Shown: positions 1 to 64,000 of the stretch, in pieces
Position numbering within the stretch: the first letter of the stretch is position 1
Layout: each line of letters begins with the position of its first letter
Assembly (NCBI RefSeq): GCF_055900595.2
Contig: NZ_CM148325.1
Length of the DNA stretch: 64,000 nucleotides
Reading direction: 5' to 3' (one strand)
Notes under the pieces: model-generated
Databases searched by the model: none
The model's input: only the letters and a program-made list of their open reading frames with translations
What the model was told of the DNA's origin: nothing
Made by a program: the position numbers and the translations under genes

Positions 1-675
1 GGAACCGTCATGCTGCTTCGTCTCATATTTCACGAGATAACTGGCTCTGTTCCGGGCTTTCTGCAGCGCTTCCACATCACCACGCTTGATCCAGAGAACA
101 GCGGCTTCACCCGGCTTTTTTTCTGAAGCCTTCCTGGTATCAGAACATCCACCCGACAAAGGCGTGTCATCGGAAGAAGGGCGAGCATCAGACGATGCTG
201 GTTTACGGGAAGGCGTCCACCTGGAAAAATGGACCAGGCCATCGCCTTGCCAGGCCTCAAGATGCAGGGCGCTGCACCATGCCTCCAGGATCATCGTCGC
301 CAGCGAAGATGGTTCGCTGAAATCCCCTGGCGAGCACCAGGTATCTTTGTTGAGCAGCAATATCACGTGATAATGTTTCCTGCCTTTTTCCTTGCCAAAC
401 TCCCGACACCAGAAATAACGCAGAGTGGTTGCACGCACACGCTTGTTGGCACGTCGTTTTTTCCGCTGGTAAGCCTGGATTTTGGCTTTCAGGGATTCGA
501 AAAAACGAGAAATCACCGCTGAATCCGGATCGGGATCCATGATGGTGACAGGCATATACTCAGGGAAACGTAAATCCACCCGGATTAACGAGACGGCACG
601 GTGCTGCGACAGGGCACTGTCGAGAAGGCTGTCAAAACGGGATAACCAGTAAGCATTGTGTATTGGTTGATTCAT
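1..675 (-). CDS. Island protein, YagK/YfjJ-like (inovirus Gp2-like family); partial, start codon at 675, continues beyond window start
   Basis: Reverse-strand reading frame open from ATG at 673-675 to position 1 without stop (about 225 codons, MNQPIHNAYWLSRFDSLLDS...); absent from ORF track presumably because no stop lies in the window. Family assignment from memory of CP4-type island proteins, not verified. Confidence 0.55.
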   Translation of the reverse strand, partial: MNQPIHNAYWLSRFDSLLDSALSQHRAVSLIRVDLRFPEYMPVTIMDPDPDSAVISRFFESLKAKIQAYQRKKRRANKRVRATTLRYFWCREFGKEKGRKHYHVILLLNKDTWCSPGDFSEPSSLATMILEAWCSALHLEAWQGDGLVHFSRWTPSRKPASSDARPSSDDTPLSGGCSDTRKASEKKPGEAAVLWIKRGDVEALQKARNRASYLVKYETKQHDGS

Positions 676-2252
676 GATGAGAGATCTCCGTTGATTTGGA
701 TTGACTTCACATCATTAATCACCGCGGTAAAACTTTACGGCATCATGTCATTAAGCAATGCTACAACTCTCTGATTAAGAGTGATTGAAACGGAACAAAC
801 CATCCCGGAACGAAAAGATAATCCTGCACACAGCAGCAAAACACGCAACAACAGCATGAATGGATTTAAAAACGACATGGACGACGAGAAAAGCCTGAAG
901 GGAAAAGGATCCACAGAACATTCGAACAAAACACCAGAAACGCAACCAGAACGCTTCCTGGCAATGCAAATCAACAACAACGCCAAAACCTACAGCTTAA
1001 TCACACAACTCAATCACGAATGCGAATGACACGTTTAAAACCTGTTTACAGATAACGCCGTAACACGATCATCCCCATCACCATCAGAATCGATTTTCTC
1101 ATCCCGAAAATGTTACGTTTCACTACGCACCATAAAAACGGTTAACCATCGATAACGTAAACCTTATCTGAATCAAAAACACCAAAACCGTTCATCACAC
1201 TTTCGCAATGCAAGAAGAAACCTCATGACAAAAAGAATGACCTTACACGGAAAAGAAAACGTCAGGAATCGTTAATGCCTCAATCTGATTGTTATCAAAA
1301 CATCCAGAAAGTCGTTTAACAGAATCGTCGTAAGCACATCGAAAAGAACGTCAGATCACCTCAGGAAAGTTCGGGTTGATTTAGCGTAAAGATACTTTTC
1401 TCAGCTTAACGTCGAAACACAAACCAAAAACCACAAACAACCAAAGCTCAGGAAAGGTTAAACGTCACATCAGTAAAATCGAATAGCAGATTGATTGCTT
1501 AAACAGGAAGGATTGTTTTACAGCAGCATTAAACTGATTTAGTTAACGTAAAATCAGAACTGACAGGTTTACTAACTTGGATGTGTATCAGTTCAAAAAT
1601 GTGTACAGCAATGCGTAATGAAACACATTTAAAGGAGATTAATGGGAAAGTGTGTAAATGCGTAAACAGGCACTAATGAATCACTGGAGGAATACATACA
1701 AAACGACTTAATGAAAACATAAAAGGACCTAATGGAAAAGGTGTATATAATACCATATCCGACATTCTCAACATCTTAAGACATCCATGCAGACTGAATG
1801 TTGGTTTCAGTTTTTCACGGTAAGCATGAATCTTTTCTGTTCAAAAGCAGAGCAGATTTACTCTGGAATTATTTTTCTTACTCCGTATTCTGTACAGCAA
1901 AAACTTGTGCTAACTTTACAGCAAACCATCATAATCAGCGTCTGTAGTCCCATCGCTTTACCCCATGAAAGTGAATCCATATGATGTGAGAGAGATAAGT
2001 CATCGTATCCGGTAAACACTGCTTACTATAACATAAGATCATTCAGTCAGTTTTATCTCTGAACTGACGATTATGGCATGCTCATTTATATGGCTCACAG
2101 AGGAGTGTTATTATCCGTAAGCTTTAATCATCAAATCACATGACCATACCAAACTGGCGCTATATCAGCTCATTTGACGCTCATTCCCTTTAGATTTCTT
2201 TATGTGTTTTTTGTTGATAATTAAAATGTAATATAAATTTAATATTTTCAAA

Positions 2253-3476
2253 TCATAAACACCATTTAAAACCATCATCCTGAACATCATACAACAATAT
2301 ATTTTTACTAAAGCATGAATTGTATACTTCTATTAATTCAGGAAAATTATCAGGATTCACCTTTAAATTCAACTGAATGTTACACTTAATTTCACTCAGC
2401 AGTTCTTCATGCGTGGATTTTATTATCCCTTTATCATAATCTATAAATACACACATGTTTTTCATGAATTCAAACCCTTTTCCTGTATACAGTTTGATGA
2501 ATGCCACAAGAGCAAACATTTCAAGATGCAGCCATAATGCCACGTGAGTTTTTCGCAAAGTATAAAAAATTGAATTCGCCACTTTTTTACTTATTGCTCT
2601 TTTGTACTGTGAGTGCGCCAGATTCAGTAGTGGCAATTCTCTCTCGATAAATGAAAGTGAAAAAGACGGGTAAATTGATGTCGGAAATATTTCAGGTCTT
2701 ATGATATTTTCGATTTCCACCATAAATCTATCCATAGAACGAAAATCATTTTCTTTTTTTATTCTGGTATAGAGACCGCCTTTATTCCTTACTGCGACTT
2801 TTTTTCGTGCTATCCCCCCCAACATTTCCTCTAATTGTTTATTTATCTTCGTATCATTAAATACAACCATTCTTCTTATCATCCTGGGAAGGATGATAAT
2901 ATCAGAGCTTGAATCACTTGAACGGCAATTATTATTGATCCATGCAACTTCAAGTTGAAGTATCGGAACATTAAATTCTCTGGGGTTAATAACTCTCTGA
3001 TATTGTTTTTTGTATGCGTTTTCATTAAGATATTCTCTGCTGTAGAGAAACTTATAGCAATATAATCTGACAATATCCTTTATGTAAGATTTAAATGAGT
3101 CACCTGTAACAGATATATTTTTTCTTCTCAGTAACTCCTGTGTATTGAGCCATTCCCGTGACCGGAGTACTCCATTATGAAGACTTTTTCTTACTTGCTT
3201 TGAATTGCGCAATTGATGTAATATTTTTGCGTCCTCAACAATTCTCTTTCCCGTTTGATTTCTTGCAGCATCTATTACTCTGTCAAATATCTCCCGGTCC
3301 AGACTTTTGTCATATTTACTGATTATACGACAAATATTCCTGACCCGACGGTTCTCTTTATTTCGTTTCCATAACTGATAATGATCATCACATAACCTCA
3401 GGGCATTTGCCTCATCAAATTCTGAAACAGGATTGCTGCATTTTTTATTCCGACAGATACCTTTGTTTTTAGCCAT
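2253..3476 (-). CDS. Hypothetical protein, 407 aa, strongly AT-rich, Lys/Asn/Ile-rich; N-terminal Cys-x4-Cys...Cys-x2-His motif; no family recognised
   Basis: Long uninterrupted ORF in ORF track; spot counts of lines give roughly 22-37% GC versus about 50% in flanking core genes; sits between YfjJ-like and YfjP-like island genes. Confidence 0.75.
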   Translation of the reverse strand: MAKNKGICRNKKCSNPVSEFDEANALRLCDDHYQLWKRNKENRRVRNICRIISKYDKSLDREIFDRVIDAARNQTGKRIVEDAKILHQLRNSKQVRKSLHNGVLRSREWLNTQELLRRKNISVTGDSFKSYIKDIVRLYCYKFLYSREYLNENAYKKQYQRVINPREFNVPILQLEVAWINNNCRSSDSSSDIIILPRMIRRMVVFNDTKINKQLEEMLGGIARKKVAVRNKGGLYTRIKKENDFRSMDRFMVEIENIIRPEIFPTSIYPSFSLSFIERELPLLNLAHSQYKRAISKKVANSIFYTLRKTHVALWLHLEMFALVAFIKLYTGKGFEFMKNMCVFIDYDKGIIKSTHEELLSEIKCNIQLNLKVNPDNFPELIEVYNSCFSKNILLYDVQDDGFKWCL

Positions 3477-3576
3477 ACTCTTCTTCCCGTCAATGGAAAA
3501 ATTTTCACGTCCATATTACCTGACTGAGAGGCCGGATTAATGTGATCCGGTTCAGTGAAATCAACAGGATAACGGT

Positions 3577-4461
3577 ATGTCATTCAGCCATTCTTCCCTC
3601 TCCGCACACGTAAAGTCACATCTGACCTTTCTTCCTGAAGAAATTCGCCAGAAAATCCTTGAACATCTTCGCAGCGTCATTCAGTACGAACCCGTTATTG
3701 GCATTATGGGTAAATCCGGTGCCGGAAAAAGCAGCCTGTGCAATGCCATTTTTCAGTCCCGTGTCTGCGCCACGCATCCGCTGAACGGCTGCACCCGTCA
3801 GGCTCATCGTCTTACCTTTCAGCCCGGTGAACGAAGAATGACGCTGGTCGATCTGCCCGGCACTGGCGAAACACCACAGCATGATCAGGAATACCGGGCA
3901 CTTTACAGTCAGTTACTGCCCGAACTGGATCTGATTATCTGGATCCTGCGGGCTGATGAACGTGCGTATGCTGCCGACATCGCCATGCATCAGTTTTTAC
4001 TGAATGAAGGTGCCGATCCCTCGCGTTTTCTGTTTGTTCTCAGCCATGCCGATCGCATCCACCCGGCTGAAGAATGGAACAACCAGAGCAGCACGCCATC
4101 CCGTCAGCAGGAACTCTCACTGGCGACGGTGACAGCCCGGGTGGCAACCCTGTTCCCTTCATCATTTCCGGTACTCCCCATAGCCGCTCCTGCCGGCTGG
4201 AATCTTCCGGCATTTGTGTCTCTGATGATCCACGCCCTGCCACCACAGGCAACCAGCGCGGTTTATTCGCATATCCGGAATGAAAAGCGCACTGCGCAGG
4301 ATCAGCAACACGCACAGCAGGCTTTTGGTGACGCCATCGGCCAGAGTTTTGACGCTGCCATTGCCCGGTTCAGCTTTCCGGCCTGGATGCTGCAGCTTCT
4401 GCGCAAAGCCCGTGATCGCATTATCCGCCTGCTGATCACACTGTGGGATCGCCTGTTCTGA
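3577..4461 (+). CDS. Island GTPase, YfjP/YkfA/YeeP-like (P-loop GTP-binding protein)
   Basis: 294-aa ORF with Walker A motif GIMGKSGAGKSS; sequence resembles K-12 prophage GTPases YfjP/YkfA. Confidence 0.85.
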   Translation: MSFSHSSLSAHVKSHLTFLPEEIRQKILEHLRSVIQYEPVIGIMGKSGAGKSSLCNAIFQSRVCATHPLNGCTRQAHRLTFQPGERRMTLVDLPGTGETPQHDQEYRALYSQLLPELDLIIWILRADERAYAADIAMHQFLLNEGADPSRFLFVLSHADRIHPAEEWNNQSSTPSRQQELSLATVTARVATLFPSSFPVLPIAAPAGWNLPAFVSLMIHALPPQATSAVYSHIRNEKRTAQDQQHAQQAFGDAIGQSFDAAIARFSFPAWMLQLLRKARDRIIRLLITLWDRLF

Positions 4462-4646
4462 ATGTCCCCGCTTTTTGACCGGCCCCGGCGATAACCAGGA
4501 AACGCATTTCCGGTTGCGTCACCACAATGCTGAAGGGCTTCGGTAAACCCTCATTCATTTCATCCATCAGGCCGCGTCTTCTCCGTGAGACGCGGCTTTT
4601 TCATTGATTACGTCATTCAGTCTTAACCACTGATAAGGAGCAAAGT

Positions 4647-5465
4647 ATGCGATTAGCCAGTCGTTTTGGTTATGCGAACCAGATACGCCGTGACCGTCCG
4701 CTGACCCGTGAAGAGCTGATGCACCATGTGCCCGGGATTTTCGGGGAAGATAAACACACCTCCCGGAGCCGGAACTATACATACATCCCCACCATCACCG
4801 TGCTGGAAAGCCTGCAGCGGGAAGGCTTTCAGCCATTCTTCGCCTGCCAGACCCGCGTACGTGACCCGGGCCGCCGGGGGTATACCAAACACATGCTGCG
4901 TCTGCGCCGTGACGGGGAGATAAACGGACAACATGTCCCTGAAATTATTCTGCTCAACTCTCATGACGGTACCTCCAGCTACCAGATGCTGCCGGGTTAC
5001 TTCAGGTTCGTCTGCCAGAACGGATGCGTCTGCGGTCAGTCTCTGGGGGAAGTGCGTGTTCCGCACCGGGGAAATGTGGTGGACAGAGTCATTGAAGGGG
5101 CTTACGAGGTGGTGGGCGTGTTTGACCGGATAGAGGAGAAGCGTGATGCCATGCAGTCGCTGGTCCTGCCGCCACCGGCACGCCAGGCGCTGGCACAGGC
5201 GGCACTGACTTACCGTTATGGTGACGAACATCAGCCCGTCACCACCGCCGACATTCTGACACCACGACGCCGGGAGGATTACGGTAAGGACCTGTGGAGT
5301 GCTTATCAGACCATCCAGGAGAATATGCTGAAAGGCGGGATTTCCGGTCGCAGTGCAAAAGGAAAACGTATCCATACCCGGGCCATTCACAGCATTGATA
5401 CCGATATAAAACTCAACCGCGCATTGTGGGTGATGGCAGAAACGCTGCTTGAGAGCATGCGCTGA
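4647..5465 (+). CDS. DUF932-family island protein, YfjQ-like
   Basis: 272-aa ORF; position after the GTPase gene and similarity to YfjQ as recalled. Confidence 0.75.
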   Translation: MRLASRFGYANQIRRDRPLTREELMHHVPGIFGEDKHTSRSRNYTYIPTITVLESLQREGFQPFFACQTRVRDPGRRGYTKHMLRLRRDGEINGQHVPEIILLNSHDGTSSYQMLPGYFRFVCQNGCVCGQSLGEVRVPHRGNVVDRVIEGAYEVVGVFDRIEEKRDAMQSLVLPPPARQALAQAALTYRYGDEHQPVTTADILTPRRREDYGKDLWSAYQTIQENMLKGGISGRSAKGKRIHTRAIHSIDTDIKLNRALWVMAETLLESMR

Positions 5466-5546
5466 TGCCGTTTCCCTGAGTGAGGGAATCATTCAGCTTT
5501 CGTTCCTGAAAAACACACATTTATTTGTTATTTAAGGCGTTATCTC

Positions 5547-6026
5547 ATGAAAACCGTTTCTCAGAATACCCCCACAATTTATTCAGCTACAACACCAGAG
5601 AATAATCCGCCTCAGTTGGTTGCCAGCCTCGTCCCTGATGAACAGCGCATCAGCTTCTGGCCGCAGCATTTTGGCCTCATTCCACAGTGGGTGACCCTGG
5701 AGCCCCGTGTCTTCGGCTGGATGGACCGTCTGTGCGAAGACTACTGCGGTGGTATCTGGAATCTGTACACCCTGAACAACGGCGGGGCATTTATGGCCCC
5801 CGAACCGGATGATGATGATGACGAAACATGGGTACTGTTCAATGCCATGAACGGTAACCGCGCTGAAATGAGCCCGGAAGCCGCCGGCATTGCTGCCTGT
5901 CTGATGACGTACAGTCATCACGCCTGCCGTACGGAGTGTTATGCCATGACGGTTCATTATTACCGTCTGCGGGATTACGCCCTGCAGCATCCGGAATGCA
6001 GCGCCATTATGCGCATCATTGACTGA
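5547..6026 (+). CDS. Antirestriction protein, KlcA/ArdB-like (YfjX/YafX family)
   Basis: 159-aa ORF with acidic DDDDDE tract; conserved position preceding RadC-like gene in CP4-type islands. Confidence 0.75.
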   Translation: MKTVSQNTPTIYSATTPENNPPQLVASLVPDEQRISFWPQHFGLIPQWVTLEPRVFGWMDRLCEDYCGGIWNLYTLNNGGAFMAPEPDDDDDETWVLFNAMNGNRAEMSPEAAGIAACLMTYSHHACRTECYAMTVHYYRLRDYALQHPECSAIMRIID

Positions 6027-6041
6027 AAGGGGGCCGGAACA

Positions 6042-6518
6042 ATGCAACAGATTTCCTTTCTGCCCGGAGAAATGACAACCAGAGAGCGCAGCCTCATTCA
6101 GCGGGCCCTGAAAGCCCTGGACCGCCATCTTCATGAACCCGGCGTGGTCTTCACCTCCACGCATGCGGCACGGGAATGGCTGATTCTGAACATGGCGGGA
6201 CTGGAGCGTGAAGAATTCCGGGTGCTGTATCTGAACAACCAGAATCAGCTGATTGCCGGTGAAACCCTCTTCACCGGCACCATCAACCGCACGGAAGTCC
6301 ATCCCCGGGAAGTGATTAAACGCGCCCTGTACCACAATGCCGCTGCCGTGGTGCTGGCACACAATCACCCGTCCGGTGAAGTCACACCCAGTAAGGCAGA
6401 CCGCCTTATTACGGAACGTCTGGTACAGGCGCTGGCCCTGGTGGATATCCGGGTGCCGGACCATCTGATAGTCGGTGGCAGCCAGGTTTTCTCCTTTGCC
6501 GAACATGGTCTGCTTTAA
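6042..6518 (+). CDS. RadC-like JAB/JAMM domain protein (YfjY/YeeS/YkfG family)
   Basis: 158-aa ORF containing JAMM metal-binding motif HNHPSG...D (VVLAHNHPSGEVTPSKADRLITERL). Confidence 0.85.
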   Translation: MQQISFLPGEMTTRERSLIQRALKALDRHLHEPGVVFTSTHAAREWLILNMAGLEREEFRVLYLNNQNQLIAGETLFTGTINRTEVHPREVIKRALYHNAAAVVLAHNHPSGEVTPSKADRLITERLVQALALVDIRVPDHLIVGGSQVFSFAEHGLL

Positions 6519-6580
6519 CCCGTCACAACCACATCACACCTGTTTTCACTTTTATCTTCTGTCTTCAGAGGTATCCCATT

Positions 6581-6802
6581 ATGAAAATCATCACCCGTGG
6601 TGAAGCCATGCGTATTCACCAACAGCATCCTGCATCCCGTCTTTTTCCGTTCTGTACCGGCAAATACCGCTGGCACGGCAGCACTGAAACGTATACCGGT
6701 CGTGAAGTGCAGGATATTCCCGGTGTGCTGGCTGTGTTTGCAGAACGTCGTAAGGACAGTTTTGGCCCGTATGTCCGGCTGATGAGCGTCACCCTGAACT
6801 GA
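6581..6802 (+). CDS. DUF987 protein (YeeT/YpjJ/YkfH family)
   Basis: 73-aa ORF in conserved island position after RadC-like gene. Confidence 0.7.
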   Translation: MKIITRGEAMRIHQQHPASRLFPFCTGKYRWHGSTETYTGREVQDIPGVLAVFAERRKDSFGPYVRLMSVTLN

Positions 6803-6816
6803 GTCAGGGCATTCTG

Positions 6817-7447
6817 ATGAGCAGAATTATCACCATCACAGTGTATACGCTGGATGAACTTTCCTGCCCGGCACGGGAAAAAGCCCGCGACGGGTACCGT
6901 CAGCATCATGCTGACAGCAACTGGTATGAAAACGTGTATGAAGACTTCAGGGAGGTCTGTGGCATTTTCGGAATTGACCTCCGCCAGCGCGTTTTCCGGC
7001 TCAGCAACGGCAGGTTTATGGAGGAGCCGAGCATCTGGTTCAGCGGATTCTGCAGCCAGGGACGGAGCCTGTTTTGAAGGACGCTGGCACTGGCAGTCAG
7101 CAACAACCAGGAGAGTCCGGGAGTATGCCCCGCAGAACCGTGAGCTTCATCGTATCGCGGATGCCCTGCAGGCGGTGCAGAAACGTAACTTCTGGCAACT
7201 GCAGGCTGAAATCCACCACCGGGGACGTTACTGCCATCCGTTATCACTGTTACCCGGAACAGTCCGACTGGTCAGGCTATGACAGCCGATGCGGAAGCCG
7301 CTGTCAGCGAAGCCCTGCGCGACCTGGCCTTCTGGCTGTACCGTCAACTGGAAAACGAGTACGACCAGATGACCTCAGACGCCGCTGTGGATGAGGCCAT
7401 TCTCATCAATGCATACATCTTCACCGAAACCGGTCAGCGCACCGGCT
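6817..7447 (+). pseudogene. Island gene apparently disrupted by frameshifts (about 210 codons spread over three reading frames)
   Basis: Contiguous overlapping ORFs 6817-7077 (frame 1), 6854-7282 (frame 2), 7074-7394 (frame 3) and a frame-1 tail 7279-7447; pattern typical of a frameshifted gene. Identity not recognised. Confidence 0.35.
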
Positions 7448-7498
7448 GACCTGTCATCGTTAAACCATTCTTAACCACTTTTCAGAGAGGATTTTATC

Positions 7499-7867
7499 GT
7501 GTCAGACACACTCTCCGGGATAACTCATCCCGACGACAATCACGACCGCCCCTGGTGGGGGCTTCCCTGCACAGTGAGGCCCTGTTTTGGCGCCCGTCTG
7601 GTGCAGGAGGGTAACCGCCTGCATTACCTTGCCGACCGCGCCGGCATCAGAGGCCGGTTCAGCGATGCGGATGCATACCATCTGGACCAGGCCTTTCCGC
7701 TGCTGATGAAACAACTGGAACTCATGCTCACCAGCGGTGAACTGAATCCCCGCCATCAGCATACCGTCACGCTGTATGCAAAAGGGCTGACCTGCGAAGC
7801 CGACACCCTCGGCAGTTGTGGTTACGTTTATCTGGCTGTTTATCCGACGCCCGAAACGAAAAAGTAA
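7499..7867 (+). CDS. Type IV antitoxin, CbeA/YfjZ/YafW family
   Basis: 122-aa ORF MSDTLSGITHPDDNHDRPWWGLPCTV... closely resembles K-12 CbeA (YeeU)/YfjZ. Confidence 0.85.
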   Translation: MSDTLSGITHPDDNHDRPWWGLPCTVRPCFGARLVQEGNRLHYLADRAGIRGRFSDADAYHLDQAFPLLMKQLELMLTSGELNPRHQHTVTLYAKGLTCEADTLGSCGYVYLAVYPTPETKK

Positions 7868-7957
7868 ACCACCGGAATAACCTTCTGCTCCGGCCAGGTG
7901 TTTTCACCACGCCACTCTCCCCATAATTTAATCTCTCATATCAGGAAAATCTTCAGT

Positions 7958-8368
7958 ATGAAATTATTACCCGACACACATGTACGGGAGGCATCGTGCT
8001 GCCCGTCTCCCGTCACCATCTGGCAGACACTGCTCATCCGTCTGCTGGACCAGCACTATGGCCTCACACTGAATGACACACCGTTCGCTGATGAACGTGT
8101 GATTGAGCAGCATATTGAGGCCGGCATTTCACTGTGCGATGCGGTGAACTTTCTCGTTGAAAAATACGCACTGGTACGTACCGACCAGCCGGGATTCAGC
8201 GCAGGAGCCCCGTCGCAGTTAATCAACAGCATCGATATTCTCCGGGCCCGCCGGGCAACAGGCCTGATGACACGTAATAACTACAGAATGGTAAATAACA
8301 TTACCCTGGGTAGCATCCGGGGGCGAAACGATGAAACTTTCCCTGACGCTGGAAGCCGACAGCATTAA
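7958..8368 (+). CDS. Type IV toxin, CbtA/YpjF/YkfI family (cytoskeleton-inhibiting toxin)
   Basis: ORF from ATG at 7958 (MKLLPD...[60 protein letters not shown]...) matches CbtA-like toxins; immediately downstream of antitoxin. C-terminal extent uncertain. Confidence 0.8.
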
Positions 8369-8753
8369 CGTGCAGGCACTGAACATGGGGCGCATTGTCG
8401 TTGACATTGATGGTGTAAATCTCGCTGAACTGATTAACAAGGTCGCTGAATACGGTTATTCACTCCGCGTGGTGGATGAACGTGACGCTACCGAAACACC
8501 GGCGACTTCTGCCAGCTCTCATCAGTTGCCGGAAGACAATACAGTGATACAGAGCGTGATGCCATTAACCACTGAAACAGCGCTGGATATCCTCATTGCG
8601 TGGCTGCAGGACAATATCGACTGCGGGTCCGGAATTATTTTCGACAACGATGAGGATAAAACGGATTCGGCAGCACTGCTGCCCTGTATTGAACAGGCCA
8701 GGGAGGATATCCGTACCCTGCACCAACTGCAACTTCTGCACCAGAACCGGTGA
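8331..8753 (+). CDS. YeeW-like island protein
   Basis: 140-aa ORF following the toxin gene as in CP4-44/CP4-57 modules; assignment by position and recalled similarity. Confidence 0.55.
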
Positions 8754-8837
8754 ATCTCACTCACCAGACTTCATTCTCCTGACGCCAGCCTGAACAGAGC
8801 TGGCGTTTTCGTTTATAAACAGAAAGGAAACCCCATA

Positions 8838-9623
8838 ATGTCATATATCACAATCCCCCACCCGAACGCGGTCAACGGACATACAGCCGTTATCTGTTCC
8901 ACAAGTATCAGACACATCCTGGCTGTACGAAAGAGTACACTGCTGCAAATCGACACGCTTATCCGGCAACTGACAGAAATCTCAGCACTGACGGAAAGTA
9001 TTGGCGGTAAAGCCGCCCCGGACTGGGCGATGAAACAGAATTTTCGCTGTGGTTGCTGGCTGATGGAGAAACCAGAAACAGCAATGAAAGCCATTACCCG
9101 GAATCTTGACCGCGAAATCTGGCGTAACCTGATGCAGCGTTCCGGGATGCTTTCCTTAATGGATGCACAGGCACGTGATACATGGTACAGGTCACTGGAA
9201 TATGATAATTTTCCGGAAATCAGTGAAGCGAACATTCTGAGCACATTTGAACAACTGCACCAGAATAAGGATGAAGTGTTTGAGCGGGGGGTGATCAACC
9301 TCTTCAAAGGGCTGAGCTGGGATTACAAAACCAACTCACCCTGTAAATTTGGCAGTAAAATTATCGTCAACAATCTGGTGAGGTGGGACCAGTGGGGATT
9401 TCATCTTATCAGTGGAATGCAGGCAGATCGCCTGGCTGACCTGGAAAGAATGTTGCATCTGCTCAGCGGTAAACCGATCCCCGACAACCGGGGAATATCA
9501 CCATTAATCTGGATGACCACATACAGTCCGTTCAGGGTAAAGGACGCTATGAAGATGAGATGTTCATCATTAAATACTTTAAGAAGGGAGCTGCACACAT
9601 CACTTTCAAAAGGCTGGAGCTGA
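8838..9623 (+). CDS. Hypothetical island-terminal protein, 261 aa
   Basis: Uninterrupted ORF with plausible RBS context; last gene before the tRNA-fragment repeat. Family not recognised. Confidence 0.6.
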   Translation: MSYITIPHPNAVNGHTAVICSTSIRHILAVRKSTLLQIDTLIRQLTEISALTESIGGKAAPDWAMKQNFRCGCWLMEKPETAMKAITRNLDREIWRNLMQRSGMLSLMDAQARDTWYRSLEYDNFPEISEANILSTFEQLHQNKDEVFERGVINLFKGLSWDYKTNSPCKFGSKIIVNNLVRWDQWGFHLISGMQADRLADLERMLHLLSGKPIPDNRGISPLIWMTTYSPFRVKDAMKMRCSSLNTLRRELHTSLSKGWS

Positions 9624-9789
9624 TTGACAGAATTAACGATATAATAGCCAGGCACTTTCCTTCTGTGCTCTCAGCCTGACCCCGAGTTTGATTCCCTTTC
9701 GATATCAAAAGGGACTGCGGGTACAAAAGAGGGTACATCTTTCACCAAACCAAACAAAATAAACCAATATCAACATGATAGAAGCATTC

Positions 9790-9811
9790 TTCGATTCCGA
9801 GTCCGGCACCA
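9790..9811 (+). repeat. tRNA-Phe 3'-end fragment (attR-type direct repeat of island integration site)
   Basis: TTCGATTCCGAGTCCGGCACCA matches the 3' end of E. coli tRNA-Phe (TTCGATTCCGAGTCCGGGCACCA) with one G missing; upstream sequence does not continue as tRNA. Confidence 0.7.
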
Positions 9812-9822
9812 AATTCATATAA

Positions 9823-9848
9823 ACGGACCTCCACGGAGGTCCGTTTTT
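9823..9848 (+). terminator. Rho-independent terminator (native pheU terminator)
   Basis: Perfect inverted repeat ACGGACCTCC / GGAGGTCCGT followed by TTTTT. Confidence 0.75.
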
Positions 9849-10442
9849 CGTTTCAGGACGCCATGTGATTTAAGCGTTCTGCCTTCAAATCATTTCTAAC
9901 AATCTCAACCAAATTTTCCCTAATCGCCAGCATGTTACGGGTATACCCCAGCTCTGGGAAATTTATCCCTAAGCTATGAATGACTCTCACGAAATGTCGT
10001 GCGGCTGCGTGATGCAGTTGAAAATCAAATGATGTCATCAAGAGCTTAACGGTATCGTTGCCGATGACATATATAAAGCACAACCTCGGGCAGAACGCCG
10101 ACTGATGAGATTTTCTGAATGAGAACAAAGAGTAATGTCTCAGTTCGTTTGCTCATGCAAAGACTAATAATCCATGAAAATAGTAAGTGCTCTGAGAAAT
10201 TTTCCATGGATTATTTTCTGAACATTTTTCTTTGGCAAAGATGATGAATTTTGATGATAAGGAATATTACTTCTGGTTCTCAGTAAACTCCTTTCGTAAT
10301 ACTATGTAATCAAGAAGTTTATGGCGGGTAAAAATAACGTCTTACATTCACCAACAATATGTAAATAAACCCATCTATAGATGGTAAAAATAGGTCATGG
10401 CAATTATCATTGAACCATTCCCTTTTCGAATGAGTTTCTATT

Positions 10443-11152
10443 ATGCAACAACCTGTAGTTCGCGTTGGCGAATGGCTTGTTACTCCGTCCATAAACCAAA
10501 TTAGCCGCAATGGGCGTCAACTTACCCTTGAGCCGAGATTAATCGATCTTCTGGTTTTCTTTGCTCAACACAGTGGCGAAGTACTTAGCAGGGATGAACT
10601 TATCGATAATGTCTGGAAGAGAAGTATTGTCACCAATCACGTTGTGACGCAGAGTATCTCAGAACTACGTAAGTCATTAAAAGATAATGATGAAGATAGT
10701 CCTGTCTATATCGCTACTGTACCAAAGCGCGGCTATAAATTAATGGTGCCGGTTATCTGGTACAGCGAAGAAGAGGGAGAGGAAATAATGCTATCTTCGC
10801 CTCCCCCTATACCAGAGGCGGTTCCTGACACAGATTCTCCCTCCCAAAGTCTTAACATTCAAAACACCGCAACACCACCTGAACAATCCCCAGTTAAAAG
10901 CAAACGATTCACTACCTTTTGGGTATGGTTTTTTTTCCTGTTGTCGTTAGGTATCTGTGTAGCACTGGTAGCGTTTTCAAGTCTTGATACACGTCTTCCT
11001 ATGAGCAAATCGCGTATTTTGCTCAATCCACGCGATATTGACATTAATATGGTAAATAAAAGTTGTAACAGCTGGAGTTCCCCGTATCAGCTCTCTTACG
11101 CGATAGGCGTGGGTGATTTGGTGGCGACATCACTTAACACCTTCTCCACCTT
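10443..11152 (+). pseudogene. cadC: cadC 5' fragment (DNA-binding domain and transmembrane segment) truncated by IS1 insertion
   Basis: ORF MQQPVVRVGEWLVTPSINQISRNGRQLTLEPRLIDLL... equals CadC N-terminus; reading frame runs into IS1 and ends 6 codons later (VMLPTY-stop at 11174). Confidence 0.9.
11144..11152. repeat. IS1 target-site duplication, left copy (CTCCACCTT)
   Basis: Identical 9-bp sequence immediately flanks both IS1 ends. Confidence 0.85.
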
Positions 11153-11207
11153 GGTGATGCTGCCAACTTACTGATTTAGTGTATGATGGTGTTTTTGAGG
11201 TGCTCCA

Positions 11208-11483
11208 GTGGCTTCTGTTTCTATCAGCTGTCCCTCCTGTTCAGCTACTGACGGGGTGGTGCGTAACGGCAAAAGCACCGCCGGACATCAGCGCTATCTC
11301 TGCTCTCACTGCCGTAAAACATGGCAACTGCAGTTCACTTACACCGCTTCTCAACCCGGTACGCACCAGAAAATCATTGATATGGCCATGAATGGCGTTG
11401 GATGCCGGGCAACTGCCCGCATTATGGGCGTTGGCCTCAACACGATTTTACGTCACTTAAAAAACTCAGGCCGCAGTCGGTAA
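11208..11483 (+). CDS. insA: IS1 InsA (transposition repressor / N-terminal part of InsAB' transposase)
   Basis: 91-aa [94 protein letters not shown]. Confidence 0.95.
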
Positions 11484-11905
11484 CCTCGCGCATACAGCCG
11501 GGCAGTGACGTCATCGTCTGTGCGGAAATGGACGAACAGTGGGGCTATGTCGGGGCTAAATCGCGCCAGCGCTGGCTGTTTTACGCGTATGACAGGCTCC
11601 GGAAGACGGTTGTTGCGCACGTATTCGGTGAACGCACTATGGCGACGCTGGGGCGTCTTATGAGCCTGCTGTCACCCTTTGACGTGGTGATATGGATGAC
11701 GGATGGCTGGCCGCTGTATGAATCCCGCCTGAAGGGAAAGCTGCACGTAATCAGCAAGCGATATACGCAGCGAATTGAGCGGCATAACCTGAATCTGAGG
11801 CAGCACCTGGCACGGCTGGGACGGAAGTCGCTGTCGTTCTCAAAATCGGTGGAGCTGCATGACAAAGTCATCGGGCATTATCTGAACATAAAACACTATC
11901 AATAA
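11402..11905 (+). CDS. insB: IS1 InsB (C-terminal part of InsAB' transposase)
   Basis: 167-aa ORF matching IS1 InsB (…[33 protein letters not shown]…). Confidence 0.95.
11457..11465 (+). promoter_or_regulatory. IS1 programmed -1 ribosomal frameshift site (A6C motif TTAAAAAAC)
   Basis: Sequence TTAAAAAAC at the insA/insB overlap, the known site producing InsAB' transposase. Confidence 0.75.
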
Positions 11906-11920
11906 GTTGGAGTCATTACC

Positions 11921-11929
11921 CTCCACCTT
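11921..11929. repeat. IS1 target-site duplication, right copy (CTCCACCTT)
   Basis: Identical to 11144-11152. Confidence 0.85.
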
Positions 11930-12758
11930 TATGGTGCATGACAAAATCAACTACAACATTGATGAACCGAGCAGTTCCGGTAAAACATTATCTATTGCGT
12001 TTGTTAATCAGCGCCAATACCGTGCTCAACAATGCTTTATGTCGGTAAAATTGGTAGACAATGCAGATGGTTCAACCATGCTGGATAAACGTTATGTCAT
12101 CACTAACGGTAATCAGCTGGCGATTCAAAATGATTTACTGGAGAGTTTATCAAAAGCGTTAAACCAACCGTGGCCACAACGAATGCAGGAGATGCTCCAG
12201 CAAATTTTGCCTCATCGTGGTGCGTTATTAACTAATTTTTATCAGGCACATGATTATTTACTGCATGGCGATGATAAATCATTGAACCGTGCCAGTGAAT
12301 TACTAGGTGAGATTGTTCAATCATCCCCCGAATTTACCTACGCGAGAGCAGAAAAAGCATTAGTTGATATCGTGCGCCATTCTCAACATCCTTTAGATGA
12401 AAAACAATTAGCAGCACTGAATACAGAAATAGATAACATTGTTACACTGCCGGAATTGAACAACCTGTCCATTATATATCAAATAAAAGCGGTCAGTGCT
12501 CTGGTAAAAGGTAAAACAGATGAGTCTTACCAGGCGATAAATACTGGCATTGATCTTGAAATGTCCTGGCTAAATTATGTGTTGCTTGGCAAGGTTTATG
12601 AAATGAAGGGGATGAACCGGGAAGCAGCTGATGCATATCTCACCGCCTTTAATTTACGCCCAGGGGCAAACACCCTTTACTGGATTGAAAATGGTATATT
12701 CCAGACTTCTGTTCCTTATGTTGTACCTTATCTCGACAAATTTCTCGCCTCAGAATAA
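11921..12758 (+). pseudogene. cadC: cadC 3' fragment (periplasmic sensor domain) separated from its 5' part by IS1
   Basis: Frame reading STFMVHDKINYNIDEPSSSGKTLSIAFVNQRQYRAQQCF... to stop at 12758 matches the CadC periplasmic domain. Confidence 0.9.
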
Positions 12759-13122
12759 GTGACTCCCGGGTTGACTCATGCTCGGGAATATTTGTTGTTG
12801 ATTTTTTGTATGTTATTGTTGGTATAATATGTTGCGGCAATTTATTTGCCGCATAATTTTTATCACATAAATTTAACCATGGAATATTCTGCAATCTATT
12901 GTAAACATTGAATGTTTATCTTTTCATGATATCAACTTGCGATCCTGATGTGTTAATAAAAAACCTCAAGTTCTCACTTACAGAAACTTTTGTGTTATTT
13001 CACCTAATCTTTAGGATTAATCTTTTTTTTTGAGTAATCTTGTCGCCAGTTTGGTCTGGTCAGTAAATAGTTACGCATCATGACCCGGACTCCAAATTCA
13101 AAAATGAAATTAGGAGAAGAGC
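12759..13122 (+). promoter_or_regulatory. cadBA promoter region (Pcad; CadC-binding region inferred)
   Basis: AT-rich 364-bp intergenic region upstream of cadB; position-based inference from the known cad operon organisation, individual sites not mapped. Confidence 0.45.
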
Positions 13123-14457
13123 ATGAGTTCTGCCAAGAAGATCGGGCTATTTGCCTGTACCGGTGTTGTTGCCGGTAATATGATGGGGAGCGGCATTGCA
13201 TTATTGCCTGCGAACCTTGCAAGTATCGGTGGTATTGCTATCTGGGGTTGGATTATCTCTATTATTGGTGCAATGTCGTTGGCTTATGTATATGCCCGAC
13301 TGGCAACAAAAAACCCGCAACAAGGTGGCCCAATTGCTTATGCCGGAGAAATTTCTCCTGCATTTGGTTTTCAGACAGGTGTTCTTTATTACCATGCTAA
13401 CTGGATTGGTAACCTGGCGATTGGTATTACCGCTGTATCTTATCTTTCCACCTTCTTCCCTGTATTAAATGATCCTGTTCCGGCGGGTATCGCTTGTATT
13501 GCTATCGTCTGGGTATTTACCTTTGTAAATATGCTCGGCGGTACCTGGGTAAGCCGTTTAACCACTATTGGTCTGGTGCTGGTTCTTATTCCTGTAGTTA
13601 TGACTGCTATTGTTGGCTGGCATTGGTTTGATGCTGCAACTTATGCTGCTAACTGGAATACCGCAGGTACTACTGATGGTCATGCGATCATTAAAAGTAT
13701 TCTGCTCTGCCTGTGGGCCTTCGTGGGTGTTGAATCCGCAGCGGTAAGTACTGGTATGGTTAAAAACCCGAAACGTACCGTTCCGCTGGCAACCATGCTG
13801 GGTACTGGTTTAGCAGGTATTGTTTACATCGCTGCGACTCAGGTGCTTTCCGGTATGTATCCGTCTTCTGTAATGGCAGGCTCCGGTGCTCCGTTTGCAA
13901 TCAGTGCTTCTACTATCCTGGGTAACTGGGCTGCGCCGATGGTTTCTGCATTCACCGCTTTTGCGTGCCTGACTTCTCTGGGCTCCTGGATGATGCTGGT
14001 AGGTCAGGCAGGTGTGCGTGCCGCTAACGACGGTAACTTCCCGAAAGTTTATGGTGAAGTCGACAGCAACGGTATTCCGAAAAAAGGTCTGCTGCTGGCT
14101 GCAGTGAAAATGACTGCCCTGATGATCCTCATCACTCTGATGAACTCTGCCGGTGGTAAAGCATCTGACCTGTTCGGTGAACTGACCGGTATCGCAGTAC
14201 TGCTGACTATGCTGCCGTACTTCTACTCTTGCGTTGACCTGATTCGTTTTGAAGGCGTTAACATCCGCAACTTTGTCAGCCTGATCTGCTCTGTACTGGG
14301 TTGCGTGTTCTGCTTCATCGCGCTAATGGGCGCAAGCTCCTTCGAGCTGGCAGGTACCTTCATCGTCAGCCTGATTATCCTGATGTTCTACGCTCGCAAA
14401 ATGCACGAGCGCCAGAGCCACTCAATGGATAACCACACAGCGTCTAACGCACATTAA
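13123..14457 (+). CDS. cadB: Lysine:cadaverine antiporter
   Basis: 444-aa [40 protein letters not shown]...; APC-family transporter; conserved position. Confidence 0.95.
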   Translation: MSSAKKIGLFACTGVVAGNMMGSGIALLPANLASIGGIAIWGWIISIIGAMSLAYVYARLATKNPQQGGPIAYAGEISPAFGFQTGVLYYHANWIGNLAIGITAVSYLSTFFPVLNDPVPAGIACIAIVWVFTFVNMLGGTWVSRLTTIGLVLVLIPVVMTAIVGWHWFDAATYAANWNTAGTTDGHAIIKSILLCLWAFVGVESAAVSTGMVKNPKRTVPLATMLGTGLAGIVYIAATQVLSGMYPSSVMAGSGAPFAISASTILGNWAAPMVSAFTAFACLTSLGSWMMLVGQAGVRAANDGNFPKVYGEVDSNGIPKKGLLLAAVKMTALMILITLMNSAGGKASDLFGELTGIAVLLTMLPYFYSCVDLIRFEGVNIRNFVSLICSVLGCVFCFIALMGASSFELAGTFIVSLIILMFYARKMHERQSHSMDNHTASNAH

Positions 14458-14536
14458 TTAAAAGTATTTTCCGAGGCTCCTCCTTTCATTTTGTCCCATG
14501 TGTTGGGAGGGGCCTTTTTTACCTGGAGATATGACT

Positions 14537-16684
14537 ATGAACGTTATTGCAATATTGAATCACATGGGGGTTTATTTTAAAGAAGAACCCATCCGTGAAC
14601 TTCATCGCGCGCTTGAACGTCTGAACTTCCAGATTGTTTACCCGAATGACCGTGACGACTTATTAAAACTGATCGAAAACAATGCGCGTCTGTGCGGTGT
14701 TATTTTTGACTGGGATAAATATAATCTCGAGCTGTGCGAAGAAATTAGCAAAATGAACGAGAACCTGCCGTTGTACGCGTTCGCTAATACGTATTCCACT
14801 CTCGATGTCAGCCTGAATGACCTGCGTTTACAGATTAGCTTCTTTGAATATGCGCTGGGTGCTGCTGATGATATTGCTAACAAGATCAAGCAGACCACTG
14901 ACGAATATATCAACACTATTCTGCCTCCGCTGACCAAAGCACTGTTTAAATATGTTCGTGAAGGTAAATATACTTTCTGTACTCCTGGTCACATGGGCGG
15001 TACTGCATTCCAGAAAAGCCCGGTAGGTAGCCTGTTCTATGATTTCTTTGGTCCGAACACCATGAAATCTGATATTTCCATTTCAGTATCTGAACTGGGT
15101 TCTCTGCTGGATCACAGTGGTCCACACAAAGAAGCAGAACAGTATATCGCTCGCGTATTTAACGCAGACCGCAGCTACATGGTGACCAACGGTACTTCCA
15201 CTGCGAACAAAATTGTTGGTATGTACTCTGCTCCGGCAGGCAGCACCATTCTGATTGACCGTAACTGCCACAAATCGCTGACCCACCTGATGATGATGAG
15301 CGATGTTACGCCAATCTATTTCCGCCCGACCCGTAACGCTTACGGTATTCTTGGTGGTATCCCACAGAGTGAATTCCAGCACGCTACCATTGCTAAGCGC
15401 GTAAAAGAAACACCAAACGCGACCTGGCCGGTACATGCCGTAATTACTAACTCTACCTATGATGGCCTGCTGTACAACACCGACTTCATTAAGAAAACGC
15501 TGGATGTGAAATCCATCCACTTTGACTCCGCGTGGGTGCCTTACACCAACTTCTCACCGATTTACGAAGGTAAATGCGGTATGAGCGGTGGCCGTGTAGA
15601 AGGGAAAGTGATTTACGAAACCCAGTCTACTCACAAACTGCTGGCGGCGTTCTCTCAGGCTTCCATGATCCACGTTAAAGGTGATGTAAACGAAGAAACC
15701 TTTAACGAAGCCTACATGATGCACACCACCACTTCTCCGCACTACGGTATCGTGGCGTCCACTGAAACCGCTGCGGCGATGATGAAAGGTAATGCTGGTA
15801 AGCGTCTGATCAACGGTTCCATTGAACGTGCGATCAAGTTCCGTAAAGAGATCAAACGCCTGAGAACGGAATCTGATGGCTGGTTCTTTGATGTATGGCA
15901 GCCGGATCATATCGATACCACTGAATGCTGGCCGCTGCGTTCTGACAGCTCCTGGCACGGCTTCAAGAACATCGACAATGAGCACATGTATCTTGACCCG
16001 ATTAAAGTCACCCTGCTGACTCCGGGGATGGAAAAAGACGGCACCATGAGCGACTTCGGTATTCCGGCCAGCATCGTGGCGAAATACCTCGACGAACATG
16101 GCATCGTTGTTGAGAAAACCGGTCCGTATAACCTGCTGTTCCTGTTCAGCATCGGTATCGATAAGACCAAAGCACTGAGCCTGCTGCGTGCTCTGACTGA
16201 CTTCAAACGTGCGTTCGACCTGAACCTGCGTGTGAAAAACATGCTGCCGTCTCTGTATCGTGAAGATCCTGAATTCTATGAAAACATGCGTATTCAGGAA
16301 CTGGCTCAGAATATCCACAAACTGATTGTTCACCACAATCTGCCGGATCTGATGTATCGCGCATTTGAAGTGCTGCCGACTATGGTAATGACTCCATATG
16401 CTGCGTTCCAGAAAGAGCTGCACGGTATGACCGAAGAAGTTTACCTCGACGAAATGGTAGGTCGTATTAACGCCAATATGATCCTTCCGTATCCGCCGGG
16501 AGTTCCTCTGGTAATGCCGGGTGAAATGATCACCGAAGAAAGCCGTCCGGTGCTGGAGTTCCTGCAGATGCTGTGTGAAATCGGCGCTCACTATCCGGGC
16601 TTTGAAACCGATATTCACGGTGCATACCGTCAGGCTGATGGTCGCTATACCGTTAAGGTATTGAAAGACGAAAGCAAAAAATAA
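14537..16684 (+). CDS. cadA: Inducible lysine decarboxylase
   Basis: 715-aa frame from ATG 14537 (MNVIAILNHMGVYFKEEPIRELHRALERLNFQIVYPNDRDD...) matching CadA; intact. Confidence 0.95.
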   Translation: MNVIAILNHMGVYFKEEPIRELHRALERLNFQIVYPNDRDDLLKLIENNARLCGVIFDWDKYNLELCEEISKMNENLPLYAFANTYSTLDVSLNDLRLQISFFEYALGAADDIANKIKQTTDEYINTILPPLTKALFKYVREGKYTFCTPGHMGGTAFQKSPVGSLFYDFFGPNTMKSDISISVSELGSLLDHSGPHKEAEQYIARVFNADRSYMVTNGTSTANKIVGMYSAPAGSTILIDRNCHKSLTHLMMMSDVTPIYFRPTRNAYGILGGIPQSEFQHATIAKRVKETPNATWPVHAVITNSTYDGLLYNTDFIKKTLDVKSIHFDSAWVPYTNFSPIYEGKCGMSGGRVEGKVIYETQSTHKLLAAFSQASMIHVKGDVNEETFNEAYMMHTTTSPHYGIVASTETAAAMMKGNAGKRLINGSIERAIKFRKEIKRLRTESDGWFFDVWQPDHIDTTECWPLRSDSSWHGFKNIDNEHMYLDPIKVTLLTPGMEKDGTMSDFGIPASIVAKYLDEHGIVVEKTGPYNLLFLFSIGIDKTKALSLLRALTDFKRAFDLNLRVKNMLPSLYREDPEFYENMRIQELAQNIHKLIVHHNLPDLMYRAFEVLPTMVMTPYAAFQKELHGMTEEVYLDEMVGRINANMILPYPPGVPLVMPGEMITEESRPVLEFLQMLCEIGAHYPGFETDIHGAYRQADGRYTVKVLKDESKK

Positions 16685-16693
16685 TTAGCTCGT

Positions 16694-16726
16694 ACAAGGG
16701 AAGTGGCTTGCCACTTCCCTTTTTTG
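16694..16726 (+). terminator. Rho-independent terminator downstream of cadA
   Basis: GGGAAGTGGC/GCCACTTCCC hairpin followed by TTTTTT. Confidence 0.65.
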
Positions 16727-16742
16727 CTCATAAGGAGAACAC

Positions 16743-18200
16743 ATGAAAACACCCTCACAGCCGCGCGCGATATACTATATCGTGGCGATCCAAATCTGGG
16801 AGTACTTCAGTTTTTACGGCATGCGTGCCTTACTCATTCTCTATCTCACCCATCAGCTTGGTTTTGATGATAACCATGCCATCAGCCTGTTCAGCGCATA
16901 TGCATCTCTGGTTTACGTTACCCCTATTCTCGGCGGCTGGCTTGCCGACCGCCTGCTCGGCAATCGTACTGCGGTAATTGCCGGCGCGCTGTTAATGACC
17001 CTTGGCCATGTAGTGCTGGGCATTGATACAAATTCAACCTTTAGCCTGTATCTGGCGCTGGCAATCATTATTTGTGGCTACGGTTTATTCAAATCAAACA
17101 TCAGCTGTTTGCTTGGCGAGCTCTACGACGAGAACGATCATCGACGTGATGGCGGTTTTTCGCTGCTGTATGCTGCGGGCAATATCGGTTCTATCGCAGC
17201 CCCCATCGCCTGCGGCCTGGCTGCTCAGTGGTATGGATGGCATGTTGGCTTTGCCCTTGCGGGTGGCGGCATGTTTATCGGTTTGTTGATTTTCTTAAGC
17301 GGTCATCGTCATTTCCAGTCAACGCGTAGTATGGATAAAAAAGCGCTCACTCGCGTGAAATTTGCCTTACCGGTATGGAGCTGGTTAGTGGTGATGCTCT
17401 GTTTAGCCCCAGTATTTTTTACCCTACTGCTGGAGAACGACTGGTCCGGATATTTGCTGGCGATCGTTTGCCTTATTGCTGCACAAATCATTGCCCGCAT
17501 GATGATCAAATACCCCGAACACCGTCGTGCTCTTTGGCAAATTGTATTGTTGATGTTTGTCGGGACGTTGTTCTGGGTACTGGCACAACAGGGCGGCAGT
17601 ACCATCAGTTTGTTTATCGATCGCTTTGTGAATCGTCAGGCATTCAATATTGAAGTACCTACTGCACTATTCCAGTCAGTGAACGCAATTGCGGTGATGC
17701 TCGCTGGGGTTGTTCTGGCCTGGCTGGCGTCGCCAGAAAGCCACGGCAACTCAACATTGCGCGTCTGGCTGAAGTTTGCCTTTGGCTTACTGCTGATGGC
17801 TTGTGGCTTTATGTTGCTGGCATTTGATGCCCGACATGCAGCGGCTGACGGTCAAGCGTCAATGGGCGTGATGATATCCGGGCTGGCGCTAATGGGCTTT
17901 GCCGAACTCTTTATTGACCCGGTGGCGATTGCGCAAATCACGCGTCTGAAAATGTCTGGCGTATTAACCGGGATTTATATGCTGGCAACAGGCGCGGTCG
18001 CCAACTGGCTGGCAGGCGTAGTGGCACAGCAGACGACAGAGTCGCAAATTAGCGGTATGGCAATTGCAGCTTACCAGCGATTCTTTTCTCAGATGGGAGA
18101 GTGGACGTTGGCTTGTGTCGCGATCATCGTCGTATTGGCCTTTGCTGCCCGTTTTCTGTTTAGCACGCCGACGAATATGATACAGGAGAGCAACGATTAA
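16743..18200 (+). CDS. dtpC: Dipeptide/tripeptide:H+ permease DtpC (YjdL)
   Basis: 485-aa POT-family [39 protein letters not shown]... Confidence 0.9.
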
Positions 18201-18436
18201 CTGTCGTAAAAACAATTGGTTATGAATAAATTAACTTTCAGTTTATCACACTAGTAAATTGAGATTAATAAGTCATTTAAACCATTTTTATGGTTATTTA
18301 TTAGTGATATCAACTTGAGGTAAGCGTTAGTTTCGATAAGATAAACTGAGTTATTAATAGTCGAGGCAGATAATACAGTGTACCGATCTGTCTCTTTATC
18401 TACGCTAAATTGAAAGCTGGATTTAGAGGAACCAAA

Positions 18437-19954
18437 ATGTCTGAACAAGAAACACGGGGAGCCAATGAGGCTATTGATTTTAACGATGAACTGAGAAATC
18501 GCCGCGAAAAACTGGCGGCACTGCGTCAGCAAGGTGTGGCGTTTCCTAATGATTTTCGCCGCGACCATACCTCTGACCAGTTGCACGAAGAGTTTGATGC
18601 GAAGGATAACCAGGAACTGGAATCCTTAAACATTGAAGTCTCGGTTGCTGGCCGAATGATGACCCGTCGTATCATGGGGAAAGCCTCCTTTGTAACGTTG
18701 CAGGATGTCGGTGGCCGTATTCAACTGTACGTTGCAAGAGATAGCCTGCCAGAAGGTGTTTATAATGATCAGTTTAAAAAATGGGACCTCGGCGACATTA
18801 TCGGTGCCCGCGGTACGCTGTTTAAGACGCAAACTGGTGAGCTTTCCATTCACTGTACTGAGTTACGCCTGCTGACTAAGGCACTGCGTCCATTGCCGGA
18901 TAAATTCCATGGCTTACAGGATCAGGAAGTCCGTTATCGTCAACGTTATCTGGACCTCATCGCTAACGATAAATCCCGTCAAACGTTTGTTGTCCGTTCA
19001 AAAATTCTGGCCGCTATCCGTCAGTTCATGGTCGCTCGCGGTTTTATGGAAGTAGAAACCCCAATGATGCAGGTAATTCCAGGTGGGGCATCTGCTCGCC
19101 CGTTTATTACCCATCATAACGCTCTGGATTTAGATATGTACCTGCGTATCGCGCCGGAGCTGTATCTGAAACGTCTGGTTGTAGGCGGTTTTGAACGGGT
19201 ATTCGAAATCAACCGTAACTTCCGTAATGAAGGTATTTCTGTTCGCCATAATCCTGAGTTCACAATGATGGAACTCTACATGGCATATGCGGATTACCAT
19301 GATTTGATTGAACTGACGGAGTCACTGTTCCGCACCCTGGCACAAGAGGTACTGGGTACCACTAAAGTCACTTATGGCGAGCATGTGTTTGATTTCGGCA
19401 AACCGTTTGAAAAACTCACCATGCGCGAAGCAATCAAAAAATATCGTCCAGAAACCGATATGGCGGATCTGGATAATTTTGATGCTGCTAAAGCATTAGC
19501 TGAATCTATCGGAATTACGGTAGAGAAAAGCTGGGGGCTGGGACGCATTGTCACGGAGATCTTTGATGAAGTGGCAGAAGCACATCTGATTCAGCCAACC
19601 TTTATCACGGAATATCCGGCAGAAGTGTCACCGCTGGCGCGCCGTAATGATGTTAACCCGGAAATCACCGACCGTTTTGAATTCTTCATCGGTGGTCGTG
19701 AAATCGGTAATGGTTTTAGCGAATTAAACGACGCAGAAGATCAGGCGGAACGTTTCCAGGAACAGGTTAACGCTAAAGCTGCAGGTGACGACGAAGCCAT
19801 GTTCTATGACGAAGATTACGTGACTGCGCTGGAATATGGTCTGCCGCCAACCGCGGGTCTGGGTATTGGTATCGACCGAATGATTATGCTGTTTACTAAC
19901 AGCCATACTATTCGCGACGTTATTCTCTTCCCGGCGATGCGTCCACAGAAATAA
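18437..19954 (+). CDS. lysU: Lysine--tRNA ligase, heat-inducible
   Basis: 505-aa frame from ATG 18437 ([33 protein letters not shown]...); lysU rather than lysS inferred from cad/dtpC context. Confidence 0.9.
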
Positions 19955-20072
19955 ATTTCATTTTAACGAACGAAGCAGTCAGACGACTGCTTCGTTCGTC
20001 GTTCCACAAATCCAGTTTCGAGGAGAGACGCTTCGTTTCAAGATAACCAGCGGGTCCACTCAACTACAGCTC

Positions 20073-20246
20073 CTAAAAGAGAGAAAAAAGCAATGCCACA
20101 GGCAGACTCATTGGCCAGGTTATTCCGACCAGAAATGCACTAAGTAAACGAATATGTGTTTTCTCATGTGAGATAAACCAGATAATGACAAAGGATATGT
20201 TCACACCAATCACATAAAAAATTAATATTTTAGAGAATAGTGCCAT
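20073..20246 (-). CDS. ghoT: Type V toxin GhoT (small membrane-lytic peptide, 57 aa)
   Basis: Hand-translated minus-strand ORF MALFSKILIFYVIGVNISFVIIWFISHEKTHIRLLSAFLVGITWPMSLPVALLFSLF; below ORF-track size cutoff. Confidence 0.85.
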   Translation of the reverse strand: MALFSKILIFYVIGVNISFVIIWFISHEKTHIRLLSAFLVGITWPMSLPVALLFSLF

Positions 20247-20273
20247 TTTTTATGTTCTTCTTATCCTTCCTGA

Positions 20274-20570
20274 CTACTTGTAAAACTGACGGAAATAGTC
20301 ATCAACTGTCATAATGTTGAGGTCAAAATCAATATCCGGTAAGTCTAAGCATTTGAGCCTGATTAAATCTTCGATTTCACTTGCGGCTAACGATGTCGTT
20401 ATTGCGAAGGAATTTTCATTCAATTGTCGTGGTATCCCATATTCATCAGCCACGATAGAGGAGAAATTCATATCATACATCAATGATCTTAACCTTAAGA
20501 ACACTGAGGAATAAGATGATGGATAATCAAAAGAAACAACATAAGTATTGAACTTGTTTTTACCTTCCAT
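20274..20570 (-). CDS. ghoS: Type V antitoxin GhoS (sequence-specific endoribonuclease)
   Basis: Frame from ATG (complement 20568-20570): MEGKNKFNTYVVSFDYPSSYSSVFLRLRSLMYDMNFSSIVADEYGIPRQLNE... Confidence 0.85.
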   Translation of the reverse strand: MEGKNKFNTYVVSFDYPSSYSSVFLRLRSLMYDMNFSSIVADEYGIPRQLNENSFAITTSLAASEIEDLIRLKCLDLPDIDFDLNIMTVDDYFRQFYK

Positions 20571-20798
20571 AATATGACTCCTATCAATATTAAACGATCT
20601 GGGGCCGCACAACTTATTAACCCCGATCGATGATTCTCATATAGGAGATATTCTTTTTTTTTTGCTCAGTAAAGGGGATGACTTGGGACAAGAAAACGCT
20701 CTCTCTGACCATTCTTTGTTCATCCCCCTACCCTTCAGATTCTCTCCTGCATCACACCGCGGAGAGCATGAAAAATATCGTGACTCTGTACTCTCCCA

Positions 20799-21071
20799 TC
20801 AACTGCGAATATCATCATACTCACGCGTTTTATCAAATTCGTGTTTCGCAAATGGACATAATGGGATAATTTTTCGTTTTTCCCGACGCATTTTTTCCAC
20901 GACTTTCGCAACCAGCTGTTTACCAATCCCCTGCCCTTTCAGGCTTTCATCGACATCGGTATGTTCGATAATCGCTAAATTCTTGCCGGTCGGCACAAAG
21001 ACAATTTCAGCAATTTGCTTGCCCTGTTCGTCATTAATGTAAAATTTATTGTGGCCTTCGCGTATTTCCAT
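20799..21071 (-). CDS. yjdJ: GNAT-family acetyltransferase YjdJ
   Basis: 90-aa [57 protein letters not shown]... Confidence 0.8.
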
Positions 21072-21082
21072 TTTACCCTCGC

Positions 21083-21313
21083 TTATTTATGACGGTATTT
21101 CAGCGCGCCGCTCGGGCACATATCAATCACTTTCATTACAGTGGTGACATCAACTTCATCCGGCATGATCCACGGCTTACGTTTGAGGTTAAATAACCTG
21201 CCGTTGCCACGTACGCAATTGCCAGAATGCTGACATATTGCAGTGTTGAAATAGACATCGATCTTTTCGCCGGTATAACAGCGATAACCCCCGTCCAGTA
21301 GCGCCTGATCCAT
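21083..21313 (-). CDS. yjdI: Small Cys-rich protein YjdI
   Basis: 76-aa ORF in conserved position between yjdJ and dcuS. Confidence 0.75.
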
Positions 21314-21493
21314 GACCTTCCCTCTCTCATCAGTATGGTTTTCACTATAAGCATAGCCCCGGAATCTTCATACAGCACTGGCAGTTTCCGTTGCCAGAGT
21401 CTCTTCCCCTATATAGCCAATCATTCTTACTCCCTTTGAATTACCCGCCTCATCAGAGATAATGCTTAAGAAATTTGTCACACAAGGAAGCTG

Positions 21494-23125
21494 ATGAGAC
21501 ATTCATTGCCCTACCGTATGTTACGCAAACGTCCGATGAAATTGAGTACCACTGTGATCTTAATGGTCAGCGCGGTACTGTTCTCGGTGCTATTGGTGGT
21601 GCATCTGATTTACTTCTCGCAAATCAGTGATATGACGCGAGACGGGCTAGCCAACAAGGCACTGGCAGTGGCGCGTACCCTCGCCGACTCGCCGGAAATC
21701 CGTCAGGGCTTGCAGAAAAAACCGCAGGAGAGCGGCATCCAGGCCATCGCGGAAGCCGTGCGCAAACGCAACGATCTGCTGTTTATTGTCGTTACCGATA
21801 TGCAAAGTCTTCGCTACTCGCATCCTGAAGCCCAGCGTATTGGTCAGCCATTTAAAGGTGATGACATCCTTAAAGCGCTGAATGGCGAAGAAAATGTCGC
21901 TATCAATCGCGGTTTTCTGGCGCAGGCTTTACGCGTATTTACCCCCATCTACGATGAAAATCATAAACAAATTGGCGTGGTGGCGATCGGCCTTGAGTTA
22001 AGTCGCGTGACCCAACAGATCAATGACAGTCGCTGGAGCATCATCTGGTCGGTATTATTTGGCATGCTGGTCGGGCTGATTGGCACCTGCATTCTGGTTA
22101 AAGTACTGAAAAAAATCCTTTTCGGCCTGGAACCCTACGAAATCTCCACGCTGTTTGAGCAACGCCAGGCTATGTTGCAGTCTATCAAAGAAGGCGTCGT
22201 TGCCGTGGACGATCGCGGCGAGGTCACGCTGATCAACGATGCCGCACAAGAATTGCTGAATTACCGTAAGTCGCAGGACGATGAGAAACTGTCGACGCTA
22301 AGCCACTCGTGGTCACAGGTGGTAGATGTCTCGGAAGTGTTACGCGACGGTACCCCGCGGCGCGACGAAGAGATTACGATTAAAGATCGGCTATTACTGA
22401 TCAACACCGTTCCGGTGCGCAGTAATGGCGTTATCATCGGTGCCATTTCAACCTTCAGGGACAAAACTGAAGTACGTAAACTGATGCAGCGACTCGACGG
22501 TCTGGTCAACTATGCTGACGCACTTCGTGAACGATCCCACGAATTTATGAATAAATTGCATGTGATTCTCGGATTATTGCATCTGAAGAGTTATAAGCAG
22601 TTGGAAGATTACATTCTCAAAACAGCCAATAACTATCAGGAAGAGATTGGCTCTCTGCTGGGTAAGATCAAATCTCCGGTTATCGCTGGTTTTTTAATCA
22701 GCAAGATTAACCGCGCGACCGATTTAGGCCATACGCTGATTTTAAACAGTGAAAGCCAGCTGCCAGACAGCGGCAGTGAGGACCAGGTCGCGACGCTGAT
22801 TACCACGTTGGGAAATCTGATAGAAAACGCGCTGGAAGCATTAGGGCCGGAACCCGGTGGCGAAATTAGCGTAACATTGCACTACCGTCACGGCTGGCTG
22901 CACTGTGAAGTTAACGATGATGGACCGGGGATCGCACCCGACAAAATCGATCACATTTTTGACAAAGGTGTCTCGACAAAAGGAAGCGAGCGAGGCGTCG
23001 GTTTAGCACTTGTCAAACAACAGGTAGAAAATCTCGGCGGCAGCATCGCCGTGGAATCGGAACCCGGGATTTTCACACAATTTTTTGTCCAGATACCCTG
23101 GGACGGGGAGAGGTCGAACAGATGA
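21494..23125 (+). CDS. dcuS: C4-dicarboxylate sensor histidine kinase
   Basis: 543-aa ORF with N-terminal TM segments and C-terminal HATPase region; matches DcuS. Confidence 0.9.
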   Translation: MRHSLPYRMLRKRPMKLSTTVILMVSAVLFSVLLVVHLIYFSQISDMTRDGLANKALAVARTLADSPEIRQGLQKKPQESGIQAIAEAVRKRNDLLFIVVTDMQSLRYSHPEAQRIGQPFKGDDILKALNGEENVAINRGFLAQALRVFTPIYDENHKQIGVVAIGLELSRVTQQINDSRWSIIWSVLFGMLVGLIGTCILVKVLKKILFGLEPYEISTLFEQRQAMLQSIKEGVVAVDDRGEVTLINDAAQELLNYRKSQDDEKLSTLSHSWSQVVDVSEVLRDGTPRRDEEITIKDRLLLINTVPVRSNGVIIGAISTFRDKTEVRKLMQRLDGLVNYADALRERSHEFMNKLHVILGLLHLKSYKQLEDYILKTANNYQEEIGSLLGKIKSPVIAGFLISKINRATDLGHTLILNSESQLPDSGSEDQVATLITTLGNLIENALEALGPEPGGEISVTLHYRHGWLHCEVNDDGPGIAPDKIDHIFDKGVSTKGSERGVGLALVKQQVENLGGSIAVESEPGIFTQFFVQIPWDGERSNR

Positions 23126-23841
23126 TCAATGTATTAATTATCGATGACGACGCAATGGTCGCGGAGCTGAATCGCCGATACGTGGCACAAATCCCAGGCT
23201 TTCAATGCTGTGGAACGGCCTCGACGCTGGAGAAAGCCAAAGAGATTATCTTCAATAGCGATACGCCTATCGACCTGATATTGCTCGATATCTATATGCA
23301 AAAAGAGAACGGGCTCGATTTACTGCCTGTCCTGCATAACGCACGTTGCAAAAGTGATGTGATTGTCATCTCCTCCGCTGCCGATGCGGCAACCATTAAA
23401 GATTCGCTGCATTACGGAGTCGTGGATTACCTGATCAAACCCTTCCAGGCTACCCGCTTTGAAGAGGCGCTCACCGGCTGGCGGCAAAAGAAAATGGCGC
23501 TGGAAAAACATCAGTATTATGACCAGGCCGAGCTTGATCAGCTAATCCACGGCAGCAGCTCCAACGAGCAGGATCCTCGTCGCTTGCCAAAAGGCTTAAC
23601 GCCGCAGACGTTACGCACGCTGTGCCAGTGGATTGACGCGCATCAGGACTATGAGTTTTCAACCGACGAGCTGGCTAACGAGGTTAACATCTCGCGTGTT
23701 TCCTGCCGTAAATACCTCATTTGGCTGGTCAACTGCCACATCTTGTTCACCAGTATCCATTATGGCGTCACGGGGCGTCCAGTTTACCGTTACCGTATTC
23801 AGGCAGAACACTACTCACTACTGAAACAATATTGCCAATAA
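23122..23841 (+). CDS. dcuR: C4-dicarboxylate response regulator
   Basis: 239-aa ORF MINVLIIDDDAMVAELNRRYVAQIPGF...; overlaps dcuS stop by 4 nt. Confidence 0.9.
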   Translation: MINVLIIDDDAMVAELNRRYVAQIPGFQCCGTASTLEKAKEIIFNSDTPIDLILLDIYMQKENGLDLLPVLHNARCKSDVIVISSAADAATIKDSLHYGVVDYLIKPFQATRFEEALTGWRQKKMALEKHQYYDQAELDQLIHGSSSNEQDPRRLPKGLTPQTLRTLCQWIDAHQDYEFSTDELANEVNISRVSCRKYLIWLVNCHILFTSIHYGVTGRPVYRYRIQAEHYSLLKQYCQ

Positions 23842-24411
23842 CGGATCGCTGGTTATCTGTAAGTAATAATTATTACCGTAATGCAAAATACCCCTGGCAC
23901 AAGTTACATCGTTCATCAGTAAAACTTGTGCCAGATCAAATATAATTATCCCTCCATCATCGCTAAAAATTAATATCTCTTCAGGTGAACGGTGTTTTTA
24001 ATTTCAAAACGCTAACAAAAGTTAATTAACTATTATGTCACCCACATTATGTGTATTTTTACCCACAAATGGGTAGATCAGATTAATCTATAAACCTAAT
24101 GATATCTGCCCTGAGAACAAAAAACAGACCGATAAATATCAATAAGATAACAGCAAACAAAACATTAACATCTGCGTAGTACAAACTATAAACCCATCGC
24201 CAGAGAGTATTTCTCTCTGAAAAAACCGCTTATCACAGTGCATAAATTTGCCGCTGCTTTAATCAGCCAATATTCACTGTGAGGTATTTACTCAAGCCGG
24301 TAACGACCAAACGGATATTTAGTCAAGCTCTGAAAACAGTTCATACAAAACAGAACGTGACTGTGATCTATTCAGCAAAAATTTAAATAGGATTATCGCG
24401 AGGGTTTACAC

Positions 24412-25752
24412 ATGTTATTTACTATCCAACTTATCATAATACTGATATGTCTGTTTTATGGTGCCAGAAAGGGCGGTATCGCGCTGGGTTTATTAGGCGG
24501 TATCGGCCTGGTCATTCTGGTCTTCGTCTTCCACCTTCAGCCAGGTAAACCACCGGTTGATGTCATGCTGGTTATCATTGCGGTGGTGGCGGCCTCGGCG
24601 ACCTTGCAAGCTTCGGGCGGTCTTGATGTCATGCTGCAAATTGCCGAGAAGCTGCTGCGCCGCAATCCGAAATATGTCTCCATTGTCGCACCGTTTGTAA
24701 CCTGCACGCTGACCATTCTTTGCGGTACGGGCCACGTGGTTTACACCATTCTGCCGATCATCTACGACGTTGCTATTAAGAACAACATCCGTCCGGAACG
24801 TCCGATGGCGGCAAGTTCTATCGGTGCACAGATGGGGATTATCGCAAGCCCAGTGTCGGTTGCGGTCGTATCTCTGGTTGCGATGCTGGGTAATGTCACC
24901 TTTGATGGTCGCCATCTTGAGTTCCTTGACCTGCTGGCAATCACCATTCCATCGACGTTAATCGGTATCCTGGCGATCGGTATCTTCAGTTGGTTCCGCG
25001 GTAAAGATCTGGATAAAGATGAAGAGTTCCAGAAATTCATCTCCGTACCGGAAAACCGTGAGTATGTTTACGGTGATACCGCGACGCTGCTGGATAAAAA
25101 ACTGCCGAAAAGCAACTGGCTGGCAATGTGGATCTTCCTCGGGGCAATCGCTGTAGTTGCACTTCTTGGTGCTGATTCGGACCTGCGTCCATCCTTCGGT
25201 GGCAAACCGCTGTCGATGGTACTGGTTATTCAGATGTTTATGCTGCTAACCGGGGCGCTGATTATTATCCTGACCAAAACCAATCCTGCGTCTATCTCAA
25301 AAAACGAAGTCTTCCGTTCCGGTATGATCGCCATCGTGGCGGTGTACGGTATCGCATGGATGGCGGAAACCATGTTCGGTGCGCATATGTCTGAAATTCA
25401 GGGCGTACTGGGTGAAATGGTGAAAGAGTATCCGTGGGCCTATGCCATTGTTCTGCTGCTGGTTTCCAAGTTTGTAAACTCTCAGGCCGCGGCGCTAGCG
25501 GCGATTGTTCCGGTCGCGCTGGCGATCGGCGTTGACCCGGCATACATCGTGGCTTCAGCACCGGCTTGCTATGGTTATTACATCCTGCCGACTTATCCGA
25601 GCGACCTGGCAGCGATTCAGTTTGACCGTTCCGGCACCACCCACATCGGTCGCTTCGTCATCAACCACAGCTTTATTCTGCCGGGGTTGATTGGTGTGAG
25701 CGTATCGTGCGTCTTCGGCTGGATCTTCGCTGCGATGTACGGGTTCTTATAA
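24412..25752 (+). CDS. dcuB: Anaerobic C4-dicarboxylate antiporter
   Basis: 446-aa polytopic membrane ORF matching DcuB; long AT-rich upstream regulatory region. Confidence 0.9.
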
Positions 25753-25829
25753 ATGCACTTAGCGTGCCGCCCGTGACTGCGCGGCACGCCATTTTCGAAT
25801 AACAAATACAGAGTTACAGGCTGGAAGCT

Positions 25830-27476
25830 ATGTCAAACAAACCCTTTATCTACCAGGCACCTTTCCCGATGGGGAAAGACAATACCGAATACTATCTACT
25901 CACGTCCGATTACGTTAGCGTTGCCGACTTCGACGGCGAAACCATCCTGAAAGTGGAACCAGAAGCCCTGACCTTGCTGGCGCAGCAAGCCTTCCATGAC
26001 GCTTCGTTCATGCTCCGCCCGGCACACCAGAAACAGGTTGCTGCTATTCTTCACGATCCAGAAGCCAGCGAAAACGACAAGTACGTGGCGCTGCAATTCT
26101 TAAGAAACTCAGAAATCGCCGCCAAAGGCGTGCTGCCAACCTGCCAGGATACTGGCACCGCGATCATCGTCGGTAAAAAAGGTCAGCGTGTGTGGACCGG
26201 CGGTGGCGATGAAGAAGCGCTGTCGAAAGGTGTCTATAACACTTATATCGAAGATAACCTGCGTTACTCACAAAACGCGCCGTTGGACATGTACAAAGAG
26301 GTCAACACCGGCACGAACCTGCCTGCGCAAATCGACCTGTACGCGGTAGATGGCGACGAATACAAATTCCTCTGCGTCGCCAAAGGCGGTGGCTCTGCCA
26401 ATAAAACGTATCTCTACCAGGAAACCAAAGCCCTGCTGACTCCCGGCAAACTGAAAAACTTCCTCGTCGAGAAAATGCGTACACTCGGTACTGCAGCCTG
26501 CCCGCCGTACCATATCGCGTTTGTGATTGGCGGTACGTCTGCGGAAACCAACCTGAAAACCGTCAAGTTAGCAAGCGCTCACTATTACGATGAACTGCCG
26601 ACCGAAGGGAACGAACATGGTCAGGCGTTCCGCGATGTCCAGCTTGAACAGGAACTGCTGGAAGAGGCCCAGAAACTCGGCCTTGGCGCGCAGTTTGGCG
26701 GTAAATACTTCGCGCACGACATCCGCGTGATCCGTCTGCCACGTCACGGCGCATCCTGCCCGGTAGGTATGGGCGTCTCCTGCTCCGCTGACCGTAACAT
26801 TAAAGCGAAAATCAACCGCGAAGGTATCTGGATCGAAAAACTGGAACACAATCCAGGCCAGTACATTCCACAAGAACTGCGTCAGGCCGGTGAAGGCGAA
26901 GCGGTGAAAGTCGACCTTAACCGCCCGATGAAAGAGATCCTCGCCCAGCTTTCGCAATACCCGGTATCCACCCGCTTGTCGCTCACCGGCACCATTATCG
27001 TGGGTCGAGATATTGCACACGCCAAGCTGAAAGAGCTGATTGACGCCGGTAAAGAACTGCCGCAGTACATCAAAGATCACCCGATCTACTACGCGGGTCC
27101 GGCGAAAACGCCTGCCGGTTATCCATCAGGTTCACTTGGCCCAACCACCGCAGGTCGTATGGACTCCTACGTGGATCTGCTGCAATCCCACGGCGGCAGC
27201 ATGATCATGCTGGCGAAAGGTAACCGCAGTCAGCAGGTCACCGACGCGTGTCATAAACACGGCGGCTTCTACCTCGGTAGTATCGGCGGTCCGGCGGCGG
27301 TACTGGCGCAGCAGAGCATCAAGCATCTGGAATGCGTCGCTTATCCGGAGCTGGGTATGGAAGCTATCTGGAAAATCGAAGTAGAAGATTTCCCGGCGTT
27401 TATCCTGGTCGATGACAAAGGCAACGACTTCTTCCAGCAAATCGTCAACAAACAGTGCGCGAACTGCACTAAGTAA
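25830..27476 (+). CDS. fumB: Fumarate hydratase class I, anaerobic
   Basis: 548-aa [48 protein letters not shown]... Confidence 0.9.
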
Positions 27477-27598
27477 CCTCTTCGGCCCAGCGCCTGGCAG
27501 CATGCTGCCAGGTGATCCCCCTGGGCCACCTCTTTTGCGATTGTAATTTCACGCTTGCTGGTGAATAGTCAGTATTTTTCCTGACTTGCGAACTCACC

Positions 27599-28249
27599 AT
27601 GACCCGCACACTCAAGCCGTTAATTCTTAACACCGGCGCACTGGCGCTAACGTTAATCCTGATTTATACCGGCATTTCGGCCCATGACAAACTCACCTGG
27701 CTGATGGAAGTGACGCCGGTGATTATTGTCGTGCCGCTACTGCTTGCCACCGCCAGACGTTACCCGTTAACGCCGCTGCTCTATACGCTCATTTTCTTTC
27801 ATGCCATCATCCTGATGGTCGGCGGACAATACACCTACGCGAAAGTCCCCGTTGGTTTTGACGTGCAAGAATGGCTGGGATTGAGCCGTAATCCGTATGA
27901 CAAGCTGGGGCATTTTTTCCAGGGGCTGGTGCCTGCACTGGTGGCGCGAGAAATTCTCGTTCGCGGGATGTACGTGCGCGGACGTAAAATGGTGGCGTTT
28001 CTGGTCTGCTGCGTGGCGCTGGCGATAAGCGCGATGTATGAATTAATCGAGTGGTGGGCAGCGCTGGCAATGGGTCAGGGAGCGGATGATTTTCTCGGTA
28101 CCCAAGGCGACCAATGGGACACACAATCCGATATGTTCTGCGCGCTACTTGGTGCATTAACGACGGTGATGTTCCTCGCTCGCTTTCATTACCGCCAGCT
28201 ACGGCGCTTTGGCTTAATCACCAGAGCGCCGGAAGCGATTACCTCTTAA
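27599..28249 (+). CDS. yjdF: Inner membrane protein YjdF
   Basis: 216-aa membrane ORF MTRTLKPLILNTGALALTLILIYTGISAHDKL...; its stop codon overlaps the melA stop on the other strand. Confidence 0.8.
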   Translation: MTRTLKPLILNTGALALTLILIYTGISAHDKLTWLMEVTPVIIVVPLLLATARRYPLTPLLYTLIFFHAIILMVGGQYTYAKVPVGFDVQEWLGLSRNPYDKLGHFFQGLVPALVAREILVRGMYVRGRKMVAFLVCCVALAISAMYELIEWWAALAMGQGADDFLGTQGDQWDTQSDMFCALLGALTTVMFLARFHYRQLRRFGLITRAPEAITS

Positions 28250-29601
28250 CGGTGCAACCAGCCTGGCAGCCAGTCGCCGTGGGCGGCAATCAGGTCGTCA
28301 ACAAGAGCATATATTTCGTCAATGCCCAGCACGGCGGCAGTATGCGGGTCCATCATCGCGGCGTGGTAAACACGGTCGCGATTTTCCGTAAGAATGGCTT
28401 CGGTCAGCAGCGTCTGTACGTTGATGTTGGTTTGCATCAGGGCGGCCAGATGCGAAGGTAGCGTACCGACTTTGGTCGGCTGAATGCCATTAGCATCAAC
28501 TAAACAGGCCACTTCCACGCAACATCCTTGTGGCAGGTTATCAATCAAACCATCGTTACGGACGTTGCCGTAAATCACACTCGGCTCGCCAGTCCAGATA
28601 GCGTTCATGATTGTGCTGGCATATTCCCGTGACGGTTTAATATCAATCCGGGAGGCGTTCTTATACTCCTCCAGCTCTTTATGCCAGTTTGCCAATTGTT
28701 CGACGCAGCGTTTCGGGTACTCATCCAGCGGCACTTTATAACGCTCAATCAAATCCTCACGACCTGGCTTAATAAACCACGGCGTGTACTCAGCAAAATG
28801 TTCTGACGATTCCGTGACGAAGTAGCCCAGCTTTTTGAACATTTCATAGCGCACAATATTCTGGCAGCGAGTATTGCCATGAATATTCGGCTTCGGTGCC
28901 TGCCCTGCTTCATAAGCCGCCAGCAGTTCCGGGTAGAGATTCACGTAACTGCCGTCGGCGGTTTTGCGCTCCAGTTCCAGGTAAAACGCCATATGGTTGA
29001 TACCTGCGCAACGGTAACGCAGCGTAGCCGGGTCGATATTGAGGTCACGCGCCAGCTCTTCCGCCGTTCCCTGCACCGAATGGCACAGCCCTACCTGTTT
29101 GATATGCGGATAACGGGCATACATCGCCCAGGTATTCATCGCCATTGGGTTAACATAGTTGAGCATGGTGGCATCGGGGCAGATTTCCGTCATGTCCTCG
29201 CAAATTTGCCACAGGTGAGGAATGGTACGTAGCGCGCGCATAATACCGCCCGGCCCCAGCGTATCGGCAATGGTTTGTTCCAGACCGTGGCGCTTACAGA
29301 CCTCAAAATCAGTCACCGTGCAAGGTTCATAACCGCCAATCTGAAATGCCACTACGACAAAATCGGCATCCTGTAAGGCTTCTTTCTGTTGGGTGTGGCA
29401 GGTGATTTTGCCACTGGCCCCTGCTGAATCCATCAGCTTGCGCACCACAATATGCGACTCTTCCAGGCGGGTGGGATCAATGTCCATCAGGGCAATATGC
29501 GCCGTTTTCAGCGCCTCGCGATGGAACACATCACCAAGAATATTTTTAACGAAAATCGTCGAACCAGCGCCGATAAATGTAATTTTGGGTGCAGACATCA
29601 T
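28246..29601 (-). CDS. melA: Alpha-galactosidase (melibiase)
   Basis: 451-aa ORF MMSAPKITFIGAGSTIFVKNILGDVFHREALKTAHIALMDIDPTRLEE... ending ...GDWLPGWLHR. Confidence 0.9.
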   Translation of the reverse strand: MMSAPKITFIGAGSTIFVKNILGDVFHREALKTAHIALMDIDPTRLEESHIVVRKLMDSAGASGKITCHTQQKEALQDADFVVVAFQIGGYEPCTVTDFEVCKRHGLEQTIADTLGPGGIMRALRTIPHLWQICEDMTEICPDATMLNYVNPMAMNTWAMYARYPHIKQVGLCHSVQGTAEELARDLNIDPATLRYRCAGINHMAFYLELERKTADGSYVNLYPELLAAYEAGQAPKPNIHGNTRCQNIVRYEMFKKLGYFVTESSEHFAEYTPWFIKPGREDLIERYKVPLDEYPKRCVEQLANWHKELEEYKNASRIDIKPSREYASTIMNAIWTGEPSVIYGNVRNDGLIDNLPQGCCVEVACLVDANGIQPTKVGTLPSHLAALMQTNINVQTLLTEAILTENRDRVYHAAMMDPHTAAVLGIDEIYALVDDLIAAHGDWLPGWLHR

Positions 29602-29883
29602 GCAGATCTCCTGGCTTGCTTGAATAACTTCATCATGGCAGGCGAATCTGCAGAAAACCTCCGGCTTCCAGGTTGAGCATTCCCATAAACTCAGATCCTG
29701 CGTGAAGTATCAGTAAATCTGAGTTTATGGGAATAAATTACCTGAAAAGCAGAGTTTTCGGCCTCAGAATGCTCGGACGGTCCCCTCGCCCCTCTGGGAA
29801 GAGAGTGAAAACCGTGCTCCCACTCGCAGTCATCCTCCCTCACTCCTGCCATAATTCTGATATTCCAGGAAAGAGAGTCATCC
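29602..29883. promoter_or_regulatory. melR-melA divergent promoter/operator region (inferred)
   Basis: Intergenic region between divergent melA and melR; specific sites not mapped. Confidence 0.45.
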
Positions 29884-30792
29884 ATGAATACAGATACGTT
29901 TATGTGCAGCAGCGACGAAAAACAGACCCGCAGCCCGCTGTCGCTGTATTCGGAATACCAGCGGATGGAGATTGAGTTTCGCGCACCGCATATCATGCCC
30001 ACCAGCCACTGGCATGGTCAGGTCGAAGTGAATGTGCCTTTCGATGGCGATGTGGAATACCTGATCAACAATGAAAAAGTGAGTATCAATCAGGGACATA
30101 TCACGCTGTTCTGGGCCTGTACACCGCACCAACTAACAGATACCGGAAACTGTCAGAGCATGGCGATTTTTAATCTGCCGATGCATCTGTTTCTCTCCTG
30201 GCCGCTGGATAAAGACCTGATTAACCACGTCACTCACGGCATGGTGATCAAATCACTGGCGACACAGCAACTTAGCCCGTTTGAAGTGCGCCGCTGGCAG
30301 CAGGAATTGAACAGTCCGAACGAGCAAATTCGCCAGCTCGCCATTGATGAAATTGGCCTGATGCTCAAGCGATTTAGCCTCTCTGGCTGGGAACCGATTC
30401 TGGTCAATAAAACCTCGCGCACACACAAAAACAGCGTCTCGCGCCATGCGCAATTTTATGTCAGCCAGATGCTGGGCTTTATTGCCGAAAACTATGATCA
30501 GGCGCTGACCATCAACGATGTGGCTGAGCACGTCAAACTTAACGCCAACTATGCAATGGGGATATTCCAGCGGGTCATGCAATTGACGATGAAACAGTAC
30601 ATTACCGCGATGCGCATCAACCACGTTCGCGCGTTACTGAGCGATACCGATAAAAGTATTCTCGATATTGCCCTGACGGCAGGCTTTCGTTCGAGTAGCC
30701 GTTTTTACAGCACGTTCGGCAAATATGTCGGCATGTCACCGCAACAATACCGCAAACTTAGCCAACAGCGCCGCCAGACGTTTCCCGGCTAA
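29884..30792 (+). CDS. melR: Melibiose operon AraC-family activator
   Basis: 302-aa ORF with C-terminal AraC-type HTH; matches MelR. Confidence 0.9.
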   Translation: MNTDTFMCSSDEKQTRSPLSLYSEYQRMEIEFRAPHIMPTSHWHGQVEVNVPFDGDVEYLINNEKVSINQGHITLFWACTPHQLTDTGNCQSMAIFNLPMHLFLSWPLDKDLINHVTHGMVIKSLATQQLSPFEVRRWQQELNSPNEQIRQLAIDEIGLMLKRFSLSGWEPILVNKTSRTHKNSVSRHAQFYVSQMLGFIAENYDQALTINDVAEHVKLNANYAMGIFQRVMQLTMKQYITAMRINHVRALLSDTDKSILDIALTAGFRSSSRFYSTFGKYVGMSPQQYRKLSQQRRQTFPG

Positions 30793-30990
30793 AGACGATA
30801 TCAGTATCAGCCAAAAAAATAGTTTAGCCGTCGATAATAAGCAGTGAAAATAAATCAAAATAATCACATAACATATTGTTTATAAAAATGAATATTTAAA
30901 AAATGTTTGTTTTTCATGCGCTTTACAGCCCGAAAAGGCCGGAAGATACTTGCCCGCAACGAAGATTCCTTCATAACCGGGTAAGCAATG

Positions 30991-33258
30991 ATGAAAGTAT
31001 TAATTGTTGAAAGCGAGTTTCTCCATCAGGACACCTGGGTCGGTAACGCCGTTGAGCGTCTGGCAGATGCTTTAAGCCAGCAAAATGTTACCGTGATTAA
31101 ATCCACCTCCTTTGATGATGGCTTTGCCATTCTCTCTTCAAACGAAGCCATTGACTGCCTGATGTTCAGCTATCAAATGGAACATCCGGACGAACATCAA
31201 AACGTCAGACAATTGATCGGTAAGCTTCATGAGCGCCAACAAAACGTGCCGGTCTTCCTGTTGGGCGATCGGGAAAAAGCCCTCGCCGCAATAGACCGAG
31301 ATCTGCTGGAGCTTGTCGATGAATTCGCCTGGATTCTGGAAGATACCGCCGACTTTATCGCCGGACGCGCCGTTGCCGCAATGACCCGCTACCGCCAGCA
31401 GCTGTTGCCGCCACTGTTCAGCGCGCTGATGAAATATAGCGACATCCATGAATATTCCTGGGCAGCGCCAGGCCACCAGGGCGGCGTTGGCTTTACCAAA
31501 ACACCCGCCGGACGTTTTTACCATGACTACTATGGTGAAAATCTGTTCCGCACCGACATGGGCATCGAACGGACTTCCCTCGGTTCTTTGCTTGACCATA
31601 CTGGCGCATTTGGCGAAAGCGAAAAATATGCCGCACGCGTATTTGGTGCCGATCGCTCCTGGTCGGTAGTCGTCGGTACTTCCGGCTCTAACCGTACCAT
31701 CATGCAGGCTTGCATGACCGATAACGATGTAGTGGTCGTTGACCGTAACTGCCATAAATCCATCGAACAAGGCTTGATGCTGACGGGCGCGAAACCGGTC
31801 TACATGGTGCCAAGCCGCAACCGCTACGGCATTATCGGGCCAATCTATCCGCAGGAAATGCAACCTGAAACCTTGCAGAAGAAAATCAGTGAAAGCCCGC
31901 TGACCAAAGACAAAGTCGGGCAAAAACCGTCTTACTGCGTGGTGACCAACTGCACCTATGACGGCGTGTGTTATAACGCTAAAGAAGCGCAGGATCTGCT
32001 GGAAAAAACTTCCGATCGTCTGCACTTTGACGAAGCCTGGTACGGTTATGCACGTTTCAACCCGATCTATGCCGATCACTATGCCATGCGCGGTGAACCT
32101 GGCGATCACAACGGTCCTACCGTTTTCGCCACCCACTCAACCCACAAACTGCTGAATGCGCTGTCACAGGCCTCTTACATTCATGTGCGTGAAGGTCGTG
32201 GGGCGATTAACTTCTCCCGCTTCAACCAGGCATACATGATGCATGCCACCACATCCCCGCTGTATGCCATCTGTGCATCTAACGACGTGGCGGTGTCGAT
32301 GATGGACGGCAACAGCGGCCTGTCACTGACCCAGGAAGTGATCGACGAAGCGGTTGATTTCCGTCAAGCGATGGCACGGCTGTATAAAGAGTTCACCCAT
32401 GACGGTAGCTGGTTCTTCAAACCGTGGAACAAAGAAGTGGTCACCGATCCACAAACCGGCAAAACCTACGACTTTGCTGACGCGCCAACCAAACTGCTGA
32501 CCACCGTTCAGGACTGCTGGGTAATGCATCCGGGCGAAAGCTGGCACGGCTTCAAAGATATTCCGGATAACTGGAGTATGCTCGACCCAATTAAAGTCAG
32601 CATTCTCGCACCGGGAATGGGTGAAGATGGTGAACTGGAAGAAACCGGTGTTCCGGCGGCGCTGGTCACTGCCTGGCTTGGTCGCCACGGCATTGTGCCT
32701 ACCCGCACCACTGACTTCCAGATTATGTTCCTGTTCTCTATGGGCGTAACCCGTGGGAAATGGGGAACTCTGGTTAACACCCTTTGCTCCTTCAAACGCC
32801 ACTACGACGCCAACACACCGCTGGCGCAGGTGATGCCGGAACTTGTTGAACAATATCCTGACACTTACGCGAATATGGGGATTCACGATCTGGGTGACAC
32901 CATGTTTGTCTGGCTAAAAGAAAATAACCCTGGCGCACGGTTGAACGAAGCCTATTCCGGCCTGCCGGTGGCGGAAATCACCCCGCGTGAAGCGTACAAC
33001 GCAATTGTCGATAACAATGTCGAACTGGTATCCATTGAAAATCTGCCTGGACGCATCGCGGCAAACTCAGTTATCCCGTATCCGCCAGGAATCCCGATGC
33101 TACTGTCTGGTGAAAACTTCGGCGATAAAAACAGTCCACAGGTAAGTTATTTACGCTCCCTGCAATCCTGGGACCATCATTTCCCTGGATTTGAACACGA
33201 AACTGAAGGGACTGAAATTATTGACGGTATTTACCACGTCATGTGTGTGAAAGCGTAA
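30991..33258 (+). CDS. adiA: Biodegradative arginine decarboxylase
   Basis: 755-aa frame from ATG 30991 (MKVLIVESEFLHQDTWVGNAVERLADALSQQN...); paralogous fold to CadA. Confidence 0.9.
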   Translation: MKVLIVESEFLHQDTWVGNAVERLADALSQQNVTVIKSTSFDDGFAILSSNEAIDCLMFSYQMEHPDEHQNVRQLIGKLHERQQNVPVFLLGDREKALAAIDRDLLELVDEFAWILEDTADFIAGRAVAAMTRYRQQLLPPLFSALMKYSDIHEYSWAAPGHQGGVGFTKTPAGRFYHDYYGENLFRTDMGIERTSLGSLLDHTGAFGESEKYAARVFGADRSWSVVVGTSGSNRTIMQACMTDNDVVVVDRNCHKSIEQGLMLTGAKPVYMVPSRNRYGIIGPIYPQEMQPETLQKKISESPLTKDKVGQKPSYCVVTNCTYDGVCYNAKEAQDLLEKTSDRLHFDEAWYGYARFNPIYADHYAMRGEPGDHNGPTVFATHSTHKLLNALSQASYIHVREGRGAINFSRFNQAYMMHATTSPLYAICASNDVAVSMMDGNSGLSLTQEVIDEAVDFRQAMARLYKEFTHDGSWFFKPWNKEVVTDPQTGKTYDFADAPTKLLTTVQDCWVMHPGESWHGFKDIPDNWSMLDPIKVSILAPGMGEDGELEETGVPAALVTAWLGRHGIVPTRTTDFQIMFLFSMGVTRGKWGTLVNTLCSFKRHYDANTPLAQVMPELVEQYPDTYANMGIHDLGDTMFVWLKENNPGARLNEAYSGLPVAEITPREAYNAIVDNNVELVSIENLPGRIAANSVIPYPPGIPMLLSGENFGDKNSPQVSYLRSLQSWDHHFPGFEHETEGTEIIDGIYHVMCVKA

Positions 33259-33581
33259 CCACTATTCCGCTGAAGGCGTAATTGTTAAATAACATTACGC
33301 CGCCTGGCTTGAGGCCTTTTTAGTATGGCAACGTTTTCATAAAAATTGCTGCAAACAAAAATGTCATACTTTTTGCGCGGTCCCACCCCGCGCTTTTTTT
33401 CGCCTGTTATTTATCCTGTAAAAAAATATGTACATGAGAAATTACTATAAAAATTTGTAATATTAGTAAAACTCGTTATTTTTATGCATGTTTATATTCA
33501 TCATACAATTATATAACCATTTCCCGGTATCGCTTTGCTTTAGCGAGAACTGGTCTTTTATTCGCACTCAGGAGTACATGT

Positions 33582-34343
33582 ATGAGGATTTGCAGCGACC
33601 AACCTTGTATTGTTTTATTGACTGAAAAAGATGTCTGGATAAGGGTGAATGGGAAAGAACCTATTAGCCTTAAAGCTAACCATATGGCGTTATTAAATTG
33701 TGAAAATAATATTATCGACGTCTCCTCTCTTAATAACACTTTGGTTGCTCATATTAGTCACGACATCATCAAAGATTACCTCCGGTTTCTGAATAAAGAT
33801 CTCTCGCAAATACCAGTATGGCAACGTAGTGCTACGCCCATCCTCACCCTGCCATGCCTGACGCCAGACGTCTTTCGCGTTGCCGCGCAACATAGCATGA
33901 TGCCCGCTGAAACTGAGTCAGAAAAGGAACGAACACGTGCATTATTATTCACTGTGCTATCCCGTTTTCTCGACAGTAAAAAATTCCTTTCATTAATGAT
34001 GTATATGTTACGTAATTGTGTAAGTGACAGCGTTTATCAAATTATTGAAAGCGATATCCACAAAGACTGGAATCTTAGTATGGTAGCCAGTTGTTTATGT
34101 CTTAGCCCAAGTCTGTTAAAGAAAAAGCTGAAAAGCGAAAACACCAGTTATAGCCAAATAATCACCACCTGCCGCATGCGTTATGCCGTCAATGAATTAA
34201 TGATGGACGGTAAAAATATCTCTCAGGTCTCACAGTCGTGTGGCTACAACAGTACGTCGTACTTTATTTCTGTCTTTAAAGGCTTCTACGGTATGACGCC
34301 TCTGCATTATGTTAGTCAGCACAGAGAACGCACTGTCGCCTGA
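33582..34343 (+). CDS. adiY: AraC-family regulator AdiY
   Basis: 253-aa ORF MRICSDQPCIVLLTEKDVWIRVNGKEPISLKANHMALLN... Confidence 0.9.
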   Translation: MRICSDQPCIVLLTEKDVWIRVNGKEPISLKANHMALLNCENNIIDVSSLNNTLVAHISHDIIKDYLRFLNKDLSQIPVWQRSATPILTLPCLTPDVFRVAAQHSMMPAETESEKERTRALLFTVLSRFLDSKKFLSLMMYMLRNCVSDSVYQIIESDIHKDWNLSMVASCLCLSPSLLKKKLKSENTSYSQIITTCRMRYAVNELMMDGKNISQVSQSCGYNSTSYFISVFKGFYGMTPLHYVSQHRERTVA

Positions 34344-34479
34344 TTTTTAACCTTAACGAAGAGCTATATTAATAACGGCATCAGCGATAACCCGGTCGAT
34401 AATAATTCAACTATCGAATGCAGGCGTATGATATGACGTAATTTATTGTCACGAAGCTCGCCTTCGCAGGAGTTTAATT

Positions 34480-35817
34480 ATGTCTTCGGATGCTGATGCT
34501 CACAAAGTGGGCTTAATCCCCGTCACCCTGATGGTGTCGGGGAATATTATGGGGTCAGGTGTTTTTCTGTTACCTGCAAACCTGGCCTCCACTGGCGGGA
34601 TTGCCATTTATGGATGGTTGGTGACGATTATCGGTGCGCTGGGGCTCTCGATGGTATACGCCAAAATGTCGTTCCTCGACCCAAGTCCTGGTGGTTCTTA
34701 CGCTTACGCCCGCCGCTGCTTTGGCCCGTTTCTCGGTTATCAAACCAACGTCCTCTACTGGCTGGCCTGCTGGATCGGCAATATCGCCATGGTGGTCATT
34801 GGCGTAGGATATTTAAGTTACTTCTTCCCGATTCTGAAAGATCCACTGGTATTAACCATCACCTGCGTCGTGGTGCTGTGGATCTTCGTCCTGCTGAACA
34901 TTGTCGGTCCGAAAATGATCACCCGCGTGCAGGCCGTTGCCACCGTGCTGGCGCTGATCCCCATCGTCGGGATTGCCGTATTTGGCTGGTTCTGGTTCCG
35001 TGGTGAAACCTATATGGCGGCATGGAACGTCAGCGGCCTGGGCACCTTCGGCGCGATTCAAAGTACCCTTAACGTTACGCTGTGGTCGTTCATCGGTGTG
35101 GAAAGTGCCTCCGTTGCCGCAGGTGTGGTGAAAAACCCGAAACGCAACGTCCCTATCGCCACCATTGGTGGGGTATTGATTGCCGCCGTTTGCTATGTAC
35201 TTTCTACCACCGCGATTATGGGGATGATCCCTAATGCCGCACTGCGCGTTTCTGCTTCGCCATTCGGTGATGCCGCACGGATGGCGCTGGGTGACACCGC
35301 CGGGGCCATTGTTTCTTTCTGCGCAGCTGCGGGTTGCTTAGGTTCACTGGGCGGCTGGACGTTGCTGGCGGGTCAAACGGCGAAAGCCGCTGCCGATGAC
35401 GGGCTGTTCCCACCGATTTTTGCCCGTGTAAACAAAGCGGGTACGCCAGTGGCAGGGCTGATTATCGTCGGTATTTTGATGACCATCTTCCAGCTCAGTA
35501 GCATTTCGCCAAACGCGACTAAAGAGTTCGGTCTGGTTTCTTCCGTGTCGGTCATCTTTACACTGGTGCCATATCTTTACACCTGTGCGGCGTTACTGCT
35601 GCTCGGCCACGGTCACTTTGGTAAAGCACGCCCGGCATATCTGGCAGTTACTACCATTGCCTTCCTCTACTGCATCTGGGCCGTGGTGGGGTCCGGGGCG
35701 AAAGAGGTTATGTGGTCATTTGTCACCCTGATGGTCATCACCGCCATGTATGCGCTGAATTACAACCGGCTGCATAAAAACCCGTATCCCTTAGATGCAC
35801 CAATAAGCAAAGATTAA
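34480..35817 (+). CDS. adiC: Arginine:agmatine antiporter
   Basis: 445-aa APC-family [40 protein letters not shown]... Confidence 0.9.
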
Positions 35818-35920
35818 TTCCCCTTAATCCAGCAAACATAAAAGCCAACCTTAAGAACTTAAGGTTGGCTTAATTTTGCTTTGCGAGCATATGCGCACTT
35901 TGTTCGATGGAAACACCGTG

Positions 35921-37564
35921 ATGTTGAAGCGCCTACTAAATAGACCCTCTTTGAATTTACTCGCCTGGCTATTGTTGGCCGCTTTTTATATCTCTATCTG
36001 CCTGAATATTGCCTTTTTTAAACAGGTGTTGCAGGCGCTGCCGCTGGACTCGCTGCATAACGTACTGGTTTTCTTGTCGATGCCGGTCGTCGCTTTCAGC
36101 GTGATTAATATTGTCCTGACACTAAGCTCTTTCTTATGGCTTAATCGACCGCTGGCCTGCCTGTTTATTCTGGTTGGCGCGGCTGCACAATATTTCATAA
36201 TGACTTACGGCATCGTCATCGACCGCTCGATGATTGCCAATATTATTGATACCACCCCAGCAGAAAGTTATGCGCTGATGACACCGCAAATGTTATTAAC
36301 GCTGGGATTCAGCGGCGTGCTTGCTGCGCTGATTGCCTGCTGGATTAAAATCAAACCTGCCACCTCGCGCCTGCGCAGTGTTCTTTTCCGTGGAGCCAAT
36401 ATTCTGGTTTCTGTGCTCCTGATTCTGCTGGTCGCCGCACTGTTTTATAAAGACTACGCCTCGCTGTTTCGCAACAACAAAGAGCTGGTGAAGTCCTTAA
36501 GCCCCTCTAACAGCATTGTTGCCAGCTGGTCATGGTACTCCCATCAGCGACTGGCAAATCTGCCGCTGGTGCGAATTGGTGAAGACGCGCACCGCAACCC
36601 GTTAATGCAGAACGAGAAACGTAAAAATTTGACCATCCTGATTGTCGGCGAAACCTCGCGGGCGGAGAACTTCTCCCTCAACGGCTACCCGCGTGAAACG
36701 AACCCGCGGCTGGCGAAAGATAACGTGGTCTATTTCCCCAATACTGCGTCTTGCGGCACGGCAACGGCAGTTTCAGTACCATGCATGTTCTCGGATATGC
36801 CGCGTGAGCATTACAAAGAAGAACTGGCACAACATCAGGAAGGCGTGCTGGATATCATTCAGCGGGCGGGCATAAACGTGCTGTGGAATGACAACGATGG
36901 TGGCTGCAAAGGCGTCTGCGATCGCGTGCCTCACCAGAACGTCACTGCGCTGAACCTGCCTGGTCAGTGTATCAACGGCGAATGTTATGACGAAGTGCTT
37001 TTCCACGGGCTGGAAGAGTACATCAATAACCTGCAAGGTGATGGCGTAATTGTCTTACACACCATCGGCAGTCACGGCCCGACCTATTACAATCGCTATC
37101 CGCCACAGTTCAGGAAATTTACCCCTACCTGCGACACCAACGAGATCCAGACCTGTACCCAAGAGCAACTGGTAAACACTTACGACAATACGCTGGTCTA
37201 CGTCGACTATATTGTTGATAAAGCAATTAATCTACTGAAAGAACATCAGGGTAAATTTACCACCAGCCTGGTTTATCTTTCTGACCACGGTGAATCGTTA
37301 GGTGAAAATGGCATCTATCTGCACGGTTTGCCTTATGCCATCGCCCCGGATAGCCAAAAACAGGTGCCGATGCTGCTGTGGCTGTCTGAGGATTATCAAA
37401 AACGGTATCAGGTTGACCAAAGTTGCCTACAGAAACAGGCGCAAACGCAACACTATTCACAAGACAATTTATTCTCCACGCTATTGGGATTAACTGGCGT
37501 TGAGACGAAGTATTACCAGGCTGCGGATGATATTCTGCAAACTTGCAGGAGAGTGAGTGAATGA
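35921..37564 (+). CDS. eptA: Lipid A phosphoethanolamine transferase EptA (PmrC)
   Basis: 547-aa frame from ATG 35921 ([33 protein letters not shown]...); overlaps basR start. Confidence 0.85.
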
Positions 37565-38229
37565 AAATTCTGATTGTTGAAGACGATACGCTGTTATTGC
37601 AGGGATTGATTCTGGCGGCGCAAACCGAAGGCTACGCGTGCGATGGCGTGACAACCGCGCGGATGGCGGAACAAAGCCTTGAGACCGGTCATTACAGCCT
37701 GGTGGTACTGGATTTAGGCTTACCCGATGAAGATGGGCTGCATTTTCTCGCCCGTATCCGGCAGAAAAAATATACCCTGCCGGTACTGATCCTCACCGCT
37801 CGCGATACGCTGACCGACAAAATCGCCGGGCTGGATGTCGGTGCCGATGACTATCTGGTGAAGCCTTTTGCGCTGGAAGAGTTACATGCCCGTATCCGCG
37901 CCCTGCTACGACGCCATAATAATCAGGGTGAAAGTGAGCTGATTGTTGGCAATCTGACGCTGAATATGGGTCGCCGTCAGGTATGGATGGGCAGTGAAGA
38001 GTTGATTCTGACGCCCAAAGAATATGCTCTGCTATCACGGTTAATGCTCAAAGCAGGCAGTCCGGTGCATCGGGAAATTCTCTACAACGACATCTATAAC
38101 TGGGACAATGAACCCTCGACCAACACCCTGGAAGTGCATATCCACAATCTGCGCGACAAAGTGGGCAAAGCCCGTATCCGCACCGTGCGCGGCTTTGGCT
38201 ATATGCTGGTCGCGAATGAGGAAAACTAA
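37561..38229 (+). CDS. basR: Response regulator BasR (PmrA)
   Basis: 222-aa [33 protein letters not shown]... Confidence 0.9.
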
Positions 38230-38238
38230 TTGAATCTG

Positions 38239-39330
38239 ATGCGTTTTCTGCGCCGACCAATATCGCTGCGCCAACGGCTGATATTGACCATCGGGGCCAT
38301 TTTGTTGGTGTTTGAGCTGATCAGCGTCTTCTGGCTATGGCATGAAAGTACCGAGCAGATTCAGCTGTTTGAGCAGGCGCTACGCGACAATCGTAACAAC
38401 GATCGCCACATCATGCGTGAGATCCGCGAGGCGGTCGCCAGCCTGATTGTCCCTGGCGTCTTTATGGTCAGCCTGACGCTATTTATCTGCTATCAGGCGG
38501 TACGCCGCATCACCCGCCCGCTGGCGGAGCTGCAAAAAGAGCTGGAAGCGCGCACCGCCGACAACTTAACGCCCATTGCCATTCACAGCGCCACCCTCGA
38601 AATCGAAGCGGTGGTTTCAGCGTTAAACGATCTGGTCAGTCGCCTGACCAACACGCTGGATAACGAAAGGTTGTTTACCGCTGACGTCGCGCACGAACTG
38701 CGAACGCCACTGGCGGGGGTGCGTTTGCATCTGGAACTGCTGGCGAAAACGCATCACATTGATGTAGCACCGTTAGTGGCACGACTTGATCAGATGATGG
38801 AGAGTGTCTCCCAGCTACTGCAACTGGCGCGTGCCGGACAGTCATTTTCTTCCGGTAATTATCAACATGTAAAACTGCTGGAAGATGTCATTCTCCCCTC
38901 GTATGACGAACTCAGTACCATGCTCGACCAGCGCCAGCAAACCCTGCTATTGCCAGAGAGCGCCGCCGACATCATCGTTCAGGGTGATGCAACCCTGCTG
39001 CGGATGTTATTGCGAAACCTGGTAGAAAATGCCCATCGTTACAGCCCGCAAGGCAGCAACATTATGATTAAGCTGCAAGAAGATGGCGGAGCGGTCATGG
39101 CCGTTGAAGATGAAGGACCGGGTATTGATGAGAGTAAATGCGGGGAGTTGAGTAAAGCGTTTGTACGTATGGACAGCCGTTATGGCGGGATTGGTCTGGG
39201 GTTAAGTATTGTCAGCCGCATTACACAGTTGCATCACGGGCAGTTTTTCCTGCAAAACCGGCAAGAGACTTCTGGCACACGGGCCTGGATACGGCTGAAA
39301 AAAGATCAGTACGTGGCAAACCAGATATAA
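38239..39330 (+). CDS. basS: Sensor histidine kinase BasS (PmrB)
   Basis: 363-aa frame from ATG 38239 (MRFLRRPISLRQRLILTIGAILLVFELISVFWLWHESTEQ...); ORF track extends to an upstream TTG at 38230. Confidence 0.85.
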   Translation: MRFLRRPISLRQRLILTIGAILLVFELISVFWLWHESTEQIQLFEQALRDNRNNDRHIMREIREAVASLIVPGVFMVSLTLFICYQAVRRITRPLAELQKELEARTADNLTPIAIHSATLEIEAVVSALNDLVSRLTNTLDNERLFTADVAHELRTPLAGVRLHLELLAKTHHIDVAPLVARLDQMMESVSQLLQLARAGQSFSSGNYQHVKLLEDVILPSYDELSTMLDQRQQTLLLPESAADIIVQGDATLLRMLLRNLVENAHRYSPQGSNIMIKLQEDGGAVMAVEDEGPGIDESKCGELSKAFVRMDSRYGGIGLGLSIVSRITQLHHGQFFLQNRQETSGTRAWIRLKKDQYVANQI

Positions 39331-39395
39331 AGAAAGCTGCTGACCACCAGCACGCTGAACACGGTAGTTAAACTTTCATAAACACGGTTTTTCAT
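39306..39395 (-). CDS. pmrR: Small membrane peptide PmrR (29 aa)
   Basis: Hand-translated minus-strand ORF MKNRVYESLTTVFSVLVVSSFLYIWFATY; overlaps the 3' end of basS on the opposite strand. Confidence 0.6.
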   Translation of the reverse strand: MKNRVYESLTTVFSVLVVSSFLYIWFATY

Positions 39396-39506
39396 TGCAC
39401 TCTCCTCCGTTAACCTGGAGGAGAGTATGCGCGTCAGAGATTAAGTGAACCTTAAGAGTTCAATTGGCCTGATAAGACAGCATCACATCAGGCCATCCGT
39501 TTCAGC

Positions 39507-41009
39507 TTATTCATCAATTCGCGGATGCTGCTGCACCAGGCGGGTACGTTTCGCCTGCAAATCGGCAATCTCGTGGTCAATATCATCGATTTTCTGCTCG
39601 ATATTATCGTAATGCTCGACGAGAATTTCCTTCGCTTCCTGTATATCTGACGCCGCCGGTGTCGCACCTTTCAACGGACGATTCGCCGTCTCTTTCATGG
39701 TTACGCCGGTGATTAAACCAACCACCGCCACTACCATCAGGTAATAGGCAGGCATCATCAGATTCTGCGAGCTTTCGACCAGCCAGGCCGCCAACGTTGG
39801 CGTCAGACCGGCAACCAGCACCGAAATATTAAATGCCGCCGCCAGCGCGCTGTAACGGATATGCGTCGGGAACATCGCTGGCAAGGTAGAAGCCATAACG
39901 CCCGTAAAGCAGTTAAGGATCACCGCCAGCATCAGTAACCCGGCAAAAATCAGGCCGATGACGTTACTGTTAATCAGAATAAACGCCGGGATCGCCAACA
40001 CAAACAGTGCAACACTACCAAGTAGCACAAACGGACGACGGCCAAAACGGTCACTCAGCAAGCCCATCACCGGCTGGACAAACAGCATACCGATCATAAT
40101 GGCGATAATAATTAGCACCCCGTGGTCTTCGGAGTAATGCAGGTTATGCGACAAATAACTCGGCATATAGGTCAGCAACATGTAGTAAGTCACGTTGGTG
40201 GCAATTACCAGACCAATACATGTCAACAGGCTGCGCCAGTATTTAGTGGCAATCTCTTTAAACGAGACTTTCGGGCCATCCTGCAAACCTTCGCGGTCGC
40301 CCTGTTCCAGTTTATCAACATGCTGCTGGAACGCCGGAGTTTCTTCCAGCGCATGGCGCAGGTAAAGCCCGATAATCCCTAACGGCAGAGCAATAAAGAA
40401 CGGAATACGCCAGCCCCAGTCGAGGAAGTTCGCTTCGCCGACAATGGTCGAAATTAACACCACCACGCCCGCACCCAGCACAAACCCGGCAATAGAACCG
40501 AAGTCCAGCCAGCTGCCCATAAAGCCACGTTTACGGTCAGGGGAGTATTCCGCAACAAATATCGACGCCCCGGTATATTCACCGCCGACCGAGAAACCTT
40601 GTGCCATCTTACAGATCAACAGCAGAATCGGTGCCCAAATACCAATCGTGTCGTAGGACGGTATTAAGCCAATACAGAACGTACTGATCGACATAATCAC
40701 AATAGTGATAGCGAGGATCTTCTGGCGACCATATTTATCGCCCAACATACCAAAGAAGAGTCCGCCAAGCGGTCGAATCAGAAAGGGAACGGAGAAAGTG
40801 GCAAGTGCAGCAACCATCTGCACGCTGGGGTCAGCCCCCGGGAAAAAAACTTTACCTAATGCGTAAGCAACAAAACCATAAACACCAAAATCGAACCATT
40901 CCATTGCATTACCCAGTGATGCTGCGGTAATGGCTTTACGCAGTTTACCGTCATCAATAATAGTGACATCACGAAGGGTAATCGGTTTTACTTTTTTCCT
41001 TTTCAGCAT
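39507..41009 (-). CDS. proP: Proline/glycine betaine:H+ symporter (osmosensor)
   Basis: 500-aa MFS frame from the MLKRKKVKPITLRDVTIIDDGKLRKAIT start; C-terminal coiled-coil tail. Confidence 0.9.
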   Translation of the reverse strand: MLKRKKVKPITLRDVTIIDDGKLRKAITAASLGNAMEWFDFGVYGFVAYALGKVFFPGADPSVQMVAALATFSVPFLIRPLGGLFFGMLGDKYGRQKILAITIVIMSISTFCIGLIPSYDTIGIWAPILLLICKMAQGFSVGGEYTGASIFVAEYSPDRKRGFMGSWLDFGSIAGFVLGAGVVVLISTIVGEANFLDWGWRIPFFIALPLGIIGLYLRHALEETPAFQQHVDKLEQGDREGLQDGPKVSFKEIATKYWRSLLTCIGLVIATNVTYYMLLTYMPSYLSHNLHYSEDHGVLIIIAIMIGMLFVQPVMGLLSDRFGRRPFVLLGSVALFVLAIPAFILINSNVIGLIFAGLLMLAVILNCFTGVMASTLPAMFPTHIRYSALAAAFNISVLVAGLTPTLAAWLVESSQNLMMPAYYLMVVAVVGLITGVTMKETANRPLKGATPAASDIQEAKEILVEHYDNIEQKIDDIDHEIADLQAKRTRLVQQHPRIDE

Positions 41010-41272
41010 AGCTTTCCTCGCAGAGTTGGCCCATTTCCGCAAACGCCAGAAAAATCAGCGCGACGGCCGCAAAAGGGGAGCGGGAATTGCAGGATGCAAT
41101 CTCTGTAACAAGCGTAGCGGGTTTGCTTACACCCTCCGGTTAAGGAATGTACAATCAAACCAGTTGACGCCTGAATTGGGCAGTTAATGAGCTTTTTACC
41201 CTACCAGTGTTTAAATTTGTGATCAACTTCACACATGATTTTCGTTTAGGAGTCATTGATGTAACTGATTAT

Positions 41273-42151
41273 TTACACCAAATTTACAGAGAAGATTTCC
41301 TCGACCATTGCCCCCGCCAGACGCTGCGCTGAACAGAGTCGTGGCATCCCCAGTGCGACAGTTTGCCAGCGTTGGGTCACTGACCAGCAAACGGGTTGTT
41401 TATCTGCCGTGGACCACTTTCCCAGCCAACTTAAAAAATCAGCATGATCCCCACCCGTCGGGGCGGTTGAAGAGGTAAACCACTGATGGTAATAGTGACG
41501 AGTGGTCGTTGCCGCATTAATACTCTCTGCCAGATGTTGTGTCGCTTTCACGCGCAAATCACCCAGCAACAACGCCACCGCTTGCGGGCTTCCCAGACGG
41601 CAGGCATCGCCAAATGCCCCCCAGCGCAACTCCTCCAGAACGATAAAACAGCGCCCAGGCAACGACCAGGCGTTATACGCCCCAGCACGCCAGCGGGTAA
41701 AAATTTGCTCGCTCTGATCACCTGCCTGCACCAGTAGGCCTCGTTGCGTTAACGCCTTTTCCTTCCAGCGACAACGGGCTGAAAACCACTCATACAAGGC
41801 GGCAATTTGCTGGGGGAGCTCCGGGAAAGCAGAGTGCTGGCGGTGATCCATTTTTTGCAGCAGCGCCAGATGCTGCGCGATCTGCGTCAGCGCCAGATGA
41901 CCGGGATCCAGCATCGACGCCAGTTTTTCCACCAATGTCAGACGCAGGCTAAGCGGCGCATTTAACATCCCGCCGTTCGTCCATGCCTGAAGCTGCACAC
42001 GCGCAAGAAGTTCCTGCATCAGTCGTTCACGAAACTGCTGCTGATGGGCTTGTGGATGGCGGGCATCATCGCCCTGCGCCAGATCCACTAAAAAGCGGGG
42101 ATGAATCGACTCCAGCACACGACCGGGGCCGTCCAGCAACGTCTTGGTCAA
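41273..42151 (-). CDS. yjcZ: Uncharacterised protein YjcZ
   Basis: 292-aa ORF in conserved position between proP and crfC. Confidence 0.75.
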   Translation of the reverse strand: MTKTLLDGPGRVLESIHPRFLVDLAQGDDARHPQAHQQQFRERLMQELLARVQLQAWTNGGMLNAPLSLRLTLVEKLASMLDPGHLALTQIAQHLALLQKMDHRQHSAFPELPQQIAALYEWFSARCRWKEKALTQRGLLVQAGDQSEQIFTRWRAGAYNAWSLPGRCFIVLEELRWGAFGDACRLGSPQAVALLLGDLRVKATQHLAESINAATTTRHYYHQWFTSSTAPTGGDHADFLSWLGKWSTADKQPVCWSVTQRWQTVALGMPRLCSAQRLAGAMVEEIFSVNLV

Positions 42152-44376
42152 TATCGTTCTGCCGTGAAAAGTGTTTGAATATCATCGCGTAACAGCTGAG
42201 CGTCGGTGTAAATCCAGCCATGAGTCATCACAGTCTGCTGCAATTGCTGCTGCATCAGCCTGACCACCGATTCATTTTGTTGACGCAGAGCCAGACTTTC
42301 GCGTAAACGCGTCTGTAATTCCGTCAAACATGAAGCGAACTCAGCGAAAAAAGTATTCATGCCTGCCGTAACAGATTCATCGACCTGCTCTGCCAGAACT
42401 TTAGCCATTTGTTGGCAATAAAGATCGACTTCTGTGCTTAATGCTCGTTGCAACGCACTGTAATCAACCGTCTCTATCGGGGATTTCTCATTTCCCCGTC
42501 CCCAGTCGGGCTGATTCAACCAGCGCGAAAAAGTCTCACGCACAACGCCTAAACGCGTGCTCTGCTCGTCCATTGCGTCCTGGCGGGAGATGACTTCACT
42601 GAACAACTGGCGAGTGTTGAAGTGGGGAACTGCGCCGTGAAAAACAGGAAAATGAAACCCAGGACGAAACCCTGACTCGCTCAATTCCATTTTGACTTGT
42701 TGCTCAATGGGCCGAATAACATCGGTTAACACCCGGCAAAGAGTGGATTCAAGCTCGGCAAAACGCAGCGTAAAGTCGCGACTGATGGTGTTCTGCGCCG
42801 TCTGTAACAGTGTCTCACAGCAGGTACGAATCTCGCTTAATGACCCCGAATCATCCTGAAACAACGCGGCTAACTGGGCATTCACCGCATCTTGCTGTTG
42901 ACGCAGAAAGAGGTTGGCGGAGGTCAGGGCCAGCTCGATTTCATGTTTAATCTCGCCGCTCACCTGAGCCTGATTGAGTTGAAATAGCTGCAAACTTTCT
43001 TCGATCTGGTGGATATTTTGCCGCAATTGTTCACAAGCGACGTTTAACCCGTGCGCACGAAAATCCAGGTATTCCCGCGCCTGCTGCGCGTAATTCAACA
43101 GTTTATGCGCGGCAGATCGCAGAGCATACAACGAGGCGTTAGCGTAAGCGGCATGAAGCAACGCCTGAATTGGCTGGGCGAACAGCGAATCTTCCCACAA
43201 CTGATCGGCAGCATGACGAATATGTTCGAGGTCCGCCAGGTCGGCATGACGCCAGCGCCTGCCGAGCGCGGCATGGGCAAAATCTTCCACCCAGCGTTGT
43301 TGCTCTGGCGCGGGTAACTTACCGTTGTTGGCTAACTCATTACGCGCCCGATTCGCCAGGTAGCCCCACATCGACGACACTGGAAATATCTGCTGTGGCG
43401 TAATACAGCCTTTCATCAGCGTCCCGGAAATCAGTGCCCGCACCTGGTCGGCGTCGTCACTGTTACGATCCTGTTGATCGAACTTATTGACCAGCACATA
43501 CAGCGGCACCGATTGCCCCACCGCCAAAATCGCCTCACGGACCTCTTCATCGGAGATCGATTTCAGTTGCGTATAATCCAGCACCGCCAGTACCGCCGAG
43601 GCGCGAGCCAGCTGCTGGTTAAGCATTTTTTGCAGATGCGGTTGCCCGGCTTCATTTGGCCCAGGGGTATCCAGTAACGTCAACTGACCGGGATAACTCT
43701 CCAGCCCCGCCAGATGGACAAACTCCACTTCAATCACGGGAATATGCTCAATGGCGGCGTAAGCAGAAAAAGGAAAATCGACGTCCAGCGCCTTCGCCAG
43801 TCGCACCAAATCATTCAAACTTTTCAGACAATGAAAAATAGGCTGGGCACCCAAATAATATTTTTCGAAAGCGACGCCATTTTCGATCCGCTGCATAAGC
43901 GCACGCATATCTTTATCTATTTCCAGCACATCGGTCAGATGCTTAATATCGCAGTCACGCAGGCGCTGGTGTAATTGTTGAATTAAACAGTCGATTGGCG
44001 CGACATGTGAAAAATGCAGTACCGGTTCTTTTTGCCCGGGCGTATGGCGAATAAGCGTCGGCAGCGCAGTCATTGGGCGATTGCGATTAGGCAGAACCTC
44101 CGTACCAACAATAGCATTAATGGTGGTTGATTTCCCTGCTTTCATAGTACCGACAATCGCCAGCACCATTTCCAGTCGGGAAATTTTACGCAACTCATTA
44201 TTCAGCATCGCGTGACGTTCGGCGATATTAGGCTGACTCCAGGGTAAAGCCAGTTGTGGCGCATCGTCTCCGGGTACAGAGAGAGGCATTTTTTCCAGTA
44301 ACTGCAACTGTTGGCGAGAAAGCTGTAGCAGGCGTTCAGCCTCCTGACTTAACTCATACAGGGTCTGTGTGTACAT
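42148..44376 (-). CDS. crfC: Dynamin-like GTPase CrfC (YjdA), clamp-binding sister replication fork colocalisation protein
   Basis: 742-aa ORF with GTPase motif region GTMKAGKSTTINAIVGTEVLP... Confidence 0.85.
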   Translation of the reverse strand: MYTQTLYELSQEAERLLQLSRQQLQLLEKMPLSVPGDDAPQLALPWSQPNIAERHAMLNNELRKISRLEMVLAIVGTMKAGKSTTINAIVGTEVLPNRNRPMTALPTLIRHTPGQKEPVLHFSHVAPIDCLIQQLHQRLRDCDIKHLTDVLEIDKDMRALMQRIENGVAFEKYYLGAQPIFHCLKSLNDLVRLAKALDVDFPFSAYAAIEHIPVIEVEFVHLAGLESYPGQLTLLDTPGPNEAGQPHLQKMLNQQLARASAVLAVLDYTQLKSISDEEVREAILAVGQSVPLYVLVNKFDQQDRNSDDADQVRALISGTLMKGCITPQQIFPVSSMWGYLANRARNELANNGKLPAPEQQRWVEDFAHAALGRRWRHADLADLEHIRHAADQLWEDSLFAQPIQALLHAAYANASLYALRSAAHKLLNYAQQAREYLDFRAHGLNVACEQLRQNIHQIEESLQLFQLNQAQVSGEIKHEIELALTSANLFLRQQQDAVNAQLAALFQDDSGSLSEIRTCCETLLQTAQNTISRDFTLRFAELESTLCRVLTDVIRPIEQQVKMELSESGFRPGFHFPVFHGAVPHFNTRQLFSEVISRQDAMDEQSTRLGVVRETFSRWLNQPDWGRGNEKSPIETVDYSALQRALSTEVDLYCQQMAKVLAEQVDESVTAGMNTFFAEFASCLTELQTRLRESLALRQQNESVVRLMQQQLQQTVMTHGWIYTDAQLLRDDIQTLFTAERY

Positions 44377-44777
44377 AGAAAATTTTTCCTTAAAGCAAAT
44401 TTTATTACTTTTATTTAGCCAGATTGTTTTTGAGTTCTGTTTTCGGCTTTTATAATTACTGCAAGAAATAATTTTATATTTAGAGTGTTGTTTTTTATTA
44501 GAATAAATAACGTCTTCCGATACGTTTAAAACGTCAGAAAGATAAAAATATCATTTGAATTAAAAAAAGAACAAGTAGAGCATTAACCTTATCTTAAATA
44601 ATAAATGGAGGCAAAAAGATTATTTTCTTTTTGCGTTTCCTTTCAAATGAAAACGATCGTCGTCTAAAATCAGCAGTACCCCCGACAAACTCAGGGATTT
44701 TGTGTATAATTGCGGCCTTTTTCGGCAATCTGCCGTTTTTTGGCGCTTTTGCCCTGCTGACTTTTGAGGAAATCCAC

Positions 44778-45113
44778 ATGTCATTACCACACTGCCCAAA
44801 ATGCAACTCCGAATACACCTACGAAGATAACGGCATGTACATCTGCCCGGAATGTGCCTACGAATGGAACGACGCAGAACCTGCACAGGAAAGCGACGAG
44901 CTGATCGTTAAAGATGCTAACGGCAATCTTCTGGCTGATGGCGACAGCGTTACCATCATTAAAGATCTGAAGGTGAAAGGTAGCTCTTCGATGCTGAAGA
45001 TCGGTACCAAAGTGAAAAACATTCGCCTGGTTGAAGGCGACCACAACATCGATTGCAAAATCGACGGTTTTGGTCCGATGAAACTGAAATCTGAGTTTGT
45101 GAAAAAGAACTGA
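44778..45113 (+). CDS. phnA: Zinc-ribbon protein PhnA
   Basis: 111-aa frame from ATG 44778 ([30 protein letters not shown]...). Confidence 0.85.
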
Positions 45114-45139
45114 TTGTATTGCTCAATGTAATATTGGCA

Positions 45140-45300
45140 CATGATCGGTAGGCCGGATAAGGCGCTCGCGCCGCATCCGGCTACGGTGCCGACTGCCTGA
45201 TGCGACGCTCGCGCGTCTTATCAGGCCTACAAATTCTCGCACCATCCGGCAACGGTGCCTAATGCGACGCTTACCGAGTCTTATCAGCCCCCGCTTATCT
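45140..45300. repeat. REP/BIME cluster (about three REP palindromes)
   Basis: GCCGGATAAGGCGCTCGCGCCGCATCCGGC and GCCTGATGCGACGCTCGCGCGTCTTATCAGGCC-type palindromes between phnA and phnB. Confidence 0.7.
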
Positions 45301-45352
45301 GTATAATTTTCGAACTACACTTAACTGGCTTCTCTTAACTGAGGTCACCATC

Positions 45353-45796
45353 ATGCCGTTAAGTCCCTACCTCTCTTTTGCTGGTAACTGTTCCGATGCG
45401 ATTGCCTATTATCAACGCACGTTGGGCGCGGAACTGCTTTATAAAATCAGCTTCGGCGAAATGCCGAAATCAGCGCAGGACAGCGCCGAGAACTGCCCTT
45501 CCGGTATGCAATTTCCCGATACCGCTATCGCCCATGCTAACGTGCGTATTGCCGGAAGCGATATCATGATGAGCGATGCCATACCGTCAGGAAAAGCCAG
45601 CTACTCCGGTTTTACACTGGTACTCGATTCGCAACAGGTCGAAGAAGGAAAACGCTGGTTTGATAACCTTGCTGCTAACGGAAAAATCGAAATGGCCTGG
45701 CAGGAAACTTTCTGGGCGCATGGCTTCGGCAAAGTCACCGATAAATTTGGCGTACCGTGGATGATTAATGTCGTCAAACAACAACCAACGCACTAA
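45353..45796 (+). CDS. phnB: PhnB (glyoxalase-fold protein)
   Basis: 147-aa ORF MPLSPYLSFAGNCSDAIAYYQRTLGAELLYKISFGEMPK... Confidence 0.85.
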   Translation: MPLSPYLSFAGNCSDAIAYYQRTLGAELLYKISFGEMPKSAQDSAENCPSGMQFPDTAIAHANVRIAGSDIMMSDAIPSGKASYSGFTLVLDSQQVEEGKRWFDNLAANGKIEMAWQETFWAHGFGKVTDKFGVPWMINVVKQQPTH

Positions 45797-45851
45797 CCCG
45801 CCGGGAGGCCCGCCCTCCCGCACTGTCATCGAATTCCCGTTAACTCTTCAT

Positions 45852-45873
45852 CTGTTAGTCACTTTTAGTTAAC
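45852..45873 (+). promoter_or_regulatory. Putative Pho box upstream of phnC
   Basis: CTGTTAGTCACTTTTAGTTAAC resembles PhoB-box half-sites (CTGTCAT-like repeats); a second CTGTCAT at about 45823. Confidence 0.4.
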
Positions 45874-45928
45874 AAAATCGTCACGATAATCCGCCACGAT
45901 GGAGCCACTTTTTTAGGGAGGCTGCATC

Positions 45929-46717
45929 ATGCAAACGATTATCCGTGTCGAGAAGCTCGCCAAAACCTTCAATCAGCATCAGGCGCTGCATGCGGTTGAT
46001 CTGAACATTCATCACGGTGAAATGGTGGCTCTGCTTGGGCCGTCCGGTTCCGGCAAATCCACCCTTTTACGTCATTTAAGCGGTTTGATTACCGGCGATA
46101 AATCTGCCGGTAGCCATATCGAGCTGCTGGGCCGCACAGTCCAGCGCGAAGGCCGCCTGGCCCGCGATATCCGCAAAAGCCGCGCCAACACCGGCTACAT
46201 CTTCCAACAATTCAACCTGGTGAATCGCCTGAGCGTACTGGAGAACGTGCTGATTGGCGCGCTCGGCAGCACGCCATTCTGGCGCACCTGTTTTAGCTAC
46301 TTCACCCGCGAGCAGAAACAGCGCGCGTTACAGGCGCTGACCCGCGTTGGCATGGTGCACTTTGCCCATCAGCGCGTTTCCACCCTCTCCGGCGGACAGC
46401 AGCAGCGTGTGGCGATTGCCCGTGCGCTGATGCAGCAGGCGAAGGTGATTCTGGCCGATGAACCGATCGCCTCGCTGGACCCGGAATCGGCCCGCATCGT
46501 GATGGATACCCTGCGCGACATCAACCAGAACGACGGCATCACCGTGGTGGTGACGCTGCATCAGGTGGATTACGCCCTGCGCTACTGCGAACGCATCGTC
46601 GCCCTGCGCCAGGGGCACGTCTTCTACGACGGCAGCAGCCAACAGTTTGATAACGAACGTTTTGACCATCTCTACCGCAGCATTAACCGCGTCGAAGAGA
46701 ACGCGAAAGCTGCCTGA
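45929..46717 (+). CDS. phnC: Phosphonate ABC transporter ATP-binding protein
   Basis: 262-aa ORF with Walker [10 protein letters not shown] and ABC signature LSGGQQQR. Confidence 0.9.
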
Positions 46718-46741
46718 CATCCCCATCATTGAGGAAAACGA

Positions 46742-47758
46742 ATGAACGCTAAGATAATTGCCTCGCTGGCCTTCACCAGCATGTTCAGCCTCAGCACCCT
46801 GTTAAGCCCGGCGCACGCCGAAGAGCAGGAAAAGGCGCTGAATTTCGGCATTATTTCAACGGAATCACAGCAAAACCTGAAACCGCAATGGACGCCGTTC
46901 TTACAGGATATGGAGAAGAAGCTGGGCGTAAAGGTCAACGCCTTCTTTGCCCCGGACTACGCGGGCATTATCCAGGGGATGCGCTTCAACAAAGTGGACA
47001 TCGCCTGGTACGGCAATCTGTCGGCGATGGAAGCGGTGGATCGCGCCAACGGTCAGGTCTTCGCCCAGACGGTCGCGGCGGATGGATCGCCGGGTTACTG
47101 GAGCGTGTTGATCGTCAACAAAGACAGTCCGATCAACAACCTGAACGATCTGCTGGCAAAGCGTAAAGATCTCACCTTCGGCAATGGCGATCCTAACTCC
47201 ACCTCTGGCTTCCTCGTCCCCGGCTACTACGTCTTCGCCAAAAACAATATCTCCGCCAGCGACTTCAAGCGCACCGTCAACGCCGGGCATGAAACCAACG
47301 CGCTGGCCGTCGCCAACAAGCAGGTGGATGTGGCGACCAACAACACCGAGAACCTCGACAAGCTGAAAACCTCCGCACCGGAGAAGCTCAAAGAACTGAA
47401 GGTGATCTGGAAATCGCCGCTGATCCCAGGCGATCCGATCGTCTGGCGCAAAAATCTTTCCGAAACCACCAAAGACAAGATCTACGACTTCTTTATGAAC
47501 TACGGCAAAACGCCGGAAGAGAAAGCGGTGCTGGAGCGCCTGGGCTGGGCCCCGTTCCGCGCCTCCAGCGACCTGCAACTGGTGCCGATTCGCCAGCTCG
47601 CGCTGTTTAAAGAGATGCAGGGCGTGAAAGGCAATAAAGGGCTGAATGAGCAGGACAAGCTGGCAAAAACCAGCGCCATTCAGGCGCAACTGGATGACCT
47701 GGACCGCCTGAACAACGCGTTAAGCGCGATGAGTTCGGTGAGTAAAGCGGTGCAGTAA
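46742..47758 (+). CDS. phnD: Phosphonate ABC transporter periplasmic binding protein
   Basis: 338-aa ORF with N-terminal signal peptide. Confidence 0.9.
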   Translation: MNAKIIASLAFTSMFSLSTLLSPAHAEEQEKALNFGIISTESQQNLKPQWTPFLQDMEKKLGVKVNAFFAPDYAGIIQGMRFNKVDIAWYGNLSAMEAVDRANGQVFAQTVAADGSPGYWSVLIVNKDSPINNLNDLLAKRKDLTFGNGDPNSTSGFLVPGYYVFAKNNISASDFKRTVNAGHETNALAVANKQVDVATNNTENLDKLKTSAPEKLKELKVIWKSPLIPGDPIVWRKNLSETTKDKIYDFFMNYGKTPEEKAVLERLGWAPFRASSDLQLVPIRQLALFKEMQGVKGNKGLNEQDKLAKTSAIQAQLDDLDRLNNALSAMSSVSKAVQ

Positions 47759-47764
47759 TGTGCT

Positions 47765-47875
47765 CGATCGGTCCCCTCTCCCTTGAGGGAGAGGGTTAGG
47801 GTGAGGAAGAAATGCGCACGCTGGTGCCCTCACCCCGGCCCTCTCCCACAGGGAGAGGGAGAAAACATTAAACGG
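47765..47875. repeat. GC-rich palindromic intergenic repeat pair (boxC-like)
   Basis: Two inverted copies built on CCCTCTCCC...GGGAGAGGG and GGGTGAGGG/CCCTCACCCC cores between phnD and phnE; same element recurs at 53110-53240. Confidence 0.6.
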
Positions 47876-47883
47876 AGCCAAAC

Positions 47884-48663
47884 ATGCAAACCATCACCAT
47901 TGCCCCACCCAAGCGCAGCTGGTTCTCGATCTTCAGCTGGGCCATTGTTCTCGCCGTACTGGTCGTCTCGTGGCAGGGCGCGGAAATGGCCCCGCTCACG
48001 CTGATTAAAGACGGCGGCAACATGGCGACGTTCGCCGCCGACTTCTTCCCGCCCGATTTCAGCCAGTGGCAGGATTACCTCACCGAAATGGCCGTCACGC
48101 TGCAAATCGCCGTCTGGGGCACCGCGCTGGCAGTCGTTCTCTCCATCCCCTTCGGCCTGATGAGCGCCGAAAACCTGGTGCCGTGGTGGGTTTACCAGCC
48201 CGTTCGCCGCCTGATGGACGCCTGCCGCGCCATTAACGAGATGGTCTTCGCCATGCTGTTCGTGGTCGCCGTCGGTCTCGGTCCGTTCGCTGGCGTACTG
48301 GCGCTGTTTATCCACACCACCGGCGTGCTCTCCAAACTGCTTTCCGAAGCGGTAGAAGCAATTGAACCCGGCCCGGTGGAAGGCATTCGCGCCACCGGTG
48401 CCAACAAGCTCGAAGAGATCCTCTATGGCGTGCTGCCGCAGGTGATGCCGCTGCTAATCTCCTACTCCCTCTATCGCTTCGAATCCAACGTCCGCTCGGC
48501 CACCGTTGTTGGCATGGTCGGCGCTGGCGGGATCGGCGTCACGCTGTGGGAAGCGATTCGCGGTTTCCAGTTCCAGCAAACCTGTGCCCTGATGGTGCTG
48601 ATTATCGTCACGGTCAGCCTGCTGGATTTCCTCTCTCAACGGTTGCGTAAGCACTTTATCTGA
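47884..48663 (+). CDS. phnE: Phosphonate ABC transporter permease (intact)
   Basis: 259-aa uninterrupted membrane ORF. Confidence 0.85.
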
Positions 48664-48683
48664 TAAGCGAGGCATTAATATCT

Positions 48684-49409
48684 ATGCACTTGTCTACACA
48701 TCCGACCAGCTACCCAACACGCTATCAGGAGATAGCCGCAAAACTTGAGCAGGAGCTTCGTCAACACTACCGCTGCGGCGACTATCTTCCCGCCGAGCAG
48801 CAACTGGCAGCGCGCTTTGAGGTGAATCGCCACACCCTGCGCCGTGCCATCGACCAACTGGTGGAAAAAGGCTGGGTACAGCGCCGTCAGGGCGTCGGCG
48901 TGCTGGTGCTGATGCGCCCGTTCGATTACCCGCTCAACGCCCAGGCGCGTTTTAGCCAGAACCTGCTGGATCAGGGTAGCCATCCCACCAGCGAAAAACT
49001 GCTGTCCGTGCTGCGCCCGGCCTCCGGTCACGTCGCTGACGCGCTGGGGATAACCGAGGGCGAGAACGTTATCCACCTGCGCACCCTGCGCCGGGTCAAC
49101 GGCGTCGCACTCTGTTTAATCGACCACTACTTTGCGGACCTCACTCTCTGGCCGACGCTGCAACGCTTCGACAGCGGCTCGCTGCACGATTTTTTGCACG
49201 AGCAAACGGGGATTGCGCTGCGCCGCAGCCAGACGCGGATCAGCGCCCGCCGCGCCCAGGCCAAAGAGTGCCAGCGTCTTGAAATCCCGAATATGTCGCC
49301 GCTGCTGTGCGTGCGCACCCTTAACCACCGTGACGGTGAAAGCAGCCCGGCGGAGTACTCCGTCAGCCTGACGCGCGCCGACATGATTGAATTCACTATG
49401 GAGCACTGA
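48684..49409 (+). CDS. phnF: GntR-family repressor of the phn operon
   Basis: 241-aa ORF with N-terminal HTH region. Confidence 0.85.
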   Translation: MHLSTHPTSYPTRYQEIAAKLEQELRQHYRCGDYLPAEQQLAARFEVNRHTLRRAIDQLVEKGWVQRRQGVGVLVLMRPFDYPLNAQARFSQNLLDQGSHPTSEKLLSVLRPASGHVADALGITEGENVIHLRTLRRVNGVALCLIDHYFADLTLWPTLQRFDSGSLHDFLHEQTGIALRRSQTRISARRAQAKECQRLEIPNMSPLLCVRTLNHRDGESSPAEYSVSLTRADMIEFTMEH

Positions 49410-49862
49410 ATGCACGCAGATACCGCGACCCGCCAGCACTGGATGTCCGTGCTGGCGCACAGCCAACCGGCTGAACTGGCTAACCGCCTTAAAGCGCTAA
49501 ACATCACCGCCGACTATGACATTATCCGCGCCGCCGAAACCGGCCTGGTACAGATTCAGGCGCGGATGGGTGGCACCGGCGAACGCTTTTTTGCCGGCGA
49601 CGCCACGCTCACCCGCGCCGCCATACGCCTGACTGACGGCACGCTCGGCTACAGCTGGGTGCTGGGGCGCGACAAACAGCACGCCGAACGCTGCGCGCTG
49701 ATTGACGCGCTGATGCAGCAATCTCGCCACTTTCAAAACTTATCAGAAACCCTTATTGCCCCGCTGGACGCTGACCGTATGGCACGCATTGCCGCACGCC
49801 AGGCCGAAGTGAACGCCAGTCGGGTCGACTTCTTTACGATGGTTCGCGGAGACAACGCATGA
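49410..49862 (+). CDS. phnG: C-P lyase core complex subunit PhnG
   Basis: 150-aa ORF; operon order. Confidence 0.85.
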
Positions 49863-50443
49863 CCCTGGAAACCGCTTTTATGCTTCCCGTGCAGGATGCC
49901 CAGCACAGTTTTCGTCGCCTGTTAAAGGCCATGAGCGAGCCGGGCGTGATTGTCGCCCTACATCAACTCAAACGCGGCTGGCAGCCGCTGAATATTGCCT
50001 CTACCAGCGTATTGCTGACGCTGGCTGATAACGACACGCCGGTGTGGCTTTCCGCGCCATTAAGTAACGATATCGTCAGCCAGAGCCTGCGTTTTCATAC
50101 CAACGCCCCGCTGGTCAATCAGCCGGAACAGGCGACCTTCGCAGTGACGGATGAGGCGATTGCCAGCGAGCAGCTCAACGCCCTTTCCACCGGCACCGCC
50201 GTTGCGCCGGAAGCCGGTGCGACGTTGATTTTACAGGTCACCAGCCTGAGCGGCGGACGCATGCTGCGCCTCACCGGCGCGGGTATTGCCGAAGAACGGA
50301 TGATCGCCCCGCAACTGCCGGAGTGCATTCTGCACGAACTCACCGAGCGCCCGCACCCGTTCCCGCTCGGCATCGACCTGATCCTGACCTGCGGCGAGCG
50401 CCTGCTGGCTATTCCGCGAACCACTCATGTGGAGGTGTGCTGA
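49859..50443 (+). CDS. phnH: C-P lyase core complex subunit PhnH
   Basis: 194-aa ORF; translationally coupled to neighbours. Confidence 0.85.
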
Positions 50444-51507
50444 TGTACGTTGCCGTGAAAGGGGGCGAGAAGGCGATCGACGCCGCCCACGCCCTGCAAG
50501 AGAGCCGACGCCGGGGCGATACCGATTTGCCTGAACTGAGCGTCGCCCAGATTGAACAGCAGCTTAATCTCGCGGTGGATCGCGTGATGACCGAAGGCGG
50601 CATTGCCGACCGCGAACTGGCCGCACTGGCGCTGAAACAGGCCAGTGGCGATAACGTTGAAGCAATTTTCCTGCTGCGCGCCTACCGCACGACGCTGGCA
50701 AAACTGGCGGTGAGCGAACCGCTCGACACCACCGAGATGCGTCTCGAACGCCGTATCTCCGCCGTTTATAAAGACATTCCTGGCGGCCAGTTGCTTGGCC
50801 CGACCTACGACTACACCCATCGCCTGCTCGATTTCACCCTGCTGGCGAATGGCGAAGCGCCGACGCTGACCACCGCCGACAGCGAGCAAGCCCCATCACC
50901 GCACGTTTTCAGCCTGCTGGCGCGTCAGGGGCTGGCGAAGTTTGAAGAGGATAGCGGCACACAGCCGGATGACATCACCCGCACGCCGCCGGTTTACCCC
51001 TGCTCACGCTCCTCCCGCCTGCAGCAGCTCATGCGCGGAGACGAAGGCTATTTGCTGGCGCTGGCCTACTCCACCCAGCGTGGTTACGGACGCAATCACC
51101 CGTTCGCAGGCGAAATCCGCAGTGGCTATATCGACGTGTCTATTGTGCCGGAAGAGCTGGGATTTGCGGTGAACATCGGCGAACTGCTGATGACCGAGTG
51201 TGAAATGGTCAACGGTTTTATCGACCCGCCGGATGAGCCGCCGCACTTCACGCGCGGCTACGGGCTGGTGTTCGGCATGAGCGAGCGCAAAGCGATGGCA
51301 ATGGCGCTGGTTGACCGTGCGTTGCAGGCTCCGGAGTACGGCGAGCACGCGACAGGCCCGGCGCAGGATGAAGAGTTCGTGCTGGCGCATGCCGACAACG
51401 TCGAAGCCGCAGGCTTTGTCTCGCACCTCAAACTCCCGCACTACGTCGATTTCCAGGCCGAGCTGGAGCTACTCAAACGTCTGCAACAGGAGCAGAACCA
51501 TGGCTAA
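50443..51507 (+). CDS. phnI: C-P lyase core complex subunit PhnI
   Basis: Frame from ATG 50443 ([27 protein letters not shown]...), 354 aa. Confidence 0.85.
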   Translation: MYVAVKGGEKAIDAAHALQESRRRGDTDLPELSVAQIEQQLNLAVDRVMTEGGIADRELAALALKQASGDNVEAIFLLRAYRTTLAKLAVSEPLDTTEMRLERRISAVYKDIPGGQLLGPTYDYTHRLLDFTLLANGEAPTLTTADSEQAPSPHVFSLLARQGLAKFEEDSGTQPDDITRTPPVYPCSRSSRLQQLMRGDEGYLLALAYSTQRGYGRNHPFAGEIRSGYIDVSIVPEELGFAVNIGELLMTECEMVNGFIDPPDEPPHFTRGYGLVFGMSERKAMAMALVDRALQAPEYGEHATGPAQDEEFVLAHADNVEAAGFVSHLKLPHYVDFQAELELLKRLQQEQNHG

Positions 51508-52345
51508 TCTGAGCGGCTACAACTTTGCCTACCTCGACGAGCAGACCAAACGCATGATCCGCCGCGCCATCTTAAAAGCGGTGGCGATCCCCGGCTATCA
51601 GGTGCCGTTTGGCGGGCGCGAGATGCCGATGCCATACGGCTGGGGAACCGGCGGCATACAGCTTACCGCCAGCGTGATTGGCGAAAGCGACGTGTTGAAG
51701 GTGATTGACCAGGGCGCGGATGACACCACCAACGCCGTATCAATTCGCAACTTTTTCAAGCGCGTGACCGGGGTAAACACCACTGAACGTACGGACGATG
51801 CGACGCTTATCCAGACGCGCCACCGCATCCCCGAAACGCCGCTGACCGAAGATCAGATCATTATCTTCCAGGTGCCGATCCCGGAACCGCTGCGCTTTAT
51901 CGAGCCGCGCGAAACGGAGACCCGCACCATGCACGCGCTGGAGGAGTACGGCGTGATGCAGGTGAAACTATATGAAGATATCGCCCGCTTCGGTCATATC
52001 GCCACCACTTATGCCTATCCGGTGAAGGTGAACGGGCGCTACGTCATGGACCCATCGCCGATCCCGAAATTCGATAACCCGAAAATGGACATGATGCCCG
52101 CCCTGCAACTGTTTGGCGCGGGGCGCGAGAAGCGTATTTATGCGGTGCCGCCGTTTACCCGCGTGGAAAGCCTCGATTTTGACGATCACCCGTTCACCGT
52201 TCAGCAGTGGGATGAACCCTGCGCGATTTGCGGATCAACCCACAGCTATCTCGATGAAGTGGTGCTGGATGACGCCGGAAACCGCATGTTTGTCTGCTCC
52301 GATACCGATTATTGCCGCCAACAGAGCGAGGCGAAAAGCCAATGA
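51500..52345 (+). CDS. phnJ: C-P lyase (radical SAM-like) PhnJ
   Basis: Frame from ATG 51500 (MANLSGYNFAYLDEQTKRMIRRAILKAVAIPGYQVPFGGREMPMPYGWGTGG...), 281 aa, C-terminal Cys cluster CAICGS...C. Confidence 0.85.
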   Translation: MANLSGYNFAYLDEQTKRMIRRAILKAVAIPGYQVPFGGREMPMPYGWGTGGIQLTASVIGESDVLKVIDQGADDTTNAVSIRNFFKRVTGVNTTERTDDATLIQTRHRIPETPLTEDQIIIFQVPIPEPLRFIEPRETETRTMHALEEYGVMQVKLYEDIARFGHIATTYAYPVKVNGRYVMDPSPIPKFDNPKMDMMPALQLFGAGREKRIYAVPPFTRVESLDFDDHPFTVQQWDEPCAICGSTHSYLDEVVLDDAGNRMFVCSDTDYCRQQSEAKSQ

Positions 52346-53100
52346 ATCAACCGTTACTTTCGGTCAATAACCTGACCCACCTTTACGCGCCGGGCAAAGG
52401 CTTCAGCGATGTCTCTTTTGATTTATGGCCGGGGGAAGTGCTGGGCATTGTCGGGGAATCCGGTTCCGGGAAGACCACGCTGCTGAAATCAATCTCCGCC
52501 CGTCTGACGCCGCAACAGGGGGAGATTCACTATGAAAACCGTTCCCTCTATGGCATGAGCGAGGCCGACCGCCGTCGCCTGCTGCGCACCGAATGGGGCG
52601 TGGTGCATCAGCATCCGCTCGACGGCCTGCGCCGCCAGGTCTCGGCAGGCGGCAATATCGGCGAACGGCTGATGGCGACCGGGGCGCGTCATTACGGCGA
52701 CATTCGCGCCACCGCGCAGAAGTGGCTGGAAGAGGTGGAGATTCCCGCCAACCGTATCGACGACCTGCCGACCACTTTTTCCGGCGGTATGCAGCAGCGT
52801 TTGCAGATTGCCCGCAACCTGGTGACGCATCCGAAGCTGGTGTTTATGGATGAACCGACCGGCGGGCTGGATGTATCGGTACAGGCGCGCCTGCTCGACC
52901 TGCTGCGCGGCCTGGTGGTGGAACTGAACCTGGCGGTGGTGATTGTCACCCATGATTTAGGCGTCGCCCGCCTGCTGGCGGACCGTTTGCTGGTGATGAA
53001 GCAGGGGCAGGTGGTGGAGAGTGGGTTAACCGACCGCGTGCTCGACGACCCGCATCACCCGTATACCCAGTTGCTGGTGTCATCGGTTTTGCAGAATTGA
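52342..53100 (+). CDS. phnK: C-P lyase system ATP-binding protein PhnK
   Basis: Frame from ATG 52342 (MNQPLLSVNNLTHLYAPGKGF...), Walker A GESGSGKTT. Confidence 0.85.
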   Translation: MNQPLLSVNNLTHLYAPGKGFSDVSFDLWPGEVLGIVGESGSGKTTLLKSISARLTPQQGEIHYENRSLYGMSEADRRRLLRTEWGVVHQHPLDGLRRQVSAGGNIGERLMATGARHYGDIRATAQKWLEEVEIPANRIDDLPTTFSGGMQQRLQIARNLVTHPKLVFMDEPTGGLDVSVQARLLDLLRGLVVELNLAVVIVTHDLGVARLLADRLLVMKQGQVVESGLTDRVLDDPHHPYTQLLVSSVLQN

Positions 53101-53109
53101 ATGCAACAC

Positions 53110-53240
53110 CGTGCGCGCTGATCCCCTCACCCCGGCCCTCTCCCGGAGGGAGAGGGAGAAAACCGGCGCAATATTCAACACCGCGCACAATCGGTCCCCT
53201 CGCCCCTTCGGGGAGAGGGTTAGGGTGAGGGGCAATGCGC
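53110..53240. repeat. GC-rich palindromic intergenic repeat pair (boxC-like), second site
   Basis: CCCTCACCCCGGCCCTCTCCCGGAGGGAGAGGGAGAA and GGTCCCCTCGCCCCTTCGGGGAGAGGGTTAGGGTGAGGG between phnK and phnL. Confidence 0.6.
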
Positions 53241-53276
53241 GCACCGCTCCCCAATATGCGAACCACGAGGCGAAAA

Positions 53277-53957
53277 ATGATTAACGTACAAAACGTCAGT
53301 AAAACCTTCATCCTGCACCAGCAAAACGGCGTGCGCCTGCCCGTCTTACAACGCGCCTCGCTCACCGTCAACGCGGGCGAATGCGTGGTGCTCCACGGTC
53401 ACTCCGGCAGCGGCAAATCGACCCTGCTACGTTCGCTGTACGCCAACTATCTGCCCGACGAAGGGCAAATCCAGATTAAACACGGTGACGAATGGATAGA
53501 CCTGGTCACCGCCCCAGCGCGCAAAGTGGTGGAAATCCGCAAAACCACTGTCGGCTGGGTAAGTCAGTTTCTGCGCGTCATCCCGCGTATTTCGGCACTG
53601 GAAGTGGTGATGCAGCCGCTGCTCGATACCGGCGTTCCGCGTGAAGCCTGCGCCGCTAAAGCCGCCCGATTACTGACGCGCCTGAACGTGCCTGAACGCC
53701 TGTGGCACCTGGCACCATCGACCTTCTCCGGCGGCGAACAGCAGCGCGTCAACATCGCCCGTGGCTTTATCGTCGACTATCCGATTCTGCTGCTGGATGA
53801 ACCCACCGCCTCGCTGGACGCCAAAAACAGCGCCGCCGTAGTGGAACTGATCTGCGAAGCCAAAGCCCGCGGCGCGGCCATCGTCGGTATCTTCCATGAC
53901 GAAGCCGTACGCAATGACGTCGCCGACCGCCTGCACCCAATGGGAGTCTCTTCATGA
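53277..53957 (+). CDS. phnL: C-P lyase system ATP-binding protein PhnL
   Basis: Frame from ATG 53277 ([24 protein letters not shown]...), Walker [10 protein letters not shown]. Confidence 0.85.
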
Positions 53958-55090
53958 TTATCAATAACGTCAAACTGGTGCTGGAAAATGAAGTGGTGCA
54001 CGGTTCACTGGAAGTACAGGATGGCGAAATTCGCGCCTTTGCCGAAAGCCAGAGCCGCCTGCCAGAGGCGATGGACGGCGAAGGCGGCTGGCTGCTGCCG
54101 GGGCTGATTGAGCTGCATACCGACAACCTCGATAAATTCTTCACTCCGCGCCCAAAAGTGGACTGGCCTGCCCACTCGGCGATGAGCAGCCACGACGCGC
54201 TGATGGTGGCGAGCGGCATCACCACCGTACTGGATGCCGTGGCGATTGGCGACGTGCGCGACGGCGGCGATCGGCTGGAGAATCTGGAGAAGATGATCAA
54301 CGCCATCGAAGAGACGCAGAAACGCGGCGTCAACCGCGCCGAGCACCGTCTGCACCTGCGCTGTGAACTGCCACATCACACCACGCTGCCGCTGTTTGAA
54401 AAACTGGTGCAGCGCGAGCCGGTAACGCTGGTGTCGCTAATGGACCACTCGCCGGGCCAGCGCCAGTTCGCCAATCGCGAGAAGTATCGCGAATATTATC
54501 AGGGCAAATACTCGCTCACCGATGCGCAGATGCAGCTGTACGAAGAGGAACAGCTGGCGCTTGCCGCACGCTGGTCGCAGCCGAATCGCGAAACCATCGC
54601 CGCAATGTGCCGCGCGCGACAAATTGCCCTCGCCAGCCACGATGACGCCACGCACGCGCACGTTGCCGAATCCCACCAGCTTGGCAGCGTAATCGCCGAA
54701 TTTCCCACCACGTTCGAAGCGGCGGAAGCTTCGCGCAAGCATGGCATGAATGTATTGATGGGCGCGCCGAATATTGTGCGCGGCGGTTCGCACTCCGGCA
54801 ACGTGGCGGCCAGTGAACTGGCACAGCTTGGTCTGCTGGATATCCTCTCTTCCGACTACTACCCCGCCAGCCTGCTCGATGCGGCATTTCGCGTCGCCGA
54901 TGACGAGAGCAACCGCTTTACGCTGCCGCAGGCGGTGAAGCTGGTGACTAAAAATCCGGCGCAGGCGCTGAATCTTCAGGATCGCGGGGTGATTGGCGAG
55001 GGCAAACGCGCCGACCTGGTGCTGGCGCATCGCAAGGGTAATCACATTCATATCGACCACGTCTGGCGTCAGGGGAAAAGGGTGTTTTGA
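53954..55090 (+). CDS. phnM: PhnM (amidohydrolase-family, alpha-D-ribose 1-methylphosphonate 5-triphosphate diphosphatase)
   Basis: 378-aa ORF; operon order. Confidence 0.85.
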
Positions 55091-55647
55091 TGATGGGAAA
55101 ACTGGTTTGGTTGATGGGGCCGTCCGGCTCCGGGAAAGATAGCCTGCTGGCGGAGCTCCGCCTGCGGGAACAAGCTCAGTTACTGGTGGCGCATCGCTAC
55201 ATCACGCGCGATGCCAGCGCCGGAAGCGAAAATCATATCGCCCTGAGTGAGCAGGAGTTTTTTGCCCGCGCGGGGCAGCAACTCTTCGCATTAAGCTGGC
55301 ATGCTAATAGCTACTATTACGGTGCCGGGCTGGAAATTGACCTCTGGCTGCACGCCGGATTCGACGTGGTGGTCAACGGTTCACGCGCCCATCTGCCGCA
55401 GGCGCGGGCGCGCTATCAATCGGCGCTGCTGCCCATCTGTTTACAGGTTTCGCCAGAGATCCTGCGCCAGCGCCTGGAAAACCGTGGACGGGAAAACGCG
55501 ACAGAAATTAACGCCCGACTCGCACGCGCCGCCCGCTATACTCCTCAGGATTGCCATACGCTCAACAATGACGGCAGCCTGCGCCAGTCGGTCGACACGC
55601 TGCTGACGCTGATCCATCAGAAGGAGAAACACCATGCCTGCTTGTGA
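55090..55647 (+). CDS. phnN: Ribose 1,5-bisphosphate phosphokinase PhnN
   Basis: Frame from ATG 55090 ([20 protein letters not shown]...), P-loop present. Confidence 0.85.
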
Positions 55648-56068
55648 GCTTCGCCCGGCCACGCAGTACGATACCGACGCGGTTTACGCGCTGATTTGCG
55701 AGCTAAAACAGGCGGAGTTTGACCACCACGCGTTTCGCGTGGGGTTTAACGCCAATCTGCGCGACCCGAACATGCGCTACCATCTGGCGCTGCTGGATGG
55801 CGAAGTTGTCGGCATGATCGGCCTGCATTTGCAGTTTCATCTGCATCATGTCAACTGGATCGGCGAAATTCAGGAACTGGTGGTGATGCCGCAGGCACGT
55901 GGTTTGAACGTGGGTAGCAAATTGCTGGCATGGGCGGAAAAAGAAGCTCGCCAGGCCGGGGCCGAAATGACCGAGCTTTCCACCAACGTCAAGCGCCACG
56001 ACGCGCACCGTTTCTATCTGCGCGAAGGCTACGAGCAGAGCCACTTCCGCTTCACCAAGGCGCTGTAA
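55634..56068 (+). CDS. phnO: Aminoalkylphosphonate N-acetyltransferase PhnO
   Basis: 144-aa GNAT-like ORF. Confidence 0.85.
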
Positions 56069-56069
56069 C

Positions 56070-56828
56070 ATGAGCCTGACCCTCACACTTACTGGCACTG
56101 GCGGCGCACAGGGTGTTCCCGCATGGGGCTGTGAGTGCGCGGCCTGCGCCAGAGCGCGGCGCTCACCGCAGTATCGCCGCCAGCCATGCAGCGGCGTCGT
56201 GAAGTTTAACGACGCGATCACCCTGATCGACGCCGGGCTGCACGGTCTCGCCGATCGCTGGTCGCCCGGATCGTTCCAGCAGTTTTTGCTGACACACTAC
56301 CATATGGATCACGTGCAGGGGCTGTTTCCGCTGCGCTGGGGCGTGGGCGATTCGATCCCGGTCTACGGCCCGCCGGATGAACAGGGCTGCGACGATCTGT
56401 TTAAACATCCGGGCCTGCTTGATTTCAGCCACACGGTGGAGCCATTTGTGATGTTTGATTTGCAGGGATTACAGGTCACGCCGCTGCCGCTCAACCATTC
56501 GAAACTCACTTTCGGCTATCTACTGGAAACGGCACATAGCCGGGTGGCGTGGCTGTCTGACACCGCAGGCCTGCCGGAAAAAACGGTGAAATTTTTACGC
56601 AATAATCAGCCGCAGGTGATGGTGATTGATTGCAGTCACCCACCGCGCGCGAATTCGCCACGCAATCACTGTGATTTAAACACCGTGCTGGCGCTGAATG
56701 AAGTTATCCGCTCGCCGCGCGTGGTTCTGACACATATCAGCCATCAGCTTGATGTGTGGCTGATGGAGAACGTACTGCCGTCAGGGTTTGAGGCGGGGTT
56801 TGATGGGATGGAGATTGGGGTGGAGTGA
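56070..56828 (+). CDS. phnP: Phosphodiesterase PhnP (metallo-beta-lactamase fold)
   Basis: 252-aa ORF with HxHxDH motif ([10 protein letters not shown]). Confidence 0.85.
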
Positions 56829-56862
56829 TGGGTGAGGGGCGATGCCTGCTCTAAACTCAACA

Positions 56863-57192
56863 TCACCGCCCATACTCATCTTCCATTCTCCGCTCTTCAT
56901 CTTCTAGCTGCCGACGCTCCTGATCCAGCTGGCGCTGGCGATCGTCCAGCTGCCTGCGGCGATCTTCAAACTGGCGGCGGCGATCGTCATATTGTCTGCG
57001 CCGATCGTCGTTCACTTCACGCTGCCAGCCGTCGTCGCGCGAATCTTCATAGTCTCGCCCACGGTCAGGGTTATAAGCATCGTTAATCGCCTGCTGAATA
57101 TTACCAATGGTGTCGTCGATAATATCGGCCTGGGCCGGAACGGTGGACAGCGTGAGCAGGGTGAATAAAAGAAATAGCGGAAAACGTTTCAT
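56863..57192 (-). CDS. yjdP: Small secreted Arg/Asp-rich protein YjdP
   Basis: 109-aa ORF with signal peptide and RRQ/DDR repeats. Confidence 0.75.
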   Translation of the reverse strand: MKRFPLFLLFTLLTLSTVPAQADIIDDTIGNIQQAINDAYNPDRGRDYEDSRDDGWQREVNDDRRRQYDDRRRQFEDRRRQLDDRQRQLDQERRQLEDEERRMEDEYGR

Positions 57193-57260
57193 TAGCCAAC
57201 CTCAAAAAGAAACTCTATCCACATTAGTCATTACTCATCCATGCAAGTAGTGGATGAATC

Positions 57261-57578
57261 TCAATTTTTCCGCTGCTCTATTGCCGTAATCGCCTCCACA
57301 CGTTGTTGATGACGACCGCCTTCGTACTGCGCGCCCAGCCACGCATCCACAATCATTTTTGCCAGTTCGAGGCCAACCACTCGTGAACCAAAAGCCAGTG
57401 CAACTTCACTGGCGTAATGCGGATAATCAGTGCGCTCTGACGACCTGGTTTCTTTATCAATCCCCTCACTCATTGACCATGAATAAAAGGCTGGCACAGC
57501 AACGCAGAATCCTGCGGTGCCAGCGACATGACCGCCCATTGCTCCGGTACGTTTTTTAATAAGAAACACCGGTTGCAT
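57261..57578 (-). pseudogene. rpiB: rpiB remnant (ribose-5-phosphate isomerase B with internal deletion)
   Basis: 105-aa ORF contains SSERTDYPHYAS and C-terminal FGSRVVGLELAKMIVDAWLGAQYEGGRHQQRVEAITAIEQR matching RpiB, but lacks about 50 central residues. Confidence 0.7.
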
Positions 57579-57830
57579 TGATTAATTGTGCTCAGTATTT
57601 GCCGAAGTACAATATATATAATAAATATATAAAACACCTCATATTATTTACAGAGATAATAAATTCGCATACTTTTCCCTCTTCAGCACAAATGCCTAAT
57701 AAAATGGCTCGTTCCGCTCACACTTCCACTTATTAAAATCGCAATTTCCCAATTATGATAACGCCAGCTTTAAATGACGTATTTTGCATGGATTACATAT
57801 TTACGACACAAATGATAAATGGAGATTTAT

Positions 57831-59816
57831 ATGAATAACTCTCGGTTATTCCGTTTGAGCAGGATTGTTATTGCGTTAACTGCCGCCAGCGGCATGATGG
57901 TAAATACCGCTCACGCAACAGATGAAGCGAAAGCCGCCACTCAATATACCCAACAGGTTAATCAGAATTACGCCAAATCATTACCGTTTAGCGATCGTCA
58001 GGATTTTGACGATGCCCAGCGCGGATTTATCGCCCCGCTGCTGGATGAAGGTATTCTGCGCGATGCGAATGGCAAAGTTTACTACCGCGCGGATGATTAC
58101 AAATTTGATATTAATGCCGCTGCGCCGGAAACCGTAAACCCCAGCCTGTGGCGTCAGTCGCAGATCAACGGCATTTCTGGCCTGTTCAAAGTCACCGATA
58201 AAATGTATCAGGTGCGCGGCCAGGATATCTCTAACATTACATTCGTTGAGGGCGAGAAAGGCATTATTGTTATCGACCCACTGGTGACACCGCCTGCCGC
58301 AAAAGCCGCACTTGACCTTTACTTCCAGCATCGTCCGCAAAAACCGATTGTTGCTGTTATTTACACCCACAGCCACGCCGACCATTATGGCGGTGTGAAA
58401 GGCATTATCTCTGAAGCGGATGTTAAATCTGGCAAAGTGCAGGTGATCGCTCCGGCAGGCTTTATGGACGAAGCCATCAGCGAAAACGTGCTGGCGGGTA
58501 ACATCATGAGCCGCCGTGCGCTCTACTCTTACGGTCTGTTACTGCCGCACAACGCGCAAGGCAACGTGGGCAACGGCCTGGGCGTGACGCTGGCAACGGG
58601 CGATCCGAGCATTATTGCGCCAACCAAAACGATTGTCAGAACTGGCGAGAAGATGGTTATCGACGGTCTGGAGTTTGACTTTCTGATGACTCCGGGTAGC
58701 GAAGCGCCAGCCGAAATGCACTTCTATATTCCGGCCCTGAAAGCCCTGTGTACCGCCGAAAACGCCACGCATACCCTGCACAACTTCTACACCCTGCGCG
58801 GCGCGAAAACCCGCGATACCAGCAAGTGGACAGCGTATCTGAACGAAACGCTGGATATGTGGGGTAACGACGCGGAAGTACTGTTTATGCCGCACACCTG
58901 GCCGGTCTGGGGCAATAAGCATATCAATGATTATATTGGTAAATATCGCGATACTATCAAATACATTCACGACCAGCCCCTGCACCTGGCGAACCAGGGT
59001 TACACCATGAATGAAATCGGCGACATGATTAAGCTGCCACCTGCGCTTGCCAATAACTGGGCCAGCCGCGGCTATTACGGTTCTGTTAGCCACAACGCCC
59101 GTGCAGTGTATAACTTCTATCTCGGCTATTATGACGGCAATCCAGCTAACCTACATCCGTACGGTCAGGTGGAGATGGGCAAACGTTACGTGAAAGCGCT
59201 GGGCGGTTCCGCCCGTGTCATCAACCTGGCGCAAGAAGCGAACAAGCAAGGGGATTACCGCTGGTCAGCAGAGTTGCTGAAACAATTGATTGCCGCCAAT
59301 CCGGGTGACCAGGTGGCGAAGAATCTGCAAGCAAATAACTTTGAACAGTTGGGTTATCAGGCCGAGTCCGCCACCTGGCGCGGTTTCTACCTGACCGGCG
59401 CAAAAGAGCTGCGCGAAGGGGTGCATAAGTTCAGCCACGGCACCACCGGTTCTCCGGACACCCTTCGCGGGATGTCGGTCGAAATGCTGTTCGACTTTAT
59501 GGCCGTTCGCCTCGATAGCGCGAAAGCCGCAGGTAAGAATATCAGCCTGAACTTCAATATGAGCAACGGCGATAACCTCAACCTGACGCTGAACGATAGC
59601 GTGCTTAACTACCGTAAAACGCTGCAACCTGAAGCCAACGCCTCTTTCTACATCAGCCGTGAAGATCTTCACGCCGTGCTGACCGGACAAGCCAAAATAG
59701 CGGATCTGGTAAAAGTGAAGAAAGCCAAAATTATTGGCAATGGCGCGAAACTGGAAGAAATTATTGCCTGTCTGGATAATTTCGATTTGTGGGTGAATAT
59801 CGTAACCCCAAATTAA
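57831..59816 (+). CDS. yjcS: Putative alkyl/aryl-sulfatase YjcS (metallo-beta-lactamase fold)
   Basis: 661-aa frame from ATG 57831 ([29 protein letters not shown]...) with signal peptide and [10 protein letters not shown] motif. Confidence 0.85.
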
Positions 59817-59824
59817 TGCCACTC

Positions 59825-59862
59825 ACTTTTGGGGGCGCTTAAGCCCCCAAAAGTATTTATTT
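59825..59862 (+). terminator. Rho-independent terminator downstream of yjcS
   Basis: TTTTGGGGGCGCTTAAGCCCCCAAAAG hairpin followed by T-rich tract. Confidence 0.65.
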
Positions 59863-60024
59863 TAAAAATACATACAACCAATTAATACATAAAATATATA
59901 AGTTATGAATGCGGTGGCTGAATAAAGCTATTTTTATTCATCGAGAAAATAGCCATACTGACGCCTTCAATGGATATTGATATTCACTACAGATATTGTT
60001 CGCAGCAGACAGGATGTATTTAAT

Positions 60025-60300
60025 ATGCCAACAGTTCTCTCTCGCATGGCGATGCAACTCAAAAAAACAGCCTGGATAATTCCCGTCTTCATGGTTTCGG
60101 GATGCTCATTATCTCCGGCAATCCCGGTGATCGGCGCTTATTATCCCAGCTGGTTTTTCTGCGCCATTGCCAGCCTTATTTTGACGCTCATCACGAGGCG
60201 AATTATTCAGCGGGCAAATATCAATCTGGCATTTGTCGGAATTATTTATACCGCCCTTTTTGCTCTCTACGCCATGCTGTTCTGGCTGGCATTTTTCTAA
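60025..60300 (+). CDS. ytcA: Small lipoprotein/membrane protein YtcA
   Basis: 91-aa frame from ATG 60025 (MPTVLSRMAMQLKKTAWIIPVFMVSGCSLSPA...). Confidence 0.8.
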   Translation: MPTVLSRMAMQLKKTAWIIPVFMVSGCSLSPAIPVIGAYYPSWFFCAIASLILTLITRRIIQRANINLAFVGIIYTALFALYAMLFWLAFF

Positions 60301-60318
60301 TCTATTTGAGACGCGCTC

Positions 60319-61350
60319 ATGGAAAGTACGCCGAAAAAAGCTCCTCGCAGTAAATTCCCTGCTCTGTTAGTGGTTGCGTTGGCGCTGGTTGCCCTTGTTT
60401 TCGTTATCTGGCGCGTAGACAGTGCGCCATCAACTAATGACGCCTACGCGTCAGCAGATACCATTGATGTGGTGCCGGAAGTCAGCGGTCGCATTGTAGA
60501 ACTGGCGGTCACCGACAACCAGGCGGTGAAACAGGGCGATTTGCTGTTCCGCATCGACCCGCGCCCGTACGAAGCCAATCTGGCGAAAGCCGAAGCCTCC
60601 CTCGCGGCGCTGGATAAGCAAATTATGCTCACCCAGCGTAGCGTTGACGCACAACAGTTTGGTGCCGACTCGGTTAATGCCACGGTAGAAAAAGCCCGTG
60701 CCGCCGCGAAACAGGCCAGCGATACATTACGCCGCACCGAGCCATTACTGAAAGAAGGTTTTGTCTCAGCGGAAGACGTTGACCGCGCAAGAACCGCACA
60801 GCGTGCGGCAGAAGCAGATCTTAATGCCGTATTGTTACAGGCGCAGTCAGCCGCCAGCGCTGTCAGCGGCGTTGATGCACTCGTTGCCCAACGTGCAGCT
60901 GTTGAAGCGGATATCGCCCTGACCAAGTTGCATCTGGAAATGGCAACCGTTCGCGCGCCGTTTGATGGCCGAGTCATTTCCCTCAAAACTTCGGTTGGGC
61001 AATTTGCTTCTGCCATGCGCCCTATTTTCACCCTAATCGACACCCGTCACTGGTACGTGATCGCCAACTTCCGCGAAACCGATCTGAAAAATATTCGCTC
61101 GGGTACACCCGCAACGATTCGCCTGATGAGCGACAGCGGCAAAACCTTCGCAGGTAAAGTGGATTCGATTGGCTACGGCGTGCTACCGGATGACGGCGGC
61201 CTGGTGCTGGGCGGCCTGCCGAAAGTGTCTCGTTCTATTAACTGGGTCCGCGTTGCCCAGCGTTTTCCGGTCAAAATCATGGTTGAAAAACCTGACCCGG
61301 AAATGTTCCGCATCGGCGCTTCGGCAGTCGCTAATCTTGAGCCGCAATAA
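60319..61350 (+). CDS. mdtN: Multidrug efflux membrane fusion protein MdtN
   Basis: 343-aa ORF, HlyD-like. Confidence 0.85.
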   Translation: MESTPKKAPRSKFPALLVVALALVALVFVIWRVDSAPSTNDAYASADTIDVVPEVSGRIVELAVTDNQAVKQGDLLFRIDPRPYEANLAKAEASLAALDKQIMLTQRSVDAQQFGADSVNATVEKARAAAKQASDTLRRTEPLLKEGFVSAEDVDRARTAQRAAEADLNAVLLQAQSAASAVSGVDALVAQRAAVEADIALTKLHLEMATVRAPFDGRVISLKTSVGQFASAMRPIFTLIDTRHWYVIANFRETDLKNIRSGTPATIRLMSDSGKTFAGKVDSIGYGVLPDDGGLVLGGLPKVSRSINWVRVAQRFPVKIMVEKPDPEMFRIGASAVANLEPQ

Positions 61351-63401
61351 TGAGCGCGCTCAACTCCCTGCCATTACCGGTGGTCAGGCTGCTGGCGTTC
61401 TTTCATGAAGAGTTAAGCGAGCGGCGACCAGGTCGCGTGCCGCAGACTATGCAACTCTGGGTAGGCTGCTTGCTGGTGATTCTGATCTCGATGACTTTTG
61501 AGATCCCTTTTGTGGCGTTATCACTGGCAGTGCTGTTTTACGGTATTCAGTCGAACGCGTTTTACACCAAATTTGTCGCGATCTTGTTTGTGGTCGCCAC
61601 GATGCTGGAAATCGCCAGCCTGTTTTTGATCTACAAATGGTCATATGGCGAACCGTTGATCCGATTGATCATTGCCGGACCGATCCTGATGGGCTGTATG
61701 TTTTTGATGCGCACCCATCGGTTGGGGCTGGTCTTTTTCGCCGTCGCCATTGTCGCTATTTACGGGCAAACCTTCCCCGCCATGCTCGACTATCCGGAAG
61801 TGGTCGTGCGCTTAACCCTGTGGTGTATTGTTGTCGGCCTCTACCCGACGTTATTGATGACGTTAATCGGCGTGCTGTGGTTTCCCAGCCGCGCTATCAC
61901 GCAGATGCATCAGGTGCTTAATGATCGGCTTGATGATGCCATTAGCCACCTGACGGACAGCCTCGCACCGCTACCCGAAACGCGGATTGAAAGAGAGGCG
62001 CTGGCGCTGCAAAAACTCAATGTCTTTTGCCTCGCGGACGATGCCAACTGGCGAACTCAGAGCGCATGGTGGCAAAGCTGCGTGGCAACGGTAACCTACA
62101 TTTACTCGACGCTGAATCGCTACGATCCCACCTCTTTTGCTGATTCTCAGGCAATTATTGAATTTCGGCAAAAATTAGCCTCAGAAATCAACAAACTGCA
62201 GCATGCCATTGCCGAAGGTCAGTGCTGGCAAAGCGACTGGCGGATCACTGAAAGTGAAGCGATGGCGGCACGGGAATGTAACCTGGAGAATATCTGCCAG
62301 ACATTGTTGCAACTGGGTCAGATGGACCCGAATACGCCGCCAACGCCCGCCGCCAAACCGCCATCAATGGTCGCCGATGCTTTTACCAATCCAGACTATA
62401 TGCGCTACGCGGTAAAAACGCTGCTCGCCTGTTTGATCTGTTACACCTTCTACAGCGGCGTGGACTGGGAAGGCATTCACACCTGTATGCTGACCTGCGT
62501 GATCGTCGCTAACCCCAATGTCGGTTCGTCGTACCAGAAGATGGTGTTGCGTTTTGGCGGGGCTTTTTGCGGCGCAATTCTGGCGCTGTTATTCACGCTA
62601 CTGGTCATGCCCTGGCTGGACAATATTGTCGAATTGCTGTTTGTGCTGGCACCGATTTTCCTGTTGGGCGCATGGATTGCCACCAGCTCTGAACGCTCTT
62701 CTTATATCGGCACACAGATGGTGGTCACCTTCGCGCTCGCCACGCTCGAAAACGTTTTTGGCCCGGTGTACGACCTGGTGGAAATTCGCGATCGCGCCCT
62801 GGGTATCATCATTGGTACCGTGGTGTCCGCGGTGATTTACACCTTTGTCTGGCCTGAAAGTGAAGCGCGCACACTGCCGCAAAAACTGGCTGGCGCGCTG
62901 GGTATGTTGAGTAAAGTAATGCGGATCCCACGCCAGCAGGAAGTCACGGCTCTGCGCACTTATCTGCAAATTCGCATAGGTCTGCATGCGGCGTTTAATG
63001 CCTGTGAAGAGATGTGCCAACGCGTGGCGCTGGAACGTCAACTGGATAGCGAAGAACGCGCGTTACTGATTGAACGTTCGCAAACGGTTATTCGTCAGGG
63101 CCGCGATATTCTTCACGCCTGGGATGCAACCTGGAACTCGGCGCAGGCGCTGGATAACGCACTACAGCCGGACAGAGCAGGCCTGTTTGCCGACGCACTG
63201 GAGAAATACGCCGCCGGCCTGGCAAGCGCATTCAGTCGTTCTCCTCAAATAACGCTTGAAGAAACACCCGCCTCGCAGGCCATTCTGCCGACCTTATTAA
63301 AACAGGAGCAACACGTCTGCCAGCTTTTCGCCCGCTTGCCAGACTGGACAGCCCCGGCATTAACGCCCGCCACGGAACAGGCACAAGGAGCCACGCAATG
63401 A
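61350..63401 (+). CDS. mdtO: Multidrug efflux inner-membrane protein MdtO
   Basis: 683-aa polytopic membrane ORF. Confidence 0.85.
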   Translation: MSALNSLPLPVVRLLAFFHEELSERRPGRVPQTMQLWVGCLLVILISMTFEIPFVALSLAVLFYGIQSNAFYTKFVAILFVVATMLEIASLFLIYKWSYGEPLIRLIIAGPILMGCMFLMRTHRLGLVFFAVAIVAIYGQTFPAMLDYPEVVVRLTLWCIVVGLYPTLLMTLIGVLWFPSRAITQMHQVLNDRLDDAISHLTDSLAPLPETRIEREALALQKLNVFCLADDANWRTQSAWWQSCVATVTYIYSTLNRYDPTSFADSQAIIEFRQKLASEINKLQHAIAEGQCWQSDWRITESEAMAARECNLENICQTLLQLGQMDPNTPPTPAAKPPSMVADAFTNPDYMRYAVKTLLACLICYTFYSGVDWEGIHTCMLTCVIVANPNVGSSYQKMVLRFGGAFCGAILALLFTLLVMPWLDNIVELLFVLAPIFLLGAWIATSSERSSYIGTQMVVTFALATLENVFGPVYDLVEIRDRALGIIIGTVVSAVIYTFVWPESEARTLPQKLAGALGMLSKVMRIPRQQEVTALRTYLQIRIGLHAAFNACEEMCQRVALERQLDSEERALLIERSQTVIRQGRDILHAWDATWNSAQALDNALQPDRAGLFADALEKYAAGLASAFSRSPQITLEETPASQAILPTLLKQEQHVCQLFARLPDWTAPALTPATEQAQGATQ

Positions 63402-64000
63402 TCAATCGTCAACTTTCACGCCTGCTGTTGTGCAGCATTCTCGGCAGCACGACGCTGATTTCCGGCTGTGCCCTGGTACGTAAGGATTCTGCGCCTCATC
63501 AACAGCTCAAACCGGAACAAATCAAACTGGCCGATGATATTCATCTTGCCAGCTCCGGTTGGCCGCAGGCGCAGTGGTGGAAACAACTCAATGACCCGCA
63601 GTTGGATGCTTTGATCCAACGGACGCTAAGTGGTTCACACACCCTCGCCGAAGCGAAACTGCGGGAAGAAAAAGCGCAGTCGCAGGCCGATTTGTTAGAT
63701 GCCGGTTCACAATTACAGGTCGCAGCGTTAGGGATGCTCAACCGCCAACGTGTCTCGGCGAACGGCTTTTTAAGCCCTTATGCTATGGATGCGCCAGCAC
63801 TGGGTATGGACGGGCCGTACTATACGGAAGCCACAGTCGGTTTGTTTGCCGGACTGGATCTTGATTTGTGGGGTGTGCATCGCTCAGCGGTTGCCGCCGC
63901 CATTGGCGCGCATAATGCAGCGCTGGCAGAAACCGCAGCAGTAGAGCTATCGCTGACCACGGGCGTAGCGCAGCTTTATTACAGTATGCAGGCCAGCTAT
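63398..64000 (+). CDS. mdtP: Multidrug efflux outer-membrane factor MdtP (5' part; continues beyond window end)
   Basis: Frame from ATG 63398 (MINRQLSRLLLCSILGSTTLISGCALV...) with lipoprotein signal, open to window end. Confidence 0.8.
   Translation, partial: MINRQLSRLLLCSILGSTTLISGCALVRKDSAPHQQLKPEQIKLADDIHLASSGWPQAQWWKQLNDPQLDALIQRTLSGSHTLAEAKLREEKAQSQADLLDAGSQLQVAALGMLNRQRVSANGFLSPYAMDAPALGMDGPYYTEATVGLFAGLDLDLWGVHRSAVAAAIGAHNAALAETAAVELSLTTGVAQLYYSMQASY

What the first reader, a model, noticed from the sequence alone, without database searches (positions are those of the whole stretch)
45140..45300. REP/BIME cluster between phnA and phnB
About three canonical REP palindromes lie in tandem in the phnA-phnB gap. 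This is ordinary E. coli intergenic architecture, noted because it explains the long untranslated gap.
Basis: partly seen in the sequence, partly recalled or inferred. Interest (0 to 1): 0.15.

Follow-up and report, generated by a model that had tools for sequence, protein, structure and literature searches.

The report
Shrunken REP325 repeat cluster after yjdM
The gap between yjdM (phnA) and yjdN (phnB) holds an ordinary, well-known E. coli repeat cluster: a short natural version (two good hairpins and one decayed copy) of the array called REP325/naRNA4 in strain K-12, which there protects the upstream message and limits read-through into the downstream gene.

Summary
The 239-bp yjdM–yjdN gap (45114-45352) has two canonical REPs, not three. 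A y-type REP lies at 45148-45181 and a z2-type REP at 45194-45230. They are in inverted orientation, not tandem, 12 nt apart, which makes one BIME-2 unit. The third copy (45257-45293) is a decayed z2: it has no CTAC tail, four stem mismatches, and folds no better than shuffled sequence. Its partner y REP was lost in a 31-bp deletion at a CATCC microhomology.

The intact unit matches Rfam naRNA4 (RF02564) full length at 99.2 bits (threshold 59.5). The locus is orthologous to K-12 REP325, which has six 100-bp units in a 657-bp gap. Unit number varies from 1 to 7 among E. coli. About 58% of complete genomes appear to carry one unit. The window's allele occurs in 17 of 5,426.

The most likely function is inferred from K-12 experiments: 3'-UTR hairpins that stabilise yjdM mRNA and attenuate read-through into yjdN, probably more weakly here. 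The nucleoid-condensation role proposed for naRNA4 is disputed by a 2026 preprint. This is an already known kind of element and of low interest.

The parts
44779..45113 (+). yjdM (phnA) coding sequence, the upstream gene. The repeat cluster lies in its 3' untranslated region.
   Evidence: ORF. RefSeq annotation of near-identical loci as yjdM, a zinc ribbon protein.
45122..45141 (+). 20-bp segment CTCAATGTAATATTGGCACA, absent from K-12-type alleles. It moves the first REP from 14 nt to 34 nt after the yjdM stop codon.
   Evidence: Gap comparison. Found in the same 17 of 5,426 genomes that carry the decayed unit. TTGGCAC...ATCGGTAGG is shared with the Pseudocitrobacter leader, so the segment may be ancestral and deleted elsewhere (inference).
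45148..45181 (+). y-type REP. GTAG tetranucleotide at 45148-45151. Stem arms at 45152-45165 and 45168-45181, with two central mismatches.
   Evidence: 31/35 to the published y consensus. Inverted repeat I3. RNA hairpin of -22.1 kcal/mol, z = -3.3.
45182..45193 (+). 12-nt inner linker TACGGTGCCGAC between the two inverted REPs.
   Evidence: Aligns to linker positions 32-43 of the Rfam naRNA4 model. K-12 units have AACGGTGCCGAC.
45194..45230 (+). z2-type REP in the inverse orientation (iREP). CTAC at 45227-45230. Arms at 45195-45208 and 45213-45226.
   Evidence: 0 mismatches to the degenerate z2 pattern. 35/37 to the published z2 consensus. Hairpin of -21.4 kcal/mol, z = -5.5.
45151..45227 (+). 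One complete naRNA4-class unit (y hairpin, linker, z2 hairpin), on the same strand as yjdM.
   Evidence: Rfam RF02564 at 99.2 bits against a gathering score of 59.5, E = 9.9e-19, model positions 1-77 of 77.
45220..45230 (+). ATCAGGCCTAC, an exact copy of the natural IS621 (bridge-RNA recombinase) target inside the z2 tail.
   Evidence: Sequence read. Target sequence from PMC11208160. IS621 is inserted at exactly this CT in strain RMDEC465, which carries the same allele; strain N96 shows the same ~1.4-kb spacing.
45231..45247 (+). Inter-unit 'U' motif AAATTCTCGCACCATCC. It shows that this allele descends from an array of at least two units.
   Evidence: Matches the 17-nt spacer AAATTCCCGCACC(C/A)TCC between K-12 units. 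Called the U motif in PMC4550694.
45248..45256 (+). Relic of the second unit: the last 3 nt of its y REP plus a shortened linker. The y REP itself is gone (31-bp deletion at a CATCC/CATCC microhomology). A further 7 bp (GACTGCC) is deleted at a TGCC repeat.
   Evidence: Pairwise alignment to a reconstructed two-unit allele. Direct repeat D1.
45257..45293 (+). Decayed terminal z2 REP, the 'third REP' of the finding. It has no CTAC and four stem mismatches and does not form a stable hairpin.
   Evidence: 30/37 to z2. It has the same TTACC loop as the terminal z2 of the divergent strain SCPM-O-B-8794, and the single-unit alleles have TGACC there. Fold of -6.8 kcal/mol, z = +0.38.
45294..45352 (+). 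Non-repeat yjdN upstream region: TATAAT at 45302-45307, conserved box AACTACACTTAAC at 45313-45325, Shine-Dalgarno GAGG at 45341-45344.
   Evidence: Conserved in Salmonella, Citrobacter, Enterobacter, Leclercia and Pseudocitrobacter gaps.
45353..45796 (+). yjdN (phnB) coding sequence, the downstream gene.
   Evidence: ORF. RefSeq annotation as VOC family metalloprotein YjdN.

Best explanation
The element is a BIME-2-type cluster of E. coli repetitive extragenic palindromes in the 3' UTR of yjdM. It is the positional and sequence ortholog of K-12 REP325, the naRNA1-6 array.

Shown here: the window allele has one intact unit (y REP, 12-nt linker, inverted z2 REP), the 17-nt inter-unit spacer, and an eroded second unit. 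That second unit lost its y REP in a 31-bp microhomology deletion, and its z2 has decayed.

Inferred: the array grows and shrinks in 100-bp steps, by slippage or unequal recombination between units and possibly by the REP-associated transposase TnpA(REP).

Inferred from K-12 experiments: the cluster is transcribed from the yjdM promoter. The two stable hairpins block 3'-to-5' decay and so stabilise yjdM mRNA. They also attenuate read-through into yjdN. With 2 functional hairpins instead of 12, attenuation is expected to be weaker and Rho-independent.

Secondary roles known for this class remain possible: a gyrase site at the y REP, HU-binding RNA, and a target for IS621.
For: Identity:
- y and z2 match published consensus sequences at 31/35 and 35/37.
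- The z2 pattern is exact with none expected by chance.
- The GTAG and CTAC tetranucleotides face outward and each stem carries the characteristic internal mismatch. This fits the definition in PMC3333891.
- Rfam naRNA4 scores 99.2 bits against 59.5, on the yjdM strand.

Orthology:
- The flanking genes are the same.
- K-12 has six 100-bp units of the same sequence in a 657-bp gap.
- PMC4550694 places REP325 between yjdM and yjdN with Y-l-Z2 units joined by U motifs.

Dynamics:
- Gap lengths of 159/160, 239, 258, 457, 557, 657 and 757 bp occur in 59 genomes sampled evenly down the similarity ranking.
- Rfam counts 1, 2, 6 and 7 units in representative alleles.
- The deletions lie at CATCC and TGCC repeats.

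Function (K-12 only, preprint 10.64898/2026.03.23.713779):
- Deleting REP325 drops the yjdM/yjdN RNA ratio from about 35 to about 1. yjdM falls by log2FC -1.74 and yjdN rises by +3.36.
- The array gives a ladder of hairpin-ended transcripts.
- Rho dependence appears only with the full 12-hairpin array.

A hairpin directly after the yjdM stop codon is present in every genus examined. No intrinsic terminator lies in the gap.
Against: - No expression data exist for this allele, so the functional part is extrapolated from a 12-hairpin array to a 2-hairpin one.
- In K-12, 2-4-hairpin fragments showed no detectable Rho dependence, so attenuation here might be slight.
- The MFE of the 89-nt unit is a single long y:z2 hairpin (-51.2 kcal/mol), not two separate hairpins (about -43.5 in sum). 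The RNA structure in vivo is therefore not certain.
- Different units have decayed in different lineages: the second y here, the first y in SCPM-O-B-8794. IS621 insertion is tolerated. Both are compatible with weak or no selection on most of the array.
Confidence: 0.85

Rival explanations
1. The unit is primarily a gene for a nucleoid-associated noncoding RNA (naRNA4). This RNA would bind HU and bridge cruciform DNA to condense the chromosome, as proposed for K-12 REP325.
For: Full-length Rfam naRNA4 match above threshold. PMC4550694 reports HU binding, decondensed nucleoids in the REP325 deletion, and rescue by plasmid naRNA4.
Against: The 2026 preprint, which shares an author with the 2015 paper (Adhya), finds no change in nucleoid volume on deletion or overexpression. 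It also finds no stable HU-DNA-RNA ternary complex and no HU-dependent REP-REP contacts in Hi-C. Most E. coli carry one unit rather than six, and this allele has one. The 2015 paper itself reports that antisense naRNA4 also works, so structure rather than sequence would matter.
Confidence: 0.08
2. The cluster is selfish or neutral repeat DNA with no host function at this site. It would persist through REP-transposase activity and drift, and the window allele would be an array in the course of decay.
For: Copy number ranges from 1 to 7 units. The third REP has decayed to the level of shuffled sequence. The first y REP has decayed in another lineage. IS621 interrupts the z2 in two genomes. TnpA(REP) cleaves and recombines BIMEs in vitro.
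Against: Every allele examined keeps at least one unit above the Rfam threshold. No sampled gap is shorter than 158 bp. The top pair of the y stem differs as T-A versus C-G between copies, which preserves pairing. All related genera place a hairpin right after the yjdM stop. Deleting the K-12 array changes yjdM and yjdN RNA and growth.
Confidence: 0.2
3. The cluster acts mainly at the DNA level as a strong, transcription-independent DNA gyrase site that manages local supercoiling.
For: Gyrase cleavage sites are over-represented in BIME-2, and y REPs are cut more often than z2 (PMC6379681). The window keeps one intact y REP.
Against: Only a subset of BIME-2 elements is cut. That paper highlights sucC-sucB and tldD-yhdP, and its main text does not mention yjdM or REP325. 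Nothing here tests it.
Confidence: 0.1
4. The palindromes are simply the intrinsic (Rho-independent) terminator of yjdM.
For: Two GC-rich hairpins lie soon after the stop codon.
Against: Neither hairpin is followed by a T run: REP2 is followed by CTACAAATTCTCGC. The terminator scan found none in the gap. In K-12, yjdM and yjdN are reported as one operon with read-through.
Confidence: 0.03

Closest known systems
REP325 / naRNA1-6 array of E. coli K-12 (Rfam RF02564 naRNA4, 'CssrE')
   Same: Same position between yjdM and yjdN and same strand. Same y-linker-z2 unit and same U spacer. The unit scores 99.2 bits against 95-111 bits for the six K-12 units.
   Different: One intact unit plus an eroded one, instead of six. 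The gap is 239 bp, not 657 bp. A 20-bp extra leader puts the first REP 34 nt rather than 14 nt after the stop codon. The y loop is CTCG, as in K-12 unit 1, rather than TTTA.
BIME-2 family of bacterial interspersed mosaic elements (Gilson/Bachellier classification, as summarised in PMC3333891)
   Same: y and z2 REPs in inverse orientation with a short linker. Extragenic. The copy number at the locus varies between strains.
   Different: It is effectively a single BIME-2 unit with a relic, not a multi-copy tandem array.
The common single-unit yjdM-yjdN allele (159/160-bp gap, e.g. FDAARGOS_1281, APEC E12049)
   Same: One functional y-z2 pair and one Rfam naRNA4 hit.
   Different: In those alleles the only z2 is the terminal one and lacks CTAC (tail GGCTTCC). 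Hence there is no IS621 target and no U motif. They also lack the 20-bp leader segment.
REP hairpins after yjdM in Salmonella, Citrobacter and Enterobacter
   Same: A GC-rich palindrome lies immediately after the yjdM stop and before the conserved yjdN upstream box.
   Different: The REP sequence families differ (for example GCCCGGTGGCGCTTCGCTTACCGGGC). They are single hairpins with no y/z2 pair, in gaps of 79-141 bp.

Membership tests
E. coli REP (y / z2 classes) | A 30-40-nt imperfect palindrome matching the y, z1 or z2 consensus | tested here: met
   REP1 matches y at 31/35 and REP2 matches z2 at 35/37. REP3 matches z2 at only 30/37 with a broken stem, so it is not met for the third copy.
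E. coli REP (y / z2 classes) | Conserved GTAG tetranucleotide at the foot of the palindrome (CTAC on the inverse copy) | tested here: met
   GTAG at 45148-45151 and CTAC at 45227-45230. REP3 has CCCG at 45290-45293.
E. coli REP (y / z2 classes) | Non-complementary base(s) inside the stem, required for TnpA(REP) binding (PMC3333891) | tested here: met
   REP1 pairs as |||||||xx||||| and REP2 as |||||||:x|||||.
E. coli REP (y / z2 classes) | Extragenic and highly repeated in the genome | tested here: met
   It lies between two CDSs. The 261-bp query found 29,680 places in 5,424 genomes, median 5 per genome. Within this 64-kb window it is the only canonical cluster.
BIME-2 | A y REP and a z2 REP in inverse orientation separated by a short linker | tested here: met
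   y at 45148-45181, 12-nt linker, z2 at 45194-45230. Inverted repeat I1 has 24-nt arms that are 83% complementary.
BIME-2 | Occurs as multiple tandem copies whose number varies between strains | tested here: inconclusive
   The window has one intact unit plus one eroded unit. At the same locus other strains have 1-7 units in 100-bp steps.
BIME-1 | A z1 plus y pair with a long L linker that carries an IHF site | tested here: not met
   No z1 is present: REP2 aligns to z1 only with several gaps (score 16, against 33 for z2). The linker is 12 nt.
naRNA4 (Rfam RF02564) | Sequence and structure match at or above the curated gathering score | tested here: met
   99.2 bits against 59.5, model positions 1-77 of 77, + strand.
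naRNA4 (Rfam RF02564) | Encoded in the yjdM-yjdN intergenic array (REP325) | tested here: met
   Flanking genes identified. Locus described in PMC4550694.
naRNA4 (Rfam RF02564) | Transcribed, accumulates as a discrete RNA of about 77 nt, and binds HU | not testable with these tools
   No expression or binding data exist for this allele.
Intrinsic terminator | GC-rich hairpin followed directly by a U tract | tested here: not met
   The scan of 44500-46000 found no terminator-like site in the gap. The hairpins are followed by TACGGTGCC and CTACAAATTC.

The most novel reading that the evidence does not exclude
Unit number and spacing at this locus could act as a natural, heritable dial on the yjdM:yjdN expression ratio. 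The window's rare allele has two live hairpins, no Rho-dependent array, and the first hairpin moved from 14 to 34 nt past the stop codon. That is beyond the <16-nt range in which REPs are reported to depress translation of the upstream gene. This allele would then be a distinct low-attenuation, translation-neutral setting. The six-unit K-12 array used as 'the model REP' would be atypical of the species, because about 58% of complete genomes appear to have a single unit.
Probability: 0.3. Interest if true: 0.35.

Novelty: already known. Interest (0 to 1): 0.14.

Why it matters
This matters little as a discovery. REP/BIME clusters have been textbook E. coli intergenic features since the 1980s-90s, and this exact locus (REP325/naRNA4) has a curated Rfam family and dedicated papers.

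There are two modest points of value. First, none of the RefSeq records inspected here, K-12 MG1655 included, lists any feature in this gap, so a scan should label it as a REP325/naRNA4-class BIME-2 rather than as unexplained sequence. Second, the survey here shows that the array studied in K-12 as a model (six units) is a minority state. One unit is the commonest, the range is 1-7, and this lineage carries a rare eroded two-unit allele. That is relevant to anyone generalising REP325 or naRNA4 results from K-12. It also offers ready-made natural alleles for testing how hairpin number sets attenuation versus mRNA stabilisation.

Tried and rejected
- A fuzzy regex scan with REP consensus sequences recalled from memory found only REP1 and REP2. 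It was later replaced by published consensus sequences.
- A phage-collection search with the yjdM 3' end was launched by mistake. It found nothing and is irrelevant.
- I looked for a repeat_region annotation in the NC_000913.3 record. No feature is listed in the gap, so the REP325 identity rests on the literature and Rfam.
- Liang et al. 2015 (PMC4427526) is not held. [quoted passage not shown]
- MAFFT alignment of whole gaps placed the window's intact unit against the second O157 unit and left the relic as an insertion. Alignment of repeats is ambiguous, so the deletions were mapped with a pairwise alignment to a reconstructed two-unit allele.
- 'Places per genome' from the junction query cannot be read as unit counts, because other BIME-2 loci add 1-2 places. 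Only the presence-or-absence figure (2,269 of 5,426) is used.
- The 40-aa ORF on the minus strand (45123-45245) was rejected as a gene. It is made almost entirely of REP sequence.
- The minus-strand promoter-like site at 45140-45113 (9/12) was considered and set aside as a weak consensus match with no support.
E. albertii, E. fergusonii and the other named Escherichia species were not recovered, so the ancestral state within Escherichia is only partly resolved.

Full report
**Context.** The window carries yjdM (phnA, 44779-45113, +), a 239-bp gap (45114-45352), yjdN (phnB, 45353-45796, +) and then phnC. Near-identical RefSeq loci are annotated the same way and list no feature in the gap.

- The degenerate z2 pattern matches 45195-45230 with no mismatch, and none is expected in 100 shuffles.
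- The REP tail CTTATCMGGCCTAC occurs exactly at 45148-45161(-) and 45217-45230(+).
- Against the y, z1 and z2 consensus sequences printed in PMC11208160, the first element is y (31/35). Three of its four differences are in or beside the loop and the fourth is the first base.
- The second element is z2 (35/37).
- Both fold as strong hairpins: -22.1 kcal/mol (z = -3.3) and -21.4 kcal/mol (z = -5.5).
- Each stem has the internal mismatch typical of REPs. GTAG (45148-45151) and CTAC (45227-45230) face outward.

The two canonical REPs are therefore inverted relative to each other and 12 nt apart, not in tandem. That is the definition of a BIME-2 unit (PMC3333891).

**The third 'REP' (45257-45293) is a relic.**
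- It matches z2 at 30/37 and ends in CCCG instead of CTAC.
- Its stem has 9 Watson-Crick pairs, 1 wobble and 4 mismatches.
- It folds at -6.8 kcal/mol, no better than shuffled sequence (z = +0.38, and 126 of 200 shuffles fold as well).

**Anatomy and history.** K-12 has a 657-bp gap made of six 100-bp units. Each unit is a y REP, a 12-nt linker, a z2 REP and a 17-nt spacer (AAATTCCCGCACC(C/A)TCC). The window reads as follows.
1. Leader, 45114-45147.
2. y REP, 45148-45181.
3. Linker, 45182-45193.
4. z2 REP, 45194-45230.
5. The same spacer, 45231-45247.
6. A second unit without its y REP.

Alignment to a reconstructed two-unit allele shows a 31-bp deletion bounded by CATCC/CATCC, which removes that y REP exactly. 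It also shows a 7-bp deletion at a TGCC repeat, a 2-bp deletion and several substitutions in the terminal z2. The 5-nt loop of the terminal z2 (TTACC) matches that of the terminal z2 in the divergent 'E. coli' SCPM-O-B-8794 and resembles the single-unit alleles (TGACC). It is therefore the ortholog of the array's last z2.

The leader has 20 extra bases (45122-45141) relative to K-12-type alleles. This puts the first REP 34 nt rather than 14 nt after the stop codon. The motif TTGGCAC...ATCGGTAGG is shared with Pseudocitrobacter, which suggests that the 20 bases are ancestral. This is suggestive only.

**What is it called?** Rfam RF02564 (naRNA4, 'CssrE') matches 45151-45227 on the + strand. The match is full length, at 99.2 bits against a gathering score of 59.5. 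Qian et al. 2015 (PMC4550694) define REP325 as the array between yjdM (phnA) and yjdN (phnB): six Y-l-Z2 repeats joined by U motifs and transcribed as naRNA1-6. The window element is thus a short allele of REP325.

**Population picture.** A query made of the two flanks returned 59 full-length genomes taken at even steps down the similarity ranking.

| Gap length (bp) | Units | Genomes | Examples |
|---|---|---|---|
| 158-160 | 1 | 39 | |
| 239 | window type | 1 | |
| 257-258 | 2 | 3 | O157:H7 |
| 457 | 4 | 3 | |
| 557 | 5 | 9 | BL21(DE3), strain C |
| 657 | 6 | 3 | K-12 derivatives |
| 757 | 7 | 1 | |

- Rfam counts agree with these classes: 1, 2, 6 and 7 hits in representative alleles.
- A z2-spacer-y junction query is present in 2,269 of 5,426 genomes, or 42%. 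About 58% therefore appear to have a single unit.
- The window's junction and its 20-bp leader segment occur together in the same 17 genomes, or 0.3%. All 17 differ from the window by one base in the 93-bp junction query, so the structure is inherited and not an assembly artefact.
- The window belongs to a rare lineage. Only 14-17 complete genomes are at least 99% identical at three separate loci.

**Beyond E. coli.** Across the 18 of the 48 syntenic Enterobacterales loci that I inspected, the gap always begins with a GC-rich palindrome of the local REP type. It ends with a conserved box, AACTACACTTAAC...CTGAGGT, before yjdN. Gaps of 79-81 bp hold a single hairpin. Pseudocitrobacter faecalis has one E. 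coli-type y-z2 unit (93.7 bits). SCPM-O-B-8794 has two units, with the first y decayed.

**How it most likely works.** The steps shown here are the identity, the orthology, the strand, the hairpin stability, the absence of a U tract or intrinsic terminator, and the 100-bp step variation.

The function is inferred from K-12. Preprint 10.64898/2026.03.23.713779 reports that deleting REP325 lowers yjdM RNA (log2FC -1.74) and raises yjdN RNA (+3.36). This collapses the yjdM/yjdN ratio from about 35 to about 1. The array yields a ladder of hairpin-ended transcripts, and Rho dependence appears only with the full 12-hairpin array, not with 2-4-hairpin fragments.

I therefore expect the window allele to stabilise yjdM mRNA and to attenuate yjdN weakly and independently of Rho.

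The same preprint finds no effect of REP325 or naRNA4 on nucleoid volume or on REP-REP contacts. This undercuts the nucleoid-condensation model of 2015.

Two DNA-level roles are known for the class but untested here. One is gyrase cleavage, mainly at y REPs of some BIME-2 elements (PMC6379681). The other is cleavage and recombination by TnpA(REP).

REPs less than 16 nt from a stop codon are reported to depress translation of the upstream gene (PMC12306157, citing Liang 2015). The 20-bp leader segment takes this allele out of that range. This is an inference.

**A caveat on structure.** The minimum-free-energy fold of the 89-nt unit is one long y:z2 hairpin (-51.2 kcal/mol), not the two local hairpins of the Rfam consensus. 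Co-transcriptional folding would favour the local ones, but this has not been shown.

**Verdict.** This is a real, ordinary and already known element. Its count ('three canonical') and its geometry ('in tandem') need correction. The interest is low.

Noticed in passing
window 45220-45230; L130 (NZ_CM177019.1 2781500-2783900): The z2 tail ATCAGGCCTAC is an exact copy of the natural target of IS621, the bridge-RNA recombinase. In strain RMDEC465, which carries the window-type allele, a 1,280-bp IS621 insertion sits exactly at the CT of this site (…CAGGCCT|TGTATTATCCC … ACAGTATCT|ACAAATTC). Strain N96 shows the same ~1.4-kb spacing between the two junctions. Single-unit alleles lack this target because their only z2 ends in GGCTTCC.
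   Followed up: yes
window, whole (tested at 20000-23000, 44514-45952, 44779-45113): The window comes from a rare E. coli lineage. Only 14-17 of 5,426 complete RefSeq genomes are at least 99% identical at three separate loci, and nearly all others are 95-99% identical (about 96-97.5% in the rows listed). The phylogroup was not determined.
   Followed up: partly
window 45313-45345: The box AACTACACTTAAC…CTTAACTGAGGT just upstream of yjdN is conserved across Salmonella, Citrobacter, Enterobacter, Leclercia and Pseudocitrobacter. It contains an internal direct repeat (CTACACTTAACTG / CTTCTCTTAACTG). It could be a 5' UTR or operator element, and it has no Rfam match.
   Followed up: partly
window 45302-45307: A perfect -10 hexamer TATAAT lies right after the decayed REP, where K-12 has TATAAA and Citrobacter and Pseudocitrobacter have TACAAA. 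The -35 is poor. It might be a yjdN-proximal promoter strengthened in this lineage.
   Followed up: no
window 44682-44735: A promoter-like site for yjdM (CCGACA-17-TATAAT, 10/12) is followed within the leader by a terminator-like hairpin plus T run (CGGCAATCTGCCG TTTTTT, 44723-44735), about 44 nt before the yjdM start codon. It is a possible leader attenuator, and it has no Rfam match.
   Followed up: no
window 39299-39464 (-): Rfam STnc630 enterobacterial sRNA at 182 bits, with a weak REP-tail-like match abutting it at 39463-39476. The same sRNA family is found in the Salmonella diarizonae locus L062.
   Followed up: no
window 1-64000: The y/z2 cluster in the finding is the only canonical REP found in 64 kb by the pattern searches used. 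K-12 is reported to have about 584 REPs in 4.6 Mb, roughly one per 8 kb. Degenerate or z1 copies could have been missed.
   Followed up: partly
window 47884-48663 (+): An uninterrupted 259-aa ORF lies where phnE is expected, downstream of phnC and phnD. From my own knowledge, K-12 phnE is disrupted by an 8-bp duplication, so this strain may have an intact phosphonate transporter. This was not checked.
   Followed up: no
L034 5634-5875 (-), 'E. coli' SCPM-O-B-8794: This divergent Escherichia genome (YjdN 95.9% identical) has a 242-bp gap with two units. In it the first y REP is the decayed one, the opposite of the window. Only one unit passes the Rfam threshold in each.
   Followed up: partly

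Follow-up and report, generated by a model that had tools for sequence, protein, structure and literature searches.

The consensus of the REP element, GCCGGATGCGGCG ... CTTATCCGGCCTAC, occurs as inverted pairs, and REP and BIME repeats can act as stabilisers of intercistronic mRNA, as exemplified by the malE-malF spacer. BoxC composites are, to our knowledge, dispersed, non-coding and multi-copy sequences for which no transposase is known; likewise, we know of no association between BoxC and a RAYT-type transposase, IHF or gyrase, nor of any case in which BoxC has been shown to have stabiliser activity. The element formerly called BoxC has been redescribed as TMECO (Holder et al. 2015, PMC4666352), with the consensus CCCTCNCCC-N3-6-GGGNGAGGG-N3-GGGNGAGGG and 23 copies in E. 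coli K-12. These fall into type A, which has a TTA loop, and type B, which has a CCG loop, and in each of the five inverted pairs in K-12 an A unit is joined to a B unit (PMC4666352). A repeat family of 50-56 bp with 22-32 copies is listed in PMC2267715, and the equivalence with BoxC used here is based on this family size and the statement in PMC4666352, rather than on the original 56-bp consensus (Bergler 1992; Bachellier). The same sequences were described as HPG1 and HPG2, two 21-mer G-quadruplex motifs with an upstream C-rich block and opposite-strand pairing, the latter also having a T-rich leader (Kaplan et al. 2016, PMC5100583). Under the name PIT (Hoyne and Maher 2000, 2002), BoxC was found to act neither as a promoter nor as a terminator and to leave RNA polymerase unaffected, according to the summary of Hoyne and Maher 2002 in PMC4666352. 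The family, its pairing of A and B units, its potential to form hairpins, triplexes and quadruplexes, and its hypervariability are all already known.

The sequence analysed here, a single stretch of 64 kb (henceforth 'the window'), carries a phn operon on the plus strand. A first-pass annotation had placed paired palindromic repeats between phnD and phnE and between phnK and phnL, and these gene names are right, since E. coli loci with 95-99% identity bear the same names in RefSeq. The operon has no long intercistronic spacers other than these two gaps, of 125 nt and 176 nt respectively, the remainder being no more than 24 nt in length or replaced by overlaps. Both repeats are intergenic, having a stop codon on one side and the next Shine-Dalgarno sequence on the other:

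46742-47758, plus strand: phnD, periplasmic binding protein, with the stop codon TAA at 47756-47758
47759-47866, no strand: site 1, composite BoxC of 108 bp, arranged tail-to-tail as type A, spacer and inverted type B
47774-47807, plus strand: A1, type A unit (TTA second loop), CCCTCTCCC-TTGA-GGGAGAGGG-TTA-GGGTGAGGA
47808-47826, no strand: spacer 1, AGAAATGCGCACGCTGGTG, between the two tails and conserved in the hrpB-mrcB copy
47827-47866, minus strand: B1, type B unit (CCG second loop), with its core at 47827-47859 plus a GTTTTCT leader
47884-48663, plus strand: phnE, permease, intact at 259 aa, with the Shine-Dalgarno sequence GGAG at 47874-47877
52342-53100, plus strand: phnK, with the stop codon TGA at 53098-53100
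53111-53244, no strand: site 2, composite BoxC of 134 bp, arranged head-to-head as inverted type B, spacer and type A
53124-53163, minus strand: B2, type B unit (CCG second loop), with its core at 53124-53156 plus a GTTTTCT leader; strict consensus match
53164-53196, no strand: spacer 2, CGGCGCAATATTCAACACCGCGCACAATCGGTC, common to other head-to-head copies
53197-53231, plus strand: A2, type A unit of the 'A mm' subtype, CCCTCGCCCC-TTC-GGGGAGAGGG-TTA-GGGTGAGGG
53277-53957, plus strand: phnL, with its true start at the ATG at 53277

Searching the 64 kb with the pattern GGGAGAGGGNNNGGGTGAGGG, allowing up to three mismatches, returned exactly four matches, against an expectation of 0.02, and none of 100 shuffled sequences reached this number. 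The window thus contains four copies of CCCTCNCCC-N3-5-GGGAGAGGG-N3-GGGTGAGGG, found as two inverted pairs. In an alignment of the two intergenic regions, B1 and B2 were 95% identical over 40 nt (E=1e-15), and A1 and A2 were 90% identical over 41 nt (E=4e-9); the Smith-Waterman score between the two sites was 77, compared to 17.3 +/- 2.4 in 500 dinucleotide shuffles (z=24). As the sites align significantly, with a similarity that goes beyond GC-richness, the original observation stands: the same type of element is present in both gaps, each time as two inverted copies, ordered A(+)/B(-) at site 1 and B(-)/A(+) at site 2.

Each unit is composed of a C-block (CCCTCNCCC), a loop of 3-5 nt, a complementary G-block (GGGAGAGGG), a second loop of 3 nt and a G-block tail (GGGTGAGGG), measuring about 51-55 nt once the conserved flanks are included. 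The units with the TTA loop, A1 and A2, share the 5' flank G[T/C]GC[T/A]C[G/A]ATCGGTC; those with the CCG loop, B1 and B2, share the GTTTTCT leader and a CA[C/T]CAGCG[T/C]GC trailer. Site 1 starts at the base directly after the phnD stop codon, and its boundaries were set by its 93.5% identity, spacer included, to the pair found between hrpB and mrcB in K-12, from which both flanks diverge sharply. It is ordered hairpin A, tail, spacer, tail, hairpin B; site 2 is ordered tail B, hairpin B, spacer, hairpin A, tail A, and is bounded by the inverted flanks GTGCGCGC/GCGCGCAC. The inverted arms extend over 26 nt with 81% complementarity at site 1, and over 40 nt with 78% complementarity at site 2.

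When the published TMECO consensus (PMC4666352) was applied to both strands as a regular expression, B1, B2 and A2 proved to be strict matches. The minus-strand core of B1, CCCTCTCCCTGTGGGAGAGGGCCGGGGTGAGGG, is identical to K-12 TMECO #1/#4, and A2, which on the mRNA strand has all four runs of the G-quadruplex motif, is one base removed from TMECO #11/#15/#23. The exception is A1, the nearest K-12 copy to which is TMECO #2; A1 has one substitution in the last block, owing to which its fourth G-run is only GG. With three of the four copies fitting exactly and the other being a single base off, the resemblance to boxC suggested by the first-pass annotation is a correct assignment, and we put the probability that both sites are composite BoxC elements, published also as PIT, TMECO types A and B, and HPG1/HPG2, at about 0.95.

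The features shared with BoxC, PIT and TMECO are the three-block motif, the TTA and CCG loops, the intergenic position, the joining of an A unit to a B unit on the other strand, sequences nearly identical to K-12 copies and the existence of deletion derivatives that retain a hairpin. Nothing essential differs, although the A1 substitution breaks the third block; hence the three matching blocks needed for the intrastrand purine-motif triplex that single strands of the family form in vitro are present in B1, B2 and A2, but weakened in A1. The head-to-head layout of site 2 is represented in K-12 only by pair 17+18 and, in truncated form, by the copy after phnP, and the phn loci are missing from the 23 K-12 copies because K-12 has BIMEs at these positions. 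The HPG 21-mers are found exactly, as GGGAGAGGGTTAGGGTGAGGG in A2 and GGGAGAGGGCCGGGGTGAGGG in B1 and B2, as are the C-rich block that precedes them, the T-rich leader belonging to HPG2 and the opposite-strand pairing. Correspondingly, the motif of four G3 runs, GGGAGAGGG-TTA or CCG-GGGTGAGGG, is exact in A2, B1 and B2, but has one mismatch in A1, which lacks the fourth GGG. A further difference from HPG1 and HPG2 is that the G-quadruplex predicted for the isolated G-rich part has an energy of just -12.6 kcal/mol, against -95 kcal/mol for the duplex of the whole spacer in the operon transcript.

Neither spacer of the window contains the REP consensus, which does occur in the alleles of K-12, B, O157 and R9, so an identification as REP or BIME was rejected. 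Composites of approximately 100-130 bp with long inverted arms, cotranscribed within operons and forming long hairpins, are also typical of MITE-like repeats such as the Neisseria Correia/NEMIS and ERIC sequences; however, no transposase-related terminal repeats were found at the BoxC composites. Comparison of the junctions at phnD-phnE and hrpB-mrcB, including the short allele of strain F11, revealed no target-site duplication and no empty virgin site, the short alleles, that of F11 included, looking like deletion remnants. Scanning positions 45000-58000 against Rfam 15 at E<=1 identified no curated RNA family at either site: the matches to mir-7578 and whalefall-1 at site 1 were at chance level (E 0.66-0.79), far under the gathering score, and none overlapped site 2. 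The occurrence of 'GGGAGAGGG' in nanopore papers is as a T7 template-switch oligo, and is irrelevant to BoxC.

In addition to the match of site 1 to the hrpB-mrcB pair, site 2 is 87% identical over 126 nt, again including the spacer, to a pair that strain A22 carries between flgG and flgH. Hence it is the composites, and not just the units, that are the repeated entity; used as a query, site 1 has a median of 3 places per genome. The two layouts are themselves related. In 'Pseudocitrobacter faecalis' DSM 27453, the phnD-phnE spacer has two tail-to-tail pairs in tandem, and the junction between them corresponds to the head-to-head composite of site 2 (82% over 136 nt), such that the tail-to-tail and head-to-head forms are two phases of a single A-spacer1-B'-spacer2 repeat. 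The tandem pairs of this strain (QNRL01000011) span 251 nt; its phnK-phnL spacer (298 nt) contains an array with a 61-nt period and 3.4 copies, and there is a further BoxC pair around 3 kb downstream of phnL (10079-10163 of a 13678-nt stretch). Its phn operon is 92-95% identical to that of the window at the nucleotide level, but the flanks are only 70-78% identical, which suggests horizontal exchange of the operon with Escherichia.

The hrpB-mrcB locus itself has a full BoxC pair in 3,536 of 5,426 complete E. coli genomes. It exhibits the same allelic series as found at phnD-phnE, with a single-hairpin deletion form in O111 strain 8234 and a short remnant in F11, the same shorter span being present in other strains, including an ST131 representative. 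Directly after phnP, K-12 has a head-to-head BoxC composed of a type A unit and a truncated B, TMECO #22 (NC_000913.3 4314198-4314343), whereas the equivalent phnP-yjdP gap in the window (56829-56862) is only 34 nt and has no BoxC. The three slots of the phn region therefore differ between the lineages in both directions.

In K-12, B, O157 and ST131-type strains, both phn spacers contain canonical inverted REP pairs, or BIMEs. As the RefSeq copy of MG1655 used here has no repeat_region features, this label relies, for the K-12 alleles, on the sequence and on a median of 27 places per genome. In the BIME alleles, everything between the stop codon and a point approximately 14-20 nt before the next start codon is replaced. 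Across the 5,426 complete genomes, the alleles were distributed as follows:

phnD-phnE: BIME in 3,874 (71%); BoxC-derived in 1,505 (28%), of which full BoxC pair in 368
phnK-phnL: BIME in 4,840; BoxC-derived in 545, of which full BoxC pair in 545

In the lineage of the window, BoxC composites thus fill two gaps that hold REP or BIME pairs in most E. coli. Both sites also co-occur in strains such as N96 and Z0117EC0005, to which the whole phn operon of the window aligns in one piece, and O121 RM8352 is another natural carrier of BoxC alleles. The two kinds of repeat share the slots, an inverted-pair design and a long hairpin lacking a U-tract, of comparable energy per nucleotide, but they belong to unrelated sequence families. 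At phnD-phnE, about 1,137 genomes have BoxC-derived sequence that is not a full pair, and the two examples examined are deletions: that in NR329 falls between two CCCTCTCCC blocks and that in Ec40743 between G-blocks, and in each one perfect hairpin, of 9-11 bp in the examined alleles, remains. Deletions that leave a hairpin have been termed the 'palindrome effect' (Holder et al., PMC4666352). The repeated blocks would make BoxC DNA prone to slippage, deleting sequence such that a single hairpin is left; retention of the hairpin is in any case the outcome of slippage between direct repeats, and does not prove selection.

To extend the comparison to other genera, species-representative genomes were scanned for PhnL, giving at least 80 loci. 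Those listed include no Escherichia species, other members of this genus being absent from the survey, but do include the Escherichia-like operon in 'Pseudocitrobacter'. Among the loci listed, Kluyvera genomosp. 1 has a BoxC pair at phnD-phnE in the same orientation as the window. Leclercia adecarboxylata has a whole composite there, outer flanks included (1161-1277 of the locus), in the opposite orientation to that of Kluyvera and Escherichia, implying an inversion or an independent insertion. Two Enterobacter genomes have degenerate BoxC remnants at this position, Lelliottia, Citrobacter and Cedecea have REP or BIME sequences, and Hafnia, Shimwellia, Photobacterium and others have unrelated hairpins. 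Six Pseudomonas loci have phnD-phnE spacers of 141-171 nt, folding at -67 to -88 kcal/mol, and these probably hold a different structured element in the same slot.

Thirty-seven species among the loci listed have phnE directly after phnD. In all 37 the spacer is at least 55 nt long, in 33 it contains a stem that runs for 8 bp or more without interruption, and in 30 the folding z score is -2 or lower (the other seven being above -2), with a median of -3.5. The phnK-phnL spacer, again among the loci listed, has a median length of 27 nt; 52 of 79 species have one shorter than 40 nt, and only about 10 show clear structure in it. The slot after phnD hence looks to be conserved as a structured spacer, and that after phnK appears more like an occasional landing place. 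As most species have no structure between phnK and phnL, the insertion at site 2 has probably just been tolerated, with little if any function being required of it. The conservation of structure after phnD could, however, reflect long spacers attracting structured repeats rather than selection for a hairpin.

The suggestion that these repeats form strong hairpins in the operon transcript is supported by RNA folding. The first-pass annotation also raised mRNA stability or polarity as properties that such hairpins may influence. The site 1 spacer is predicted to form one long hairpin between A and B, at about -71 kcal/mol (-70.8 to -71.2; z -7.6), and the site 2 spacer likewise, at -95.1 kcal/mol (z -6.7). 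An alternative fold with two local hairpins gives -45.7 and -57.0 kcal/mol, and the BIME alleles fold in a similar way to the BoxC spacers, at -50.5 kcal/mol for phnD-phnE and -61.0 kcal/mol for phnK-phnL. When folding took account of G-quadruplexes, these appeared only in the isolated G-rich half of A2, and were never competitive in the full spacer. The bases that follow the BoxC hairpins are AGAAAAC or GGGGCAATG, with no U-tract on the plus strand, hence the composites are not intrinsic terminators; a scan of the operon strand for terminators and promoters found nothing at either site.

Stable stem-loops without a U-tract, including REP sequences, define the steady-state 3' ends of mRNA in E. 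coli, and protect the message from PNPase and RNase II (PMC6061677). During phosphate starvation, read coverage over the K-12 phn operon varies, and declines along its length (PMC3734233). The site 1 composite would fill the structured-spacer slot conserved across Proteobacteria, and its hairpin would block PNPase and RNase II as stable U-less stem-loops do elsewhere in E. coli; the phnCD segment, encoding the binding protein, would thereby outlive the distal phn message. The BoxC pair at site 1 would then do what a BIME or native hairpin does in relatives. We propose only tentatively, at somewhat less than even odds, that site 1 acts as a barrier to 3' exonucleases for the phnCD mRNA, on the basis of its predicted structure and comparative position; BoxC identity and this role, when taken as one combined statement, have the balance slightly in their favour. 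The broader idea that what is selected at phnD-phnE is the RNA stem-loop itself, with BoxC pairs, BIMEs, single BoxC hairpins and lineage-specific hairpins being interchangeable, we consider rather unlikely, albeit far from negligible.

There is an appreciable, though minority, chance that the elements are instead selfish or neutral structured DNA repeats, tolerated in long spacers and leaving phn expression unaffected, with their sole consequence being local DNA instability through triplex, G-quadruplex or cruciform formation, or through replication slippage. Three decades have passed without a function being found, and promoter and terminator activity are lacking according to the summary in PMC4666352; the loci are hypervariable, as published, with at least three allelic states at both phnD-phnE and hrpB-mrcB. 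The unequal occupancy of the phn slots in K-12 and the window, including the K-12-only copy after phnP, the unstructured phnK-phnL spacer of most species among the loci listed and the reversed orientation in Leclercia all fit with neutrality, and the hairpin-retaining deletions are exactly what slippage would yield. However, the phnD-phnE spacer is structured in about 30 of the 37 species listed, whatever its sequence family, and the perfect hairpin survives in the deletion alleles examined, whilst stable triplex formation is unsupported by in vivo footprinting.

A further alternative, which seems improbable, is that the A:B duplex of approximately 45-60 bp is cut by RNase III, dividing the polycistronic message in two, or that the foot of the hairpin, 10-13 nt past the stop codon, stalls terminating ribosomes and so reduces the output of PhnD or PhnK. 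The minimum free energy structure is indeed a single long, near-perfect duplex with only 1-nt bulges, and the stems start 13 nt past the phnD stop codon and 10 nt past that of phnK. REP sequences within around 15 nt of a stop codon reportedly lower translation of the upstream gene. The Neisseria Correia/NEMIS hairpins are described as RNase III targets, and ERIC as exposing RNase E sites (PMC2229807). Nevertheless, co-transcriptional folding would favour the two local hairpins over the long duplex, and the single-hairpin alleles, which are common, lack the length that RNase III needs. More improbable still is a transcriptional attenuator, through which polymerase pausing or Rho loading would lessen read-through into phnE-P or phnL-P. 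Untranslated gaps of 125 nt and 176 nt do lie within the operon, attenuation has reportedly been associated with BIMEs (Espeli et al. 2001), and a terminator role was speculated upon for in-operon copies by Kaplan et al. (PMC5100583). Against this are the absence of a U-tract, the sequestration of the C-rich stretches in helices of high stability, which leaves these stretches poorly suited as rut sites, and the lack of any terminator activity or effect on RNA polymerase of PIT elements in the summary given by PMC4666352. A chance resemblance between GC-rich palindromes, or a divergent REP sequence, is already refuted: both types of element are GC-rich, palindromic and intergenic, but the number of matches relative to expectation, the alignment z score, the near-perfect identity to copies at unrelated loci and the restriction of the REP consensus to the alternative alleles are incompatible with it.

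The finding is real but ordinary, and leaves the classification of BoxC unchanged; the value added is modest and comparative. Two unrelated repeat families alternate at the same two slots across 5,426 genomes, and the analysis quantifies this dimorphism, identifies BoxC pairs at the same slot in other genera and distinguishes a conserved structured slot after phnD from an opportunistic one after phnK. Whether BoxC or REP elements do anything therefore becomes a question that can be tested at a defined locus with natural alleles at hand. Were the stem-loop to be what is selected after phnD, the slot would set the ratio of the binding protein mRNA to the rest of the operon, BoxC, described in 1992, would for the first time have a cellular role that can be demonstrated, and the E. 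coli allelic series, with BIMEs in 71% and BoxC-derived sequence in 28%, would constitute a ready-made experiment.

Elsewhere in the region, positions 45151-45227, upstream of phnC, strongly match the Rfam family naRNA4/CssrE (99.2 bits, relative to a gathering score of 59.5), a family of nucleoid-associated RNAs that originates from a REP cluster. Comparison of positions 45900-62000 with the 5,426 complete E. coli genomes gave a best identity of 97.7% over the phn operon, with no genome attaining 99%, and just two attain 99% over the mdtN-yjcS flank, indicating that the window represents either a poorly represented Escherichia lineage or a divergent phn haplotype. The window has an intact 259-codon phnE open reading frame at 47884-48663, the K-12 orthologue of which is annotated as frameshifted. 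Finally, and of practical relevance to annotation, an ATG at 53235, within the BoxC flank, shares the reading frame of phnL, and mechanical lists of open reading frames consequently give the gene a false 14-codon N-terminal extension (53235-53276). The phnL homologues in RefSeq begin at the equivalent of 53277, 3' of a GAGG Shine-Dalgarno sequence.

Follow-up and report, generated by a model that had tools for sequence, protein, structure and literature searches.

The phnE gene in the 64,000-nucleotide stretch of Escherichia coli DNA analyzed here (the window; NCBI RefSeq assembly GCF_055900595.2, contig NZ_CM148325.1) is an uninterrupted reading frame with two copies of an 8-bp repeat unit, and all 14 phn genes are present, uninterrupted and in the canonical order phnCDEFGHIJKLMNOP. 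Based on the combined interpretation of reading frames, protein family profiles, substitution patterns, the upstream PhoB-binding region and the distribution of the repeat alleles among complete genomes, we consider it very likely that the window derives from an E. coli strain with an ordinary, functional-type phnE allele in a complete phn operon that would be inducible through the Pho system.

The analyzed region is the chromosomal phn locus of E. coli. The flank at positions 20000-44000 is closest to a few E. coli genomes, among them Z0117EC0005 and E400634 (99.5% identity); identity to nearly all other complete E. coli genomes is 95-99%. Given the 99.5% matches to named E. coli genomes, an origin of the window outside this species was considered and discarded. 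The neighboring genes are those of K-12, with pmrB, proP, crfC, yjdM, and yjdN upstream and yjdP downstream. The operon comprises the following genes, with bit scores given against the respective cutoff and dN/dS given relative to K-12.

45929-46717, + strand: phnC, ABC transporter ATPase, 262 aa (NF007438, 606 bits vs. 365; dN/dS 0.08)
46742-47758, + strand: phnD, periplasmic phosphonate-binding protein, 338 aa (TIGR03431, 376.5 bits vs. 261)
47884-48663, + strand: phnE, ABC permease subunit, 259 aa (TIGR01097, PF00528)
48684-49409, + strand: phnF, GntR-type regulator, 241 aa (NF007486, 517.7 bits vs. 363)
49410-52345, + strand: C-P lyase core complex genes phnG-phnJ, all of K-12 length (TIGR03293 and TIGR03292 above cutoff, PhnI and PhnJ by Pfam; dN/dS 0.01-0.23)
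49410-49862, + strand: phnG
49859-50443, + strand: phnH
50443-51507, + strand: phnI
51500-52345, + strand: phnJ
52342-53100, + strand: phnK, 252 aa (TIGR02323, 411 bits vs. 303)
53277-53957, + strand: phnL (above its NCBIfam equivalog cutoff, as are phnM to phnP)
53954-55090, + strand: phnM
55090-55647, + strand: phnN
55634-56068, + strand: phnO
56070-56828, + strand: phnP (dN/dS 0.01-0.14 across phnL-phnP, 53277-56828)

The open reading frame list and its translation place phnE at 47884-48663 on the + strand, with an ATG start, 780 bp, 259 codons for amino acids and no internal stop; as in K-12, a GGAG ribosome binding site precedes the ATG by 8 nt. The GC content of the frame is 61%, compared with 51% for the window. 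In profile searches, the protein scored 311.3 bits with TIGR01097, the equivalog model for PhnE (cutoff 216.7), aligned over profile positions 7-251 of 252, and residues 88-258 matched the ABC importer permease domain PF00528 (BPD_transp_1) with 91.8 bits. Within this domain, an EAA-type loop, the cytoplasmic coupling loop, can be read by eye at approximately residues 166-185. The segment 47700-48800 matched the phnD-phnE-phnF annotation in 5,422 of the 5,426 complete E. coli genomes searched, and window phnE has 95-99% identity to annotated phnE in more than 5,000 of them. The end-to-end profile match, the permease domain and the annotation across E. coli together show that the frame is not a chance open reading frame. 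An identical 259-aa E. coli PhnE is present at NCBI on 215 contigs; V21I is the only difference from PhnE of Z0117EC0005, and only three of the 259 residues (L16I, L17F, V21I) differ from a frame-repaired K-12 PhnE. With this profile score, its permease domain and the ATPase and binding protein genes phnC and phnD directly upstream, both above their equivalog cutoffs, the protein would qualify as a PhnE equivalog. It is predicted to form the membrane subunit of the PhnCDE ABC importer and, together with PhnC and PhnD, to transport phosphonate (and phosphate). The 90%-identity protein cluster that holds window PhnE also contains several 241-aa proteins labeled PhnF, which probably reflects a quirk of database clustering or labeling and not biology.

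The difference between this gene and the cryptic K-12 copy is confined to one short tract. We aligned phnE of the window with that of the K-12-like strain OV2 and of the nearest relative, Z0117EC0005. The OV2 copy (788 bp, annotated as 'frameshifted') is identical to that of MG1655, which is likewise 788 bp, annotated as 'frameshifted' and listed as pseudogene b4583 in NC_000913.3. A single indel, an 8-bp unit at positions 406-413 of the reading frame, separates the window allele from the K-12-type allele. The K-12 tract reads CGTTC GCTGGCGT GCTGGCGT GCTGGCGC TG and has three units, whereas the window tract (48289-48304, + strand; codons 136-141) reads CGTTC GCTGGCGT ACTGGCGC TG and has two units in frame. 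The unit length of this tandem repeat within the reading frame is not a multiple of three. The third unit shifts the K-12 frame, which diverges after residue 140 and ends at a stop at codon 190, so that K-12 PhnE lacks both the coupling loop and the second, C-terminal half of its permease domain. The window frame, with two units only, runs to the normal stop. The two copies in the window differ by one mismatch, a G-to-A change at 48297 that is synonymous (GTG to GTA, Val138) and interrupts the direct repeat. Consequently, the longest run of period-8 self-match is 6 nt in the window, compared with 7 nt in a K-12 revertant and 15 nt in K-12. A consensus scan flagged 48288-48303 as terminator-like, which we treat as a chance match to the consensus.

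The first-pass annotation of this stretch had described phnE as an intact 259-aa permease, in contrast to a K-12 gene made cryptic by a short insertion, and had named alignment to K-12 phnE as the check. Both statements are borne out. The alignment revealed no internal frameshift in the window, and the insertion in K-12 is the third copy of the 8-bp direct repeat, in agreement with the published account of cryptic K-12 phnE (PMC6469041). Yet an intact phnE does not distinguish this genome, as it is the usual condition in E. coli. We surveyed the tract in 5,426 complete E. coli genomes with 82- and 90-bp megablast queries and with exact 32-mers. The 90-bp query, carrying the three-unit tract of K-12, matched 994 records at 99-100% identity, and in almost all remaining records the alignment to it spanned 82 bp and contained an 8-bp gap. 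The 82-bp query from the window returned 994 records in the 80-90% identity band, which corresponds to the three-unit state, and 3,844 records at 90% identity or above, which corresponds to the two-unit state; 394 of the latter were exact matches. By exact 32-mer, the perfect G-type two-unit tract (GCTGGCGTGCTGGCGC) occurred in approximately 2,260 genomes and the A-type two-unit tract of the window (GCTGGCGTACTGGCGC) in 408. These frequencies are approximate, as the megablast queries left about 560 genomes untyped, some 1,700 differ by other variants next to the tract and the genomes are phylogenetically non-independent. The intact two-unit phnE is thus the majority state of E. coli (at least 3,800 genomes vs. 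approximately 1,000 with three units), whereas the three-unit OFF allele makes up roughly one-fifth of typed genomes in a collection that is enriched for K-12 derivatives, which account for many of its carriers.

Copy number of the G-type tract varies in nature beyond these two states. E. coli SW071611 (NZ_CM129855.1) carries a four-unit allele, three copies of GCTGGCGT followed by GCTGGCGC, that is annotated as frameshifted, so that G-type tracts occur with two, three and, in at least one genome, four units. A synthetic query for a three-unit A-type tract, in contrast, had no exact match in any of the 5,426 genomes; its best matches were K-12-type alleles at 95.6-96.7% identity. Expansion of the A-type tract was hence seen in none of the 408 genomes that carry it.

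These patterns bear on an alternative view of the window allele, namely that phnE is intact because a slippage-driven phase switch currently stands at ON. As a contingency locus, it would be ON only transiently and would turn OFF at appreciable frequency through gain of an 8-bp unit. The 8-bp slippage switch in phnE is itself established in the literature, where it dates back to 1991. K-12 reverts readily: revertants lose GCTGGCGT at positions 407-414 of the reading frame and regain PhnCDE transport (PMC6469041), and this deletion of a repeat unit arises via slippage between the direct repeats (PMC4759930). Furthermore, PMC6469041 cites Iqbal et al. 2004, a paper that by its title treats the switch as reversible phase variation, and literature cited there reports for K-12 that the locus turns ON and OFF reversibly and at a raised frequency. 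The window tract still has the two units on which slippage could act, and natural genomes with two, three, and four units exist. However, a two-unit tract offers only a short period-8 self-match, which the A at 48297 reduces further, and the three-unit A-type allele is missing from the surveyed genomes despite the many that carry its two-unit form. The 994 records identical to K-12 over 90 bp also fit descent from few lineages plus laboratory stocks better than frequent independent switching. Weighing both sides, we regard a transient ON state of the window allele as unlikely. A related proposal is that the synonymous A at 48297 itself stabilizes phnE in the ON state and that this lineage has lost the switch that yields K-12-type OFF alleles. 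We put this forward only tentatively, as one possible reading of the allele counts; shared ancestry could also explain why A-type tracts such as that of the window are found unexpanded.

The preferred reading, an ordinary functional-type allele in a complete operon, also depends on the remaining genes and on their promoter. The 13 genes other than phnE (45929-56828) have the lengths and starts of their K-12 counterparts and end in a terminal stop, and alignment to K-12 revealed no internal stop in any of the 14 genes phnC to phnP. Eleven of the 13 proteins encoded besides PhnE exceeded their NCBIfam equivalog cutoffs. PhnI and PhnJ had no match in the NCBIfam search at E ≤ 1e-30 and were recognized by the Pfam families PF05861 (515 bits) and PF06007 (502 bits), respectively. 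Nucleotide identity of the operon to K-12 is 92-97%, and dN/dS relative to K-12, estimated according to Nei and Gojobori, ranges from 0.01 to 0.23 for every phn gene, which places the operon under purifying selection and not in decay. The earlier claim that phnC to phnP is intact was therefore upheld, with gene lengths that match K-12 except for the 8-bp difference of phnE, no stops, matches to curated models and signs of purifying selection throughout.

Upstream of phnC, the alignment to the K-12-like sequence and to Z0117EC0005 shows that half-site cores, putative -10 box and ribosome binding site are kept.

45852-45885, + strand: PhoB-binding region 5' of phnC, with half-sites AGTCAC, GTTAAC, and CGTCAC at 11-bp spacing
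45895-45900, + strand: putative -10 hexamer CACGAT, 10 nt past the last PhoB half-site

We infer the register of the half-sites, and CACGAT is a candidate -10 box by its spacing, which resembles that in other Pho promoters; the hexamer is the same in the window, K-12 and Z0117EC0005. Three substitutions separate the window from K-12 in the region upstream of phnC, and all of them fall into the 18-bp PhoB motif instance at 45868-45885 (positions 1, 7, and 18), which changes from ATTAACCAAATCGTCACA in K-12 to GTTAACAAAATCGTCACG in the window. In published work, the phnC instance of this motif is ATTAACCAAATCGTCACA, with an RNA value of 32,470 in the wild type and 13 in a phoB deletion strain (PMC10294691), and the K-12 phnC promoter had the lowest PhoB affinity among the Pho promoters tested (PMC4447250). 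Given three substitutions in the motif of a promoter that is already of lowest affinity in K-12, an altered strength of induction is possible. A consensus promoter scan of the window did not detect the phnC promoter, which is expected for a PhoB-dependent promoter without a -35 box.

One could argue from this promoter that the reading frames are intact and the pathway is nevertheless impaired or silent, either through a minority promoter allele or through amino acid substitutions in the catabolic proteins. Of 5,398 records that matched the promoter region, only 26 indeed have the exact 103-bp allele of the window, and PhnN and PhnP differ from their K-12 counterparts by 12 and 14 amino acids, respectively. 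Judged from the sites reported in PMC10294691, however, motif positions 1, 7, and 18 appear to lie outside the GTCAC-type half-site cores and to carry little information, and Z0117EC0005 has the same three substitutions. Moreover, dN/dS values well below one for every gene and scores far above the equivalog cutoffs are unlike what a decaying operon would display. A silent or impaired pathway behind intact genes hence seems quite improbable. A collapse of a true three-unit tract during sequencing or assembly, for which nothing specific speaks beyond the general possibility of miscounting repeat units, is next to negligible for a tract of 16-24 bp, far below any read length, given that the same two-unit A-type 32-mer recurs in 408 independent complete genomes and the exact protein on 215 contigs.

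In a strain with an ordinary phnE allele and a complete operon, PhoB would switch on the phnC promoter under phosphate limitation, and all 14 genes would be expressed. PhnCDE would then import phosphonates, and PhnGHIJKLM together with PhnNOP would cleave the C-P bond. Unlike K-12, such a strain could use phosphonates without a prior slippage reversion, and the gene content predicts expression, transport and growth on phosphonates in the strain from which the window derives. The initial annotation had spoken of constitutive competence for phosphonate use under Pho induction. 'Constitutive' is the wrong word, as the operon would be Pho-inducible; the remainder of the statement agrees with the kept PhoB promoter region and with a competence that would need no prior reversion.

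Sequence divergence across the locus is uneven. The best match for 44000-58000, which holds the phn operon, was 98.0% among the 5,426 genomes, compared with 99.5% for the flank. A 500-bp bin in phnN (55124-55623) has only 88% identity to the nearest relative, from which phnN differs with a dS of 0.39, and dS of the operon relative to K-12 is 0.10-0.30. This divergence looks like mosaic recombination, possibly with a divergent Escherichia lineage as the source. Two segments that flank the operon, the yjdM-yjdN spacer at 45114-45352 (86% identity to K-12 per 500-bp bin) and 56829-57400 around yjdP, 3' of phnP (71-75%), are nearly identical to Z0117EC0005; they look like further intergenic replacements or indel polymorphisms.

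At phnD-phnE and at phnK-phnL, the two internal intergenic gaps of the operon, palindromic elements stand where K-12 has another repeat type.

47772-47860, + strand: GC-rich, nested palindromic repeat that fills the phnD-phnE gap, where the alignment places an unrelated REP-type sequence in K-12
53101-53276, + strand: 176-bp phnK-phnL intergenic region with two additional copies of this palindromic family in opposite arrangement

The element between phnD and phnE is arranged as CCCTCTCCC-TTGA-GGGAGAGGG, followed by GGGTGAGG...CCTCACCC and then by CCCTCTCCC-ACA-GGGAGAGGG. RNA folding of 47756-47886 predicted one long hairpin (-71.2 kcal/mol, z = -7.6) that does not constitute an intrinsic terminator, as no T-run follows it. 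Some of this element also has matches at other places in E. coli genomes, and the palindrome appears to resemble the 'Box C' repeat family of E. coli. The phnK-phnL gap of K-12 is 110 bp long and REP-type, whereas Z0117EC0005 has the same insert as the window. We presume the K-12 intergenic sequence to be REP-type from its sequence; the feature table of NC_000913.3 contains no REP entries. A pattern search of the window for the phnD-phnE palindrome retrieved one copy only and missed those between phnK and phnL, which were found by alignment, because their loop length differs. The phnD-phnE element could stabilize the mRNA or decouple phnD from phnE, and its long hairpin could make the ratio of phnCD to phnE expression differ from that in K-12.

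The genotype of the window strain for phosphonate utilization is the standard one of E. coli, and the cryptic phnE of K-12 is a peculiarity of that strain and not the norm of the species. A metabolic model or annotation derived from K-12 would wrongly score phosphonate uptake as absent from the window genome. The population counts, i.e., a three-unit state in about one-fifth of genomes, a four-unit allele and an A-type tract without expansion, are a modest by-product that provides a basis for a phylogeny-aware study.

Among PDB chains, a sequence search returned no PhnE; MetI, the permease of the methionine ABC importer (PDB 3dhw, 6cvl), is the solved structure nearest in sequence, has the same BPD_transp_1 domain and aligns with query residues 125-254. 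MetI is a distant relative (E = 6e-6, 29 bits) and belongs to a system for another substrate. K-12 MG1655 b4583 shares locus, neighbors, start codon, ribosome binding site and stop codon with window phnE, and differs in having three units, 788 bp and a stop at codon 190, as opposed to two units and a full-length product. The wider K-12 background is set apart by its other repeat elements at phnD-phnE and phnK-phnL and by the 92-97% nucleotide identity of the operon. The closest counterparts are E. coli B and phnE+ revertants of K-12, which have a functional phn operon according to Makino et al. 1991, as cited in PMC6469041. They share with the window the order of the 14 genes, the two-unit repeat and a 259-aa PhnE, and differ in that the second unit of the window starts with A instead of G, a synonymous exchange of GTA for GTG. 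The window thus carries the functional allele known from E. coli B and from K-12 revertants, and its exact protein product is already catalogued.

Follow-up and report, generated by a model that had tools for sequence, protein, structure and literature searches.

A very probable scar of the D-allose regulon, left by two deletions between yjdP and yjcS of Escherichia coli

Introduction

What lies between yjdP and yjcS in strains of Escherichia coli whose D-allose genes are missing from that site, and how did it come to be there? In K-12 the interval holds the D-allose regulon, rpiB-alsR(rpiR)-alsBACEK (Kim, Song & Park 1997 and Poulsen et al. 1999, as cited in PMC2808357 and PMC3032704). The als genes are absent from E. 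coli W, a strain of phylogroup B1 that does not use allose (PMC3032704). They are likewise absent from EAEC 042, for which the inability to use allose and a 'complete absence' of the genes, including rpiB, were reported (PMC2808357).

Here we consider a stretch of 64,000 nucleotides of E. coli chromosome (contig NZ_CM148325.1 of RefSeq assembly GCF_055900595.2), called the window throughout, whose numbering is used for all coordinates unless another locus is named. The original prediction for this DNA, made from its letters alone, was that the allose operon is missing between yjdP and yjcS and that an internally deleted rpiB with a divergent N-terminus remains as a deletion scar. The operon would have been lost in this lineage or, alternatively, gained at this site by K-12. 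We conclude that the region is very probably a non-functional scar of the D-allose regulon rpiB-alsR-alsBACEK, left by two deletions and going back to one old event. The finding is an ordinary one and already known in kind, being a refinement of a known strain polymorphism; we found no published description of the two-deletion anatomy or of a site with three states.

Results

Organization of the interval

In this E. coli chromosome the genes run in the order phnM-phnP, yjdP, a short ORF, yjcS, ytcA and mdtN. The left flank common to all alleles is yjdP (56863-57192, minus strand), an ORF for a DDRRRQL-repeat protein that is annotated both in the closest genome and in K-12; the first 61 residues of its product are 98% identical to K-12 YjdP. 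A spacer of 68 bp (57193-57260, minus strand) separates yjdP from the gene upstream of it. On the right, the flank that als, scar and O157-type alleles have in common is the upstream region of yjcS (57607-57830, plus strand), with 94% identity to K-12 and 91% to O157. It leads into yjcS itself (57831-59816, plus strand), annotated as encoding an alkyl sulfatase, whose 661 residues show 97.9% amino acid identity to K-12 YjcS; starting at an alternative ATG upstream of it, at 57819, would lengthen the ORF slightly.

Between these flanks, K-12 (strain JM109, our locus L002) carries rpiB-alsR-alsB-alsA-alsC-alsE-alsK. The window has no alsR or alsBACEK there, just an ORF of 105 codons, as had been predicted. 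Elsewhere in its 64 kb no als genes were detected, and tblastn with the K-12 Als proteins returned generic ABC-ATPase similarity in the phn genes. From 45000 to 60000 (phn to yjcS), the window is 91-97% identical per kilobase to K-12, O157:H7 and 042. The closest complete E. coli genome reaches at most 98.4% over 24 kb, and the scar region alone is 99.6% identical to that of RMDEC465. The phn-yjcS region has the look of a recombinogenic mosaic; the lineage from which the window comes appears to be sparsely covered by complete genomes.

Anatomy of the scar

The interval was dissected by BLAST and by ungapped alignment against K-12. Positions 56830-57398 correspond to K-12 sequence from yjdP through the 68-bp spacer into the final 43 codons of rpiB, with 96.7% identity overall. 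Within this stretch, the 3′ end of rpiB, which encodes RpiB residues 107-149 and the stop (57261-57398, minus strand), differs from K-12 by 3 mismatches in 138 bases (97.8% identity). It ends at the junction of a 159-bp deletion, marked by a direct repeat of six bases (57393-57398) that reads AGCCAG, or CTGGCT in the coding direction, and the same hexamer is found at both of the corresponding breakpoints in K-12. The deletion is in frame and removes RpiB residues 54-106, including Cys66 and His99; where the prediction had about 50 central residues missing, the alignment to K-12 gives exactly 53.

Beyond this junction lies an internal piece of rpiB, codons 29-53 (57399-57468, minus strand), which contains SSERTDYPHYAS and whose translation includes SSERTDYPHY. 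The match to RpiB that had been claimed for the C-terminus of the ORF and around SSERTDYPHYAS therefore holds, since both segments align to K-12 rpiB. The internal piece is 88.8% identical to K-12 and carries the non-conservative changes V30G, G34E and W36R. Three of its differences from K-12 are the state found in outgroup rpiB, and the others are unique and non-synonymous.

The next 8 bp (CTCATTGA; 57469-57476) are assignable to neither side in ungapped alignments to both K-12 flanks and mark the junction of the larger deletion, of about 6.5 kb. This deletion runs from about codon 28 of rpiB to the last codon of alsK and amounts to a net 6549 bp relative to K-12. On the far side of this deletion (57477-57528, plus strand) are the last sense codon and the stop of alsK (CCA TGA, the stop at 57480-57482) and the hairpin downstream of them, together 78.8% identical to positions 19356-19407 of the K-12 locus. 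The hairpin (57489-57525; 19368-19403 in K-12) has been kept though alsK is lost. One U-A pair has become C-G by compensatory change and the inner stem has been rebuilt; the folding z-score of the hairpin is -3.2 in the window and about -3 in K-12 too. The 78 bp that follow (57529-57606), up to the yjcS upstream region, are specific to the scar when delimited by BLAST against K-12; given the flank of the als allele of SCPM-O-B-8794, the segment shrinks to about 75 bp (57532-57606). No IS element, terminal repeats or target-site duplication was found at the junctions, and no IS-like ORFs in the interval.

Set against the K-12 regulon, then, the window has the same site, two homologous pieces of RpiB and the homologous alsK stop and hairpin. 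It is without alsR, alsB, alsA, alsC, alsE, alsK and RpiB residues 1-28 and 54-106, about 6.7 kb in total.

Coding capacity of the remnant ORF

The ORF that spans these pieces (57261-57578, minus strand; 105 codons) is annotated in RefSeq as a CDS for an 'RpiB/LacA/LacB family sugar-phosphate isomerase'. It is chimeric: its residues 63-105 are RpiB 107-149, its residues 38-62 are RpiB 29-53, and its residues 1-37 are the antisense of the DNA downstream of alsK together with about 50 bp of the scar-specific segment. What had been taken for a divergent N-terminus is thus not diverged RpiB at all, and consists of unrelated DNA read in frame. The ATG (57576-57578) is supplied by the scar-specific segment and has a stop codon just 5′ of it.

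That the remnant descends from rpiB is established by significant similarity to RpiB in Pfam, PDB and DNA comparisons. The Pfam profile LacAB_rpiB (PF02502) matches the remnant over positions 102-138 of 138 (E = 7.5e-12), compared with 1-138 for K-12 RpiB, and the solved E. coli enzyme (PDB 1NN4) aligns to it in two separate stretches (E = 7.8e-33). In RpiB, Cys66 is the catalytic base, and an H99N mutant suffers a 26-fold loss in kcat (PMC4783025). The remnant has neither the full PF02502 domain nor Cys66, Thr68, His99 or Asp9/His10; Thr68 and Cys66 fall in the deleted residues 54-106, and Asp9/His10 were in residues 1-28, gone with the 6.5-kb deletion. Because Asp9/His10, Cys66 and His99 are absent, the remnant is, to judge by its sequence, a pseudogene incapable of isomerase activity.

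The rpiB-alsR intergenic region, with the rpiB promoter, is deleted, and no Shine-Dalgarno-like sequence precedes the remnant ATG (minus strand ...CACAATTAATCA ATG). A consensus promoter scan of both strands of the interval gave zero matches and likewise missed the yjcS promoter, so it is uninformative.

Might the 105-aa chimera nevertheless be alive, encoding a shortened derivative of RpiB that selection maintains for some new role outside catalysis? The ORF is intact and of equal length in the large majority of its carriers, the main cluster of 105-aa proteins having 912 member sequences; it is also intact in the 6 complete genomes sampled besides the window, among which RMDEC465 encodes a protein identical to that of the window, and PGAP annotates it as an ordinary CDS in many genomes. 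Across 7 intact alleles from diverse strains, the variable codons include 9 non-synonymous and 6 synonymous ones. The resulting ratio of about 0.47 (on 240 and 75 sites) comes from such small counts that it is indistinguishable from neutral, and it is compatible with weak constraint too.

These observations are compatible with the absence of function. The scar alleles are just 1-2% apart, so that an intact ORF is expected without selection, and synonymous variation in the 3′ part can come from functional als+ alleles via recombination. The loss of the N-terminal part of the domain and of the active-site residues, the deleted rpiB promoter region, the missing ribosome-binding site before the ATG and the non-conservative W36R and G34E in the retained core all speak against a live gene, as do multiple independent frameshifts and further deletions. 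Versions that are frameshifted, shortened or further deleted occur in other genomes, for example in strain HH97, where PGAP calls the more damaged remnant a pseudogene. We consider a live gene very unlikely and keep to the reading of the ORF as a pseudogene. The RefSeq proteins WP_001183291.1, WP_001183290.1, WP_001183287.1 and WP_001183283.1, each of 105 aa, are the same ORF as the window remnant. Their name implies an enzyme, whereas the sequence covers no more than the final quarter of the domain and 25 internal residues. Pseudogene would be a better label, as a widely propagated enzyme name sits on a dead fragment.

Loss rather than gain

The original prediction offered loss in this lineage and gain in K-12 as alternatives. 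Loss is what we find; gain is contradicted by the evidence below, and so is the confinement to one lineage, given that 29% of complete E. coli genomes share the allele. The description of the region as a deletion scar is well founded, because the 3′ end of rpiB, the internal rpiB piece and the alsK stop with its hairpin are all retained. Fragments of both ends of the block thus stand in their original order, orientation and site.

Had K-12-type strains instead acquired als by insertion, the state seen in the window would be the ancestral empty site. Such a history has in its favour that the yjdP-yjcS site holds different cassettes in different strains, namely als, an O157-type island or neither. 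An empty insertion site cannot hold pieces of the insert, however, and the supposedly empty allele contains two stretches of rpiB, codons 29-53 and codons 107-149, as well as the stop and hairpin of alsK, none of which insertion could leave behind; the 97.8% identity over 138 bases of the rpiB 3′ end excludes chance similarity. The outgroups point the same way. In a survey anchored on YjdP, with one genome per species, the als operon adjoins yjdP in the same orientation in E. whittamii, in SCPM-O-B-8794 (our locus L009, from a divergent lineage of Escherichia whose record is filed under E. coli), in Citrobacter amalonaticus S646 and in C. koseri. As als neighbours yjdP in Citrobacter as well as in further Escherichia, its presence at the site predates E. 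coli, and the state of the window is a loss. An insertion into an ancestral empty site is almost certainly not what happened.

The history that we infer, including the order and mechanism of the deletions and the later spread by recombination, would be the following. In the ancestral allele the whole block from rpiB to alsK would have filled the space from yjdP to yjcS. One of the deletions, of about 6.5 kb, would have taken out the DNA from about codon 28 of rpiB through the last codon of alsK. The other, of 159 bp and in frame, would have had its endpoints in two copies of CTGGCT, with slippage or microhomology as the likeliest mechanism. The leftover RpiB segments 29-53 and 107-149 would thereby have been fused in frame to 37 non-RpiB codons with a chance ATG. 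Once formed, long ago and a single time, the allele would have spread from one E. coli phylogroup to others, presumably through homologous recombination in its flanks.

Identity to K-12 falls from about 98% in the rpiB 3′ piece to 89% in the internal piece and 79% in the piece after alsK. The latter two are much more diverged than the flanks, which suggests either that the progenitor als operon was not K-12-like or that these pieces have been shielded from recombination. The scar would be old under either reading. A counterpoint to simple deletion is the 78-bp scar-only segment, which is present in no sampled als allele.

Distribution in E. coli

When searched at a coverage of at least 80%, the scar region (1071 bp) is present in 1569 of 5426 complete E. 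coli genomes, or about 29%. The same 1569 genomes, and no als+ genome, contain a 142-bp stretch made up of the junction and the scar-only segment, in one place each. With 1569 complete genomes carrying it, the structure is no assembly artefact. The junctions are identical in O104:H4 C227-11, EAEC 042, RMDEC465, PKF11, E2863 and SW07096, which differ by about 1-2% across the scar. Identical junctions at so low a divergence indicate, as far as comparison of these alleles can tell, a single origin. The 318-bp remnant of 042 has the same junctions as that of the window and differs by about 2% across the scar; the paper on that strain (PMC2808357), which reports rpiB among the absent genes, leaves the remnant itself undescribed.

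An intact als operon is carried by 3367 of the 5426 genomes, including K-12, ST131, SMS-3-5 and O121 RM8352. In the same collection the als query falls in 5413 places in 5407 records, from which it follows that als genes essentially never occur elsewhere in scar genomes. The O157-type island (coverage at least 80%) is present in 411 genomes, and about 79 genomes are left with other states. We take K-12 to belong to phylogroup A, ST131 to B2, SMS-3-5 to F, O121 RM8352 and O104:H4 to B1, and 042 to D. The alleles thus do not follow phylogroup boundaries, as recombining flanks would lead one to expect.

The site accordingly exists in three main states among the 5426 E. coli genomes, and als and O157-type cassettes alternate beside yjdP in Citrobacter too.

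A 158-aa version of the remnant

The protein search also returned a version of 158 aa, which has the chimeric N-terminus and the 6.5-kb deletion and is without the 159-bp deletion. At least 8 ENA metagenome contigs, which differ in sample and assembler, contain it, and some of them span from ytcA/yjcS to the phn genes. It was found in 0 of the 5426 complete E. coli genomes, and its protein cluster holds no isolate-derived records. In every copy the als-like sequence gives way to scar-like sequence inside one shared 12-bp stretch, at CATTACGCCAGT followed by CAAGTCGCA (ERZ28598904, ERZ28657705 and ERZ507965). At the codon for residue 49, the 158-aa copies are K-12-like and the scar is outgroup-like. 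This allele could be the ancestral intermediate, a recombinant between a scar and an als+ allele, or an assembly chimera.

The scar-only segment

The 78-bp segment is confined to scar genomes and single-copy in each of them; it was found in no als+ allele among the 5426 E. coli genomes, nor in E. whittamii or SCPM-O-B-8794. Searches of the interval detected no RNA family (Rfam) and no repeat element.

Two candidate sources were tried and rejected. The start of the ORF, MQPVFLI, recalls the MKPVVLV of the O157-type response regulator, but in a local alignment of 57529-57578 the score was reached by 1121 of 2000 shuffles. The 3′ end of the histidine kinase, a gene that in C. koseri converges on alsK, gave scores no higher than the shuffle mean for C. 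koseri and for O157. A 17-nt match inside the kinase of Escherichia sp. E1V33 was reached by 3 of 1000 shuffles, but was one of six tests and was set aside.

The O157-type island and the left edge of the variable region

In O157:H7 (our locus L003, 10360-19650), an island of 9.3 kb fills the exact yjdP-yjcS interval, between the same flanks. Its genes encode a hybrid histidine kinase, a sugar ABC transporter, a D-lyxose/D-mannose isomerase, an aldolase, a kinase and a response regulator; the isomerase Z5688, a D-lyxose isomerase, is the protein of PDB 3KMH. Although interval and flanks are shared with the window, the gene content is unrelated, and the island is absent from the window. About a dozen species of the Citrobacter freundii complex also have this island beside yjdP, and so does Escherichia sp. 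E1V33.

C. koseri NCTC10786 (locus L026, 1-10000) has both cassettes in tandem, with yjdP, rpiB and als through alsK followed by a frameshifted hybrid histidine kinase and an ABC ATPase, the latter two converging on alsK. The ancestor of the single-cassette alleles may have looked like this tandem and given rise to them by deletion.

Towards yjdP, the variable region has a sharp left edge, formed by a motif of about 20 bp, AGTAGnGGAkkAwTCTCAATT (57246-57266; TTGAGATTCmTCCrCTAC on the yjdP strand), which includes the stop of the remnant ORF. The motif is conserved in Escherichia and Citrobacter whichever gene lies upstream, be it rpiB, the histidine kinase or a 210-aa ORF, all of which end at the same TGA inside it. 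The motif lies partly in the spacer and partly in the adjoining end of the ORF, and the spacer to yjdP is 68 bp in both K-12 and O157. Since TTGAGA resembles a -35 box, the motif may be the promoter of yjdP.

Does the scar, then, descend from an ancestor that carried als and an O157-type cassette in tandem, both of them since lost, with the 78-bp segment as the last trace of the second cassette? In C. koseri, alsK is directly followed by the O157-type histidine kinase and ABC ATPase. Where the kinase lies directly beside yjdP, as in O157 and most sampled Citrobacter, it ends in the codons of rpiB from an asparagine to the stop and in the motif, as if fused there by deletion. The right 28 bp of the segment show a weak likeness to the DNA upstream of the O157 response regulator. 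This resemblance is marginal, its score being reached by 77 of 2000 shuffles, and the left 50 bp are similar to the kinase 3′ end and the regulator 5′ end at no more than chance level. The tandem arrangement, moreover, comes from one genome examined, that of C. koseri. We regard a tandem origin of the scar as rather doubtful. A broader proposal, to which we also give a small share of credence, is that yjdP-yjcS is an old cassette-exchange site, in which a tandem ancestor of Escherichia and Citrobacter gave rise to the three E. coli states by alternative deletions ending at the motif of about 20 bp. If it is true, the states would be a long-lived polymorphism, with a null scar allele at 29%.

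Discussion

The practical consequence of a scar left by two deletions concerns phenotype and annotation. A strain with the scar allele should not grow on D-allose, and an allose-negative phenotype is what we would predict for the strain studied here. The allele is also a single-origin marker with a defined 142-bp junction, which can serve for typing E. coli lineages and for tracing recombination in the phn-yjcS region. Two sugar cassettes that alternate at one site in Escherichia and Citrobacter may interest those who study hotspots of gene gain and loss. Otherwise its importance extends little beyond bookkeeping.

The neighbourhood of yjdP holds one further variant: in some carriers of the O157-type island an extra ORF of 210 aa lies between the histidine kinase and yjdP, as in E1V33 (locus L016, 9300-9932), in C. 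youngae and in Citrobacter sp. R56.
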